NCBI GenBank assembly: GCA_964369835.1 | Contig: CAYJGE010000001.1 | Location: 290-64,289 of the forward strand | Reading direction: 5' to 3' | Length of the DNA: 64,000 bases | From: an uncultured Mailhella sp. | GTDB taxonomy: Bacteria > Desulfobacterota > Desulfovibrionia > Desulfovibrionales > Desulfovibrionaceae | Shown here: positions 1 to 64,000 of the stretch, piece by piece | How positions within the stretch are numbered: the first letter of the stretch is position 1 | Layout: every line of letters begins with the position of its first letter | Position numbers and translations under genes: made by a program | Notes under the pieces: generated by a model | The model's database searches: none | Told to the model about the DNA's origin: nothing | Seen by the model: only the letters and a program-made list of their open reading frames with translations

Positions 1-471
1 TTGCTTTGTTTAAAAAAACGCATAATATTTCTCAAGAATTTTATTTAATAGACTTTTCACAATATTCTAGGTTTGGTTCACAAGATAAACTATATGTAAC
101 AATATAAATATAAATTTATATATATTTATATAACATTATAACAAGAATATGCCTTTCATAGTTTACATTCCCCCTATAGTAACTGATAAATAGATATTGC
201 TCTTCATAAGCTTTACACGAATTATAAAATTATTTTTCACTTACCTGTTTTTACTTCTCATTCTACACTTAATATTCCATGATTTCCACATAGTCCGCAT
301 TGAAAAACATGATGACAAATTGTTATTAAAGCAAATTTAATATGCTTTAAAATTTACAAGAAATAAACATAATCCGTACATTTTTTGTAAATTTTACCAA
401 AACAATGAGTTTTCAAACTGTATAAACGGATTAAGTAAAGTATGACAGTCATAATTCAAAGGAGAGTAACC

Positions 472-1923
472 ATGTCCGGTATGAAGAAAATGACTGTGTT
501 TACCATGAGCATGATGACTGTTGCGGCAGTTGTCAGCTTGCGTGGCTTGCCAATGATGGCAAAAGAAGGACTATCCATGGTCTTTTATATCCTTTTTGCA
601 TCATTTTTTTTCCTATTGCCTGCCTCCTTGGTTTCAGCAGAACTTGGCAGCGCTTTCAGCAATAAAAAAGGAGGGGTATATACATGGGTAAAAGAAGCCT
701 ATGGCAACAAATGGGGTTTTACTGCCATTTGGTTGCAATGGATTCAAAATGTTGTTTGGTATCCGACAGTATTGGCCTTTGCGGCGGCGTCCATTGCCTA
801 TGTGATCGGAAAGCCAAATTTAGCAAGTAGCGGTGCCTACACAGGCTCTGTCATTTTGATTATTTATTGGGGGGCTACAATATTAACGTTGGCCGGTTCA
901 GGTATTGCAAACTCTATAACCAAATATGGTGTTATTTTAGGTACATTATTACCCGGAATTTTCATCATTGTACTTGGATTTTTATGGATTGACCAAGGAA
1001 ATCCCATTGCATTTTTACAAGAAACAAATTCCACAAGTGAGGGTTGGCACAGCAGAATATTTCCACATATTACAGGTCTTGGCAGTATGGCCTTTTTAGG
1101 TGGGATTATTTTACTTTTTGCCGGAGTTGAGGTTCATGCCGTACATGCCTCTGAAATGGAAAAACCCTCTACCCAATTCCCCGAAGCCCTATTGACTGCC
1201 TCCTTGATTGTTTTGTTTTTGTTCTTTTTGGGATCAATGGCTGTGGCCTCTGTTTTGCCTGCCGATGAAATAAGTTTGACAGCAGGACTTATGCAGGCAT
1301 TTCAAAATTTACTTACAAAATTCAATATTGAATATTTAACACCTATCATTGCATTTTTATTGGCATTTGGTGCAATTGGCGGTATAATGTCTTGGATTAG
1401 CGGCCCAAGTGCCGGACTTTTGGAAACTGCAAACGAGGGAGAAATTCCGCCAAGTTTAGCCAAAATAAATCATAATGGTTCACCAATTACTATTTTGATT
1501 ATCCAAGGAATTATAGTTACCCTATTGGCATCGCTTTATTTTATTATGGATAATGTCAGCGTTGCGTTCTTTATCCTCTCTGCCATGACAATTACTTTGT
1601 ACTTGGTCATGTATATGATGATGTATGCTTCAGCCATTAAATTACGTTATACAAAACCCGATTTACCAAGAGTTTATAAGGTGCCGGGTGGAAATTTTGG
1701 CATGATTTTTATTGCAGGAATTGGCATGCTTGGCGTTGCCTTTTCACTCATTGTCAGCTTTTTCCCGCCAAGTCAGCTTCCTGTGGGTAATCCTGCTCTA
1801 TATGTGGGGCTTGTTGCCGCCGGACTTATTGTCTTTATCGGTATTCCTCTTATCATTCAAGCCAATAAAAAGCCTGAATGGAAAAAGAATACTGAAAACA
1901 TTGTAGAAAACATGGAAAAATAA
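472..1923 (+). CDS. gadC: APC-family amino-acid permease, glutamate:GABA antiporter-like
   Basis: From ORF 442..1923. It is a polytopic membrane protein of APC-permease character, directly upstream of glutamate decarboxylase. The start is moved to ATG 472, which has GGAGAG 5 nt upstream. Confidence 0.75.
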
Positions 1924-1960
1924 TTCATTTTACAACAATTTAGCTAAAAAGGGAGATTAT

Positions 1961-3361
1961 ATGAGTTCAGATTATAAAGATGATGTTTTTGCTTGCCTTG
2001 ATTTAGCCAACACCATGCCAAAACATGAAATTCCAAATGAAGAAAAAGCTCCGAGAGCCGTATATCAAGCCATTCATGACGAACTTATGCTTGATGGAAA
2101 TTCCAGACAAAATCTGGCAACATTTTGTCAAACTTGGCTGGATCCTGAAATTCATCAATTAATGGACGAATGCCTTGATAAAAATATGATTGACAAAGAC
2201 GAATACCCTCAAACTGCTGAAATTGAAAATCGCTGTGTGCAAATTTTGGCGGATTTATGGAATGCACCAAACCCAACAACAACCATGGGTTGTTCAACAA
2301 CAGGTTCAAGTGAAGCTGCCATGCTCGGAGGTTTGACATTAAAATGGCATTGGAGAAATAAACGCAAAGAAGCAGGAAAAAGTTATGACAAGCCAAACTT
2401 GGTTACAGGACCTGTCCAAATTTGCTGGCATAAATTTTGTAAATATTGGGACGTGGAACTTAGAGTAATCCCCATGGAGGGAGATCATCTAATTATGCAT
2501 CCCGATAATGTTTCACAATATGTTGAAACATATTGTGATGAAAATACAATAGGTTTTGTTTCAACCCTGGGTGTAACCTATACAGGACAATATGAACCTG
2601 TACAGGCATTAAGTGATGCTCTTGATGAATTTGAAAAAAAGACAGGTCTTGATATTCCAATTCATGTTGACGGCGCAAGTGGTGCTTTCTTGGCTCCTTT
2701 CATCGACCCTGATCTTCTATGGGATTTTAAAATTAAAAGAGTAAAATCAATCAATGCTTCAGGGCATAAATTTGGACTTGCTCCCCTTGGTGTTGGCTGG
2801 ATAGTTTGGAGAGAAGCTTCTGATTTGCCTGAAGATCTAATTTTTAATGTAAATTATTTGGGAAGTAATGTTCCAACATTTGCCCTCAATTTTTCTCGCC
2901 CCGGCGGACAAATTGTGGCGCAATATTATAACCTGCTTCGTCTTGGCAGAGAAGGCTATCATAAAGTTCATCAATTTTGCTATGATACAGCCCTCTATCT
3001 GTCATCTGAAATGGAAAAATTAAATATATTTAAAATTTTATACGATGGTAAAGGTGGTATTCCTTGCGTCACTTGGACATTCAAAGACCCCGAAAAAATA
3101 AAATTTTCCCTATATGACTTGTCAGACAGACTTAAAACACGAGGCTGGCAAGTTCCGGCTTACTCCATGCCAAAAAACAGAGAAGATTTGGTTGTAATGC
3201 GTGCCTTGGTCAGACATGGATTTAGTAAAGAATTGGCTAAATTGTTTATTGATGATTTGAAGCGTTGTATAAATTATTTGGTTAAAAATCCACCTGCAAA
3301 ACAAATGGGAGAAGAAGACACCTCTTGCTTCTGCCATGTTTCTGTTCCCAAGGATATATAA
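1961..3361 (+). CDS. gadB: Glutamate decarboxylase (PLP-dependent)
   Basis: 466 aa. The PLP-lysine motif [18 protein letters not shown] closely matches the enterobacterial GadA/B signature. GGGAG lies upstream of the ATG. Confidence 0.9.
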
Positions 3362-3532
3362 AAGGACAAATATAGACTGTGCAATGACAACCAATTTGAT
3401 TTACTTTCGTTAAACGACAATTTTAATAACTGCCTTTTAATTTATTATTTTCGTTAAACGATAATTTTAAACTTGTGGTATATCAAGAAAAAAACTACAA
3501 GACTGTTCCCTTTAACCGACACCCCTAAAAAT

Positions 3533-3560
3533 AAAAAAAGCCCCTTTCGGGGCTTTTTTT
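3533..3560. terminator. Bidirectional intrinsic terminator between convergent gadB and dsrP
   Basis: aaaaaaagCCCCtttcGGGGcttttttt: a GC stem flanked by an A-run and a T-run, so it can act in both orientations. Confidence 0.8.
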
Positions 3561-3576
3561 ATTCTATCTGATTTTA

Positions 3577-4761
3577 TCAGAAGTCTTTTGGTAAATCAAA
3601 AGTTCCTGCATCTTTTTTCACTTCAAGGGCAATTTTCCATAGAATTGAAGTGACCAAGGCACCGACTGCAAAAATACCTAGCGAGATTGTAAGTTCAGGT
3701 ATGGTCGGTGTATAAATTGTATAGGTTTTAAATGCTGTTGGGCTAAAACCACCGATTAAAAGTCCAAGACCTTTATCAATCCATGTTGCCATCACAAGCA
3801 TGATTAATGTATAAGGCAAGATTTTATCATTGGTTCTGAGTTTTGGCACCACCAATAAAATCATGGAGGTTATGCCTAAAACAGCCGCTGTCCACATCCA
3901 AGGACCTATCCAAGCCCCCTCTTCCGTACCCACAAAACCAAAAATATATCTAAGTGGTAATTGGTGGGAGTAAACTCCGCTGTAGAAAGCCGTAAACACT
4001 TCCAACATAAAGAAGAAAATGTTAAAGACCATGGCATAGGTAATGATAATGGTCAAGGTTCTGACAACGGTTTTACCACAATCAAAGTTTGCAACTTTTT
4101 TCAAGATCAAGATAAGCAATAACAAAATAGCCGGACCTGAACAAAAAGCAGAAACAAGGAAGCGAGCTGCCAAGATGGCGGTAAACCATAAATAACGCCC
4201 TGGAATACCTGCATAAAGAAAAGCTGTTACTGTGTGAATTGAAAATGCCCAAACAATGGATAAATAAATTAAATATTTAATCCATTTTGGTGGAGGCATA
4301 TTCACTTTTTCGGCTTCTAAGGTTACCCAACCGATAATTGCGTTTAAAACCAAGTAAACACATAAAACAGTTGCGTCCCAAAAGAGAATTGATGTTGGAG
4401 TTGCGTATAAAAATACATTAAACACCCTTTGAGGTTGCCCCATGTCTGCCACGATAAAAAGCATACACATGGTCACAGCCCCAATGGCCAAAAATTCACC
4501 AAAAATAATTACACGTTTAAACTTTTTATAATTATGAAAATAAGCAGGCAAAACAAGCATAACGGCAGAGGCAGCCACACCAACCAAGTAGGTAAACTGG
4601 GCAATGTAAAAACCCCATGAATTATCTCTGTTTAACCCTGTAATACTAAGACCGTCCATAAGCTGAAAGATGTATACACTTACTCCGACAGCTATAAGTC
4701 CACATAAGAATGTCAGCCACAAATAATATTTGGGCGATCCTTTGAGCACTTTCTCAAGCAT
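3577..4761 (-). CDS. dsrP: DsrP, NrfD/PsrC-like integral membrane quinone-interacting subunit
   Basis: 394 aa multi-TM protein, the last gene of a dsrM-K-J-O-P ordered cluster. Confidence 0.8.
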   Translation of the reverse strand: MLEKVLKGSPKYYLWLTFLCGLIAVGVSVYIFQLMDGLSITGLNRDNSWGFYIAQFTYLVGVAASAVMLVLPAYFHNYKKFKRVIIFGEFLAIGAVTMCMLFIVADMGQPQRVFNVFLYATPTSILFWDATVLCVYLVLNAIIGWVTLEAEKVNMPPPKWIKYLIYLSIVWAFSIHTVTAFLYAGIPGRYLWFTAILAARFLVSAFCSGPAILLLLILILKKVANFDCGKTVVRTLTIIITYAMVFNIFFFMLEVFTAFYSGVYSHQLPLRYIFGFVGTEEGAWIGPWMWTAAVLGITSMILLVVPKLRTNDKILPYTLIMLVMATWIDKGLGLLIGGFSPTAFKTYTIYTPTIPELTISLGIFAVGALVTSILWKIALEVKKDAGTFDLPKDF

Positions 4762-4770
4762 AACGCCCTC

Positions 4771-5577
4771 CTAAATAATATAGTAAACGGCAGGGTCAGT
4801 CCCATAGCCGGGTTTACGTCTAATAGTGAAGTTTTCAGCCAAAGCTTTGCGAACATCTGAATTTGGATCTGTAATATCACCAAATAAAATACCGCCGTTT
4901 GACATTTCCACGCAAATTGGCAATTGTCCAAGTTCAAGTCTTTCTTGACAGAAAGTACATTTTTCTACAACTCCGCGCATTCTTGTGGGATACTTCATAT
5001 TATATTCATCGCTCTTCATAAATCTTCTGGGGTCATAGTAGTTAAAAGAACGTGAACCATAGGGGCAACCTGCCATACAAAAACGACAACCGACACAACG
5101 GTGATAATCAATGGCAACAGGACCTTGATCTGTTTGATAAGTTGCTTTTACAGGGCAAACCCTAACGCAAGAGGGGTTTTGACATTGGTTGCATAGGAGG
5201 AAGTAGGGACGATTTTTAACTTCTTCGGGAATAAGAGGTGAACTGTCGTCTGTAAAACTATGCTTGTAAGTATCATGCCAAATCCATTTTATATCTTTTT
5301 TGGTATCAATTCCTTCACCTTGTACAGTCGGCACATTGTGATAGGCATGACAAGCATCAATAATTGGTTGCATGTCAAGCTCGCTTTCAAATTTACGAGT
5401 ATCAATAACCATGGCAAAACGCTTGCCTTTGATAGCGTCCGGGTCGGTCATATAGGAACCGTCGCCCGCCGGTTTATCTTGTGAAACAGCTCTTGCTAAA
5501 CTGGCTCCGATACCTGCAGTCAGAGCAAAGGTAGAAAGACCTGCAACTTTTAGAAAATAACGTCTATTTTCATTCAT
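4771..5577 (-). CDS. dsrO: DsrO, periplasmic (Tat) 4Fe-4S ferredoxin-like subunit
   Basis: Twin-arginine signal NRRYFLKVAGL...ARA. Cys clusters CNQCQNPSCVRVCP, CVGCRFCMAGCP and CTFCQ. Confidence 0.85.
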   Translation of the reverse strand: MNENRRYFLKVAGLSTFALTAGIGASLARAVSQDKPAGDGSYMTDPDAIKGKRFAMVIDTRKFESELDMQPIIDACHAYHNVPTVQGEGIDTKKDIKWIWHDTYKHSFTDDSSPLIPEEVKNRPYFLLCNQCQNPSCVRVCPVKATYQTDQGPVAIDYHRCVGCRFCMAGCPYGSRSFNYYDPRRFMKSDEYNMKYPTRMRGVVEKCTFCQERLELGQLPICVEMSNGGILFGDITDPNSDVRKALAENFTIRRKPGYGTDPAVYYII

Positions 5578-5968
5578 TGCTAACCCCCTTGGGTTCTATG
5601 TGACAATCCCAGCAATATGGTTCTACTGCATTTTCTACGTGACAAGTCAAACAAAAATTTTCATAATTGGCATGACATGTCATACAAGTATTTTGCAAGC
5701 TGGCTTCATATTCTTTACCTGTGCTTGAAACATAGATTCTTTTTTCGTCACGAAGGGCAGCATCTCGCCATTCATTCAATAAATCCATGTGATTGGCACG
5801 CATCCATTCAGCAGGTTCTACACATTCAATTTTCTTGCCTGTTTCATCTACAGGCAAGGCAAGTTTAGGATAATTATATTTGGGAGTGCCAAAATTTAAC
5901 CAAAATGGAGAGGTAATAAGCAACACAAAGATAATGATCCCAGGAATAATATATTTTGCATTATACAT
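5570..5968 (-). CDS. dsrJ: DsrJ, membrane-anchored triheme cytochrome c
   Basis: 132 aa with an N-terminal TM anchor and three CXXCH motifs (CMTCH, CLTCH, CWDCH). It overlaps both neighbours (coupled). Confidence 0.85.
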   Translation of the reverse strand: MYNAKYIIPGIIIFVLLITSPFWLNFGTPKYNYPKLALPVDETGKKIECVEPAEWMRANHMDLLNEWRDAALRDEKRIYVSSTGKEYEASLQNTCMTCHANYENFCLTCHVENAVEPYCWDCHIEPKGVSNE

Positions 5969-7640
5969 TGTCCCCTCCGTTTTCTACATTTTCAGCAGCA
6001 TCATCTGCTTCATCTTCAATTTCTTCAGGTTCAGGATCGGGATATTCCAAGTCTTCTTGGCGTAAGTCCATGGTTCTTGGAATTTCACCTTTCATGACCA
6101 AGGCATTACCCACAAGCTCATGAAGTCCGCTAACATCAACACCGGGAACCCAATAATCCATAAGTGGTGGCAAAATAGCTCTGTCAAGGGCACACATACA
6201 AGCAATACGGTTAACATTATTATGGTCGGCAACCCAACGAGCAGCATTGGCTCTTGGCAATCCGCCTCTCATTCTGAGTTCCATAACTTCTTCAGAGTTT
6301 AAGCCTGAGCCTGAACCGCAGCAGAAAGTTTCTTCCCTAATGGTATGTTCAGGCATTTCAAAGAAATTATTGCAAACAGCCTTTAAAACTGCCCTTGGTT
6401 CATCAAAACAACCCATGCCCCTTGAGGGGTTACAAGAATCATGCCAAGTGGTTATTAAATGGTCATTTCTTTCAGGTCTTAGGTTTAGTTTATCATGTTT
6501 GATAAGGTCAGCGGTAAATTCGGCAATGTGTACCATTTTGGTTGCTGCCGCATTTTCAAAAACTGTGCCTGTGATAGGTGAAACAGGGGTTGTCATGCAA
6601 GATGGAGTAGGCCCGTTATATGTTGCCATATATTGGTTTACAACTCTCCACATGTGTCCGCACTCACCACCCAAAATCCATTTGGATCCAAGACGTTCGG
6701 CTTCATGATACATTTTGGCATTTAATTTCTTTGCCATATCAAAGGAAACAAAGGAACCAAAGTTACCACCCTCGGAAGCATAGGTTGAAAGGGTATAATC
6801 CAATCCTATTTCATGGAAAAGCATTAAATAACCCATGAAGGTATAAATGCCGGGGTCGGCAAAGATATCACCTGAGGGAGTAATAAATAATACTTCATGT
6901 CCTTTTTCGTTGAAGGGAGGATCTATGCGAATACCGGTAACTTCTTCAATGTCATCGCATAAAAATTCCACAATTTCTTTAAAAGCATGGGGCTGAATAC
7001 CAAGGTGGTTTCCTGTGCGGTTACAGTTGGAAACAGGTTCCATAACCCAGTTAATTCCAAGTCCGAGTTCGTATAAAAGCTCACGCACTATGGCTGTAAT
7101 TTCAGCTGTATCAATACCGTAAGGACAGAAAAGAGAACAACGTCTGCACTCTGTACATTGATAGGCATAGGAAAATAGTTCCTTGATAACTTCCTTATCA
7201 ACACTTCTTGCCCCTGCATATTTACCAAGAAGTTTACCTGCCACAGTAAAATCTTTACGATAAATTGAACGCAAAAGTTCTGCTCTCAGAACAGGCATAT
7301 TTTTAGGATCATTGGTTCCGAGGAAAAAGTGACACTTATCGGCACAAGCACCACAGCGAACACATGTATCCATAAATACTTTTAAAGAACGGTGCTTTTC
7401 AAGGCGTTCTTTAAGTCCATTATAAATAATTTCTTCCCAATTTTCAGGTAAGTTCCAATCCTCATCTTCAGGTGCCCAAGTATGGGGGTTTGGCATACCT
7501 AGGGCTGCCAAAGTATCTGCTTTTGCAGGATAGGGATAAGTACCCGGTGTAAATTCAGGCTTGATTTCCATCCAGCCCTTATCGGGAAAGCATTTTGGCG
7601 TAGCTGCCAAAAGCTGATCAGAGGTAGGCATTTTTGCCAT
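5961..7640 (-). CDS. dsrK: DsrK, HdrD-like iron-sulfur catalytic subunit
   Basis: Ferredoxin motifs CVRCGACADKC and CTECRRCSLFCP, plus a C-terminal CCG-type motif (FCCGSGSG). Confidence 0.85.
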   Translation of the reverse strand: MAKMPTSDQLLAATPKCFPDKGWMEIKPEFTPGTYPYPAKADTLAALGMPNPHTWAPEDEDWNLPENWEEIIYNGLKERLEKHRSLKVFMDTCVRCGACADKCHFFLGTNDPKNMPVLRAELLRSIYRKDFTVAGKLLGKYAGARSVDKEVIKELFSYAYQCTECRRCSLFCPYGIDTAEITAIVRELLYELGLGINWVMEPVSNCNRTGNHLGIQPHAFKEIVEFLCDDIEEVTGIRIDPPFNEKGHEVLFITPSGDIFADPGIYTFMGYLMLFHEIGLDYTLSTYASEGGNFGSFVSFDMAKKLNAKMYHEAERLGSKWILGGECGHMWRVVNQYMATYNGPTPSCMTTPVSPITGTVFENAAATKMVHIAEFTADLIKHDKLNLRPERNDHLITTWHDSCNPSRGMGCFDEPRAVLKAVCNNFFEMPEHTIREETFCCGSGSGLNSEEVMELRMRGGLPRANAARWVADHNNVNRIACMCALDRAILPPLMDYWVPGVDVSGLHELVGNALVMKGEIPRTMDLRQEDLEYPDPEPEEIEDEADDAAENVENGGDNV

Positions 7641-7652
7641 ATCCGTACTCCT

Positions 7653-8690
7653 TTAGGCTGTTTCTGTTTTGCCGTCGGTTGTGTTTTCAGATGATTTGTC
7701 AACAGGTAATCCCGCTTCTTCCATAAGTTCGCGAAAATCGTCTTCATACGCAGCGTAGGTATGGAATTTCTTTGGAGGATTCCAAGGGTTTACATGACGA
7801 ACCTGACGGGTATTTACTTTCATGTTACGAGTTGGTGATAAAAATACTCCGCCCATATGCATAAGTTTTGAATATGGGAAATAAATCAATAAAGCACTGA
7901 CAAATGTTATATGAATGTAGAATATTGCTCCGATTTGACGCATTTGTTCAAAGGTCGGAAAATCAAAGGTTACTGCTCCCATGAGCACAACTTTCACAGT
8001 GGCAATATCAACCTTATCCATATAACGCATGCACATACCTGATAAAACTATTGCCAAAAGTAAGAATAGGGCAAAATAGTCGGCAGGTAATGAAATGTAC
8101 TTTAAATTTTCTGCCATTACTCTTCTAAGCAAAAGGAAAAGTAAGGCACCAACGATAAGAGCATTTGTTAAAAAGAAACGTGGTACGCCAATTTGGAAAA
8201 TTCCGTCGGCAAACTCAAGAATGTTAATCACAAGCGGCACAGGTTCAAAAAAGAAACGTGCGTGTCGAATGATGATCATTAACATACTATAATGGAAGAT
8301 TAAGGCAAATAACCATAACCATTTTGATGAATAATATGTTATTCTCGGTGTTCCGTCTATTTCTGTTCTTACTGCTCTTGTATTACGAAATAGGGATCTA
8401 AATGTGAATATTTCCAAAAACATACGCCCTAATAGACCCATGGTAGTCGTAGGTGAATCCAAACGGGCGGGTTTAATCCAATCAAGTGATTTTTCTTGTC
8501 CGCCTGTTGTGGGAATGGCAAAAGGAACCGGAGATTTCGCCCAGTTAACTATTCGCCATACGAAGCCAATTAGAAAGATTAAAAATGCAATACAGGGTAA
8601 GATTACACCCAATAAATATTGCAAACCTATCAAGGCTCCGATCCAACCGATGACAAAGATGACCACGATTGCTGCCAACGCTATCGCCAT
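7653..8690 (-). CDS. dsrM: DsrM, NarI-like dihaem b membrane subunit
   Basis: From ORF 7653..8786. I favour ATG 8690 (MAIALAAIV...). GAGGGG lies 7 nt upstream of it, and the upstream ORF's TAA (8695-8697) lies 4 nt before it. This gives 345 aa. Confidence 0.75.
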   Translation of the reverse strand: MAIALAAIVVIFVIGWIGALIGLQYLLGVILPCIAFLIFLIGFVWRIVNWAKSPVPFAIPTTGGQEKSLDWIKPARLDSPTTTMGLLGRMFLEIFTFRSLFRNTRAVRTEIDGTPRITYYSSKWLWLFALIFHYSMLMIIIRHARFFFEPVPLVINILEFADGIFQIGVPRFFLTNALIVGALLFLLLRRVMAENLKYISLPADYFALFLLLAIVLSGMCMRYMDKVDIATVKVVLMGAVTFDFPTFEQMRQIGAIFYIHITFVSALLIYFPYSKLMHMGGVFLSPTRNMKVNTRQVRHVNPWNPPKKFHTYAAYEDDFRELMEEAGLPVDKSSENTTDGKTETA

Positions 8691-8694
8691 TGCT

Positions 8695-9255
8695 TTACCC
8701 CTCAGTTTTGTGGTTTGTGTTTTGCTTTTTTTCATGCAATTTCGCCCAGCGAACCACCTGGGATTGATTGCGATGAATTTCCTCAACTCTCAAATTGAAA
8801 ATTTTCTCCTTTTGATGGGCATATAAATCAAGTGCCATCAAAAAAAGGCTGTCAATACGAGCTTCCGCTATAAAATACTCATCAAAAACATTTTTTATAT
8901 TTTTTGATTCATTATTTTCTTTTAAACAGAAAGATACAATTTCTTCCTTAAATAATTTCTTTAGTTGAACAAGTGGCCCAACTGCCTCTGTTGGACTCAT
9001 TTTTTGAATTGATCTTAGTTGAATCAACTCTTTTAAAGCATTTTGCACATCCAAAGGCTCCACATCATCACCGACAACAGCTTCAAAAAGAATTTTCAAA
9101 CTTGAACTTGTAATAATTCCTATGGGATTGGTAAATTTATCACTACTTGCCCGAACAAGACCGGCACTGCCAAGCTCATAGGCCTTATAATATAAATCTT
9201 TCCATTTGGATAACAAATTTTCTTTTTCTTCTTTTGCCTTTTCAAAAAATAACAT
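8695..9255 (-). CDS. Hypothetical cytoplasmic helical protein, translationally coupled to dsrM
   Basis: 186-aa ORF with no TM segments. Its stop lies 4 nt before the dsrM ATG, so it is the first gene of the dsr operon. I recognise no family. Confidence 0.5.
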   Translation of the reverse strand: MLFFEKAKEEKENLLSKWKDLYYKAYELGSAGLVRASSDKFTNPIGIITSSSLKILFEAVVGDDVEPLDVQNALKELIQLRSIQKMSPTEAVGPLVQLKKLFKEEIVSFCLKENNESKNIKNVFDEYFIAEARIDSLFLMALDLYAHQKEKIFNLRVEEIHRNQSQVVRWAKLHEKKQNTNHKTEG

Positions 9256-9501
9256 TTTGCTCTCTGCATTTTTTCAGAATAATAAAATAACAATCTAATA
9301 TAATGAAAAAAAATAATTAATTTAACCTATTTTACCAAACAGGCGTTTAATTATATACAGATGTGAATAAAATTTCAAGCAAATTATTTTGCCAAATTGT
9401 TTTTTTATTTAATGACATGCTAAAATCATGGACAAAGCTAAAACTTTATGTAATATTTCATATGAAAACAAAATAATTAACAAAATTTCGAGGTAACTAT
9501 T

Positions 9502-10452
9502 TTGAACGAAGAAATAAATACAGAAACGTCATTTCAGGAAGAATCAGCACAGGGCGAGTCATTTCTGGAAGAATCAGAACAGGAAGATTTATCATTGTAT
9601 GAGACAACACTGGAAGAGATGGAATTAGCAAAAGCAAAGTCGGAAGAAAGATATGAAACACTTGGAATTATTGCAGGGGGAGGACAATTTCCCAGACTAA
9701 TTGCCGAGGAAGCCAGAAAAAACGGGCAGAAAGTATTTATTTGCGGTTTTCATGACAATACCAATCCTGAACTGGCAGACTATTGTGATGACTTTACAAT
9801 ACTCCCACTTGGACAATTGGGTAAATTATTTAAATTTTTTAAAAATAATCATGTTCAGCACTTGTGCCTTGCAGGAACAATCAATAAACCAAAAGCCCTT
9901 AGCTTAAGACCTGATTTTAGAGCCACAAAATTACTTTTTTCCTTAAAAACCAAGGGCGATGATGTCTTGTTGAGGGCAATTTTAAAAGAATTGGAAACAG
10001 AAGGCTTTATTCCCCTATCTGCCGCCGATTTAATCCCCAGCTTAAGAACTCCGGTGGGAAATTTAACAGGAAAAAATATTCCTCAACAAATCAAAGATGA
10101 TATTGCCTTTGGAGTAACCATTTCCAAACAAATAGGTAAGTTTGACATAGGTCAATGTATTGTGGTCAGAAATGGAATTGTCATGGCAGTTGAAAGCCTT
10201 GAGGGAACAGACGCCGCCATAAAAAGAGGGGCAGAACTTGGCGGTTATAACTGCACAGCCATAAAAAGAAGTAAACCAAAACAAGATGTCAGAGTTGACT
10301 TACCCTGCATTGGATTGACAACAATTGAAACATTAATTGCCCATGATTATAGAGCAATTGCGGTTGAAGCCTATCATACCCTGTTTTTTGATAGGGAAAA
10401 AGCCATTAAATTAGCAAAAAAACATAATTTACATATTTTGGCGATTAATTAA
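9502..10452 (+). CDS. lpxI: LpxI-family (DUF1009) UDP-2,3-diacylglucosamine hydrolase-like protein with an acidic N-terminal extension
   Basis: The LGIIAGGGQFPRL... core is typical of LpxI/DUF1009. The ORF as given starts at TTG 9502. An alternative ATG at 9619 would remove the E/S/Q-rich 39-aa leader. Confidence 0.6.
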   Translation: MNEEINTETSFQEESAQGESFLEESEQEDLSLYETTLEEMELAKAKSEERYETLGIIAGGGQFPRLIAEEARKNGQKVFICGFHDNTNPELADYCDDFTILPLGQLGKLFKFFKNNHVQHLCLAGTINKPKALSLRPDFRATKLLFSLKTKGDDVLLRAILKELETEGFIPLSAADLIPSLRTPVGNLTGKNIPQQIKDDIAFGVTISKQIGKFDIGQCIVVRNGIVMAVESLEGTDAAIKRGAELGGYNCTAIKRSKPKQDVRVDLPCIGLTTIETLIAHDYRAIAVEAYHTLFFDREKAIKLAKKHNLHILAIN

Positions 10453-10469
10453 ATTCGTTAACCTACAAT

Positions 10470-10625
10470 CGTGGCAATCCACATAATATAATCAATACCT
10501 TATTCCACCTCACAAAGTGTAAGGAGGAAAAGTGACTATTTTTATTTACTTATATACTTTTACACTTTGTGTAAAAGTTAGCGGAGTTAACGGTGATGTG
10601 GATTGCCACGTCGCGATGACAGTGC
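10470..10625 (+). repeat. D-family long-hairpin repeat (GTGGCAATC...GATTGCCAC, ending ...GCGATGACAGTGC)
   Basis: Perfect 15-bp arms cgtggcaatccacat (10470-10484) and atgtggattgccacg (10596-10610). A nested 12-bp pair cacaaagtgtaa/ttacactttgtg lies inside. Related copies are at 38.0 kb and 56.1 kb. Confidence 0.8.
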
Positions 10626-10756
10626 TTTTTATTAAATCTGTAAATAAAGATGGTTGCGTAAACATACTTATTGTGGAATATAAACATCTCTAACTATACT
10701 ATATATAAAAACAAAAGTGGTATCATTCAATTCTAATTCTACTATATATATAAACC

Positions 10757-12787
10757 CTACTCTTCACTCCCGCTAATGACCAAGCAATCCCTCAATGCTC
10801 TTATTCTGTCTCTAATTTGGGCAGCCTGTTCAAATTCCAATTCCTTGGCAGCACTACGCATATCTTTTTCCAGTTGGCCAATCAATTTAGCAATATCCTT
10901 GGGGTCTTTTGGAGTTTCAACCACAACTTGAGCAACTTTCTTACCCCTTTTAGTCTTTTCTTCAGGCCTATAAAGTTTATCCAGAGGGCTGTCCATGGAT
11001 TTTAATACTGTGGTTGGAATAATATTGTTTTCCCTATTGTAATCTGTTTGTTTTTGTCTGCGCCTATCAGTTTCATCAATGGCAGCCTGCATGGATCTTG
11101 TGATGGAATCCGCATAAAGGATAACTTGCCCATTGGCATTTCTGGCAGCACGCCCAAAGGTCTGAATAAGTGCCCCCGTTGAACGCAAAAAACCTTCCTT
11201 ATCGGCATCTAAAATTGCAACCAAGGTAACTTCGGGAATGTCCAAACCTTCTCGCAAAAGATTAATTCCCACCAAAACATCAAACTCACCGGACCTAAGG
11301 GCTTTAATAATGGCTATTCGCTCCAAAGTATCAATATCAGAATGTAAATATCTGGTATTGATTCCCATATTATTGAGATATTCTGTCAAATCCTCTGCCA
11401 TACGCTTTGTTAAAGTGGTAATCAAAACCCTTTCATTTTTTTCAACTCTAAGCTTACATTCCTCAACCAAATTATCCATTTGTCCTTTGGTCTTGCGTAT
11501 TTCAATTTGAGGATCCACAAGGCCTGTGGGACGAATAATTTGTTCCACAATTAAACCTTGGCTCTTGTCCATTTCCCATTTGGCAGGTGTGGCAGAAACA
11601 TAAATGCTTTTCTGTATTCTTTCCAAAAATTCCTGAAACATTAGGGGGCGATTGTCAAGGGCAGAGGGAAGCCTAAACCCAAAATCCACAAGGGTGGTTT
11701 TGCGTGAGCGATCGCCTTTGAACATGGCTCCCACCTGAGGGATACTGATGTGAGATTCATCAACAAAAAGTAAAAAATCCTTTGGAAAATAATCAAATAG
11801 GGTTGAGGGTGGCTCGCCCTGTTTTCTATTATCCAAATGCCTTGAATAATTTTCAATTCCATTGCAATAACCAAGCTCTTGCATCATTTCCAAATCAAGC
11901 TGTGTTCTTTGTTCAAGCCTTTGGGCTTCCACAAGTTTATTATCTTTTCTTAATTCTTGCAATCTCACATCAAGTTCAAGCCTGATATCTTCCATGGCTC
12001 TGTCCAAATTTTCCCTGTCTGAAACATAGTGACTGGCAGGATAAATAACGGTTTTTGAAATTTGCCCAAGAGTCTGCCCTGTCAAGGGGTCAACCTCCAA
12101 GATTTTTTCAAGTTCATCCCCAAAAAATTCCAAATGCAAGGCTCGCTCATGTTCATAGGCAGGAATAATTTCAAGAACATCTCCCCTAACCCTAAAAGTT
12201 CCCCTGTGAAAGTCATAATCATTGCGTGTGTATTGAATTTCAACCAAGCTTTTAATAATACTGTCCATGCCAATTCTTTGCCCTTCTTCAATGGGAACCA
12301 TGAGTTTGGCATAAAATTCAGGCGAACCCAAACCATAAATACAAGAAACAGAAGCAATGATAATAACATCTCGACGAGTAAAAAGCGCATGTGTTGCCGC
12401 ATGCCTTAATTTATCGATATTGTCATTTATGGACGAATCCTTTTCAATATAAGTATCAGAAGAGGGAACATAGGCTTCAGGCTGATAATAATCATAGTAA
12501 CTGACAAAATATTCCACGGCATTTTCAGGAAAAAGAGCACGAAACTCACCATAAAGCTGGGCTGCCAAAGTTTTGTTATGGGCTAAAATAAGGGCAGGCC
12601 TATTGGTTTTGGCAATAACATTGGCCATGGTAAAAGTTTTCCCAGAACCTGTAACCCCAAGCAAAACCTGATCATGGACATTTTGATTTATATTGTTAAC
12701 CAAATCCTCAATGGCACGGGGTTGATCCCCCTTTGCCTCATATTTTGTATGAAGCTTAAATTTATTGTCGATTATGTTATCTGCCAT
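10757..12787 (-). CDS. uvrB: Excinuclease ABC subunit B
   Basis: Walker A GVTGSGKT, helicase motifs and the C-terminal UVR motif ([14 protein letters not shown]). The start is moved from TTG 12820 to ATG 12787, which has AGGAG 8 nt upstream. Confidence 0.95.
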
Positions 12788-12943
12788 TATTATCACTCCT
12801 GATTTAAAACATCCGGCCAATCATACAAAACTTGATAATGAAAATTGTACAAAGGCGTTTAATCGCTTAAATGTCAAAAGTTATTTTAATACGAAAATAA
12901 AAATAGTCAATTAAAATTATTTAGATTTTGTTTAGATTTTGTT

Positions 12944-13120
12944 TAGAGCAGTTTCAATAAAGATTGAAACTGCTCTACCCCATATAACTTTCAAAAAGCA
13001 ATCATTTAACGAAGTGGCAAAGCCACTTCTATTCTTGCTTTTTGCACTTCAATGTCGCCATGCTCCAATGAAGTGATTAGGGCATTTTAGAACAATTCTT
13101 TTCAAAAATGCCCTAATGCA
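12944..13120. repeat. Module X repeat (three hairpins), an inverted copy of 43865-44037
   Basis: Hairpins are tagagcagtttcaat/attgaaactgctcta (12944-12977), gaagtggc/gccacttc, and ttagggcatttt/aaaatgccctaa. The same ~175 bp occurs reverse-complemented at 43.9 kb. Confidence 0.8.
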
Positions 13121-13145
13121 TAAACCAAAGAAAAATGCTAAATCT

Positions 13146-13350
13146 GCACGCCATTCCGATTTTTAAAAATCATAATTATGGAGTGATTTTTGATTTTAGA
13201 TATTAAATAAAATATTAATAAATTAAAATAGTTATATTGTTTGGTAAAATGTTTTTTCAGGAAAAGGGGAAGCAATTGCTTACGTTTGAGGGGGGAAAAC
13301 TCATTTTTTTCAAAAAAATGGGGTTTCCCCCTCAATCCTGAATCACGTGC
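13146..13350 (-). mobile_element. MITE (CACG..ATTCCG terminal-inverted-repeat family), copy a
   Basis: The ends gcacgccattccgat and atcctgaatcacgtgc are inverted repeats. It is flanked by the direct repeat ctaaatct (13138-13145 and 13351-13358). The internal hairpin is gaggggggaaaac...gtttccccctc. Confidence 0.75.
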
Positions 13351-13462
13351 CTAAATCTGTGATTTTAAATCAAGAATCACACGCCCTGACAGTTTTCTTA
13401 AAATACAAGTTTTGTAAGTTGACTATTTGAGCTTTAGGCTATAAATTAGCTACTATAAAATT

Positions 13463-13658
13463 AAGGAAACGCTGATTAAATCTAAAATTTAAATTTTTAC
13501 AAAAAATATAAAAGCGTTTCCTTAAAAACAGACAAGAAATGGCTATTTTACACGCCGAGACGAGAGCAAAAACCACGTTTTTTGCGTCCCAAAGGGCGAG
13601 TTAAAGGCAGTGTGCCTTTCTGATTAATTCCGTTTACGGAATTAATCAGTACTTCCTT
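13463..13658 (-). repeat. T-family ~195-bp structured repeat, copy 1
   Basis: Nearly identical, in reverse complement, to 21527-21721. Contains ctgattaattcc-N6-ggaattaatcag and aaggaaacgct...agcgtttcctt stems. The ends form an imperfect ~18-bp TIR, AAGGAA-NNN-CTGATTAA. Confidence 0.8.
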
Positions 13659-13682
13659 AAGTTTGTGTGGATAAATTAAATT

Positions 13683-14408
13683 ATGCATAAAGTGCAAAAA
13701 TTTTGGCAAAGGCCAAGTGTTGCCACCGGTATAAAGATGGGTATTCCCATTATGATTGGCTATCTTCCTCTTGGTTTTGCCTATGGGGTTTTGGCTGTAA
13801 AAAATGGGATTGGAGCTTGGTGGGCCATTACCATGTCTGTTTTTGTTTTTGCAGGTGCAGGTCAATTTATTGCAGCCGGTATGATTGGTAGCGGAGCAAC
13901 CATCATTTCCATTATTATAGCCAATTGCATGATTAATTTAAGACACGTACTTATGGCAGCCGCCCTTATAACACCATGGAAACCATTATCATCTTTTTGG
14001 AAAAATTTTCTTTCTTTTTTTCAAACAGATGAAGTTTTTGCCTCCAATATTTCCTATAGCAAATCGGGGGGAATTGTCAGTGTTTCACAGGTATTAAGTT
14101 GTTCCTTGGTTGCCCATTTCGGGTGGATTATGGGAACGGCAATAGGTGCTTTTTCAGGTGATTTATTAACCGATGTTCGCCCCTATGGATTGGATTTTGC
14201 ATTGCCAAGCATGTTTATAGCCCTTTTGGTTCCCCTTTGTCTTGAGCGAATATCTCTCTTGGTTGCAATTTTTTCTGCCCTTTTATCTATTCTTTTTGTA
14301 AGCATGGGTTTTGAGCGGTGGAGTATTATCATGGCCACAACCTTGGGTGCATTTTTGGGTCTTCTTTTATGGCAGAGGAAAAACGTTTTTAGTCCCATGG
14401 AAAAATAA
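13683..14408 (+). CDS. azlC: AzlC-family branched-chain amino-acid exporter subunit
   Basis: 241-aa multi-TM protein of AzlC character, followed by a small AzlD-like partner. Confidence 0.75.
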   Translation: MHKVQKFWQRPSVATGIKMGIPIMIGYLPLGFAYGVLAVKNGIGAWWAITMSVFVFAGAGQFIAAGMIGSGATIISIIIANCMINLRHVLMAAALITPWKPLSSFWKNFLSFFQTDEVFASNISYSKSGGIVSVSQVLSCSLVAHFGWIMGTAIGAFSGDLLTDVRPYGLDFALPSMFIALLVPLCLERISLLVAIFSALLSILFVSMGFERWSIIMATTLGAFLGLLLWQRKNVFSPMEK

Positions 14409-14447
14409 TATTAGCAATGTCAACTTAAAATACTATATTGGTAATTT

Positions 14448-14777
14448 ATGGATAATACTTTTTTAGCTCTTTGTACCTTGGGCATGTCAATCGGAGTTAT
14501 TTTGCCCCGAATGTTGCCGATTACCCTATTGGCAAAACGCAAAATGCCTGAAAAAATTCAGATTTGGTTAAGTTATGTGCCTGTTGCCATTTTGGCTTCC
14601 TTGGTTGCACCTGAAATTTTTATGCAGGGTGAAAAATTCTTTTTTTCCTTTGATAATTTGTTCTTACTTGCTTTTTTGCCTACATTATTGGTTGCATATT
14701 TTAGTAAAAACATGTTTTTAACATTGAGTTCAGGCATGATTTTTGTGGCTTTATTACGTTATTTTGAAACTTTTTAA
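14448..14777 (+). CDS. azlD: AzlD-family small membrane protein
   Basis: 109 aa with 3-4 TM segments, immediately downstream of azlC. Confidence 0.7.
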   Translation: MDNTFLALCTLGMSIGVILPRMLPITLLAKRKMPEKIQIWLSYVPVAILASLVAPEIFMQGEKFFFSFDNLFLLAFLPTLLVAYFSKNMFLTLSSGMIFVALLRYFETF

Positions 14778-14809
14778 TAAATTATCTATCTTTTGATTAG
14801 TTTAAACCT

Positions 14810-16066
14810 ATGAAAAAACAATCTATAAAAATAATACTACTTGGTTTGGGACTCTTTATAGGTGCTTGCAGTGCAAAACACGGGCAAAGCTCTTTTCCTA
14901 TGGGTTCAGGTGATTTGGATAGTAACCGCAAAAGCGGTTCCTACTATTTACAGCTCAATGCAAAAAACAACAGTCACTTACCAAAGGCTAAACCATATAC
15001 TGTGCTTGGTAAAAGTTATACTCCCTATGCTGCTTCCGATGGTTTTTCGGAAATCGGGATTGCTTCATGGTATGGTCCCGGTTTTCATGGAAAATTAACG
15101 GCAAATGGTGAAAAATATAATCAAAATGGTATAACTGCCGCCCACAAATTATTACCCCATGGCACAATGATAAGAGTGACCAATCTGGAAAACGGAAAAT
15201 ATGTTGTGGTTAGGATTAATGATCGAGGGCCTTTCCATGATGATAGGATTATTGACTTATCAAAAGGGGCTGCCAATAGAATTGATATGCTGAGAACAGG
15301 CACAGCCAAGGTACATTTAAAGGTTGAGGGTGAAGCAAGTACAGTGGATAATCTTGCCATAAATCCCAATAATTCAATATCTTCAAATAATGCCAATTAT
15401 ACGGATTTTAATTTTAGCAGCCCAAGTGCCACAATAGGAACAATAGGTAGTATGTTCAGTAGCGGTGGCTTGTTAAATAATCCTAATAATCCCGGAGGTT
15501 TTGGGCTTCCATCAGGTCCTTACAATCGTTATGGAGAGCCAATCGGTGACCTGACAAACAGTGCATATGGTTTAAACCAAAAGAGTGCGCCAAATATGTC
15601 AAACCAATTTAATAATAATTTGGCACAAAATAACTTAACTCAAGGAAATTCAGGCTTTTTCACTTCAAACCCCAATGAGTTTGGAGATGATCCAACCTAT
15701 TATTCACTTTTAAATAAAAGCGTTGATTCTACTTTAAATACCGATTTAAATTATGGGGGAATAGATCCCTATAATAAGGAAAGTCAAAGCAATTTTTCTG
15801 CCTATAATAATGGTGGGGAAATGGGAACAAATGTTTCAAACACTATAAGCGGATCTTATTATTTACAATTGGCCTTATTTGACAATGCCTTACATGCAGA
15901 CCAGCTTGCAACTGATTTGCGTAAAAGCAATACTCCCGTGGTGATTTACATTGATAAAGGAATTTATTTGGTACAAGCAGGGCCTTTTAATACTGACGAG
16001 GGAGCTGTTGAAGCAAAAAATAAATTTGCGGCAAAATTCCCAAATTCCTATTTTGTTATTCGCTAA
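14810..16066 (+). CDS. rlpA: RlpA-family septal lytic transglycosylase lipoprotein (DPBB + SPOR domains)
   Basis: Lipobox LFIGAC. DPBB core ASWYGPGFHGKLTANGEKY...RINDRGPF. A long N/S/G-rich linker. C-terminal SPOR-like region YYLQLALFDN.... Confidence 0.85.
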   Translation: MKKQSIKIILLGLGLFIGACSAKHGQSSFPMGSGDLDSNRKSGSYYLQLNAKNNSHLPKAKPYTVLGKSYTPYAASDGFSEIGIASWYGPGFHGKLTANGEKYNQNGITAAHKLLPHGTMIRVTNLENGKYVVVRINDRGPFHDDRIIDLSKGAANRIDMLRTGTAKVHLKVEGEASTVDNLAINPNNSISSNNANYTDFNFSSPSATIGTIGSMFSSGGLLNNPNNPGGFGLPSGPYNRYGEPIGDLTNSAYGLNQKSAPNMSNQFNNNLAQNNLTQGNSGFFTSNPNEFGDDPTYYSLLNKSVDSTLNTDLNYGGIDPYNKESQSNFSAYNNGGEMGTNVSNTISGSYYLQLALFDNALHADQLATDLRKSNTPVVIYIDKGIYLVQAGPFNTDEGAVEAKNKFAAKFPNSYFVIR

Positions 16067-16088
16067 AAGTTAATTTAAGGATTTTATA

Positions 16089-18470
16089 ATGCAAGATAAT
16101 AATAATCAAAAATTTCAGCGAAAAAAATTAGCTTATTTTTCAAACTCTTTTGTTAATGATATTCAAAATATTTTTCCGGACTATGATTTTGTTCCCTTTT
16201 TAACTGCAATAAAAGAAAAAGAAAAAATAACGGCCTTGGTAGGATTTGACGGGCGAGGAGAATTTTTAGCCAAATTATTTGGTTTTAAATTTTGGCATAT
16301 CCATGAGGGGCTTTATCGCCTTTTGGGTCACAAACCCTGTTCATTAATGCTTGAAAGGGAAGGAAATTATAAGGACGCCACCAGAGCAAGTGAATGGGAA
16401 AAATTGATGCATTCAATACCTGCACTTTTAAATCACTATGAGAAGATTAAACATGTTCATAATCAAACCGATTTATCCCAAAATAATGATCAAAACAATG
16501 AATTGCCTAAAATATCCGACCAAGAAAATGAGCATCAAGTCATAAATCAAGAATCTTCCGAATATATTAACTTATTAATAAAACAAATCAGTATTGCCTT
16601 TCCGGCTCTTGCTCCCTATGACAAGCACGATGCCACGCAAATGTTAAATGAATTGTTTACCTATAGATTAAGCAGTGATAAATATGCTCCGGACGCTTCA
16701 CCCCATCATTTAACTACTCCCTCCGGCAGAAAAAAAGTTGTTATTTTAGATGAAGAAAAACAAAACAGATTTAAATTAAAAAAAGTAATGGCAAGTGAAA
16801 AAACTTTTTTTGAAATGATTTCAGCTGCCAAGAAAAATCATCCCGGTGCCGCTTTTTTCCTGCTTGAACCAAAAACTGTTCGCAGTGATAAGAAAAAAGG
16901 CTATCTCAGAAAAGTGGCAGAAGCAAATGGAGTACAAGTTTTACAAAATGATGTATCTTCAATTTCAATTTTGTCTCAAGCCGATGTTGTCTATACTGTT
17001 GCCTCCCAACTTGGGCTTGATGCTATTTTTTTGGGAAAAAAGATATATTGCTTTGGCATGCCCTTTTATGCAGGTTGGGGCTTAACCAAGGATAGTATAA
17101 AACTTGACAGGCGAAATGTAAAAAGAAGCAGAGAAGAAATATTTGCTGCTTTTTGCTTGTTTATGACTCGCTATCGTCACCCAATTACCAGTGAACCAAG
17201 CTCTTTTAGGGAAATTTTACGCTTTATTATTTTACAACGCCCATTAAATTTTGAACGCAATCGCTATATTGCCTGTATTCATTTTGATGAAAATTTAATC
17301 ACTTTCTGTAAACAATTTTTTGCCCATGCCAATCTACACTTTTTTTCGGAAGACAATGCAATTAAAAATGCTCTTGAAAATAATGGGATAATTTTAACAG
17401 GCATTGAACCTGATTTGGCAATGCGTAAAAAATTTACTAACATTCCTTTGGTTCACGTGGATCACGGAGTAATTGACAGGCTTCTTGGCAATGGTAAATA
17501 TGTTTCTTTGCGCCTTGAGGGAGGCCCCTACCCTACTTTAGAAAAAATATTGCAAACCGTGGTGCCGGGAGAAAAAAGTTTATTGAGAGCAAGATTATTT
17601 AGGCAATACCTCAGAGAAACTTCTGCACTTAGGGAACATATTGATATTACACATATTCCCCTTGAGCAAAATATTATTTTATTGGTCGGAAATATTTTAA
17701 ATCCTCCGAGAAATGTTAATAATCTCGGAGAAGTAAATATTCATGACGGAAACTTGGATTCAAAAGGACTGCCATTAAACTCCTTTTCTTCACCCTTGGC
17801 AGATGATTTTAATTTAATCAAACATGTCAGAAAACTAAGACCCTATGATTATATAATATACTGTCCGCAAATGGAGCATATTAAAGTTCCGAAGAATATT
17901 GAAAAAATGGTTAATGATACAAAACCCTTTACCAGACCCTCAGATTTTATCCCTCTCAGTCTTTTGGGACTTGAAACTGATTTGGACACTGAAAAGCCTG
18001 AGGATTTTAATGAAAAGGAAGAAAATACATTTGCCCATTTTGTGGACGATGTTTATGAATGTAAACCCAATGTGAGAGGAAAAAACTGCTCACCTTGGTC
18101 AAGAAAATATGTTGCCGCCAAAAGGTTTTTAGAAAAAGCTCACAAAATGACTACTGTCAGCAGTCAATTCTGTCCTTTATATTTTCCTGTACACAGTATA
18201 CAAGGACATAAAATTGAGGTACATACCCATGATTCATACTTGGGGCTTGACGCCCTGTCCGTCGGCATGGACGTATTTACTTATGGTTGGCCGTTTTATG
18301 CAGGTTGGGGTTTAACCATTGATGCGGAAAATTTCCCACTCAGAACTCAAAATATCAATGTGGACACATTGTTTGCAGGAACCTTTATTTTGCAACCTCG
18401 CTACTTTGATACAGTAAATGATATTTTCTGCGAGCCTGAAAATGCTCCTTATTTATTGATGCGAGATTAA
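16089..18470 (+). CDS. KpsC/LpsZ-like capsule polysaccharide biosynthesis protein (two Capsule_synth-type halves)
   Basis: 793 aa. The motif PFYAGWGLT occurs in both halves (FGMPFYAGWGLTKD and YGWPFYAGWGLTID), as in two-domain beta-Kdo transferases. Confidence 0.6.
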   Translation: MQDNNNQKFQRKKLAYFSNSFVNDIQNIFPDYDFVPFLTAIKEKEKITALVGFDGRGEFLAKLFGFKFWHIHEGLYRLLGHKPCSLMLEREGNYKDATRASEWEKLMHSIPALLNHYEKIKHVHNQTDLSQNNDQNNELPKISDQENEHQVINQESSEYINLLIKQISIAFPALAPYDKHDATQMLNELFTYRLSSDKYAPDASPHHLTTPSGRKKVVILDEEKQNRFKLKKVMASEKTFFEMISAAKKNHPGAAFFLLEPKTVRSDKKKGYLRKVAEANGVQVLQNDVSSISILSQADVVYTVASQLGLDAIFLGKKIYCFGMPFYAGWGLTKDSIKLDRRNVKRSREEIFAAFCLFMTRYRHPITSEPSSFREILRFIILQRPLNFERNRYIACIHFDENLITFCKQFFAHANLHFFSEDNAIKNALENNGIILTGIEPDLAMRKKFTNIPLVHVDHGVIDRLLGNGKYVSLRLEGGPYPTLEKILQTVVPGEKSLLRARLFRQYLRETSALREHIDITHIPLEQNIILLVGNILNPPRNVNNLGEVNIHDGNLDSKGLPLNSFSSPLADDFNLIKHVRKLRPYDYIIYCPQMEHIKVPKNIEKMVNDTKPFTRPSDFIPLSLLGLETDLDTEKPEDFNEKEENTFAHFVDDVYECKPNVRGKNCSPWSRKYVAAKRFLEKAHKMTTVSSQFCPLYFPVHSIQGHKIEVHTHDSYLGLDALSVGMDVFTYGWPFYAGWGLTIDAENFPLRTQNINVDTLFAGTFILQPRYFDTVNDIFCEPENAPYLLMRD

Positions 18471-18552
18471 TTTATAATTAATAATTAACTTGGGGGCAAA
18501 GAGGGTGATTCCCTTAGCAAACCCCACAAACTTCTGACTATTCTAAAAATTT

Positions 18553-18884
18553 TACCTTTCCCCCTTGTGCTCGTTTACGAGCACTGTAAGGGGGGTGTCA
18601 TATTGATAAGCGAAGCGAAGAAATATGACGGGGGGCTCAGTTCCTTTAAACACTTTTTGCTCCACCTTAATAAGAAATTATTTTTTTCAGATATCTATAT
18701 GAAGAGCAAAAAGTGGGTAGTGTCATAAAATAGCGAGTAAAATAAGGCAGGCTTTCAAGAGCAAGGAAAGCGAAAAATTTTAGAGGGCGTGTACTCGAGT
18801 ACATAACCGATAAAATTTACAGCTTGACGCAGACATTGGAAGTCTGACTGGTTTACTCCTATATTTTATGACAATAAAAAACAC
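18553..18884 (+). ncRNA. S-family ~335-nt structured intergenic element, copy 1 (candidate ncRNA or structured repeat)
   Basis: Four stems: ccccttgtgctcg/cgagcac..aagggg; gtcatatt/atatgac; cactttttgctc (18651-18662)/gagcaaaaagtg (18704-18715); tgtcataaaata...tattttatgaca. Homologous copies are at 48335 and 51211. Confidence 0.5.
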
Positions 18885-18888
18885 AGCT

Positions 18889-19080
18889 TTATTCTGCAAA
18901 GCAGAATAAAGCAATGTAAAAATTGCAGAATAATGCAATGTAAAAATTGCAGAATAATGCAATGTAAAAATTGCAGAATAAAGCAATGTAAAAATTGCAG
19001 AATAATGCAATGTAAAAATTGCAGAATAAAGCAATGCAAGAATTAAGAAACATGTCATTATTCTGCAAAGCAGAATAATG
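18889..19080. repeat. Six tandem 24-bp units bracketed by two identical hairpins
   Basis: The unit gcagaataWWgcaatgtaaaaatt occurs six times (18901-19044). The hairpin ttattctgcAAAgcagaataa occurs at both ends (18889-18909 and 19058-19078). Confidence 0.9.
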
Positions 19081-19131
19081 CAAAATAATAAGCTAAAATA
19101 TTAACTCAAAATTTTAACCAAAGTCAAAACC

Positions 19132-19737
19132 ATGATAGCATATATTGAAGGAATTTTACTAGAAAAAACACCTATTAGCGTGGTGATTTTAACTGCTCAA
19201 GGCATGGGGTATGAAATTTTTATCCCAAGCCATACCCATAGTAATTTACCAACTTTGGGAAATAAAATACATTTATTTACAATATTTATTGTAAGAGAAG
19301 ATGCTCAAGAACTTTTTGGTTTTGAAACATGGGAAGAAAGAGAAACGTTTAAAATGTTAATCGGCATAAATCGTGTCGGTGCCAGAACGGCATTATCAAT
19401 TTTAAGCACCTTTCGCCCCACAGACCTTAGAGAAATGGTGGCAAAGGGTGATTCGCTGGCTTTGACAAAGGTTTCAGGTATAGGTAAACAAACAGGGCAA
19501 AAGATTTTTTTGGAATTACAATATAAATTTAAAGACAGTGTTATAAGTCAAACATTAAAACTTGTTAATAATACCTCAAGCATTTATAATGATGCTTTGA
19601 CAGGATTGATTAATCTTGGTTATCAAGAAAATCAAGTGTCCCCAATTTTAAATGAAGTTATTTCAGATGAACCGGATTTAAGTGTCAGCGAAGCCCTTAG
19701 GGCTTGTTTAAAATTAATTGCCAAAAATAAAAATTAA
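19132..19737 (+). CDS. ruvA: Holliday junction helicase subunit RuvA
   Basis: 201 aa, MIAYIEG... N-terminus and HhH region, directly upstream of ruvB. Confidence 0.9.
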   Translation: MIAYIEGILLEKTPISVVILTAQGMGYEIFIPSHTHSNLPTLGNKIHLFTIFIVREDAQELFGFETWEERETFKMLIGINRVGARTALSILSTFRPTDLREMVAKGDSLALTKVSGIGKQTGQKIFLELQYKFKDSVISQTLKLVNNTSSIYNDALTGLINLGYQENQVSPILNEVISDEPDLSVSEALRACLKLIAKNKN

Positions 19738-19771
19738 TAAATTGAAATTATCAATAAATGAGATAAATTAA

Positions 19772-20767
19772 ATGGAATTGGATTATGATTTTGCTACAAA
19801 TTTAACCAAGCTTGATGAAAATATTCGTCCCAAGCGTTTGGAAGATTTTGTGGGGCAAGGTGAACTTCGTAAAAATTTACGGGTTTATTTAGATGCGGCA
19901 AAAAAAAGAAAATCAGCTATGGATCACCTTCTGTTTTATGGTAATCCGGGACTTGGAAAAACCACTTTGGCTCATATTATTGCTTCCGAACTTGGGGTAA
20001 ACATTGTTTCAACCTCAGGCCCTGCCCTGTTAAGAGGCGGTGACTTGGCTGCAATTTTAACCAATTTACAAGCAAATGATGTTTTTTTTATTGATGAAAT
20101 TCATCGTATGCCCATGCAAGTGGAAGAAGTTTTATATCCTGCCCTTGAAGATTTTAAACTTGACTTGGTAATAGGTCAAGGGCCTGCCGCCAGAACGGTT
20201 AAAATTGATTTAGAACCTTTTACCTTGGTGGGTGCAACCACAAAACTCGGGCTTTTATCTTCTCCACTAAGAGATAGGTTTGGAATAATCAGCCGTTTGG
20301 AGTTCTATACTCCCCTTGAGCTTTGTGAAGTGGTTTTACGAGCCGGCAGAATAATGAAGATTAAAATCAGTCAGGACGGAGCCATGGAAATTGGCAAACG
20401 TTCCCGCGGAACTCCAAGAATAGCCAATCGTTTATTAAGAAGAGTGGGAGATTTTGCCAGCGTAAATAATTGTGAAATTATTAATGAAGAAGAGGCAAAA
20501 AAAGCCCTGTCTCGGCTTGATGTGGACGAAATGGGACTTGATGAAATGGACAGAAAAATTTTATCCATATTAATTCATCATTATGACGGAGGGCCTGTCG
20601 GTTTAAAAACCTTGGCTGTTGCTTGTTCAGAAGAGGTCAGAACCATTGAAGAAATTTATGAACCCTATTTAATTCAATGTGGACTAATTAAAAGAACGGC
20701 AAAAGGCAGAATGGCAACCAATTTGGCCTATAAACATTTAAAGTTTGAAAATTCTAAATCTGAGTAA
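19772..20767 (+). CDS. ruvB: Holliday junction helicase subunit RuvB
   Basis: AAA+ Walker [10 protein letters not shown], Walker B FIDEIHR, and typical RuvB length. Confidence 0.95.
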
Positions 20768-20769
20768 TT

Positions 20770-29779: not shown

Positions 29780-31615
29780 ATGGAAAATAAAAAAGAAATT
29801 GACGAGTTTAATACAAGCTCTGACCCAAAATTGAATGAACAAGAAAATATAGATGCAAATTTTATCGAAATCATGAAAAAAAATTCTGAAGATGATATAA
29901 TTTTCATTGATGAAAATATGGCTTCTGAGTTTGAACAATCCAAGCAAAATGAGCAAGTTGAACAAATTGAACAGGTTGAACAAATTGAGCAAGTTGAGCA
30001 AGTTGAGCAAATTGAGCAAGTTGAACATGTTGAAGAAGTTGAACAAGAAGAAGTTGAGCAAGTTGAGCTGACTGAAAAAGAAGAACTAACGGAAATAGCT
30101 GAAAAAGAAGAGCAAGCAGAACAGGCAGAACAGGCAGAACAGGCAGAACAGGTTGAAATTGAAAAAGACCAAGATGATAAAGTTGTTGAAAATATAGAAA
30201 ATGAACAACCTTTGGAAAACGTTGAAGAAAGTTCAAATGAAAACACAAATATAAATAGTGATCAAGCAATTGAAGAAAACAAAGAGATAAGTTCGGAAGC
30301 CATTGAAATTGAGAATAAAAATGAAGAATTTATTGAAAAATATTCGGAAAATCCTTTGGAAGAAAATAGTTCTGAACAAATAATTGAAGAAGTAAAAGAA
30401 ATTGAAGAAAATGAAAATACTGCTAATATTAATTTAGAAAAACCTGAAAAACAAATCGCTCATTATGTGGAAAATGAAGTAAAAGAAGATGAAGAAGAAA
30501 ATTCCACATTTACTCAAAAATATGAATTAAACAATAACTTGGCCATAGTATTTAGATTAAGTGCCCTTGGTGATGTTGTTTTGTTAAGCGGTGTTTTTAG
30601 GTTTTGGCATGAACATTTTGGAATAAAATTTATTTTAATCAGTAAAGCAATTTTCTTGCCTTTATTTAGATATCACCCCGCTATTTTTGAAGTTTACCCC
30701 GTTGAAGAAAGGGATTTGGATAGTTTTAACTATAAAAATAAATGTAAAGAATTGGCAAAAAGATATGAAGACTATCCCTTGCTTGATTTACACGGTAATT
30801 TAAGATCCAAAACCATTTCAAGAGCATGGAGAAATTCTGTTTTTCATTATGAAAAACGTGGTTTTATACGTCGCTTGTTTGCATGGACAAAGGGTCGTTT
30901 CGGTTCAAAAAAATTACTTGAAAAAAATGTATGTCAACGCTATGCAAGCTTACTTTGCCTTGAAAATATTCCAAAAAAACTTTTAAAGCCTCAAATATTT
31001 TTAATTCCCACTGAACTTGAAAATGCAAAAAAAAGATTAAAATTATTATTTTGGAAAGAAATGACTCCGGAATACTGGGCAGATTTACCGCCCCATGCCC
31101 TTGAAATGTGGAAACAAAAACAAGAAACGGACAGCTCTGATTTGCCCAAGAAAATAATAGCCTTGCACCCCTTTGCCACCTACAAATCCAAAACATTGAC
31201 CTTGGAACAATGGTTTGAACTTGCAGAAAAAGTAAAAGAAAAGCTAGGAGTTACCCATCAAATCCTCTGGGTTGGCAAAGATACAAGTCTTGATGTGCCG
31301 GTGGGAAAAAGTTTAATCAATTTAACTTCACTTCGTGAGCTTAGTGCAATTTTGAGTAATTGTGATATTGTAATTACAGCCGATTCAGGCCCCATGCACA
31401 TAGCCAATGCCGTGGACTGTAAAATTGTTGCTCTTTTTGGTCCAACCTGCGAAGAATGGGGATTTTTCCCCGTTGGAGATAGGGTTAGAATAGTACAAAC
31501 CGAGAAAAAATGCTATTCTCTTCATGGTGATGTTGCAGACAATGTGCCAAGTTGCTTTGAGGGTTTTGACCTTGATAAAATAGTAGATAAAGCGGTTGAA
31601 CTTGCCTATAGTTAA
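29780..31615 (+). CDS. Glycosyltransferase family 9 (heptosyltransferase-like) with a ~255-aa acidic repeat-rich N-terminal extension
   Basis: The GT9 core spans LAIVFRLSALGDVVL... to ...ITADSGPMHIANAVDCKIVALFGPT. The start is set at ATG 29780 (GAGG upstream). No in-frame Met lies near the start of the GT9 core. Confidence 0.7.
   Translation: MENKKEIDEFNTSSDPKLNEQENIDANFIEIMKKNSEDDIIFIDENMASEFEQSKQNEQVEQIEQVEQIEQVEQVEQIEQVEHVEEVEQEEVEQVELTEKEELTEIAEKEEQAEQAEQAEQAEQVEIEKDQDDKVVENIENEQPLENVEESSNENTNINSDQAIEENKEISSEAIEIENKNEEFIEKYSENPLEENSSEQIIEEVKEIEENENTANINLEKPEKQIAHYVENEVKEDEEENSTFTQKYELNNNLAIVFRLSALGDVVLLSGVFRFWHEHFGIKFILISKAIFLPLFRYHPAIFEVYPVEERDLDSFNYKNKCKELAKRYEDYPLLDLHGNLRSKTISRAWRNSVFHYEKRGFIRRLFAWTKGRFGSKKLLEKNVCQRYASLLCLENIPKKLLKPQIFLIPTELENAKKRLKLLFWKEMTPEYWADLPPHALEMWKQKQETDSSDLPKKIIALHPFATYKSKTLTLEQWFELAEKVKEKLGVTHQILWVGKDTSLDVPVGKSLINLTSLRELSAILSNCDIVITADSGPMHIANAVDCKIVALFGPTCEEWGFFPVGDRVRIVQTEKKCYSLHGDVADNVPSCFEGFDLDKIVDKAVELAYS
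29951..30158 (+). repeat. In-frame 9-bp tandem repeats encoding (EQV/EQI)n and (AEQ)4
   Basis: gagcaagtt/gaacaaatt-type units span 29951-30070. gcagaacag occurs four times at 30115-30150. Confidence 0.9.
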
Positions 31616-31810
31616 TACAGTCAAACATGGGACGTGGCAATCTCCTCGCCAAAATAGTAAATTAAGTTGACATCACTAATGTCAACTTTCAAAAGGCACA
31701 CTTGCTTCGGCACACGTGTAATAAAATTACACTTATGCCTACGCAGTGGTCTCCTGCTATCGCAGTAGACGATAGTAATTTCATCTGAAATTACTATATT
31801 TCCAATTTAA

Positions 31811-31858
31811 AACTTGCAAAATATGTGACTTGAAGTCATTATTTTGCAAGTTTTTTGA
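31811..31858 (+). terminator. Intrinsic terminator downstream of the GT9 gene
   Basis: aacttgcaaaat..tgactt-g-aagtca..attttgcaagtt followed by tttttt. Confidence 0.7.
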
Positions 31859-32110
31859 TGATTTTTTACAAATTATTCCTTTTTTACAGTAAGTTACCAT
31901 AATTTTACCCATAATCACTTAAAGCTTGCCAAATTTTATTTTTTTTTGTAAATTATTCAATCTCTTTTGAACCTTGCATAATAAAATATTCAAGGAATGA
32001 ATTTAAAAGTCAATTTTTTTGACAAACCAAACACTGATAATTATATGTTTTTTATCAGTTATTTTATAAGGATTTATCCTTAAAAGTTATTACACCTTCG
32101 GGGGATTTTT

Positions 32111-34189
32111 ATGACAGCGTTTTCCTTATTGTTGGTTTTTGCTTGTGCTGCATTTGCTTTGTTCTATGCATTTAAAGCTTCAAAAACCATATTGGCAGCG
32201 GGAACAGGCAATGAAGACATGCAACGCATTGCCGGGGCAATTCAAGAGGGGGCAAAAGCCTACTTGAATCGCCAATACAGAACCATTGCCTATGTTGGCA
32301 TTGCCATCACCATTGTTTTGTATTTTTCAATTTCTTTTTTAGTGGCTTTAGGTTTTGTTATCGGAGCAGTTCTTTCAGGTGCGGCAGGCTATATTGGCAT
32401 GAACGTTTCTGTGCGTGCCAATGTGCGTACAACAGAAGCTGCTCGTCAAGGCATGGTTCCTGCACTAAATATTGCATTCCAATCAGGTGCAATCACAGGA
32501 CTTTTAGTTGTTGGACTTGGACTTTTGGGCGTAACATTTTATTATGCTTTATTAGAAATTTTCCAAATTGAAACCGAAGAATTAATGCAAGCATTGATTG
32601 CGCTTTCTTTCGGTGCTTCATTGATTTCAATTTTTGCCCGTCTTGGCGGTGGTATTTTCACCAAGGGTGCTGACGTTGGAGCTGACCTTGTGGGTAAGGT
32701 TGAAGCCGGTATTCCTGAGGACGATCCACGTAACCCTGCCGTTATTGCCGATAACGTGGGTGATAACGTGGGTGACTGCGCTGGTATGGCTGCCGACCTT
32801 TTTGAAACCTATGCTGTTACAATTGTTGCAACCATGTTACTTGCTTCCATTTACTTCCAAGGTGAATTACAAAAATTAATGATCATGTACCCACTTTTAA
32901 TTAGTGCTGTATGTATCATAGGTTCCATTGCAGGCACTTATTTTGTAAAACTTTCCCATGACAAGAAAATCATGAAAGCTCTTTACAAAGGACTTGCAGC
33001 AACCGCAATTTTTTCTGCCATTCTAATCACTTTTGTAACCATGGCTTATTTTTGGGACATGAAAGATATGGTGGTTAATGGCAAGGCATTTACAGCCGGA
33101 AATCTTTTACTTTGCTCATTCACAGGTCTTGGCGTAACAGGCTTATTGGTTTGGATTACCGAATATTATACAGCTACAAATTTCCGCCCTGTCAGAAGCA
33201 TTGCCAAATCTTCCACCACAGGACACGGAACAAACGTTATTCAAGGACTTGCCATTTCTTTAGAATCTTGCGCTCTTCCTGTTATAGTTATTTGTGCAGG
33301 TATCTTATTTTCTTACCACAATGCAGGACTTTTTGGAATTTCCATTGCCGCAACCACCATGCTTGCCCTTGCAGGTATGATTGTTGCTCTTGATGCTTAT
33401 GGACCTGTTACCGATAATGCCGGCGGTATTGCTGAAATGGCAGGACTTCCTGATGATGTAAGAGTTGTAACAGACGCCCTTGATGCTGTCGGCAATACAA
33501 CCAAGGCTGTAACCAAAGGTTATGCAATCGGTTCTGCAGCCCTTGCGGCACTTGTGCTTTTTGCTTCTTATACCGAAGATTTACACCGTCTTTTCCCTGA
33601 ACTTGATGTGGTATTTATTTTACAAGATCCCTATGTTTTGGTTGGTCTTTTCATTGGTGGATTGTTACCATATCTTTTTGGTGCCCTTGGCATGATGAGT
33701 GTTGGACGTGCCGGTTCTGCCGTTGTTGTTGAAGTACGTCGTCAATTCAAAGAAATTCCCGGCATCATGGAAGGAACAGCCAAACCTAATTATGGTGCTG
33801 CCGTTGACATGCTTACTAAAGCAGCAATCAAAGAAATGATTATTCCTTCATTATTACCTGTACTTGCTCCTGTTGTTGTCTATTATGTGATTTCAGAAAT
33901 TGGCGGACAAGAAGCAGCTTTTGCTTGCCTTGGTGCCATGCTTTTGGGAACCATTGTAACAGGATTATTTGTTGCCATTTCCATGACCAGCGGTGGCGGT
34001 GCATGGGATAATGCCAAAAAATATATTGAAGACGGAAATTTTGGCGGAAAAGGTTCAGAAGCTCATAAGGCAGCCGTTACAGGTGATACTGTTGGTGACC
34101 CTTATAAAGATACAGCAGGACCTGCTGTTAACCCAATGATTAAAATCATTAACATTGTGGCAATCTTGCTTTTACAAGCTTTAGCTTAA
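32111..34189 (+). CDS. hppA: Membrane-bound proton/sodium-translocating pyrophosphatase
   Basis: 692 aa, polytopic. Signature [21 protein letters not shown] and [15 protein letters not shown]. Confidence 0.95.
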
Positions 34190-34234
34190 AGATATGCTCC
34201 ACGCTGAAAAATAAAACTATTTTCAGCGTGGACA

Positions 34235-34405
34235 CACGTCAATCCTTTTTTGTGTTTTTTGAGGGGGAAAACCACGTTTTTTTGAAAAAAACGAGTTTTT
34301 CCCCCTCAAACGTAAGCAATCGCTTCCCCCTTTCCTTAAAAACAAATTTTTCTAACATATTGTTTTATATATATTTTAGAAAAATAGATTTTAAAATAAT
34401 TATTT
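34235..34405 (+). mobile_element. MITE, copy c (right end truncated where it abuts the peptide/antisense module)
   Basis: Left TIR cacgtcaatcc and hairpin gagggggaaaaccacgtttttttgaaaaaaacgagtttttccccctc. Colinear with copy d up to about 34405. No right TIR is present. Confidence 0.6.
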
Positions 34406-34416
34406 TTGATTTTAAC

Positions 34417-34444
34417 TTGACTTTTATAAAGAAAGTCTTAAAAT
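34417..34444 (+). promoter_or_regulatory. Sigma70-type promoter of the putative antisense RNA (locus A)
   Basis: TTGACT-N16-TAAAAT. It is identically placed and conserved in both locus B copies (56591-56618 and 56960-56987, minus strand). Confidence 0.55.
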
Positions 34445-34450
34445 TTTAAA

Positions 34451-34615
34451 TAAGAAAAGGGCAATAAGTGCGCTAACACTTATCACCCCACGGGTAAGCT
34501 CTCTGATGTTTATAGAGTGAAGAAAACATCAAAGAAATTTTAATCGCCGCCATGAATTTGTGCGTTCATGGCGGCAAACTTCTTTAATTGTCCCCGGTCG
34601 GTTTCAGTTTTTTAT
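34451..34615 (+). ncRNA. Putative cis-antisense sRNA A, complementary to the 3' UTR and last codons of the peptide gene
   Basis: The predicted transcript contains three hairpins. The last is the perfect stem gccgccatgaa/ttcatggcggc, followed by a T-rich tract ending at tttcagttttttattt. The ends are predictions only. Confidence 0.4.
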
Positions 34616-34696
34616 TTCAAAATGCCTGCTCAAAATGGCTACAAGGATTAATCCTGCAACAACATTTGCTAAAACAGCAAGAACGAAGTCATTCAT
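34604..34696 (-). CDS. 30-aa hydrophobic peptide (type I toxin-like), locus A
   Basis: MNDFVLAVLANVVAGLILVAILSRHFEIKN. GAGGA lies 7 nt upstream. The first 16 residues are near-identical to the locus B peptide. The longer 62-aa ORF in the track is rejected by homology, because locus B has an in-frame TAA directly upstream of its ATG. Confidence 0.6.
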   Translation of the reverse strand: MNDFVLAVLANVVAGLILVAILSRHFEIKN

Positions 34697-34820
34697 AGAT
34701 TGATCCTCATTTAAAAAATTGATTCTCATCAAAAGGAACACCCATGCTCTTTTAGAATAGACATTGATTCTTTTCTCAAGTAGAAATTGCATGAAAAATG
34801 ACTAATCCTGAATTAATATT

Positions 34821-36740
34821 ATGGAAAAACCAAAAAATATCCCAACTGTTCCCGGAGTCTATATTTATAAGGACAAGGGAGGCAGAATTATATATATAGG
34901 CAAAGCAAGACAACTTAATAAAAGGGTCTTGTCTTATTTTCGCCCGCCCGAACAATTGACTGTAAAAACAAGAGCCATGATGAGTCATGCCTGTTCCATT
35001 GATTTTTTAACCACGGGAACAGAAAAAGAAGCCCTTTTATTGGAAGCCGGTTTAATAAAAAAACACAGACCTCACTATAACATTGTTCTAAGAGATGATA
35101 AACAATATATTTTATTTAGGATTGACAATAAAAACCCTTTCCCCAGACTTGAAATTGTCAGAAAAGTAAAAAAAGATAGAGCCAAGTATTTTGGCCCCTT
35201 TACTTCAAGTCAGGCAGCCAGAGAAACATGGAAAACCATTCATGGCATGTTTGCCCTAAGACGTTGTAATGACAGAGCAATGAAAAACAGAATACGTCCT
35301 TGTCTTTATCATCATATTGGTCTTTGCCTTGCCCCTTGTTCGGGAAATGTCAGCCCTGAATCTTATTTTGAATTAATTAAACAAGTTCAATTATTTCTTG
35401 GGGGTAGATCTAAAGAATTATTGGATAAAATTCAAAAAAACATGGAAATTGCCTCTGAAAATCTAAACTTTGAAAGGGCGGCAGTTTTGCGTGACCAATG
35501 TATTGCCATAAAAAAAACGCTGGAAAAACAAAGCGTTGTTCTTTCTTCCCCCATTGATATGGACGTTATCGGCATTGCCTTTAGGGGTGATGGACTGGGA
35601 CTTGCTATTTTATTTATTCGGGGCGGTGCGCTTATTGATAAAGCCAGCTTTTTTTGGGCAAATTTAGCCATAGAAGATGCCAAGGAATTATTATTTAGTT
35701 TTTTAACTCAGTTTTACAGACCTGAAAAAGATATACCAAGTCGAATTTTAATTCCTTACGATTTAACCGCTCTTAATAATGATGATTTTACAGAACATGA
35801 TAGTTTTGTTGAAAAAAATCCTGATGAAAATTTTTTTGAAAATCAAAATGCCTTGGATAGTATTGCCAATATGCTATCAGAATGGAGAACAAACCCTGTT
35901 AAAATCAATCAACCTAAAAATAATGAAGAATTTAAGCTAATTGGTATGGCAAAGCAAAATGCCAAGGAAGCCCAACACAAAAGGGCTGATTTTGGCATGG
36001 ACATGAGACTTTCTACTTTATTTCAAGAAAATAATCCCATTCGCAAAATTGAATGTATTGATGTTTCCCATACTTCGGGAGTGGCCACAAAAATCGGTAT
36101 GGTTGTTTATCAAGACGGAAAACCCCATAAATCTGAATATAGGGTTTGGAATGTGGAAGATTGCCAAGGTGATGACCATAAGGCTCTTATTAATTTTGCA
36201 AATTTCAGAATAAAACATGATAGCCCCTATCCTGACTTAATGTTGATAGATGGGGGAAGAGGGCAAGTAAATACAGTTTATAAGGTATTTGCAGAGCATT
36301 TTAAAAATAATGAATTTAATAATCCAAATTTAAAAGAAAATCCCTTGCCCTTTGTTTTGGCAGGAATAGCCAAGGCAAGAGATGAACAAGGACATGCCGA
36401 CCGCAGAGCAGGAAATTTGGCAGATCGAATTTTTATACCCAATCGAACAAATCCCCTACCCTTTAGAGAGGGAAGCGGAGAACTTTTATTTTTACAATCA
36501 ATCAGAGATACTTGCCATGATTTTGCCATTAATAAACATCGAAAAGCAAGAGCCAAGCAAACCTTGGAGGCAGAACTTTTAAATCTTCCCAATCTTGGGC
36601 CACATACAGCCAAACTATTGTGGGAACATTTTAAAGATTTACAAAGTATGAAAAATGCCAAGCCAGAGGATTTGGAAAAATTACCGAGGGTTGGCAGAAA
36701 AAAAGCCAAAATGATTCATGAGTCTTTAAAACAATTATAA
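34821..36740 (+). CDS. uvrC: Excinuclease ABC subunit C
   Basis: N-terminal GIY-YIG (PGVYIYKDKGGRIIYIGKA), UVR domain, and C-terminal endonuclease plus HhH. Confidence 0.95.
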   Translation: MEKPKNIPTVPGVYIYKDKGGRIIYIGKARQLNKRVLSYFRPPEQLTVKTRAMMSHACSIDFLTTGTEKEALLLEAGLIKKHRPHYNIVLRDDKQYILFRIDNKNPFPRLEIVRKVKKDRAKYFGPFTSSQAARETWKTIHGMFALRRCNDRAMKNRIRPCLYHHIGLCLAPCSGNVSPESYFELIKQVQLFLGGRSKELLDKIQKNMEIASENLNFERAAVLRDQCIAIKKTLEKQSVVLSSPIDMDVIGIAFRGDGLGLAILFIRGGALIDKASFFWANLAIEDAKELLFSFLTQFYRPEKDIPSRILIPYDLTALNNDDFTEHDSFVEKNPDENFFENQNALDSIANMLSEWRTNPVKINQPKNNEEFKLIGMAKQNAKEAQHKRADFGMDMRLSTLFQENNPIRKIECIDVSHTSGVATKIGMVVYQDGKPHKSEYRVWNVEDCQGDDHKALINFANFRIKHDSPYPDLMLIDGGRGQVNTVYKVFAEHFKNNEFNNPNLKENPLPFVLAGIAKARDEQGHADRRAGNLADRIFIPNRTNPLPFREGSGELLFLQSIRDTCHDFAINKHRKARAKQTLEAELLNLPNLGPHTAKLLWEHFKDLQSMKNAKPEDLEKLPRVGRKKAKMIHESLKQL

Positions 36741-36859
36741 AATCATTGGATAAATATTATTTTATATAAAAAAAATTAAAATTCTCTTGACCTTACTCTA
36801 GGGTGATGGTTTATAATTATTATAATATTTTTATAAAAATTTAAACAAGATAGGTTCTT

Positions 36860-37960
36860 ATGCAATTTTACTCCAAAACAAAAATTTGTTGTAGTTCAAA
36901 GGCTCTTGAGGAACTGGAAGTTTTACAATCAAAAAAATCTTTCATCGTAACAGATGAATTTATGTATAAATTTGGATTTGTGGATCAAGTTGTCAGTCAT
37001 CTTGAAAGGGCAAACATTGACAGCTATGTTTTTGATAAGGTTGAACCTGACCCTACGGTGCAGGCCATAATTGAAGCCAGCAAGATTTTTTTAGAAATTG
37101 GGGCTGACTCAATTATTGCCTTGGGTGGTGGTTCTGCCATTGATGCAGCCAAGGCCATAACTTATTTTACCCATAAAATTAAAAATATAAAACCCCTCTT
37201 GGTTGCCATTCCGACCACAAGCGGAACAGGATCAGAAGTTACTTCAATTACTGTTATTACCGATAGCGTGGAACAAGTAAAAATTCCAATTAATGATGAA
37301 ATACTAATTCCTGATGTGGCAATTTTGGATTCAAGGTTTACTCGTACCGTTCCCCCTAAAATTACAGCCTACACGGGGCTTGACGTTCTTACCCATGCCA
37401 TTGAAGCCTACACTTCCATAAATAATAATAGTTTTGCCAATATTTATGCAGAAAGAGCTGTTTATTTAGTCTTTAAATACTTGCATAGAGCCTATTGTGA
37501 AATGGACGATATGGTGGCCAGAGAAAAAATGCTGATTGGGGCTTGTATGGCAGGCATGGCATTTAATAATAGCGGTCTTGGAATTACCCATTCCATGGCC
37601 CATAGCCTAGGCGGACTTTTTCATATTCCCCATGGATTGGCAAATGCCCTCTTACTCCCCTATGTGATGGAATTTAATAGTTTTGATGCAGGAGTCAGAT
37701 ACAGAGCCCTAGCTTCAACCATTGCTATTGAAGCTGAAACTGTGGTTGAAGGGGCCAATAATTTTATACAAGCCGTTAAAGATTTGAGTGAAAAACTTTC
37801 CATACCGACAAAAATAAGCCAATTAAAAATTGATGAACAGAATTTCATGAACAATTTAGATATGATGTCTGAGCATGTCCTGCATGATATTTGCACTGCC
37901 ACAAATCCACGCAAACCATCTAAAGATGATATAAAATCCTTGTTTTTAAAAGCATGGTAG
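36860..37960 (+). CDS. Iron-containing (group III) alcohol dehydrogenase
   Basis: GGGSAIDAAKA nucleotide-binding motif and the His-rich metal site (HAIEAY..., HSMAHSLGGLFHIPHG). Confidence 0.85.
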   Translation: MQFYSKTKICCSSKALEELEVLQSKKSFIVTDEFMYKFGFVDQVVSHLERANIDSYVFDKVEPDPTVQAIIEASKIFLEIGADSIIALGGGSAIDAAKAITYFTHKIKNIKPLLVAIPTTSGTGSEVTSITVITDSVEQVKIPINDEILIPDVAILDSRFTRTVPPKITAYTGLDVLTHAIEAYTSINNNSFANIYAERAVYLVFKYLHRAYCEMDDMVAREKMLIGACMAGMAFNNSGLGITHSMAHSLGGLFHIPHGLANALLLPYVMEFNSFDAGVRYRALASTIAIEAETVVEGANNFIQAVKDLSEKLSIPTKISQLKIDEQNFMNNLDMMSEHVLHDICTATNPRKPSKDDIKSLFLKAW

Positions 37961-38028
37961 AAAATTATTTCTTTTTACTTTCAATCCGAACTCTTCATAC
38001 ATCTTGAAAAAAAATAAAGCAATTGCGA

Positions 38029-38165
38029 GGAGAGTTGGGACAACTCGACGTGGCAATCTCCTCGTTAAGACTGTCCCCGTTAAAGACTGTTTTAAGTCCC
38101 CGATTTGGCGAGGAGATTGCCATGTCTACAAGATATGGGCTCCGTTCGTTCGCAATGACTGCCTT
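38029..38165 (+). repeat. D-family long-hairpin repeat, copy 2
   Basis: Arms gtggcaatctcctcg (38050-38064) and cgaggagattgccat (38109-38123). Termini are attgcgagg... and ...tcgcaatgactgcc. Confidence 0.8.
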
Positions 38166-38291
38166 TTAATTTTTTATGTCATTAACCAACAATTTTAATG
38201 ATTGCCTATTTGTTCTTATTTCGTTAGTCGATAACCAAAACCCGTCAATATATCAAAAAAATACAAAACATCATAAAATATGTTTATTGTC

Positions 38292-41200
38292 TTATGATTT
38301 ATTCAATAAATTAAGTTTGTTCAAACAAGTATAAATATTTTCAACCGTTATTGGTTTTGCAATATGATAATTCATGCCGGCTAATTTACTTTTTCTTACA
38401 TCTTCGGCATAGGCATTTGCAGTCATGGCGATAATCGGAATAGAGCTTGCTTCTTCATGTTTTGATTGACGAATAGTAACAGTGGCATCAAGTCCGTTTA
38501 ATACAGGCATTTGCAAATCCATAAATATGAAGTCAAAGGTTTTTGGAGGATTATTGACAAAAACATCAACACCTTCTTGACCATTGACGGCAACAGTTAT
38601 TTTTGCACCCATTTTTTCCAAAATTTTAGTTGCAACCAATACATTAATGGGGTGATCTTCAACCAAGAGAATATGTGTATTATTTAAATTAATATCCTGC
38701 ATATTCAATTGTTTAGCTTTTTCTTTATTCTTTTTATTCTTCGCAGTATCAATGAACATGGGCAGTTCAATAATAAATTTAGAGCCTTTGCCAAGTTCAC
38801 TTTCGACCTTAATATCACCGTTTTGATATTCAACCAAGGCCTTTACAATGGCAAGCCCAAGCCCTGTTCCTTCAATATTTTTAACGGATTTTTCTTCTCT
38901 ATGGAAGGCATCAAATATAAATTCTAAGTTTTCCTCGGCAATTCCTATTCCTGTATCTTCAATGCTTATGCAATATCTGGCCACATTTTCTGTGTCCATG
39001 CCAATTTCTTCAAGAATTAAACTAATTGTTCCTTCTTCAGGTGTAAATTTGACAGCATTTCCAAGTAAGTTTGTTAAAACACGATTAAAACGAGTCACAT
39101 CGCTGATAACATTTTCATGTACCAAGTTATTGTTTATAAAATTAATGGTTTGCCTTTTTTGAATGGTAATACCTTTGAAAAAATTGTAAACTTGTAAACA
39201 TTCATCATAAATAGAAAAAGAATCGCGATTAAACACAACTTTTTTACTCTCAAGTCTACTCATTTCCAAAATATCATTCAATAGGGATAATAAATGTTCT
39301 GAACTTGACTTGATAACATTTAAACTTTCTTTAATTTGCTCTTTATTATCAATATCTTCAATGGCTAAATTGGTCATACCGATAATTGCATTCATGGGTG
39401 TTCTGATGTCATGACTCATGGAAGCTAAAAATGTGCTTTTGGCTTCGCTGGCTTGTTTGGCAATATCCAAGGCTTGTTTTAAATTTTCAACTCTTTTTTG
39501 TTCTTCGAGAAAAATATCTGTAACATCAACACAACCAAAACAAACACTTTTGGAAATGTCATCAAATAAAAATACTCTGATTTGTTTATATTTAAGCACT
39601 CCTCCCCAAAAAACTTTAAAATAAACATCATAATGCCCTTCAAGCTGACAACGCTTCAGGATAGTATCTAAATTTCTTTCATTTAAAATCCTTTCCAAGT
39701 CTTCTTCCACAACAGTATTTTCAAGCATAACTTTAGAGTCACAACTATAAGAACCTGTAAATTTAGGCATGGCTTTAAATGCAGCATTAATATGCTCGGC
39801 AGTAAATAATTTATAGGTATCGGCTTCATAATTGATATAAAAGATAAAATCAAACTGATTTTCTACAAATTCACTGGTAAAAAATTGTGAAATCTTTGTT
39901 TGAGTAATATCATTAAGGCTTAAAAAACACATAATATCTTCAGAGGAAGGTTGTTTTAGCATTTTTATATCAAAACAAATCCAAAGACTTTCATTTGATT
40001 TTGATAAAATTTTTGTTTCAAAGCTATAATTATAAACACCATTTTTGAAAAGTTCCAATAGTTTTGCAACTGATATATTATTTTTAAATTCTTCCTTGTA
40101 ATTAATATCTTTAATACGATCTTCTATTTCAAAAAAGAATTCCTCGGCAGTATGAATTATATCCTGTTCAAAATCTTCTTTAAATTTAAGATAAAACATA
40201 TCGTTTTGAGTTAGATTTGCAATCCCCGACACTACAAAATCAGACATTCCCCTATTCCAAAGCTGAACAGACTCCTCATAACTGTTCTCGGCATTTTTTT
40301 GTTCTGTAATATCATAGGAAGAGGCAAAGGCAAAATTGGGTTTACCTGTTTTATCCTTTGTCACATTATAGTGAACCTTTATCCATTCATATTTGTCCGT
40401 GAAAGTATTTTTAACCCTCAATTCTTCTGTAACAATATCATCACCATTATGAACTTTTTCATACATTTTTCTATATTTATCGACATCTTTTGGATGAATT
40501 ATATTTCTTTCAATGATGGATTCAGGTACATTTTCAATTATATTATCAGTAAGTCCGACTGTCCTGCTATTATTATCTTGGATAATGGTTTTGGTTTTTA
40601 TATTATATGTCCAAATGTCAATTCCCGTTTGCGCAATGGTTAAATTGAGTTTCTTTTCAACTTCTTTATAACTATCAATATTTTCACTGGTTCCGACATA
40701 ACAAGGTATGGAAGGATCTTCATTTAAAACTTTAACATAGCGAAGTCTGCGCCATGATTCTTTACCATCATTATTTCCAAAGGAACTAAGTATTTCCGCC
40801 TCTGCATACTCTGCCCCGCTTTTTATTTTAGCATGAACCGAAAAATATGCTTCAACTGTGCTTTCATTAATATAGCCCATGTCAACAACACATTCAGGAA
40901 AATTATGATAAACTGTTTCATGAAAATTTTTTATATTGTTGGCAAACAAAACAGCTTTATTTTCCAAAGGATAATAATCCCAGCACAAAAGCCCGGCATT
41001 TAATATGGCTATTCCCATTTTTTCCTTGGTAACTTTCAGCATATTATGTATTTCATATCTTAGTGAAACATCAGTGCAAGTTGCGTAAAGATATGAAGTT
41101 CCGTTCTCATCTGTAATTAATCTTGAATGCATATCCAGCCACAAAACATCTGAACTTTTTGTAGTCACCTTAAATTGCAGTGATAACTTATTTTCAGTAT

Positions 41201-43109
41201 CAAAAGAAGAAAGATGTTTGCGAACAAAATCCACATTGGTTTTGCAAATCAAATTAATCAATTTACCACCAAATTTTTTTTGAAACTCTCTGGCTGTATA
41301 ACCAATAAGTCTGAAAAATCCTTCATTGGCAAAATCAACTTCCAATTCAGGTGAATATGCACATCTTAAAATTGCACCCGGAATATTATGATAAAGTTGC
41401 TTGACTTGATCATTGGCCTTTTCAAGCATAGTCTTGGCCGTATAACTATCTGTTATATTAATTAATAAAATATCTAAGGTGGTTAAATCAGCTTGTAATT
41501 CCCTATTGCCTATGAAAAGATAAATTAATTTGTCTCCATTTTTTGAAGAAATCTCAACTTCAAAGGATAGTTCATCATTATTTTTTGAAGTTGTTTCTAA
41601 AAACTCCAAAACTTTTTTTCTGTCATTGTCAGCAAGCATCAGTAAAAAGTTGTTATTGTAAATTTCAGATATTTCATTTTGATTATAGCCAAGCTGTTGA
41701 TAAAATGAAGAACTGCATTCCAAAATATTCAACTCGTTAAAGTGATAAGAACATGTCAAAAGGCTTCCGTTTGCCTTATCATACATACTTTGCAGTTTAT
41801 TGGCTTGAGCCTTATAGGAAGTAACATCGGTAAAAGTAACATATAAAAAAGCATTGTTATTATTCTTTATATAGGTTTGCCCACAAGCATTAATCCATTT
41901 AATTTGCTTATCTGACTCGATAACTTTTAAATCATAGGCAAATTGCTTGGAAGTATGCAAACATTTATACAATAAACCATAAAAATAAGTGGCTTCATTT
42001 TCTGTTAATATGTTTTCTAAAAGCTGTGCATAGGGTATATTGTCTTTTAATGGTTTAATATTTGGAACACCTAATTTTAAACAATTATCCAAAGTTGGGC
42101 TATAATAAAGAGGATAAACTTGGTCTGAATTATCAAGCTTAAATAATGCAAAACCACTAATACTTTTTTGGATAAAATTAAAAAACTTCTCAACTTCAGT
42201 GAGTCTGGTGTTTATATCTAAAAAATAAAGATGAATACTTTTTTGATGCTTTTCATCATTTATGACATGTCCTAATATTGAAACCCACATATAACTATTG
42301 TCTTTAGATTTTAATCTAAGATCAAAAGATAGTTTTTCACCGTTATTTAATATTTTATGATTAATATGTTCAGTTTTATGCAAAATATCGGCAGGATGAA
42401 ATAAACTAAACAAATTACCGACTGCCACTATTTCTTCAATACTGTCATATTTTAAAAGCTTGACCAAGTTATGATCAACATGCAGTATCGGATAATTTTC
42501 TTCAAGCTTACATTTTGCAAACCCAACAAGATTTTTCTCTTTACTGATAAATGACTTTACATCACTAAAAGACGCCACTTTTTTGTCATTATAAATGTCT
42601 ATTTCACTTTGTAAATATGAACTATTTTCAAGCTCATTAACTATTCTGATACCGGAAAAACGAAATTTACTTGGGTTAATATTTGGATCAATAAAATCAT
42701 TTTCAATGATATGATCCAAAATATCATTAACATCGCCTGAATTTGTCAAGATACTTTCTTCAATAATATCAAAGTAAACAAAAAAAGTTTTTTTATTGCT
42801 TAAGTAGACTGCCACAACACAGTTCCAACCTTTTGAGCTTTGGGTAATGGGCTGAAAGTCAATATTTTCAAGTTCAAAATCTTCGTGAACATCAAAAATC
42901 TTTGATTTTAAATCGCCAAGATATTGACACCCAACAAAATGCTCTTTTTCAAAGGAATGATATAAAAGAATATTGGGAGTACATGATTTAATTTCTTCTG
43001 ACTTGTCATCTGCTTCTGAAGGAAATGAACTCGAAAAAAAAGAACTACAAAAATCATTAATTAAAGAAATTATTTTATTTTTCATTTCTTCACTTAGTAA
43101 ATCTTTCAT
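38292..43109 (-). CDS. Hybrid sensor histidine kinase/response regulator with multiple PAS-like repeats
   Basis: 1605 aa. H-box SHDIRTPMNAIIGM, HATPase G-box GTGLGLAIVKALV, and a C-terminal receiver (LLVEDHPIN...FMDLQMPVLNG...AKP). It appears cytoplasmic, with no obvious TM segment. Confidence 0.9.
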   Translation of the reverse strand: MKDLLSEEMKNKIISLINDFCSSFFSSSFPSEADDKSEEIKSCTPNILLYHSFEKEHFVGCQYLGDLKSKIFDVHEDFELENIDFQPITQSSKGWNCVVAVYLSNKKTFFVYFDIIEESILTNSGDVNDILDHIIENDFIDPNINPSKFRFSGIRIVNELENSSYLQSEIDIYNDKKVASFSDVKSFISKEKNLVGFAKCKLEENYPILHVDHNLVKLLKYDSIEEIVAVGNLFSLFHPADILHKTEHINHKILNNGEKLSFDLRLKSKDNSYMWVSILGHVINDEKHQKSIHLYFLDINTRLTEVEKFFNFIQKSISGFALFKLDNSDQVYPLYYSPTLDNCLKLGVPNIKPLKDNIPYAQLLENILTENEATYFYGLLYKCLHTSKQFAYDLKVIESDKQIKWINACGQTYIKNNNNAFLYVTFTDVTSYKAQANKLQSMYDKANGSLLTCSYHFNELNILECSSSFYQQLGYNQNEISEIYNNNFLLMLADNDRKKVLEFLETTSKNNDELSFEVEISSKNGDKLIYLFIGNRELQADLTTLDILLINITDSYTAKTMLEKANDQVKQLYHNIPGAILRCAYSPELEVDFANEGFFRLIGYTAREFQKKFGGKLINLICKTNVDFVRKHLSSFDTENKLSLQFKVTTKSSDVLWLDMHSRLITDENGTSYLYATCTDVSLRYEIHNMLKVTKEKMGIAILNAGLLCWDYYPLENKAVLFANNIKNFHETVYHNFPECVVDMGYINESTVEAYFSVHAKIKSGAEYAEAEILSSFGNNDGKESWRRLRYVKVLNEDPSIPCYVGTSENIDSYKEVEKKLNLTIAQTGIDIWTYNIKTKTIIQDNNSRTVGLTDNIIENVPESIIERNIIHPKDVDKYRKMYEKVHNGDDIVTEELRVKNTFTDKYEWIKVHYNVTKDKTGKPNFAFASSYDITEQKNAENSYEESVQLWNRGMSDFVVSGIANLTQNDMFYLKFKEDFEQDIIHTAEEFFFEIEDRIKDINYKEEFKNNISVAKLLELFKNGVYNYSFETKILSKSNESLWICFDIKMLKQPSSEDIMCFLSLNDITQTKISQFFTSEFVENQFDFIFYINYEADTYKLFTAEHINAAFKAMPKFTGSYSCDSKVMLENTVVEEDLERILNERNLDTILKRCQLEGHYDVYFKVFWGGVLKYKQIRVFLFDDISKSVCFGCVDVTDIFLEEQKRVENLKQALDIAKQASEAKSTFLASMSHDIRTPMNAIIGMTNLAIEDIDNKEQIKESLNVIKSSSEHLLSLLNDILEMSRLESKKVVFNRDSFSIYDECLQVYNFFKGITIQKRQTINFINNNLVHENVISDVTRFNRVLTNLLGNAVKFTPEEGTISLILEEIGMDTENVARYCISIEDTGIGIAEENLEFIFDAFHREEKSVKNIEGTGLGLAIVKALVEYQNGDIKVESELGKGSKFIIELPMFIDTAKNKKNKEKAKQLNMQDINLNNTHILLVEDHPINVLVATKILEKMGAKITVAVNGQEGVDVFVNNPPKTFDFIFMDLQMPVLNGLDATVTIRQSKHEEASSIPIIAMTANAYAEDVRKSKLAGMNYHIAKPITVENIYTCLNKLNLLNKS

Positions 43110-43244
43110 ATTTAGACCTCAACTGCGAATTGGAATTTAAGTAATTGTTATTTGAATATATCATAATCGAAAAAGCATACTTCACAATATAATAAAACTA
43201 AAAGAATAAAGATAAGATAAAAGAATAAAGGTCAATCTGTTGAC

Positions 43245-43440
43245 CACGTCAATCCGTTTTTGTGTTTTTTGAGAGGGAAAACCACGTTTTTTTGAAAAAA
43301 ACGAGTTTTTCCCCCTCAAACTCCCCCTTTCCTTAAAAAACAAATTTTTCTAACATATTGTTTTATAATTATTTTTAAAAAATAGATTTAAAAATAATTA
43401 ATTTTTTTTTGAAAGTAAATTTCGCAAGCGGATTGACGTG
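43245..43440 (+). mobile_element. MITE, copy d: perfect 12-bp TIRs and a 10-bp target-site duplication
   Basis: TIRs cacgtcaatccg (43245-43256) and cggattgacgtg (43429-43440). The flanking direct repeat atctgttgac is at 43235-43244 and 43441-43450. Confidence 0.85.
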
Positions 43441-43497
43441 ATCTGTTGACAATAAACACAATTTGTATGCTCTGATACTTGGGATATTTATTTTATA

Positions 43498-43561
43498 AGA
43501 CTAAACAAGACACTAATAAGCCAGACTAAACAAGACACTAATAAACTAGACTAAACTATTC
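43498..43561. repeat. 2.5 tandem copies of a 25-bp unit
   Basis: agactaaacaagacactaataagcc / agactaaacaagacactaataaact / agactaaactattc. Confidence 0.85.
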
Positions 43562-43629
43562 AGATATTTCTTATTATATTCTTGAATTCAAATTAAGTCA
43601 AACAAGAGATAACATTTATAATTTTAACA

Positions 43630-43685
43630 CACGTCAATCCATTTTTATATTTTTTGAAAGTGATTTTCACAAGCAAATTGACGTG
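43630..43685 (+). mobile_element. Mini-MITE (56-bp internal-deletion derivative)
   Basis: cacgtcaatcc-atttttatattttttgaaagtgattttcacaag-caaattgacgtg retains only the TIRs and sub-terminal sequence of copy d. Confidence 0.65.
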
Positions 43686-43814
43686 TCACGGTATTCCAAT
43701 TCTTATATTAAAAGATATTTTTATCAAAATTGGTTAGTCAAAATTTCTCATTTGTGCCATTTTTCCAAACAAGGTTTGAAAAAATCATTGGGGTTTGCAA
43801 AGGGAGTGACTCCC

Positions 43815-44080
43815 CACGCCATTCCGGTTTTAAAAAAACATAATTATGGAATGATTTTTGATTTTAGGGCATTTTGGGAAAAGAATTGTCCTAAAATGCC
43901 CTAATCACTTCATTGGAGCATGGCGACATTGAAGTGCAAAAAGCAAGAATAGAAGTGGCTTTGCCGCTTCGTTAAATGATTGCTTTTTGAAAGTTATATG
44001 GGTTAGAGTAGGTTCAATTTTTATTGAAACTGCTCTAGTTCAAAAAAACGTGGTTTCCCCCCTCAATCCGGAATCACGCG
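43815..44080 (-). mobile_element. Composite MITE, copy g: MITE ends enclosing module X, with a 10-bp TSD
   Basis: Ends cacgccattccgg... and ...ccggaatcacgcg. The interior (43865-44037) is module X. The flanking direct repeat agtgactccc is at 43805-43814 and 44081-44090. Confidence 0.75.
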
Positions 44081-44259
44081 AGTGACTCCCTTTGCCGGGG
44101 GTTTGGGGGCAAAGCCCCCAAATTGGAATAACGTGATTGACATGTAAAGCTCTCAAACATATTTTTATGGCTTCCAATAAAATCTTGCGAAAATAAGCGT
44201 TTCATGATACACAAATTTTGTTAAATCATTAATACAAATAATCAATTGGATAAAGCAAT

Positions 44260-45303
44260 ATGAAAGAATTTATTTCCCTACTAAGTCAAGAGCAAGAAGG
44301 TATTGAATTATCACTAAAAAATGTTATAAATACTCTACCCCCATCCGTACAAGAATTAGCTGCCTACTCCCTTTTGTCTGGAGGAAAAAGATTACGCCCC
44401 TTTCTTTCACTGCTTTGTGCTAAAATATTTAATCCAAATATCTGTGCTATTCAAAAGGATATTTATGATGCAGCCATTGTTCTTGAAATGTTTCATGTGG
44501 CAAGTCTACTGCATGATGATGTGCTTGATAATGCCGATACAAGAAGAGGAAAAACCTCTGCTCATTTAGAATTTGGAATTCGTTCTTGCCTTTTGGCAGG
44601 TGATGCTTTACTTGCGGCAGGAAACAGACAAATGGCTGAGATTGCTCAAAAATATAATAATTTTGAACTCATGAACAGTATTTCAAATGCCCTTTTACAT
44701 ACTTCCTGCGGAGAAATTGAAGAAATTAGCTATGTGGGTAAAATCTTACCTGATTTACATGCCTACTGCCAAATTATTGAGGGAAAAACTGCTTATATCA
44801 TCAAATCTGCCTGTGAAGTCGGAGCATTAATGGCAGGAGCAAAAAAAGAAGATGTGCAAAACATGGCAACTTTTGGGCTTAATCTGGGTATGGCTTTTCA
44901 AATCATTGATGATGCCCTTGATTTTGCCCCTGAATCTCAAACAGGTAAACCCTGTGGAGGAGATTTGAGAGAAAGAAAATGTACTCCTCCCATATTAATG
45001 TATGCTAACTCACTGTCAAAGGAAGAAAGAAAGGATTTTGAAGCAAAATTTGCAATCATTCCCACGCCTGAATTTGAAAAAGCTCATCAAAGTAAAAAAA
45101 TTGGATTTAGCCAAGAAGAATCAGATAAAATTATTGATGAAATTATTACTCAAGAACTACCTGAAAAAACAAAACAATTAGCAGATACATATCTTAATCT
45201 GGCCAAAATTGCCCTAGAAAAATATAGTATAGATAAATATGATTGTGAATATAGTAAAATACTTTTACAGGTTTTAGAATATGTTCAAATGCGCAAAAAA
45301 TAA
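44260..45303 (+). CDS. Long-chain polyprenyl diphosphate synthase (trans-IPPS)
   Basis: First DDxxD motif LLHDDVLD and second IIDDALD. 347 aa. Confidence 0.85.
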   Translation: MKEFISLLSQEQEGIELSLKNVINTLPPSVQELAAYSLLSGGKRLRPFLSLLCAKIFNPNICAIQKDIYDAAIVLEMFHVASLLHDDVLDNADTRRGKTSAHLEFGIRSCLLAGDALLAAGNRQMAEIAQKYNNFELMNSISNALLHTSCGEIEEISYVGKILPDLHAYCQIIEGKTAYIIKSACEVGALMAGAKKEDVQNMATFGLNLGMAFQIIDDALDFAPESQTGKPCGGDLRERKCTPPILMYANSLSKEERKDFEAKFAIIPTPEFEKAHQSKKIGFSQEESDKIIDEIITQELPEKTKQLADTYLNLAKIALEKYSIDKYDCEYSKILLQVLEYVQMRKK

Positions 45304-45315
45304 AAGGAAAAATCA

Positions 45316-48303
45316 ATGGATTTGAAAAGATTAGAAATAAGTGTACAGGAAAACCAAGATGATCCTGTGGGACATAGAGTTTTAACTCAAATTCAAGAAG
45401 CTTTTGGTTATAATATTCAAAAGGTCAGAGTCAACAAGATTTTAACTATAGATAACTTATTTGAAGAAGATGCCGGCATCTTATTAAATAAAGCTGTCTT
45501 GCATGATCCCATTGTGCAAAATGCTTCTTTTACTACCACAAAATCAGATGCAGACTTTATCTTAGAAGTTAGCTTTAAGCCCGGTGTAACAGATAATGAG
45601 GGCAATACTGCCGCCTCAACAGCTTGCATGGTTTTAAACAGACCTCGTACTGATTTAAATATTTACACAGCCAATCAATATCATATCTGGGCAGATTTAA
45701 CCCTTGAACAAGCTGAAAACATTGGTAAAAATCTTTTAGCAAATGAACTTATACAAAGGCTTAGAATAAAAACAAAGCTTGAATGGGAAAAAGAAGCCGG
45801 TTTTTCTGCTCAAGCTTCAAAAGTAACAGGTAAAGCACTTGATACCATTAATATAATTCCAATTTTAGAAATGAATGATGCTGAACTCATGGATTATAGC
45901 AAGCAAAACACCTTGGCACTAAGCTTGGATGAAATGAAAGTCATTCAAAATTATTATGCAAGTGAAGAGTGTAAAAAAATCAGAAAACAATATGGGCTTG
46001 AAAAAAATCCTACAGATGCCGAAATTGAAGTCTTGGCTCAAACTTGGTCAGAGCATTGCAAACATAAAATATTTGCGTCCAAAATTGATTATACAGACCT
46101 TGACACAGGCGAAAGTGAAGTAATTGACAGTATTTATAAAACATATATTCAAAGACCCACAGCCGCCATTCGTAAAAGACTGGGAAATATGGATTTTTGC
46201 CGTTCCGTGTTCAGTGATAATGCGGGAGTTATAGCTTTTAATGATGATTATGATGTTTGCATCAAGGTTGAAACCCATAACAGCCCCTCGGCTTTGGATC
46301 CCTATGGCGGAGCTTTAACAGGTATTGTCGGCGTTAACCGTGACCCCATGGGCACAGGCATGGGCGCAGAACTAATTTGTAATACCGATGTTTTTTGTTT
46401 TGCTTCACCCTTTTATAAGGATCATATTCCCGAAAGACTTTTGCACCCTTTAAGGGTGATGGAGGGAGTACGCAAAGGGGTTGAGGACGGAGGAAATAAA
46501 TCGGGAGTTCCCACAGTGAACGGATCCCTTGTTTTTGATGAACGTTACCTTGGAAAACCCTTGGTTTACTGCGGAACAGTAGGTTTAATGCCCAAAAAAT
46601 TGCATGGAAAACCCGGTTATGAAAAAGCACCGCAAGTTGGCGATGCCATTGTCATGGTGGGGGGCAGAATAGGAAAAGACGGAATTCACGGGGCAACTTT
46701 TTCTTCCGAAGAATTACACGAAAATTCTCCGGCAACAGCCGTGCAAATAGGTGACCCCATTACCCAAAGAAAAATGTATGATTTCATAATCAAAGCCAGA
46801 GATTTGGGTCTATACCATGCCATTACCGATAATGGCGCAGGCGGTCTTTCTTCTTCTGTCGGTGAAATGAGTGAAGCCACGGGCGGTTGTGAAATGGATC
46901 TTAGCCTTGCCCCATTAAAATATGATGGTTTATCACCTTGGGAGATTTTACTTTCGGAAGCTCAAGAAAGAATGACTTTGGCTGTGCCACAAACTAAATT
47001 AAAAGAATTTTTAGAGCTGGCAAAATATATGGACGTGGAAGCAACTGCCCTTGGTAAATTTACAAGTTCAGGAATTTTCTTCGTAACCTATGGCAAAAAA
47101 CCATTAACTGTTCTACCCATGGAGTTTATGCACAAAGGATTGCCCCAAATGCAATTAAAAGCTGTATGGAAATCCGATCCGCCAAATCTTGAAAATCCTG
47201 TATTTATGCCGAACATGGAAGCCAAAAAAGAATTTTTATTAAAAATGCTTGGCAGACTGAATATTTGCAGTAAAGAATATATTATTCGCCAATATGATCA
47301 TGAGGTTCAAGGCGGTAGCGTAGTTAAACCCTTGGTGGGCGTAAAACAAGACGGCCCCTCCGATGCGGCTGTTTTAAGACCTGTTCTCGGACAAGAAAAA
47401 GGCATAGTGCTTTCCCATGGTATTTGCCCCAAATTCAGTGATTATGATTGCTATTGGATGATGGCAAATGCCCTTGATGAAGCCATCAGAAATGCTGTTG
47501 CTGTTGGCGCAAATCCTGATGAGATGGCAGGTTGTGATAATTTTTGTTGGTGCGATCCCGTTCAATCCGAAAAAACTCCCGATGGTGAATATAAACTTGC
47601 CCAATTGGTCAGAGCTTCCAAGGCTCTTGGTAAATTTTGCATTGATTATGGTGTTCCTTGCATTTCAGGTAAGGACAGCATGAAAAACGACTATATGGGC
47701 GACGGAAAGAAAATTTCCATTCCTCCCACTGTCCTGTTTAGCGTAATTGCCGGTATTGAAAATGTTAATTTGGCTGTGACCAGTGATTTTAAACAATTTG
47801 GCGATTCCATTTATTTACTTGGAACAACCAAAAAAGAAATGGCAGGCAGTGAAGCTTTTTCCGAGCTTAATATTAAGGGTTCAAGAGTGCCGACGGTGGA
47901 CGCCGCCTCTGCATTAAAACGTTATCGCGCCTTACATAAAGCCATGCAAAATAAATTGGTAACAGCTTGCCACGACCTTTCGGACGGAGGGCTTGCAATT
48001 GCCATTGCCGAAATGTGCATAGGCGGAAGAATGGGGGCAAAAATTGATATTGCTAAAATTATTTGTCAAGAACCTTTAACTCCCTTTGAAAAAATGTACA
48101 GTGAATCGGCAAGCCGTTTACTTGTCAGTATCTCCAAGGGCAATGAAAATGAATTTGAAGCTATGTTTGAAGGTGATTGCCATAAAATCGGTGAAGTAAG
48201 CACCGATGACAAATTACATATTATTAATGGTGATGAACAAATTTTAATTCATGAAGTTGAAAACTTGGCAAAAGCATTTAAAGCTACATTAGGGAATCAT
48301 TGA
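45316..48303 (+). CDS. purL: Phosphoribosylformylglycinamidine synthase (large PurL with an N-terminal PurS-like region)
   Basis: 995 aa with AIR-synthase-related repeats (ETHNSPSALDPYGGA, GIHGATFSS). Confidence 0.9.
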   Translation: MDLKRLEISVQENQDDPVGHRVLTQIQEAFGYNIQKVRVNKILTIDNLFEEDAGILLNKAVLHDPIVQNASFTTTKSDADFILEVSFKPGVTDNEGNTAASTACMVLNRPRTDLNIYTANQYHIWADLTLEQAENIGKNLLANELIQRLRIKTKLEWEKEAGFSAQASKVTGKALDTINIIPILEMNDAELMDYSKQNTLALSLDEMKVIQNYYASEECKKIRKQYGLEKNPTDAEIEVLAQTWSEHCKHKIFASKIDYTDLDTGESEVIDSIYKTYIQRPTAAIRKRLGNMDFCRSVFSDNAGVIAFNDDYDVCIKVETHNSPSALDPYGGALTGIVGVNRDPMGTGMGAELICNTDVFCFASPFYKDHIPERLLHPLRVMEGVRKGVEDGGNKSGVPTVNGSLVFDERYLGKPLVYCGTVGLMPKKLHGKPGYEKAPQVGDAIVMVGGRIGKDGIHGATFSSEELHENSPATAVQIGDPITQRKMYDFIIKARDLGLYHAITDNGAGGLSSSVGEMSEATGGCEMDLSLAPLKYDGLSPWEILLSEAQERMTLAVPQTKLKEFLELAKYMDVEATALGKFTSSGIFFVTYGKKPLTVLPMEFMHKGLPQMQLKAVWKSDPPNLENPVFMPNMEAKKEFLLKMLGRLNICSKEYIIRQYDHEVQGGSVVKPLVGVKQDGPSDAAVLRPVLGQEKGIVLSHGICPKFSDYDCYWMMANALDEAIRNAVAVGANPDEMAGCDNFCWCDPVQSEKTPDGEYKLAQLVRASKALGKFCIDYGVPCISGKDSMKNDYMGDGKKISIPPTVLFSVIAGIENVNLAVTSDFKQFGDSIYLLGTTKKEMAGSEAFSELNIKGSRVPTVDAASALKRYRALHKAMQNKLVTACHDLSDGGLAIAIAEMCIGGRMGAKIDIAKIICQEPLTPFEKMYSESASRLLVSISKGNENEFEAMFEGDCHKIGEVSTDDKLHIINGDEQILIHEVENLAKAFKATLGNH

Positions 48304-48334
48304 TTAATTTCTTAGGTAAAAAATAAATTTTTTT

Positions 48335-48675
48335 TACCTTTCCCCCTTGTGCTCGCTTGCGTAAGCACTGCAAGGGGGGTGTCATATTGTTTTGAGTAGC
48401 AAAAACAATATGACGGGGGGTTCAGTTCAAGCCAATCGCTTTTTGCTTCACACTATAATGGCATAAACTATTTAATCATAATTGTTTTTGACAAGCAAAA
48501 AGCGAGGTTAGTGTCATAAAATAGCGGGTAAAATAAGGCAGGCTTTCAAGAGCAAGGAAAGCGAAAAATTTTAGAGGGCGTGTACTCAAGTACATAACCG
48601 ATAAAATTTACAGCTTGACGCAGATGTTGGAAGTCTGACTGGTTTACCCCTATATTTTATGACAATAAAAAACAC
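48335..48675 (+). ncRNA. S-family structured element, copy 2
   Basis: Colinear with 18553-18884. The third stem is tcgctttttgctt (48436-48448)/aagcaaaaagcga (48493-48505), with compensatory changes relative to copy 1. Confidence 0.5.
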
Positions 48676-48817
48676 AATTTGTTTCTGCTAAGCAGAAACA
48701 AATAATAAAAAGACAATTTGATTTTGCAAAGCAAAAACAAGTAATTGAAAAAACCAACTTGATTTTGCAAAGCAAAAACAAGTTAGTGAAAACAAAACCT
48801 AATTAAATTTAAAAAAT

Positions 48818-50029
48818 ATGATGAGAGAGTTTATGTCAAATTTTAATATTTGGAAAGAAAAAGAAGAAAGTTTATTGTGTCGCACCTATGGACGTTACCC
48901 TTTAACCGTAAAAAATGCCAAGGGTTCAAAATTATACGATGCCGACGGAAAAGAGTATATTGATTTATTGTCAGGCATTGCCGTAACTGCCCTTGGACAT
49001 TGCAATGATGAATTGGCAGATGTTATTGCTGCCCAAGCACATAAATTAATTCATGTCAGTAACTTATTTTATCAAGAAGAACAACTTGAATTGGCAGAAG
49101 CCCTATTAAATACTTGTGATATGGATAAGGTTTTCTTTTGTAATTCAGGAGCGGAAGCCAATGAAGCTGCCATCAAAATCGCCAGACGTTATCAGCAAAA
49201 GGTGAAAAATAAAGATGCCTATGAAATAATTACCCTAGAACATGCTTTTCATGGCAGAACCCTAGCCACCATTGCAGCCACAGGGCAAGCTAAATTTTTA
49301 GATGGATTTTCTCCAAAAACCGATGGCTTTGTACAAGTGGCTTGGAATGACTTGGAAGCTGTTAAAAAAGCAATTACTCCAAAAACAGCCGCCGTTTTGG
49401 TGGAAGTAATTCAAGGTGAAGGCGGTGTTCATGCCCTAAGCCCTGAATATTGTCACGCTTTACAAGAGTTGTGCAAACAAGAAGGAATTTTATTTATTGT
49501 TGATGAAGTACAAAGCGGGCTTTGCCGTACAGGCAAGTTCTGGGCTCATCAACATTATGATTTGAAGCCAGATGTGATGACTTCTGCCAAGGCGCTTGCC
49601 AATGGTTTGCCACTGGGTGCCATGCTTTGCACAAATGAAATCAGTAAAGGTTTTGAGCCGGGCAGTCATGCTACCACCTTTGGGGGTGGAGCCTTGGTCA
49701 CAAAGGTAGGCGCTAAGATCATTGAAATCATGCACAGAGATCAACTGGCCAATAGGGCAGCCAAGATGGGTGAACATGTCAAAGAAAGTGTTTTGGCATT
49801 AAATTCAAAACATGTGAAAGAAGTGCGTGGTTTTGGTTTGATGGTGGGAATTGATCTTGCTTGTGATGCCGATACAGCCAAAAAAGTTTGGGATAACTTA
49901 TTGGAAGAGGGATTTGTGCTAAATTTAACTCAAGGTACAGTGCTTAGGTTATTGCCTGCATTAAATATCGATCAGGAAGATTTGGATAAATTTGTTAGTT
50001 GTTTGGATAAGCAGTTAAAAAATTTATAA
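48818..50029 (+). CDS. argD: Acetylornithine aminotransferase (class III PLP aminotransferase)
   Basis: Typical ArgD sequence, with the PLP Lys in MTSAKALANG. The start is ambiguous between ATG 48818, 48821 and 48833. Confidence 0.9.
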   Translation: MMREFMSNFNIWKEKEESLLCRTYGRYPLTVKNAKGSKLYDADGKEYIDLLSGIAVTALGHCNDELADVIAAQAHKLIHVSNLFYQEEQLELAEALLNTCDMDKVFFCNSGAEANEAAIKIARRYQQKVKNKDAYEIITLEHAFHGRTLATIAATGQAKFLDGFSPKTDGFVQVAWNDLEAVKKAITPKTAAVLVEVIQGEGGVHALSPEYCHALQELCKQEGILFIVDEVQSGLCRTGKFWAHQHYDLKPDVMTSAKALANGLPLGAMLCTNEISKGFEPGSHATTFGGGALVTKVGAKIIEIMHRDQLANRAAKMGEHVKESVLALNSKHVKEVRGFGLMVGIDLACDADTAKKVWDNLLEEGFVLNLTQGTVLRLLPALNIDQEDLDKFVSCLDKQLKNL

Positions 50030-50085
50030 GAATAAAAACACTTTATAAACATAAAACCATAAAGATTTAAAGATTGGAAAAGATT

Positions 50086-51159
50086 ATGAAAAAGCATATT
50101 TGCGTAATGCCTGGAGACGGAATCGGTCCGGAAATAATTTCTCAAGCTCTTAGGGTACTTGAAAAAATCGGAGAAAAATTTAACCATGAATTTACTTGTG
50201 AAGAGGCTTTAATCGGTGGTGTCGCCATTGATGCCAAGGGTTTGCCCTTACCCCAAGAAACCATTGATATTTGTAAAAAATCAGATGCTGTTTTGCTTGG
50301 TGCCGTGGGAGGCCCACAATGGGATAATATCGACCCTGCCATTCGTCCGGAACGCGGACTCTTGGCAATACGCAAAGAACTTGGGCTTTTTGCCAACTTA
50401 CGCCCTGCCAGACTAATGCCTGAACTTGCAGGCGCTTGCCTTTTAAGGCTTGATACAGCTCAAAAAGGGCTTGATTTAATAGTGGTCAGAGAACTTACAG
50501 GCGGAATTTATTTTGGACAACCCGCCGCAACCGAAGTAAGGGACGGCAAAAGAGTTGGTTATAATACCATGATTTATGACGAGGAAGAAATTGCTCGTAT
50601 CGGACATATTGCCTTTCAAACTGCCATGAAAAGAAATAAAAAGGTTTGCTCCGTGGACAAGGCAAATGTGCTTGCAGTCAGTAGGGTTTGGCGTGAAGTT
50701 ATCATGGAAGTTGCGGCAGAATATCCGGAAGTTGAACTTAGCCATTTATATGTAGACAATGCCGCCATGCAATTGGTGCGTGACCCAAGCCAATTTGATG
50801 TAATTGTCACAGGCAATTTATTTGGCGATATTTTATCCGATGAAGCTGCTGTAATTACAGGTTCAATCGGCATGCTTGCCTCTGCTTCCCTTGGTAAAAA
50901 TGATCCGGGTTTATATGAACCCATTCACGGTTCAGCCCCCGACATTGCAGGACAAAATAAGGCCAATCCCTTGGCAACCATTTTATCTGTTTCAATGATG
51001 CTTCTACATGCCTTTGATTTGGCCGATGAAGCAAAATGTATTGAAGATGCGGTGCAAAAAACTTTACAAGACGGTTATCGCACAGGTGATATCATGGAAG
51101 AAGGCAAAACCTTGCTCGGAACCAAGGAAATAACCGATAAAGTTTTGGAAAGAATGTAA
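50086..51159 (+). CDS. leuB: 3-isopropylmalate dehydrogenase
   Basis: [11 protein letters not shown]-terminus and [11 protein letters not shown] signature. The start is moved from TTG 50074 to ATG 50086. Confidence 0.95.
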
Positions 51160-51210
51160 AAATTACTTTATTCTCCCTATCTTTAAAATACATTATCCCT
51201 ACCTTATCCC

Positions 51211-51545
51211 TACCTTCTTGTGCTCGCTTGCGTAAGCACGGCAAGGGGGGTGTCATATTGCAAAGCAAAGCGACAGCAATATGACGGGGGGTTCAATTCG
51301 AGCTAATCGCTTTTTGCTTCACCTTTAACTGCATTAATCACTTAATAACTGAACTTATGGTAAGCAAAAAGCGAGGTTAGTGGCATAAAATAGCGGGTGA
51401 AATAAGGCAGGCTTTAAATAGCAAGGAAGGCGAAAATTTTTTGAGGGAGTGTACTCGAGTACATGACCGATAAAATTTACAGCCTGACGCAGATATTGGA
51501 AGTCTTACTGTTTTACCCCTATATTTTATGGCAATAAAAAAGCAC
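51211..51545 (+). ncRNA. S-family structured element, copy 3
   Basis: Colinear with copies 1 and 2. The third stem is at 51307-51319/51362-51374. Confidence 0.5.
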
Positions 51546-51674
51546 AACTTGCATCTGCAAAGCAGAGGCAAGTAAATAAAATAAATGAATGAATTAATGA
51601 CTTACTATTTGCAAAACAAAGACAAGTTAAATAATAATTAAATAAACCATTAATGATCTTAAAAGGACAAATTT

Positions 51675-53006
51675 ATGGGATTGATTAAAGCAATTTTTGG
51701 AGCAGCAGGCGGAGTTCTCGCCGACCAATGGAAAGAATTTTACTACTGCGAAGCCATGGAATCTGATGTCTTGGTCAGAAAAGGAGCAAAAAGAGCGGGT
51801 AGCAGAAGTTCTAACACAAAAGGTGACGATAATGTTATCACAGATGGTTCCTTGCTTACAGTTGCCGATGGACAATGTATGGTTATTGTTGAAAATGGTA
51901 AGATTGTAGAATTTTGTGCTGAACCAGGTGAATTTACTTATAAATCTGATTTGGCTCCCTCTGTTTTTACCGGCGATTTCGGTGATAAACTAAAGGAAAC
52001 TTTTAAAAATATTGGTCGCCGTTTTACCTTTGGAGGTGAAGCAGGACAAGATCAAAGAATTTATTACTTTAACACCAAGGAAATTTTAGGCAATAAATAT
52101 GGAACACCAAGTCCCATTCCCTTTAGGGTTGTTGACCATAATATTGGACTTGATATTGATATAAGTATTCGTTGTCATGGAGAGTATTCCTATAAAATAG
52201 TTGATCCTCTTTTATTTTATACCAATGTTTGCGGTAATATTTCAGCCGATTACACAAGAGATAAACTTGACAGCCAATTAAAAACAGAACTTTTAACCGC
52301 TTTACAACCTGCTTTTGCCCAAATATCTTCCATGGGTGTCAGATATAGCGCCATTCCTGCCCATACCATGGAGCTTGCCAATGCTTTAAATGATATTCTT
52401 TCCAAGAAATGGACAGAAATGCGTGGAATTAAAGTTCATTCCTTTGGTGTTTCTTCTGTGAAAGCTTCCGAAGAAGATGAAAATATGATCACAGAAATTC
52501 AACGCAATGCCGTGTTCAGAAACCCTGCCATGGCAGGAGCCCACCTTGTCGGAGCTCAAGCCGATGCCATGCAAAATGCAGCCATGAATGAGGGTGGCGG
52601 CGGTGCCATGATGGGCTTTTTAGGTATGAATATGGCAAATAATGCCGGTGGCATGAATGCCCAAAGTCTGTTTAATATGTCACAAAATCAAGGCCAACAA
52701 AATAATGGCGGAGGCCAAGCTGCCCCCCCTGCCAATGCTTGGGCTTGCGCATGCGGTAAATCAAATACAAGTAATTTCTGCAATGAGTGCGGAAAACCAA
52801 AACCGGCAGATTCTAATGGCTGGACATGTTCCGCCGGGCATAGTAATAAGGGTAAATTTTGTGCGGAATGTGGCGAGAAAAAGCCTGAAGGTTTACCAAC
52901 TTATATTTGCGATAAATGTAATTGGGAACCTGAAAATCCAAGTAAACCACCTAAATTTTGCCCTGAATGTGGCGATATTTTTGATGAAAATGATATTCAA
53001 AAATAA
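51675..53006 (+). CDS. SPFH/band-7-related protein with a Gly/Met/Asn-rich linker and C-terminal zinc ribbons (COG4260-like)
   Basis: MGLIKAIFGAAGGVLADQWKE... N-terminus. The C-terminus has three CxxC...CxxC ribbons (CACG..CNECG, CSAG..CAECG, CDKC..CPECG). Confidence 0.65.
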   Translation: MGLIKAIFGAAGGVLADQWKEFYYCEAMESDVLVRKGAKRAGSRSSNTKGDDNVITDGSLLTVADGQCMVIVENGKIVEFCAEPGEFTYKSDLAPSVFTGDFGDKLKETFKNIGRRFTFGGEAGQDQRIYYFNTKEILGNKYGTPSPIPFRVVDHNIGLDIDISIRCHGEYSYKIVDPLLFYTNVCGNISADYTRDKLDSQLKTELLTALQPAFAQISSMGVRYSAIPAHTMELANALNDILSKKWTEMRGIKVHSFGVSSVKASEEDENMITEIQRNAVFRNPAMAGAHLVGAQADAMQNAAMNEGGGGAMMGFLGMNMANNAGGMNAQSLFNMSQNQGQQNNGGGQAAPPANAWACACGKSNTSNFCNECGKPKPADSNGWTCSAGHSNKGKFCAECGEKKPEGLPTYICDKCNWEPENPSKPPKFCPECGDIFDENDIQK

Positions 53007-53035
53007 GATAGCAGAAAAAAAGGCAGAGAGAAAAT

Positions 53036-53512
53036 ATGAGTTTTAATCATTTTGATAATGATGGCAATGCCATTATGGTTGATGTCAGCGATAAGGAAAT
53101 TACAAGTCGTACAGCCATAGCCAAAGGACAAATCAAGGTCAATGAAAATGTTTTTAATGCCATCGTTCATAAAACAGCCCACAAGGGTGATGTGCTTGGC
53201 ATTGCCAGAGTGGCAGGAATTATGGGAGTTAAAAAAACTTCCGAACTGATTCCCCTCTGTCATCCTCTGTTTATAACCAAGGCAAGCATAGAATTTGAAC
53301 TTGACGAAGCAAGACATACCATTTTAGCCGAGTGCATTGTAAAATGTGAGGGTAAAACAGGGGTTGAAATGGAAGCCTTACAAGGAGTGACTACTGCACT
53401 ATTGACCATTTATGATATGTGTAAAGCCATGGATACCGAAATGGAAATTTCAAAGATCTATTTATACCATAAAAGCGGTGGCAGAAGAGGAACAATTATT
53501 AATGAAAAATAA
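53036..53512 (+). CDS. moaC: Cyclic pyranopterin monophosphate synthase
   Basis: 158 aa with typical MoaC sequence (MVDVSDK..., [17 protein letters not shown]). Confidence 0.9.
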
Positions 53513-53817
53513 AATGAAAGCTCTGCACAATTCATTGTGCAAGCTTCCATGGAAAATTTGCAAGGCAAATTCGACCACAAATCAAGAATAGCAGAAATCA
53601 CATTTTTTGTATTAACTGATTGATTTGTGCATCTTTTAGCTCTGCAAACCAAGTTTTAAAAAATAAAAATTTTGAAGTTTGCTATGACTTTTTATAAAAA
53701 AAGTAATTATGCAGAGATCTCAAAATATATTTCTCTTTATAAAGCAAATGTGCCTTTGCTAAAAAGTCAAAAATTGACATTTCTAGCGTGGATTAACTAA
53801 AAAGGAATTAATTTTAA

Positions 53818-54807
53818 ATGATTGATCAATTGGGCAGAAAAATTGATTATATGCGTATCTCCATAACGGATCGATGTAATTTACGCTGTCGATATTGTAT
53901 GCCCGACAAATTTGAAAATTTATCCCACTTTGACATTTTAACTTATGAAGAAATTTTAACAATTTGTAAGTCTGCGGTATCTGTGGGAATAACTAGGTTT
54001 AAAATCACAGGAGGAGAACCTTTACTCCGTAAAAACTGTGTGGAATTTATTGAAAATTTAAAGAAGATTCAAGGTGTTGAACAGTGTACCATTACCACCA
54101 ACGGCACCTTACTCTTGCCTGAACTGAAAAGACTTAAGGAAGTTGGGATTGATGGAATTAATATTAGCCTTGACTCATGCAATCCCGAACAATTTAAGCA
54201 GTTGACAGGCCATGACAAGTTTCAAACTGTCATGGAAGCTATTGACAGAAGTATAGAACTGGGAATTAAAACAAAGCTTAATTGTGTGCCTGTGCTTGGT
54301 TATAATGACGATAATTTGTTAAATTTAATCGAGTTGACCAAACATAAAAAACTTGATGTCAGGTTTATTGAAATCATGCCCATGGGCGGTGGCAAGAGCT
54401 TTCAGGCCATAGACCCACAAAAAATTAAGCAAATGATCATTGATAAATATCAAAATGTGGTTGAAGTTACTGAAACAAAAGGGAATGGCCCCGCTTCATA
54501 CATTCAAGTTGTAGGACATCTTGGCAGTATAGGTTTTATCAATGCCATTCATAATAAATTTTGTGCAAGTTGTAATAGAATACGGTTAACAGCCAATGGA
54601 ATTTTAAAACCTTGTCTTTTTTATGACAGTGATATCAATATCAGAAAATATCTTAGGGAAAATACAAACATTGAACATGATATGATTAAAAATCTTATAG
54701 TTCAAGCTATTAAAGAAAAACATGGCGAACATTATTTCTTTGAAGAAAGTGATAACAATCAAATTAAATTGGCAGAGTCTAAAATAATGGCTCAAATAGG
54801 CGGTTAA
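53818..54807 (+). CDS. moaA: GTP 3',8-cyclase (radical SAM)
   Basis: CNLRCRYCMP radical-SAM cluster and a C-terminal CASCNRIRLT cluster. Confidence 0.9.
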   Translation: MIDQLGRKIDYMRISITDRCNLRCRYCMPDKFENLSHFDILTYEEILTICKSAVSVGITRFKITGGEPLLRKNCVEFIENLKKIQGVEQCTITTNGTLLLPELKRLKEVGIDGINISLDSCNPEQFKQLTGHDKFQTVMEAIDRSIELGIKTKLNCVPVLGYNDDNLLNLIELTKHKKLDVRFIEIMPMGGGKSFQAIDPQKIKQMIIDKYQNVVEVTETKGNGPASYIQVVGHLGSIGFINAIHNKFCASCNRIRLTANGILKPCLFYDSDINIRKYLRENTNIEHDMIKNLIVQAIKEKHGEHYFFEESDNNQIKLAESKIMAQIGG

Positions 54808-54808
54808 T

Positions 54809-55738
54809 ATGGGCAAAGTAAGAGCAATTTGTATTAGTGAAAAAAAAGGCACCCAAAAGAAAAACATAGAAAGTGCAAAATTTATTAAAGATTTTGGAAT
54901 TGAAAATGATGCCCATGCCGGTAAGTGGCATAGGCAAGTCAGTTTAATTTCAGCCGATAAAATAGCCGATTTTAAAGCAAGGGGAGCTCTTATCAATGAT
55001 GGCGCCTTCGGTGAAAATTTAATTGTTGATGATTTTGACTTTAAAAATTTACCTGTGGGAACCAGATTTAAATGTAATGATGTTATCTTGGAAATGACTC
55101 AAATAGGCAAAGAATGTCATAGCCATTGTGCCATTTATCATGCTGTCGGTGACTGTATCATGCCCAGAGAGGGGGTTTTTGCAAGGGTAATCGAGGGCGG
55201 AACAATTTTTGAGGGCAATATTATGGAACAACTTGATGTGCACCATAATTACAAGGTTGGCGTAATAACCCTCAGTGATAAAGCCTCTGCCAAAGAAAGA
55301 GAAGATACGGCAGGGCCATTAATCAGAGAAATGATTGAAAAAGATAATTTCTTGGTGGTAGATCAAAAAATCATTCCCGATGACAAGGAAAAATTAGAAA
55401 AACTATTGATTAAGCTGACAGATGTGGTGGGAGTTGACCTTATTTTAACCACAGGCGGAACAGGCTTTTCAAGTAGAGATAATACTCCCGAAGCTACCTT
55501 AGCCATTGCCGATAAAAATGCTCCGGGTATTGCCGAGGCAATCAGAAATCACTCCATGACCATAACCCCAAGAGCCATGCTAAGCAGAGCAGTTTCTGTA
55601 ATCAGAAAAAATACCTTGATAATAAATCTTCCGGGAAGCCCAAAGGCTGTTGCCGAAAGTTTGGAATATATCTTGCCCCATTTAAAACATGGTCTTGACG
55701 TATTATTGGCAAAATCTTCTGAATGTGCCAGAAGTTAA
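54809..55738 (+). CDS. MOSC domain - MoaB/MogA domain fusion protein
   Basis: The N-terminal ~140 aa are MOSC-like. The C-terminal half has the MogA/MoaB motif LILTTGGTGFSSRDNTPEAT. Confidence 0.75.
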   Translation: MGKVRAICISEKKGTQKKNIESAKFIKDFGIENDAHAGKWHRQVSLISADKIADFKARGALINDGAFGENLIVDDFDFKNLPVGTRFKCNDVILEMTQIGKECHSHCAIYHAVGDCIMPREGVFARVIEGGTIFEGNIMEQLDVHHNYKVGVITLSDKASAKEREDTAGPLIREMIEKDNFLVVDQKIIPDDKEKLEKLLIKLTDVVGVDLILTTGGTGFSSRDNTPEATLAIADKNAPGIAEAIRNHSMTITPRAMLSRAVSVIRKNTLIINLPGSPKAVAESLEYILPHLKHGLDVLLAKSSECARS

Positions 55739-55817
55739 GAAATATATTATATCTAATTGGTGTTAAAGGACATGTTTATTCCAATTTGCAATGTATTAGC
55801 TTGATGACTGCCTTTCT

Positions 55818-56064
55818 CACGTGATTCCGGTTTGAGGGGGGAAACCCCATTTTTTTGAATCAATCCATAACGCTTAGTCTCACTTTGTTCGACATAAGCC
55901 GGGTGAGTTTTCCCCCCTCAAACGTAAGCAATCGCTTCCCCCCTTCCTGAAAAAACATTTTTTCAAATAACAATATAACTATTTTGATTTATTAATATTT
56001 TATTTAATGTCTAAAATCAAAGATCATTCCATAATTATGTTTTTTTAAACCGGAATGGAGTGCT
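55818..56064 (+). mobile_element. MITE, copy f: 9-bp TSD, inserted into a D-family repeat tail
   Basis: Ends cacgtgattccggttt and aaaccggaatggagtgc. The flanking direct repeat tgcctttct is at 55809-55817 and 56065-56073. Confidence 0.8.
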
Positions 56065-56130
56065 GCCTTTCTGTTTTTATTTCGTTAACCTACATTTGTA
56101 ACTATTCGATATATCAAAAAAACAAAAGCG

Positions 56131-56335
56131 GTGTCATTGCGAGGACGAAGCCCTTAAGGGCTGAGGACGTGGCAATCTTGGTGTTAAAGGAAAGATAAAA
56201 AAAGTTTTTAAGTTCCCGATTGTACGCCAAGATTGCCACACTCGCTTCACTCGTTCGCACACTGTTTAAGTGGGAGATTGCTTTATCAACAAAATAGGGC
56301 GCTTCACTCATTCGCAATAACTGCCAATATTTTTA
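56131..56335 (+). repeat. D-family long-hairpin repeat, copy 3
   Basis: Termini gtcattgcgagg... and ...ttcgcaataactgcc. Arms gtggcaatcttgg (56169-56181) and ccaagattgccac (56227-56239). Confidence 0.8.
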
Positions 56336-56424
56336 TTACCTTAAAAATCAACGTACATTGCAAATTGGAATAAGGTATGTTAAAGGAAAAACTAGAAAAA
56401 CATATCAAAACAACACATTGTTTT

Positions 56425-56584
56425 AATAAACTAAATCGGCCGGGGCAATTAAAGAAGTCTGCCGCCATGAAACAGCAACTTCACAGCGGCGATTAAGATT
56501 TCTTTGATGTTTTGCAATCCTATAAACATCAAAGGGCTTACCCGTTGGGGTGATAAGTGCACTAACACTTATTGCCCTTTTCTT
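56425..56584 (-). ncRNA. Putative antisense sRNA B1 (orphan copy; promoter at 56591-56618)
   Basis: A near-identical direct repeat of 56795-56953 with the same TTGACT-N16-TAAAAT promoter. No intact peptide ORF is convergent with it. Confidence 0.35.
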
Positions 56585-56640
56585 AATTTAAATTTTAAAT
56601 CTTTCTTTACAAAAGTCAAGTTAAAATCAAAGTACGCTTG

Positions 56641-56669
56641 CTTGAAAAATTTCTGCAAACTTGTTATAA
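56641..56669 (+). promoter_or_regulatory. Sigma70-type promoter of peptide gene B
   Basis: TTGAAA-N17-TATAAA, about 55 nt upstream of ATG 56724. The homologous position in locus A is TTGAGA-N17-TCTAAA. Confidence 0.5.
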
Positions 56670-56723
56670 AAAAGTTCGGGTATTCCTTTTTGATGAGAAT
56701 TTATTCTTAAAGGAGGAATAATC

Positions 56724-56795
56724 TATGAGTGACTTCGTTCTTGCTGTTTTGGCAAATGTTGTTGCAGGATTTATTCTTGCACGCATTTTGAAATA
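56724..56795 (+). CDS. 23-aa hydrophobic peptide (type I toxin-like), locus B
   Basis: MSDFVLAVLANVVAGFILARILK. Strong SD AAAGGAGG 8 nt upstream. An in-frame TAA directly precedes the ATG. It is too short to appear in the ORF track. Confidence 0.6.
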
Positions 56796-56953
56796 AAAAC
56801 TAAATCGGCCGGGGCAATTAAAGAAGTCTGCCGCCATGAAGCAGCAACTTCACAGCGGCGATTAAGATTTCTTTGATGTTTTGCAATCCTATAAACATCA
56901 AAGGGCTTACCCGTTGGGGTGATAAGTGCACTAACACTTATTGCCCTTTTCTT
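56795..56953 (-). ncRNA. Putative cis-antisense sRNA B2 (promoter at 56960-56987)
   Basis: TTGACT-N16-TAAAAT on the minus strand. In the hairpin gccgcugugaag/cuucauggcggc the two non-Watson-Crick positions are G.U only in the antisense orientation. Confidence 0.4.
56916..56952 (+). terminator. Intrinsic terminator of peptide mRNA B
   Basis: gggugauaagug-cacuaa-cacuuauugccc followed by uuuucuu. The stem has two G.U pairs that would be A/C mismatches on the other strand. The locus A equivalent is 34452-34488 (minus strand). Confidence 0.5.
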
Positions 56954-57085
56954 AATTTAAATTTTAAATCTTTCTTTACAAAAGTCAAGTTAAAATCAAA
57001 AGTAAGTTTATTTGGACGCATCTAATTTGCGATGTAAACTGATTTGATTTTTATGTTAACATAATATATTGATTGTATTGATAAT

Positions 57086-57115
57086 AAAAAAGCACTGATT
57101 ACTCAGTGCTTTTTT
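57086..57115. terminator. Intrinsic terminator downstream of the ferredoxin gene (bidirectional form)
   Basis: aaaaa-agcactga-ttac-tcagtgct-ttttt. Confidence 0.8.
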
Positions 57116-57119
57116 AAAA

Positions 57120-57308
57120 TTATACTTCGTCAATTACAATGGCGTCGTGTTCACAAACACCAGTGCATGACTCACAGCCAAGACATTCTTCAGGTGCTAT
57201 AGGATCACATTTACCATCTGCCATTTCGTAAACATTTACAGGACAGATGTCAACACATTCACCACAGCCCACACATTTATCTGTGTCTACTTGAACTGAA
57301 TAACTCAT
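57120..57308 (-). CDS. fdx: Small 4Fe-4S ferredoxin (Desulfovibrio type)
   Basis: 62 aa with CVGCGECVDICP and CLGCESCTGVCEHDAI. GGAGG SD. Confidence 0.9.
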   Translation of the reverse strand: MSYSVQVDTDKCVGCGECVDICPVNVYEMADGKCDPIAPEECLGCESCTGVCEHDAIVIDEV

Positions 57309-57589
57309 AGGATTTCCTCCAAATTAGCAATAGCTAGTTAAATTTTACTTTGAATATTCATTTTATTTTAAACAAAATGATTTAATTCACAGCTAATATT
57401 TGGATAGCCTTTGTTCTTATTTATGTCAAGTAAGTGTACAAATCTTATAATAACGTTGCTATAACTATATTTTCAGGGTTTTTGAATTATAATTGCAAAT
57501 ATTTTATTTGAAATCAACAGTCAAAACACTAGTTATTATTTGATTTAATTTACTTTTTAAAAATAGTTTTCAAAAATTAAATTAATACT

Positions 57590-59023
57590 TTATTTTTCAT
57601 TTAAACCCATAAAATTAACAATTTCCTTGGCCGCTTGTTCAATATAAGCCAATGAGCTTAAACTTTGCTTTTTAGATTCACTGATTATGTTAATAGGAGC
57701 ATTTTGTAATTCAGCTTTAGGGCTAATATTATAAGCGCTTGGAAAGCTGTTTTCAAAATAATAATTTTGAAAATCTGCAAATTTTAAAGCATGGGCTGTG
57801 GCATCAAGAACAGCAAAATCCTTGCTTGTGATTTTACTTTCTGCCCTTGCTTGCAAAAGTCCTGCCAGACATTCCCCGCCTTGAGTACAAGCAATATGTC
57901 CGTGACGATTGGCTAAAATCATGGCGTCCATGATGGCTTGCTCTGTCACTTGCACCACATTAAATTCACCGCCAAGACTCTCGTAAATATCAGCCAGTTT
58001 TTTAACCCTTGGAAATGAGACAGGATTACCTATCATGGCGGCTTGAGCCACACTTGGCTTTACTTCAACAGGCTTATAAACACGTTCTGACTTTGGTTTT
58101 GAATAATATTGCCAAACAGGATCGGCATGATGGGATTGAACGCCAAAAAGTCTTGGCAATTCTTCTATAATTCCAAGAGTTTTCATCTTAATCAACCCTG
58201 ACATAACGGCTGTGATATTTCCTGCATTACCAATGGGAACAAAAAGGCTTTTGTTTGCCAAATTCCAATCATAATTTTGAGCAACTTCATAGGCATAGGA
58301 TTCTTGCCCCAAAATTCTCCAGCTATTTTTAGAATTTAAAAGAGCAATTTTATAATTTGCCGCCAAATATTCCACAACTTTCATGCAATCATCAAAAACA
58401 CCCGGAATTTGTAAAACAGTTGCTCCACTGCCAAGAGGTTGAGACAATTGTTGAGCCGTTACCTTGCCCTCGGGCAGTAAAACAACACTTTTAATTGGAC
58501 TTCCCACATAGGAACCATAGAGGGCTGCCGCTGCCGAAGTATCTCCGGTTGAAGCACAAACAGTTAAAATTTCAGTTAAATTCTGAGTTCTGATTAATGA
58601 ACGTAAATAACTGAAAACACCTGCCATTCCCCTATCTTTAAAGGAAGCTGACGGGTTTTGTCCCTCATTTTTAAAGGCAAAATTCAAACCAAGATGATCG
58701 GACAGAGCTTTTGCAGTTTGAATAATGGGAGTATGCCCCTCGCCAAGATAAATAATATCTTCTTCTTCAAGCACGGGCGCCATCAATTCATAAAAGCAAA
58801 AAATTCCTCTAAGTGCCTTTGTTTTTGTGGCACGTCGATTATCAAATTTTTTCCGCCAATCCAAAGCACTGACTTCTTGGTATTCTAAAAAATCCTTGTC
58901 TTCCAACAATAAAACCCCATTACAATTGGGGCAAGTGTATAATAGTTCTTCAATGCCAAAATTACTTTCGCAATTTGTACAACAATATTCCATTTTATGT
59001 CTTATTATAGGAAAATCGCCCAT
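57590..59023 (-). CDS. thrC: Threonine synthase (long form with an N-terminal zinc ribbon)
   Basis: PLP-lysine motif PSASFKDRGMAG. N-terminal CTNC...CPNC. Confidence 0.85.
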   Translation of the reverse strand: MGDFPIIRHKMEYCCTNCESNFGIEELLYTCPNCNGVLLLEDKDFLEYQEVSALDWRKKFDNRRATKTKALRGIFCFYELMAPVLEEEDIIYLGEGHTPIIQTAKALSDHLGLNFAFKNEGQNPSASFKDRGMAGVFSYLRSLIRTQNLTEILTVCASTGDTSAAAALYGSYVGSPIKSVVLLPEGKVTAQQLSQPLGSGATVLQIPGVFDDCMKVVEYLAANYKIALLNSKNSWRILGQESYAYEVAQNYDWNLANKSLFVPIGNAGNITAVMSGLIKMKTLGIIEELPRLFGVQSHHADPVWQYYSKPKSERVYKPVEVKPSVAQAAMIGNPVSFPRVKKLADIYESLGGEFNVVQVTEQAIMDAMILANRHGHIACTQGGECLAGLLQARAESKITSKDFAVLDATAHALKFADFQNYYFENSFPSAYNISPKAELQNAPINIISESKKQSLSSLAYIEQAAKEIVNFMGLNEK

Positions 59024-59053
59024 AAAAAATCTCCATTGATCAAAAGTAAAAAA

Positions 59054-59842
59054 TTAAATCCAAAATTCTTGATGTTTTTGATAAAATAAATTTGCAGCTT
59101 CCAAATCTTCCACAGTATCAACGCCTTGTGAACCTGAAACCACTATGCCAACATCTATATTAATATTATTTTCAAGAAGTCGCAACTGTTCCAATTTCTC
59201 GGTTTCTTCCAAGGGGGTGGGGCTAAAACCTGCCATTTTTTCCAATATATCAAATCTAAAAGCATAAATGCCCAAGTGTCCTATGTATGGAGCTTTGGCT
59301 AAATTATCTCTGACATGGGGTATGGGGGCACGAGAAAAATAAAGAGCCTTTCCATTTTTATTTAAAACAATTTTAACTTGGTTAGGTGAATTTATTCTTT
59401 CAAAATCGGTTTTTGGATCTAAAATCACGCCCAAAGTAGAGCATTGAGTTGAACATTCTGCTATTTTTTCTTTTTCATTAAATGGTTTTAACAGTGTTTC
59501 AAACATATTCTTGGTCAAAAAAGGTTCATCACCCTGCACATTTACAATAATATTATCAGGTAAAAGACCCAGTTTTTGAGCTGCCTCCCTGACTCTGTCT
59601 GTGCCCGTGGTATGTTTTGTATCGGTTAAAATATAGGGAACATTAAATTCCTTGGCCTTTTGTTCAATACGTTTATCATCTGTTGCCAAATACACTTCCT
59701 CAAAGCAATTACTTTGTTTTGCTCTAATATAAGCATGGTAAAACAGAGGCTTATCTCCAATCAAAGCTAAAGCTTTTGCCATAAATCTGGTGGAAGCATA
59801 GCGAGATGGTATAATTGCATAGCATTTTTTTTTGTCAGACAT
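59054..59842 (-). CDS. kdsB: 3-deoxy-manno-octulosonate cytidylyltransferase (CMP-Kdo synthetase)
   Basis: AIIPSRYASTRF... N-terminus and VQGDEP motif. The start is moved from TTG 59848 to ATG 59842. Confidence 0.9.
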   Translation of the reverse strand: MSDKKKCYAIIPSRYASTRFMAKALALIGDKPLFYHAYIRAKQSNCFEEVYLATDDKRIEQKAKEFNVPYILTDTKHTTGTDRVREAAQKLGLLPDNIIVNVQGDEPFLTKNMFETLLKPFNEKEKIAECSTQCSTLGVILDPKTDFERINSPNQVKIVLNKNGKALYFSRAPIPHVRDNLAKAPYIGHLGIYAFRFDILEKMAGFSPTPLEETEKLEQLRLLENNINIDVGIVVSGSQGVDTVEDLEAANLFYQKHQEFWI

Positions 59843-60079
59843 TATCAATATTCCTAAAAAAAAATTAAATTTTTCAAATTTCCTCTTGACGCTTTTTCAG
59901 TTTGCTTTATTTTCAAGCATAAACTAAATATGAAATACTGAAAAGTTTATTTTGCATAGAAAAAAATTTTTTATTATTTTTTGAATATTGAAAAAATCAA
60001 TTTTATTGCAATATATTCAATAAAGCACACTATTAAAAATATCAATTGTTTACCATGTAAATTGGGAAGATGAAATTTT

Positions 60080-64000: not shown

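What the first reader, a model, noticed from the sequence alone, without database searches (positions are those of the whole stretch)
34406..34780. Locus A: a 30-aa hydrophobic peptide gene convergent with a promoter-bearing structured antisense element (candidate novel type I toxin-antitoxin family)
On the minus strand there is a promoter-like TTGAGA-N17-TCTAAA (34774-34779 is the -35), a ~40-nt leader and a GAGGA SD. These precede MNDFVLAVLANVVAGLILVAILSRHFEIKN (34696-34604), a single TM helix with a basic tail.

A ~150-nt 3' region follows with three hairpins. It ends in a stem plus UUUUCUU (34488-34452) that contains two G.U pairs valid only on this strand.

On the plus strand, TTGACT-N16-TAAAAT (34417-34444) fires back through the same region towards the peptide stop codon. 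That transcript would pass the perfect hairpin gccgccatgaa/ttcatggcggc. The whole module is conserved at 56.4-57.0 kb.

This architecture (small membrane peptide, long structured 3' UTR, convergent cis-antisense RNA) matches established type I TA systems such as fst/RNAII, txpA/ratA and bsrG/SR4. The peptide does not resemble any toxin family I can recall.
Basis: partly seen in the sequence, partly recalled or inferred. Interest (0 to 1): 0.8.

Follow-up and report, generated by a model that had tools for sequence, protein, structure and literature searches.

The report
Small toxin gene with antisense RNA
A tiny membrane-peptide gene faced by a conserved antisense RNA gene, repeated in a low-GC Desulfovibrionaceae genome, is most likely a type I toxin-antitoxin module whose toxin is a shortened, distant relative of the Clostridioides difficile type I toxins, so it extends a known kind to a new phylum and is not a new kind.

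Summary
A ~200-nt element occurs three times: at 34.4-34.6 kb on the minus strand and twice in tandem at 56.43-57.0 kb on the plus strand. Two copies follow a small hydrophobic ORF (30 aa and 23 aa) with a strong SD. All three carry an inward-facing TTGACT-N16-TAAAAT promoter on the opposite strand. G.U pairs assign one terminator hairpin to each strand, predicting a ~290-nt peptide mRNA and a ~135-nt antisense RNA that overlap by ~134 nt. Between paralogues the stems differ at 3/68 positions and the loops at 14/26 (p=2e-7). Predicted loop-loop pairing is strong only for cognate pairs. The peptide is not family-less. Its first 21 residues align in register with the C. difficile type I toxin family (NF047374 / phrog_738), at hhalign 94% and 0/400 shuffles. 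It scores below the family cutoff and lacks the Lys-rich tail. No relative of the module was found elsewhere, and Rfam has no match. Verdict: a probable type I TA module, a new variant of a known kind in an unexpected phylum. No expression or toxicity data exist.

The parts
34751..34779 (-). Locus A putative toxin promoter: TTGAGA (34779-34774), 17-nt spacer, TCTAAA (34756-34751). Predicted TSS is about 34744-34743 (GGGUGUUCC...).
   Evidence: Read from the sequence. The same positions and 17-nt spacing hold in copy B2 (TTGAAA-N17-TATAAA), although the promoter/leader region is only 69% identical. The scanner did not flag it because the -10 lacks the terminal T.
34697..34744 (-). Locus A 5' leader (~48 nt), with the SD GAGGA at 34708-34704 and a 5'-terminal UUCCU anti-SD.
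   Evidence: The MFE fold pairs the 5' end with the SD in both copies, but the energy is no better than shuffles (z=-0.5 and -1.3). This is weak evidence.
34604..34696 (-). Toxin-like ORF A, 30 aa: MNDFVLAVLANVVAGLILVAILSRHFEIKN. One TM helix, with a best 19-aa Kyte-Doolittle window of 2.90.
   Evidence: Similarity to the C. difficile type I toxin family is shown.
34546..34585 (+). Hairpin H1 plus AAACUUCUUU: predicted intrinsic terminator of the antisense RNA. It ends ~18 nt short of the peptide stop codon.
   Evidence: The scanner flags it on the plus strand. In copies B1 and B2 the stem keeps full pairing only on the antisense strand, through two G.U pairs that would be C-A and A-C mismatches on the peptide strand.
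34501..34534 (.). Hairpin H2 (CUUUGAUGUUU / AAACAUCAGAG) with a 12-nt loop that differs at 5 positions between paralogues.
   Evidence: The one stem change is a U.G pair that is valid on the peptide strand in copy A.
34452..34489 (-). Hairpin H3 plus UUUUCUU: predicted intrinsic terminator of the peptide mRNA. Its complement forms the 5' hairpin of the antisense RNA.
   Evidence: Scanner. Two G.U pairs are valid only on the minus strand. The loop differs at 6/6 positions between A and B while the stem is invariant.
34417..34444 (+). Antisense (antitoxin) promoter TTGACT-N16-TAAAAT. Predicted TSS is about 34451.
   Evidence: 10/12 match to consensus, with both hexamers and the 13 nt upstream invariant in all three copies.
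34451..34585 (+). Predicted antisense RNA A, ~135 nt with three hairpins, fully complementary to the mRNA 3' UTR (overlap ~134 nt).
   Evidence: MFE -43.3 kcal/mol, z=-4.46, 0/200 shuffles as stable. The ends are inferred from the promoter and terminator, not measured.
56428..56631 (+). Copy B1 of the RNA element with no peptide ORF upstream (orphan). Its antisense promoter is at 56619-56592 (-) and its antisense terminator at 56490-56461 (-).
   Evidence: It differs from B2 at one loop position within the 204-nt repeat.
56642..56670 (+). Locus B2 putative toxin promoter TTGAAA (56642-56647) -N17- TATAAA (56665-56670). TSS is about 56678.
   Evidence: Read from the sequence; alignment with copy A.
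56725..56796 (+). Toxin-like ORF B2, 23 aa: MSDFVLAVLANVVAGFILARILK. The SD GGAGGA lies 7 nt upstream. A 13-nt deletion relative to A shifts the frame and shortens the tail.
56797..57000 (+). Copy B2 of the RNA element: mRNA 3' UTR with sense terminator 56916-56947 plus U-tract, antisense promoter 56988-56961 (-), and antisense terminator 56859-56830 (-).

Best explanation
These are chromosomal type I toxin-antitoxin modules. A weak promoter drives a ~290-nt mRNA with a ~48-nt leader, a 30-aa (copy A) or 23-aa (copy B2) single-helix membrane peptide, and a ~150-nt 3' UTR of three hairpins ending in an intrinsic terminator. A stronger, near-consensus promoter just beyond that terminator fires back and produces a ~135-nt antisense RNA. 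That RNA mirrors the three hairpins and stops at its own terminator (H1), about 18 nt before the peptide stop codon. Inferred mechanism: the antisense RNA first contacts its own mRNA by loop-loop kissing at the complementary loops. The contact then extends to a ~134-bp duplex that a double-strand RNase (RNase III type) cleaves and/or that remodels the mRNA, so the peptide is not made. If the labile antisense RNA is lost, the peptide inserts in the membrane and arrests growth. Loop divergence makes the A and B pairs non-cross-reacting. Copy B1 adds a second antitoxin gene for the B2 toxin. Shown here: the sequence anatomy, the strand assignment of the terminators, the stem/loop substitution pattern, and the peptide's similarity to validated toxins. 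Inferred: transcription, translation, toxicity and the mode of repression.
For: (1) The peptide gene looks real. SD GAGGA/GGAGGA lies 7 nt before the ATG in both copies, and the best 19-aa hydrophobicity windows are 2.90 and 2.39. (2) The peptide resembles experimentally validated toxins. The only hit among 18,950 NCBIfam and 24,736 Pfam models is NF047374 CD_typeI_toxin (E=2e-3, residues 1-23 to profile 1-22). An independent library gives phrog_738 (E=1e-3, residues 1-21 to 1-21). A true member from phage phiCD119 scores 82 bits on NF047374 and 2e-20 on phrog_738. That ORF is the top hit for both window peptides among 351 ATG-initiated small ORFs (20-80 aa) in the first 50 kb of that phage genome, and shuffled queries reach the score in 3/300 and 0/300 trials. 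hhalign gives 92.9-94.4% probability with columns 1-21 aligned to 1-21. The observed score is 32.9, against 8.4+-2.3 for column shuffles and 11.3+-3.0 for TM-core shuffles, with 0/400 reaching 90%. None of 10 shuffled or reversed peptides hits NF047374. (3) There are two convergent transcription units. The antisense promoter matches consensus at 10/12 and is invariant in all three copies. H3 is G.U-valid only on the peptide strand, and H1 in the B copies is G.U-valid only on the antisense strand. (4) RNA structure is under constraint. Stems differ at 3/68 positions, loops at 14/26 and other positions at 12/107. Fisher gives p=2.4e-7 for loops against stems and 8.8e-6 for loops against other positions. 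Folding z-scores are -4.5 to -5.5. (5) The paralogues look orthogonal. Cognate loop duplexes are -4 to -16 kcal/mol and non-cognate ones +1.6 to -4.7. In C. difficile only cognate antitoxins rescue, and binding goes through a kissing intermediate to an RNase III-sensitive duplex (PMC5961336). (6) The dimensions match the C. difficile systems: antitoxin 134-140 nt and overlap 131-134 nt (PMC5961336). (7) Multi-copy, tandem and orphan arrangements are typical of chromosomal type I TA loci (established knowledge).
Against: There are no expression, translation or toxicity data. No relative of the module was found outside this genome, so there is no cross-species covariation and no dN/dS test. The two peptide copies differ by only 2 synonymous and 2 non-synonymous changes plus a frameshifting deletion. 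The peptides score 18 bits on NF047374 against a cutoff of 60, are shorter (30 and 23 aa) than any described member (34-53 aa), and lack the lysine-rich tail. Copy B2 may be a decaying gene, and B1 has no toxin at all. The toxin promoter is non-canonical and the scanner did not flag it. The SD-sequestering leader fold is no better than shuffles. The predicted antisense RNA does not reach the ORF or the SD, so repression would have to be indirect. The host is a Gram-negative Desulfovibrionaceae. According to the T1TAdb paper (PMC8594479), 3'-overlapping type I architecture is described only for Gram-positive families.
Confidence: 0.62

Rival explanations
1. It is a benign small membrane protein gene under antisense control. 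The peptide is made and the antisense RNA tunes its level, but the peptide is a harmless membrane component or regulator, not a toxin. The module is then not an addiction or defence system.
For: The architecture is equally compatible with any cis-antisense-regulated small protein. The peptides lack the Lys-rich tail that is conserved in the C. difficile toxins (PMC7699646). They fall below the NF047374 cutoff. The loci sit among housekeeping genes, not in prophages or plasmids.
Against: The only detectable relatives of the peptide are validated toxins. Multi-copy, tandem and orphan-antitoxin arrangements, and loops that diverge to give orthogonal pairs, are hallmarks of TA paralogues and not of ordinary small membrane proteins.
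Confidence: 0.15
2. The real gene is the ~135-nt RNA on the 'antisense' strand, a three-copy trans-acting sRNA family with its own promoter and terminator. The adjacent peptide ORFs are relics or irrelevant.
For: All three copies keep the near-consensus promoter and the G.U-validated terminator, but only two have a peptide ORF, and one of those is truncated by a frameshift. The RNA folds well (z=-4.46).
Against: The sense-strand terminator H3 has G.U pairs that work only on the peptide strand and is invariant in all copies. The ORF with its SD is the best-conserved stretch upstream of the element, at about 94% identity over the shared codons against 69% for the leader and promoter. The peptide's resemblance to a toxin family would be an unexplained coincidence. 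The hypervariable loops would destroy any shared trans target.
Confidence: 0.12
3. It is a non-coding repetitive intergenic element (REP/MITE-like) whose hairpins act as bidirectional terminators between genes. The promoter-like boxes and the small ORF are fortuitous.
For: The window is rich in other intergenic repeat families, and one abuts locus A and lies near locus B. Promoter-like matches as a class are not enriched (5 against 3.2 expected). No homologue was found outside this genome.
Against: There is a different strand-specific terminator on each strand, not a symmetric one. The SD sits at the ideal distance from the ORF in both copies. The peptide's order-specific similarity to a toxin family is significant. 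The neighbouring repeat recurs at 43245-43422 without the module, so the module is a separate unit. At locus A nothing on the minus strand reads into the module from upstream: the nearest upstream gene, uvrC, runs the other way.
Confidence: 0.07

Closest known systems
Clostridioides difficile type I TA systems (CD2517.1/RCd8, CD2907.1/RCd9, CD0956.2/RCd10, CD0977.1/RCd11 and phage/plasmid homologues; toxin models NCBIfam NF047374 and phrog_738)
   Same: The N-terminal membrane helix motif M-[NSD]-[DEN]-F-[VL]-L-x-V-L-A-x-[VL]-x-A-[GS]-[LF]-I is shared in register from Met1. An AGGAGG-type SD lies 7-8 nt before the ATG. The antisense RNA is convergent, at ~135 nt here against 134-140 nt there, with ~134 nt of overlap against 131-134 nt. 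Both RNAs are structured. Several paralogous copies occur per genome. In C. difficile only cognate antitoxins rescue, with kissing followed by a duplex, which matches the loop divergence seen here.
   Different: The peptide is 30 or 23 aa instead of 34-53 aa and has no lysine-rich tail. It scores 18 bits against the 60-bit cutoff. The antisense terminator lies in the 3' UTR, ~18 nt past the stop codon, while in the one phage locus I inspected (phiCD119) the antisense terminator-like hairpin lies inside the ORF. There is no DNA-level similarity. The host is a Gram-negative Desulfovibrionaceae, not Peptostreptococcaceae. The loci are not next to CRISPR arrays, riboswitches or prophages.
Bacillus subtilis 3'-overlapping type I TA systems (txpA/RatA, bsrG/SR4, bsrE/SR5, yonT/SR6)
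   Same: Both have convergent toxin mRNA and antisense RNA overlapping at their 3' ends, a small hydrophobic toxin and structured RNAs. The expected action is RNase III-type cleavage of the duplex and/or remodelling of the mRNA (established knowledge; summarised in PMC8594479, and PMC5961336).
   Different: No peptide similarity was detected, since no Pfam or NCBIfam toxin model other than NF047374 hit, and there is no Rfam antitoxin match. In those families the antisense RNA overlaps the ORF; here it stops short of it. Those systems lie in prophage or prophage-like regions of a Gram-positive host.
Fst/RNAII (par locus of pAD1) and SprA1/SprA1as
   Same: Both have convergent transcripts that share a terminator region, with an antisense RNA that does not overlap the toxin ORF.
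   Different: In those families the functional pairing lies outside the overlap, using 5' direct repeats. No such repeats are seen here, and the peptides are unrelated.
Gram-negative type I TA families (Hok/Sok, Ldr/Rdl, Ibs/Sib, TisB/IstR-1, ShoB/OhsC, Zor/Orz, AapA/IsoA)
   Same: All have a small hydrophobic toxin, an antisense RNA antitoxin, multi-copy chromosomal loci and non-cross-reacting paralogues (for Ibs/Sib and Zor/Orz, cited in PMC5961336).
   Different: In those families the antisense RNA lies 5' of the mRNA or is fully enclosed by it. Here it covers only the 3' UTR. There is no peptide or RNA similarity.

Membership tests
C. difficile type I toxin family (NCBIfam NF047374 'CD_typeI_toxin' / phrog_738) | The whole-protein score reaches the curated NF047374 cutoff of 60 bits. 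| tested here: not met
   18.4 bits (30-aa copy) and 17.6 bits (23-aa copy), E=2e-3 and 4e-3. A true member from phiCD119 scores 82.2 bits.
C. difficile type I toxin family (NCBIfam NF047374 'CD_typeI_toxin' / phrog_738) | Conserved hydrophobic N-terminal (transmembrane) region. | tested here: met
   hhalign gives 94.4% probability and E=8.9e-8, with columns 1-21 aligned to 1-21 at 43% identity. 0/400 shuffled controls reach 90%. phrog_738 matches residues 1-21 to profile 1-21. The family member is the top small ORF in phiCD119.
C. difficile type I toxin family (NCBIfam NF047374 'CD_typeI_toxin' / phrog_738) | Lysine-rich, positively charged C-terminal region, with a total length of 34-53 aa (PMC5961336, PMC6563280, PMC7699646). 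| tested here: not met
   The tails are SRHFEIKN (30 aa total) and ARILK (23 aa total). The profile matches stop at residues 21-23 of a 51-52-position model.
C. difficile type I toxin family (NCBIfam NF047374 'CD_typeI_toxin' / phrog_738) | Convergent antisense RNA of ~130-140 nt overlapping the 3' part of the toxin mRNA. | tested here: met
   Met at the sequence level only. There is a conserved antisense promoter and a strand-specific terminator in all three copies. The predicted RNA is ~135 nt with ~134 nt of overlap. Transcription was not measured.
Type I toxin-antitoxin systems (general) | Small (<60 aa) hydrophobic peptide with a predicted TM helix and a translatable ORF. | tested here: met
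   Peptides of 30 and 23 aa, best 19-aa KD windows of 2.90 and 2.39, and an SD 7 nt upstream of the ATG.
Type I toxin-antitoxin systems (general) | The peptide is toxic when over-expressed and is neutralised by the cognate antisense RNA. | not testable with these tools
   This needs inducible expression with and without the antisense RNA.
Type I toxin-antitoxin systems (general) | Both RNAs are transcribed; the toxin mRNA is stable and the antitoxin RNA is labile. | not testable with these tools
   This needs strand-specific RNA-seq or Northern analysis and rifampicin chase experiments.
Rfam antitoxin / sRNA families | A covariance-model match at or near the gathering score. | tested here: not met
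   There are 0 hits at gathering score in the whole 64-kb window. The permissive scans of both loci gave only sub-threshold matches far below each family's gathering score.

The most novel reading that the evidence does not exclude
This would be the first type I TA system of the 'Gram-positive' 3'-convergent design in the Thermodesulfobacteriota (Desulfovibrionaceae). It would descend by cross-phylum transfer among gut anaerobes from the C. difficile toxin lineage and be reduced to a 23-30-aa core. That would show that the bare N-terminal helix suffices for toxicity. The three hairpin loops would be under diversifying selection that creates orthogonal toxin/antitoxin specificities within one genome.
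Probability: 0.3. Interest if true: 0.6.

Novelty: new variant of a known kind. Interest (0 to 1): 0.45.

Why it matters
Type I toxins are so short and lineage-restricted that families are rarely traced across phyla, and the literature search found no paper describing one in Desulfovibrionaceae. If confirmed, this module would extend the experimentally validated C. difficile toxin family to a Gram-negative gut-type anaerobe. It would define a minimal toxin of 23-30 aa with no lysine-rich tail. It would also offer a compact natural example of two paralogues with identical stems and rewritten loops, useful for studying how antisense specificity evolves. It shows too that annotation pipelines, and low-complexity-filtered BLAST in particular, miss such genes entirely.

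Tried and rejected
Known RNA family: Rfam gave nothing at gathering score and only sub-threshold noise in the permissive scans, and there are no tRNAs or tmRNA. Rejected.

Relatives elsewhere, all negative:
- blastn against phages and plasmids.
- DNA patterns in viral contigs.
- DNA pattern in metagenome contigs: 5 hits, all limited to the 20-nt pattern itself, so chance.
- DNA pattern in the 185,579-species genome set.
- Word-indexed protein search with the 62-aa extended ORF.
- Exhaustive phmmer of the 30-aa peptide against 1.84 billion representatives: the only hit is a 730-aa protein with five hydrophobic stretches, which I judge compositional.

tblastn-based negatives (and the confirmation step) are uninformative. 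With default filtering the peptide scores only 25 bits against its own gene, compared with 58.5 bits unfiltered.

Synteny: uvrC in the nearest relatives (71% and ~65% identical) has different upstream neighbours and no module. The module is therefore not an ancestral feature of this intergenic region.

Attenuator or riboswitch reading of the element: rejected, because no gene follows it on its strand in any copy.

Coding potential of the element: short ORFs run through it on both strands (MLKEK...39 aa at B1 on the element's own strand; MAA[ND]FFNCP... on the opposite strand). These are rejected because an indel between copies breaks the frame and they have no SD.

Fourth copy at 43.2-43.9 kb: rejected. 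Only the neighbouring, unrelated repeat is shared.

SD sequestration by the 5' end: present in the MFE folds but not statistically supported. I keep it only as a weak inference.

Source assembly name: could not be obtained.
Full report
CONTEXT. The finding lies in a 630-bp gap between a membrane H+-pyrophosphatase gene (32111-34189, +; PF03030, E=8e-265) and uvrC (34821-36740, +). The window has ~35% GC. The UvrC protein is identical to one NCBI protein on a 72.8-kb contig. Its next relatives are 71% and ~65% identical. The named ones at about 65% are Taurinivorans muris and a Mailhella MAG, and more distant named hits are Mailhella and 'Desulfovibrionaceae bacterium'. The organism is therefore a low-GC member of the Desulfovibrionaceae, a Gram-negative lineage. 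In the relatives, uvrC has other upstream neighbours and no comparable gap. Locus B lies between a MoCF/MOSC gene and a ferredoxin gene. Neither locus is in a prophage or plasmid context.

- TTGAGA-N17-TCTAAA on the minus strand.
- SD GAGGA, 7 nt before the ATG at 34696.
- The 30-aa ORF MNDFVLAVLANVVAGLILVAILSRHFEIKN.
- Three hairpins.
- A terminator-like stem plus UUUUCUU at 34489-34452.
- On the plus strand, TTGACT-N16-TAAAAT at 34417-34444 (10/12 match).
- The perfect hairpin at 34546-34575.

The ~200-nt element downstream of the ORF occurs exactly three times in the window. Copy A is at about 34603-34400 on the minus strand. Copies B1 (56428-56631) and B2 (56797-57000) are on the plus strand, as a direct repeat with 369-nt spacing. 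Only B2 is preceded by a peptide gene. That gene encodes 23 aa (MSDFVLAVLANVVAGFILARILK), because a 13-nt deletion relative to A shifts the frame and shortens the tail. B1 has no peptide gene. The neighbouring 34235-34415 stretch belongs to a different repeat family. It recurs at 43245-43422 without the module, and the similarity ends just before the antisense -35 box, which fixes the outer edge of the module.

TWO CONVERGENT TRANSCRIPTS, ASSIGNED BY G.U PAIRS. The hairpin followed by UUUUCUU (H3) has two G.U pairs that work only on the peptide strand, and it is invariant in all copies. The GCCGCC hairpin (H1) is perfect in copy A. In B1 and B2 it carries two changes that are C-A and A-C mismatches on the peptide strand but U.G and G.U pairs on the opposite strand, where it is followed by A(A/G)ACUUCUUU. 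The scanner flags it as terminator-like on that strand in all three copies. The near-consensus promoter sits immediately outside H3 and is invariant in its two hexamers and 13 upstream bases. Together these predict a ~135-nt antisense RNA (34451 to ~34585) that is complementary to ~134 nt of the mRNA 3' UTR and stops ~18 nt short of the stop codon. The antisense RNA folds at -43.3 kcal/mol (z=-4.46). The two mRNAs fold with z=-5.5. None of 200 shuffles matches any of them. The toxin promoter (TTGAGA/TTGAAA-N17-TCTAAA/TATAAA) keeps its position and spacing in a region that is only 69% identical. It is non-canonical, however, and the scanner did not flag it. A weak toxin promoter facing a strong antitoxin promoter is the usual type I arrangement (established knowledge).

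SUBSTITUTION PATTERN. Between A and B2 the six stem arms differ at 3 of 68 positions. Each of those changes is pair-preserving on one strand. The three loops differ at 14 of 26 positions and everything else at 12 of 107. Fisher's test gives p=2.4e-7 for loops against stems and p=8.8e-6 for loops against other positions. So the stems are constrained, and the loops change faster than even unpaired linkers. Predicted loop-loop duplexes are stable for cognate pairs (H1 -9.5/-12.1, H2 -16.0/-14.7, H3 -5.6/-4.1 kcal/mol). They are weak for A x B pairs (H1 -3.4/-4.7, H2 -1.9/-1.4, H3 +0.2/+1.6). B1 and B2 differ by a single loop base within the repeat, so B1 would supply a second antitoxin for the B2 toxin.

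THE PEPTIDE HAS A KNOWN RELATIVE. Pfam gives nothing for the peptides themselves, only a far-sub-threshold hit (E=0.08) for the 62-aa extended ORF. NCBIfam gives a single hit for both peptides: NF047374 'CD_typeI_toxin'. The scores are E=2e-3 and 4e-3, 18 bits against a cutoff of 60, with residues 1-23 aligned to profile positions 1-22 of 51. PHROGs independently gives phrog_738, with residues 1-21 aligned to 1-21 of 52 at E=1e-3. Ten shuffled or reversed peptides never hit NF047374.

I then pulled C. difficile phage genomes. In phiCD119 an unannotated 47-aa ORF (MSEFLLGVLASLTASFITYIISRKVK...) is the best match for both window peptides among 351 small ORFs. Shuffled queries reach that score in 3/300 and 0/300 trials, and 0/2000 do so against that ORF alone. 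This ORF is a clear family member, at 82 bits on NF047374 and 2e-20 on phrog_738. Further members include phiCD38-2 gp33 (MDNFLLNVLAGVIASLIFYIISK...), which by my count from the sequences matches the window peptide at 11 of the first 22 residues.

Profile-profile comparison gives 92.9-94.4% probability with columns 1-21 aligned to 1-21. The observed score of 32.9 compares with 8.4+-2.3 (max 19.7) for column shuffles and 11.3+-3.0 (max 22.6) for TM-core shuffles. None of the 400 shuffles reaches 90%. The similarity is therefore specific to residue order and not a matter of composition. The shared motif is M-[NSD]-[DEN]-F-[VL]-L-x-V-L-A-x-[VL]-x-A-[GS]-[LF]-I. The window peptides stop shortly after the helix and lack the lysine-rich tail of the 34-53-aa C. 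difficile toxins (PMC5961336, PMC6563280, PMC7699646).

COMPARISON OF ARCHITECTURE. In C. difficile the toxin mRNAs are ~300 nt and the main antitoxins 134-140 nt, and they overlap by 131-134 nt at their 3' ends. The toxins are membrane-associated and arrest growth. Only the cognate antitoxin rescues, despite extensive homology between loci. Binding proceeds from a kissing intermediate to a full duplex that RNase III degrades in vitro (PMC5961336). The dimensions, the convergent design and the loop-based specificity inferred here match this closely. There are also differences:
- The antisense terminator here lies in the 3' UTR, while in phiCD119 it lies inside the ORF.
- There is no DNA similarity.
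- The loci are not next to CRISPR arrays, riboswitches or prophages.
- The host belongs to another phylum.

The T1TAdb paper states that 3'-side overlapping antisense RNAs characterise the Gram-positive families. In Gram-negative families the antisense RNA lies 5' of the mRNA or is fully enclosed by it (PMC8594479). A literature search for type I TA in Desulfovibrio found nothing relevant.

HOW IT MOST LIKELY WORKS. Steps 1 to 4 below are inferred from anatomy and from the closest characterised systems; none is shown here.
1. The abundant antisense RNA kisses the complementary loops of H1-H3 in its own mRNA.
2. Pairing spreads to a ~134-bp duplex.
3. The duplex is cleaved by a double-strand-specific RNase and/or alters the mRNA fold, so the peptide is not translated.
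4. When the antisense RNA decays, the peptide inserts into the membrane and stops growth.

A 5'-terminal UUCCU can pair with the SD in both copies, but this fold is no better than shuffles. I do not rely on it.

LIMITS. No relative of the module was found anywhere else:
- The word-indexed protein search found nothing.
- Exhaustive phmmer against 1.84 billion representatives gave one compositional hit to a 730-aa protein.
- blastn against phages and plasmids found nothing.
- DNA patterns in viral, metagenome and genome collections gave nothing or chance matches.

The tblastn-based negatives carry no weight. Default low-complexity filtering cuts the peptide's score against its own gene from 58.5 to 25 bits. 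With only two distinct copies there is no cross-species covariation and no usable dN/dS: the changes are 2 synonymous, 2 non-synonymous and one frameshifting deletion. Copy B2 may be decaying. Nothing here demonstrates transcription, translation or toxicity.

VERDICT. The type I TA reading is the best-supported explanation (confidence about 0.6). The claim of a toxin with no known relatives is not supported. I file it as a new variant of a known kind: a truncated, distant relative of the C. difficile type I toxin lineage with its own antisense RNA, in a Gram-negative Desulfovibrionaceae. It is not a member of NF047374 by the curated criterion. Interest is moderate (0.45).

Noticed in passing
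window 34235-34415; 43245-43422; 25315-25394; 13284-13313; 55830-55967: There is a separate intergenic repeat family: CACGTCAATCC... followed by a long hairpin, UUUGAGGGGGAAAAC...GUUUUUCCCCCUCAAA. One copy abuts locus A, another lies ~460 nt upstream of locus B, and others sit in further gene gaps. It looks like a REP-like or bidirectional-terminator element. Its best Rfam matches are sub-threshold hairpin hits only.
   Followed up: partly
window 18550-18920, 48332-48711, 51203-51580: Three copies of a ~200-400-nt intergenic repeat (77-91% identical for the 213-nt core) lie upstream of plus-strand ORFs. Associated are short 'AAAAACACA...TTCTGCAAAGCAGAA' hairpin units and, at 18877-19068, a 24-nt tandem array (GCAGAATAATGCAATGTAAAAATT, about 7 units).
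   Followed up: no
window 13147-13199 and 43815-43867: A 53-nt repeat (CACGCCATTCCG...ATAATTATGGAGTGATTTTTGATTTTAG), 92% identical, lies in two different intergenic regions.
   Followed up: no
window 29919-30164: A 9-nt periodic repeat (GAACAAGTT/GAGCAAATT..., encoding E-Q-V/I triplets) lies inside the ORF 29750-31615.
   Followed up: no
window 1-64000: There are no tRNA genes and no Rfam family at gathering score (no riboswitch, no known sRNA) in 64 kb, although several structured, repeated intergenic elements are present.
   Followed up: partly
L009 (phage phiCD119, AY855346) 28805-28948 (+) and 16040-16162 (+): Two type I toxin genes (47 aa and 40 aa) are unannotated in the deposited record. 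The 47-aa one scores above the NF047374 cutoff. In phiCD38-2 (L010) the homologue gp33 (30239-30391) is annotated only as 'putative membrane protein'.
   Followed up: partly
window 56377-56496 (+): A 39-aa ORF (MLKEKLEKHIKTTHCFNKLNRPGQLKKSAAMKQQLHSGD) reads from unique upstream sequence into orphan element B1. It has no good SD, and the frame is not kept in the other copies. It is probably spurious.
   Followed up: partly
window 38292-43109 (-): A very large (1605-aa) ORF ends in a C-terminal part that looks, by eye, like a histidine kinase plus receiver domain. It lies between the two toxin loci. I saw it only in the ORF list.
   Followed up: no

Follow-up and report, generated by a model that had tools for sequence, protein, structure and literature searches.

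A probable type I toxin-antitoxin module in two paralogous loci, with an orphan copy of its predicted antitoxin gene, in an uncultured Mailhella sp.

Within the window (the whole 64,000-nt stretch of DNA that was analysed), the segment 56640-57000, called here locus B, carries a promoter, a strong Shine-Dalgarno sequence (SD), a 23-aa hydrophobic ORF, a 3'UTR made of three hairpins, and a convergent promoter. Its features are as follows.

56642-56670, plus strand: predicted promoter of the toxin mRNA, read from the sequence (TTGAAA at 56642-56647, a 17-nt spacer, TATAAA at 56665-56670)
56681-56691, plus strand: 5'UTR anti-SD segment UAUUCCUUUUU, predicted to pair with the SD region
56710-56717, plus strand: SD AAAGGAGG, near-perfect, 7 nt before the ATG
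56725-56793 (stop at 56794-56796), plus strand: putative toxin ORF of 23 aa, encoding MSDFVLAVLANVVAGFILARILK
56830-56859 (arms 56830-56841/56848-56859): hairpin H1, found by the terminator scan
56871-56903: hairpin H2, with an 11-bp stem and an 11-nt loop that differs from that of locus A (see below)
56916-56957, plus strand: hairpin H3 followed by a T-run, predicted intrinsic terminator of the toxin mRNA, found by the terminator scan
56820-56954, minus strand: predicted antitoxin RNA of about 130-135 nt, delimited by the promoter and terminator positions
56961-56988, minus strand: predicted antitoxin promoter TTGACT-N16-TAAAAT, with 10/12 consensus matches

[quoted passage not shown] Reading of the sequence confirms the TTGAAA-N17-TATAAA promoter and the strong SD that the initial annotation had described. 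The -10 hexamer of this promoter is non-canonical and is directly preceded by TGT, an extended -10-like arrangement; the promoter is absent from the list produced by the promoter scan solely because the rule used requires the second hexamer to end in T. Transcription would start near 56677 and produce an mRNA of about 280 nt, and the encoded peptide consists of a single hydrophobic helix. The peptide ORF and the antisense promoter had been placed at 56724-56795 and 56960-56987; both exist, but each lies one base further on (56725-56796 for the ORF, and 56988-56961 on the minus strand for the promoter). The module is flanked by chromosomal housekeeping genes (PPase, uvrC, moaA, thrC, kdsB, topA). 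No prophage, plasmid or CRISPR neighbourhood was found around the module, and no CRISPR repeat family was detected by Rfam in the window.

A paralogous module, locus A, is found elsewhere in the window. Both loci align at an E-value of 5e-43 (nhmmer on the window), and the features of locus A are the following.

34390-34800, minus strand: locus A, full module
34779-34751, minus strand: predicted toxin promoter TTGAGA-N17-TCTAAA, at the position aligned with the locus B promoter
34696-34604, minus strand: ORF of 30 aa (ATG at 34696), encoding MNDFVLAVLANVVAGLILVAILSRHFEIKN
34575-34546, minus strand: hairpin H1
34489-34458, minus strand: hairpin H3
34417-34444, plus strand: antisense promoter, with the same hexamers and spacing as in locus B

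The -10 of locus A (TCTAAA) is weak, and its SD is also weaker than that of locus B. The alignment bears out the previously noted identity of 14 out of 16 residues at the N-terminus of the two peptides. Conservation is high over the first 16 codons, the start context, and the SD, whereas the 5'UTR and the promoter spacers have diverged. The C-termini are different (...ARILK in B and ...SRHFEIKN in A): locus B differs from locus A by a 13-nt deletion flanked by short direct repeats, and the resulting frameshift leads to an early stop. On the antisense strand, comparison of the ORFs of both loci revealed none that is conserved. In the hairpins, the stems differ at 4 of 72 positions and the loops at 10 of 23; all three loops are different, and the H3 loop of locus B is a near reverse complement of that of locus A. 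The antisense promoter had been described as identical in all copies, and this holds for the hexamers (0/12 differences) and for the spacing, but the spacer sequence differs at three positions between A and B.

The window also contains a third copy, which had been overlooked in the initial annotation.

56428-56631, minus strand: orphan copy of the 3' module, ORF-less, identical to 56797-57000 at 203 of 204 bases

This orphan keeps the whole predicted antitoxin gene (promoter 56619-56592, hairpins, and terminator 56490-56461) and has neither the toxin promoter nor the ORF. No copies beyond locus A, locus B, and the orphan were detected by nhmmer across the window.

The hairpins of locus B do not pair equally well on the two strands. 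The stem of H3 (56916-56928/56935-56947) consists of 13 pairs, three of which are G.U or U.G pairs formed in the sense strand only, and its predicted energy is -17.1 kcal/mol in sense vs -13.7 kcal/mol in antisense. H1 shows the opposite behavior. On the plus strand, it contains two C/A mismatches, while on the minus strand, where it would terminate the antisense RNA (13 pairs followed by AGACUUCUUU), every position of the stem is paired, with G.U at two of them (-14.0 kcal/mol in sense vs -21.0 kcal/mol in antisense); in locus A, the same hairpin is in perfect Watson-Crick form. These three observations, on which the initial annotation had built an argument for the transcription of both strands, are all confirmed. 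Moreover, the sole difference between the orphan and locus B (56472 A vs 56841 G) again yields a G.U pair in antisense only. Locus A has one stem change, in H2, that favors the sense strand, so that the pattern is that of terminators each better on its own strand, with no global strand bias. The pattern is hence real and its direction correct, but as evidence it is statistically thin, since it comprises about six positions in three copies and the argument was formulated after the data were seen; taken alone, it is not significant and is only suggestive. Six terminator-like sites are observed in the region vs 0.6 expected in shuffles. On the antisense strand, H1 is followed by an imperfect U-tract (AGACUUCUUUAAUUG).

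Could such an arrangement be a passive intergenic repeat, i.e., REP- or MITE-like palindromic DNA in which hairpins, hexamers, and ORF are incidental? Other families of intergenic repeats abound in the genome, some of them abutting loci A and B, and the copy number of the module is just three. However, the repeat unit spans exactly the interval from promoter to promoter, terminal inverted repeats were not noticed, its stems are conserved with loops free to vary, its ORF is homologous to a toxin family (see below), and the wobble pairs lie on the strand where each hairpin would terminate. We consider this explanation highly improbable. The proposal that the locus is a functional peptide/antisense two-RNA module rather than a passive repeat is the best explanation and is supported by the promoters and terminator-like hairpins on both strands, by the conservation of the stems, by the toxin homology, and by sizes and a geometry that agree with those of the C. 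difficile family (PMC5961336).

The predicted antitoxin RNA of locus B would start near 56954. On the strand opposite to that of the toxin, each of the three copies (3/3) carries a promoter with 10/12 consensus matches and a hairpin resembling a terminator, the antitoxin transcript itself being a prediction. This RNA would be fully complementary to the toxin 3'UTR, with a predicted overlap of about 133 nt, and would stop short of the ORF unless transcription reads through H1. Its predicted fold is stable (-53.3 kcal/mol, z -6.7), and the complement of H3 forms its 5' stem-loop. The H3 loop contains a YUNR-type tetranucleotide on both strands. No Rfam antitoxin RNA model matched the window at gathering score, and a permissive Rfam scan of 56300-57150 gave only chance-level matches.

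We also examined the folding of the predicted RNAs, whose fold z-scores range from -5.2 to -6.7. In minimum-free-energy and partition-function folds of the toxin mRNA, the SD core has a probability of being unpaired of 0.005-0.19 in B and 0.03-0.2 in A, and it is mostly paired in every modelled state. The fold that engages the SD with the anti-SD is the same in locus A, with one A-U to G.U change. The 5' end of the mRNA (CGGGUA...UUUGAUG) is also complementary to 56896-56913 in the 3'UTR, a segment overlapped by the 3' arm of H2, and this 5'-3' helix is predicted in both loci. When antisense binding is modelled, SD accessibility goes from 0.19 to 0.005 in B and from 0.03 to 0.07 in A. As accessibility decreases in B and not in A, a translational effect of the antisense RNA is not consistently supported, and a robust switch in which antisense binding closes the SD was rejected. 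A second interaction site at the SD, as in the Fst or SprA1 systems, was rejected as well, the duplex energies being no better than those of shuffles.

The peptides provide the link to known toxins. Their only NCBIfam match is NF047374, "type I toxin-antitoxin system toxin" (E 0.0038 for B and 0.0021 for A), with 17.6 (B) and 18.4 (A) bits over profile positions 1-19 and 1-22 of 51. Both peptides are far under the curated family cut-off (about 18-22 bits vs 60, with true members scoring 79-94 bits), but 60 bits are probably out of reach for a peptide of 23-30 aa on a profile of 51 positions, whose true members of 47-53 aa score 79-94. PHROG 738 (phrog_738) is the best PHROG for both (E 0.001-0.004; 0.0044 for locus B), a family that true C. 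difficile phage toxins match at 1e-20 to 1e-28. A BLASTP comparison with an unannotated toxin ORF of phiCD119 gave 46% identity (E 2e-5). Using a custom HMM built from nine C. difficile phage toxins, the A and B peptides ranked first and second among 1818 ORF segments of the window (E 6e-5 and 1.4e-4, the latter for B), and 0/2000 shuffles attained the real score. Finally, hhalign against the C. difficile family gave a probability of 94.5% (E 7.7e-8, 22 columns). Pfam and PDB sequence searches with the peptides returned no match. A further match to the toxin HMM, LIFYLISKIKNHS, was dismissed as chance: it lies in another repeat, in an AT-rich stretch that resembles a promoter and contains neither an ATG nor an SD. 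The conserved hydrophobic N-terminal transmembrane region of the C. difficile family is present in both peptides, and, judged from these sequence comparisons, both are distant, truncated homologues of this N-terminal membrane helix. The Lys-rich, positively charged C-terminal tail is absent from both; the SRHF-IKN of A loosely resembles the SKLFRQVKN of the family, then ends.

Tail-less peptides of 23-30 aa could be inactive remnants. Along these lines, the loci would be a decaying type I TA relic in which the toxin was shortened to 30 and then 23 aa, losing its charged tail and its toxicity. Mainly the antisense/3'UTR unit would persist, through drift or gene conversion or in the form of harmless, "anti-addiction" copies of the antitoxin. 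Both peptides do end where the C. difficile family goes on with its tail, the frameshifting 13-nt deletion accounts for the difference of B from A, one copy (56428-56631) is already without promoter and ORF, and the -10 and SD of locus A are the weaker ones. Yet the SD, the start context, and the first 16 codons were kept across two distant loci while the surrounding 5'UTR and promoter spacers diverged, both full copies (2/2) retain an intact ORF, and the SD of B is near-perfect. Proven type I toxins of other families, Ibs among them, have about 19 aa and no charged tail, which also counts against decay. Within the C. difficile family itself, functional toxins down to 34-35 aa are known (PMC7699646). 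We regard the relic explanation as unlikely.

On the other hand, the ORF could encode a non-toxic small membrane protein modulating a membrane protein or transporter, and the cis-antisense RNA would then tune its level, with no addiction or killing. The chromosomal housekeeping context, distinct from prophage, plasmid or CRISPR, and the very short peptide without charged tail would suit such a function. It is nevertheless a very unlikely one, as the peptide has specific homology to a family with members shown to be toxic (PMC5961336, PMC7699646), and as layered silencing (anti-SD, 5'-3' closure, extra antitoxin copy) is typical for harmful products.

Further copies and relatives were sought more widely. 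Scans of the genome contigs with the 24-mer of the antisense promoter and a back-translated peptide pattern gave no further copy, nor did metagenome scans. In viral contigs, 108 stretches fit the peptide pattern, none of which (0) passed tblastn with the 30-aa query, and blastn and tblastn against plasmid and phage collections gave only 45-nt AT-rich chance matches to Bacillus phages. With the 30-aa peptide as query, phmmer produced a single spurious match, to a 730-aa protein, among 1.84 billion representatives. Word-indexed searches with concatenated peptides or with spurious ORFs covering the module retrieved nothing. Neither peptide is present in a collection of 15 billion proteins, so the module represents in practice an annotation gap. 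The thrC of the window matched proteins named Taurinivorans, Bilophila, and Mailhella. Relatives with a 75-78% identical thrC have a thrC-fdx arrangement followed by sdh/frd genes, and 52 kb of such genomes contained no module and no toxin-HMM match.

Taken together, we propose, with a probability of about three in four, that locus B, and likewise locus A, is a type I TA module, a class that the initial annotation had not named. The sigma-70-type promoter would drive the synthesis of an mRNA of about 280 nt encoding a toxin-like hydrophobic peptide of 23 aa (30 aa in locus A), which, by analogy, would insert into the inner membrane and arrest growth when in excess. The primary mRNA would be poorly translatable, the 5' anti-SD pairing with AAAGGAGG and the 5' end pairing also with the 3'UTR. 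The convergent promoter located just past the mRNA terminator would produce an antisense RNA of about 130 nt ending at H1 and complementary to the 3'UTR. Loop-loop contacts at the three hairpins probably initiate sense-antisense pairing, and the resulting long duplex would be expected to set off an RNase III-type decay; it may also keep the mRNA in its SD-closed form. The ORF-less upstream copy would constitute a second, nearly identical antitoxin gene. The sequence anatomy, the homology of the peptides, the predicted folds, and the contrast between conserved stems and divergent loops are shown here; transcription of the two strands, toxicity, decay of the duplex, and any role in the cell are inferred.

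Type I TA modules are rarely annotated, and in the literature examined they are described only in Proteobacteria, Firmicutes, and Tenericutes, to which a cyanobacterial candidate was added in 2025 (PMC12390103). [quoted passage not shown] The range of this family would be extended by a homologous module in a Desulfovibrionaceae relative, which would suggest exchange between gut Firmicutes and relatives of sulfate reducers. Natural minimal toxins of 23 and 30 aa would also help to define the part of the peptide needed for toxicity. Tentatively, one can envisage that the C. difficile-type family crossed phyla into a diderm gut Desulfovibrionaceae lineage, where the 3'-overlap layout was kept, minimal tail-less toxins of 23-30 aa evolved, paralogues possibly became insulated by their loops, and the ORF-less antitoxin would give additional protection. 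In such a scenario, the inversion of the H3 loop means that a non-cognate antitoxin would present a loop of the same sense as its target loop instead of a complementary one. As the stems are conserved and the three loops differ, one of them being inverted, the A/B pair constitutes a natural test of antitoxin specificity.

Several known systems share part of this organization. As in hok/sok and AapA1/IsoA1, a 5'-3' long-distance interaction and SD sequestration are predicted here, together with a YUNR-type loop. In those systems, the primary transcript is held inactive by the 5'-3' interaction and by sequestration of the SD, and a YUNR-type loop serves in recognition. They differ in that their antisense RNAs target the 5' region or the ORF, inside the mRNA, in that activation occurs by 3' trimming, and in the lack of homology. 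In B. subtilis, TxpA/RatA, BsrG/SR4, and BsrE/SR5 resemble the present module by their convergent genes, by an antisense RNA pairing with the 3' part of the mRNA, and by their small hydrophobic toxin. Binding of SR4 causes a structural change that tightens the sequestration of the RBS. Decay by RNase III is triggered by the duplex in these three systems (as summarised in PMC8594479). They show no sequence homology to the module, and their antisense RNAs generally overlap the ORF end. For Fst/RNAII (par of pAD1) and for SprA1/SprA1as, the overlap of the antisense RNA with the toxin mRNA is confined to the 3'UTR/terminator and spares the ORF, as predicted here (PMC8594479). Their functional pairing takes place beyond this overlap, in the 5' translation-initiation region, unlike in our module, where extra complementarity is not above shuffled controls and where the peptides have no homology to theirs (Pfam).

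The closest relatives are the C. difficile systems CD2517.1-RCd8, CD2907.1-RCd9, CD0956.2-RCd10, and CD0977.1-RCd11 and their phage homologues, whose antitoxins act on cognate toxins only (PMC5961336, PMC7699646, PMC6563280). Comparison revealed no RNA-level sequence similarity to them. Moreover, the host here is a diderm Desulfovibrionaceae relative and not a clostridium, the peptides have 23 and 30 aa and no tail instead of 34-53 aa with a Lys-rich tail, the predicted short antisense RNA covers the 3'UTR only and not the ORF end, the module lies among housekeeping genes and not in prophages, in plasmids or beside CRISPR arrays, and an orphan antitoxin copy is present. Nevertheless, the C. 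difficile systems have toxin mRNAs of about 300 nt, convergent antitoxins of 134-140 nt, overlaps of 131-134 nt, and sequestered RBSs (PMC5961336), and the C. difficile phage toxin mRNAs that we folded also show the 5'-3' closing helix and the anti-SD. The present module has in common with them the peptide motif M-x-[DNE]-F-[LV]-L-x-[VI]-[LI]-A-x-[VLI]-x-A-[SG]-[LF]-I (NF047374 CD_typeI_toxin, PHROG 738), a strong SD located 7-8 nt before the start codon, a predicted mRNA of about 280-300 nt whose SD is sequestered and whose ends are closed by a 5'-3' helix, a predicted convergent antisense RNA of about 130-140 nt overlapping the mRNA 3' end over about 130 nt, and several paralogous copies per genome.

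Locus B is probably a functional type I toxin-antitoxin module, real and well-formed. The elements of its predicted toxin and antisense RNA genes, together with the peptide of locus A, its paralog in the window, are the following:

56642-56647 and 56665-56670, plus strand: toxin promoter, TTGAAA and TATAAA with a 17-nt spacer, TGT ahead of the -10 box
56710-56717, plus strand: Shine-Dalgarno (SD) sequence AAAGGAGG, read from the sequence
56725-56793, stop 56794-56796, plus strand: toxin ORF of 23 codons, product MSDFVLAVLANVVAGFILARILK
56859..56830, minus strand: H1, 13-pair hairpin, then AGACTTCTTT (consensus scan)
56916-56947, plus strand: H3, terminator-like, 13 pairs, then TTTCTTAATT (consensus scan)
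56988..56961, minus strand: antisense promoter TTGACT-N16-TAAAAT (consensus scan)
ATG at 34696, minus strand: locus A peptide MNDFVLAVLANVVAGLILVAILSRHFEIKN (six-frame search)

Promoter, SD and ORF are laid out as in the initial annotation, except that its ORF coordinates were off by one base. The six-frame search gave a single relative of the locus B peptide in the window, that of locus A, and confirmed the reported identity of 14 of the first 16 residues. The two loci align over about 365 nt (E 5e-43), starting at the toxin -35 box and extending slightly beyond the antisense -35 box, and their flanks are unrelated to each other. The B peptide is the shorter one because the loss of 13 nt between short direct repeats shifts the frame.

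On the antisense side, the promoter, said to be identical in all copies, does recur together with the pair of terminator-like hairpins in locus B, in locus A and in a third copy, which the initial annotation had not noticed (consensus scan). This orphan copy (56428-56631; 203/204 identical to 56797-57000, the sole differing base being A at 56472 for G at 56841) is the 3' half alone and immediately precedes the locus B toxin promoter. On its upstream side, about 27 nt are still similar to the ORF end, and it is therefore a module stripped of promoter and ORF. No further copy was found in any genome, metagenome, viral, plasmid, phage or protein collection searched. The region has 6 terminator-like sites, where shuffles would lead one to expect 0.6. 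The predicted antisense start, at about 56954, lies within the T-tract of the sense terminator, so that the predicted RNA (about 130-135 nt, ending about 25 nt short of the toxin stop codon) would be complementary to nearly the entire 3'UTR. The predicted folds of the two RNAs are much more stable than those of shuffles (z -5.2 to -6.7); the Rfam search gave no match, and no antisense ORF common to A and B was found.

We then consider the three 3'UTR hairpins, of which H3 would terminate the mRNA and H1 the antisense RNA. In H3, the sense-strand G.U, U.G and G.U pairs become A/C mismatches in antisense (sense versus antisense: B, -17.1 vs -13.7; A, -18.4 vs -11.6 kcal/mol). Conversely, two sense C/A mismatches of the locus B H1 become G.U in antisense (-14.0 vs -21.0), and the orphan base 56472 is a third change of this type (-11.2 vs -16.4); the locus A H1 pairs perfectly on both strands. 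Each terminator hairpin is therefore more stable on the strand that it would terminate. The strand-specific pairing was thus correctly described, and the pattern is coherent but weak: it comprises about six concordant positions, two of the changes being adjacent, its direction was read off the data afterwards, without prior prediction, and the locus A H2 runs opposite (U.G in sense, C/A in antisense; -9.9 vs -6.0). The distribution of the A/B differences is a stronger signal. Indeed, they affect 4 of 72 stem positions versus 10 of 23 loop positions plus indels, none of the 12 positions of the antisense promoter hexamers and 4 in the first 18 codons, the 5'UTR and toxin promoter region being far more diverged. 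In H3, the stem arms are identical and all six loop positions differ when directly compared. The locus B loop, CACTAA (56929-56934), is one base short of matching CGCTAA, the reverse complement of TTAGCG in locus A (34471-34476), which is consistent with a single hairpin-loop inversion, a better explanation than six substitutions.

The N-terminal helix of both peptides is probably homologous to the type I toxins of Clostridioides difficile. Pfam and PDB sequence searches returned nothing, and the sole NCBIfam match of each peptide was NF047374 'CD_typeI_toxin' (E 0.0038 and 0.0021; residues 1-19/1-23 on profile positions 1-19/1-22). When all 330 small ORFs of phage phiCD119 were scored against both peptides, the best was an SD-preceded ORF at 28805 (MSEFLLGVLASLTASFITYIISRKVKSHS...; BLASTP, 46% identity, E 2e-5). 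This ORF and eight other C. difficile phage homologues are true NF047374 members (79-94 bits). An HMM built from these nine sequences ranked the window peptides first and second of 1818 stop-to-stop segments (E 5.9e-5 and 1.4e-4), and 0 of 2000 composition-preserving shuffles of either reached the real score (22.2 vs a maximum of 14.2 bits; 19.1 vs 10.3 bits); on 52 kb of related genomes it gave nothing (E about 1 or worse). Aligning the two peptides with eight C. difficile toxins by hhalign gave 94.5% probability (E 7.7e-8, 22 columns), and phrog_738 was the top PHROGs family for both peptides (E 0.001-0.004), as it is matched by the C. difficile toxins (E 1e-20 to 1e-28). All have in common M-x-[DNE]-F-[LV]-L-x-[VI]-[LI]-A-x-[VLI]-x-A-[SG]-[LF]-I. 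The C. difficile family continues into a Lys-rich tail where the window peptides end, the end of locus A (SRHF-IKN) being a loose parallel to SKLFRQVKN. The peptides fall outside formal NF047374 membership because they score under the cut-off and have no such tail. The module probably belongs to this family as a divergent member without the tail, or is a sister to it, in an unexpected host.

The phiCD119 homologue (NC_007917, 28805-28948; 47 aa, strong SD) is unannotated in the RefSeq record, as are those in the records of phiC2, phiCDHM19, CDMH1 and CD1801. In the window, a repeat ending in CTAAAATCAAARATCAYTCCATAATTATG...CCGGAATGG (13147-13199, 43815-43867, 56013-56065) reads in one frame as LIFYLISKIKNHS, a match to the central part of the toxin HMM (E 0.007-0.05). 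We judged this match to be chance (no ATG or SD, AT-rich sequence), an odd coincidence beside a toxin homologue.

The module is flanked by housekeeping genes (Na+-pyrophosphatase, uvrC, Fe-ADH, moaA, MOSC/MoaB, ferredoxin, thrC, kdsB, topA-rnhA). G+C is 36%, and kdsB fits a diderm host. The thrC product is 100% identical to an NCBI protein encoded on a 72.8-kb contig, 78% to that of MAG GCA_964369905.1, 71% to a protein bearing the name Taurinivorans muris and 64-66% to others named Bilophila and Mailhella, which makes the host an uncultured relative of the Desulfovibrionaceae with low GC. After thrC-fdx, three related contigs carry sdh/frd genes and no module, which places locus B at a non-syntenic junction. 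The topoisomerase gene (60080-63208) is a 1042-aa ORF fusing DNA topoisomerase I (residues 4-622) to an RNase HI domain (889-1032).

Other repeats lie in the window. An intergenic family of about 240 nt (25318-25528, 34235-34424, 43245-43422, 55820-56049; 13200-13350, minus strand) combines a long inverted repeat with a G/C core (TTTGAGGGGGAAAAC ... GTTTTTCCCCCTCAAACGTAAGCAATCGCTTCCCCC) and, after it, an AT-rich promoter-like stretch; one copy adjoins locus A and another lies about 400 nt upstream of the orphan. A third family (18580-18920, 48337-48711, 51208-51580; 77-91% identity over 213 nt; start near AGCACTGYAAGGGGGGTGTCATATTG) could represent a further small-RNA or regulatory element; at 18877-19068, six 24-nt units (GCAGAATAAWGCAATGTAAAAATT) follow it in tandem. 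Within a 621-aa ORF (29750-31615), 9-nt tandem repeats at 29919-30164 encode low-complexity (E-Q-V/I)n.

Beyond the anatomy, homology, predicted folds and stem-versus-loop conservation observed here, the systems of C. difficile and B. subtilis suggest a mode of action by analogy. In it, the peptide would damage the membrane, and the primary mRNA would be translationally closed. The antisense RNA would pair with the 3'UTR, probably beginning at the hairpin loops, and the duplex would then be cleaved. On both strands, H3 has a YUNR-type tetranucleotide, and YUNR loops are associated with fast antisense pairing. Modelled antisense binding did not change SD accessibility in a consistent way, with an effect in B and none in A. 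The orphan copy would double the antitoxin dose for toxin B. The interest of the module lies in the cross-phylum link and in its minimal toxins, the loop inversion and the orphan antitoxin being leads on specificity.

In C. difficile, toxin mRNAs are about 300 nt long with a sequestered ribosome-binding site, the major antitoxins are convergent RNAs of 134-140 nt overlapping the mRNA by 131-134 nt, and growth stops when the toxins, which are membrane proteins, are overexpressed, with rescue by cognate antitoxins only (PMC5961336, PMC6563280, PMC7699646). The window module is comparable in its predicted mRNA (about 280 nt), antisense RNA (about 130 nt) and overlap (about 133 nt); at the nucleotide level, no similarity to the C. 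difficile modules was detected. Fold predictions pair the SD in both loci, in locus B with a 5' anti-SD stretch (P(unpaired) 0.005-0.19). The 5' end of the locus B mRNA (CGGGUA...UUUGAUG) is complementary to 3'UTR positions 56896-56913, a pairing kept in locus A by an A-U to G.U change. Predicted folds of three C. difficile phage toxin mRNAs have the same design, with a long 5'-3' closing helix and an anti-SD. A literature search gave no link of type I systems to Desulfovibrio, and T1TAdb lists the 3'-overlap layout for Gram-positive families only (PMC8594479). Fst/RNAII and SprA1/SprA1as have additional 5' complementarity, whereas here the antisense RNA was found to have none with the 5' region of the mRNA, duplex energies being no better than shuffles. 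This makes the 3'UTR overlap itself the predicted interaction site, as in TxpA/RatA-type systems.
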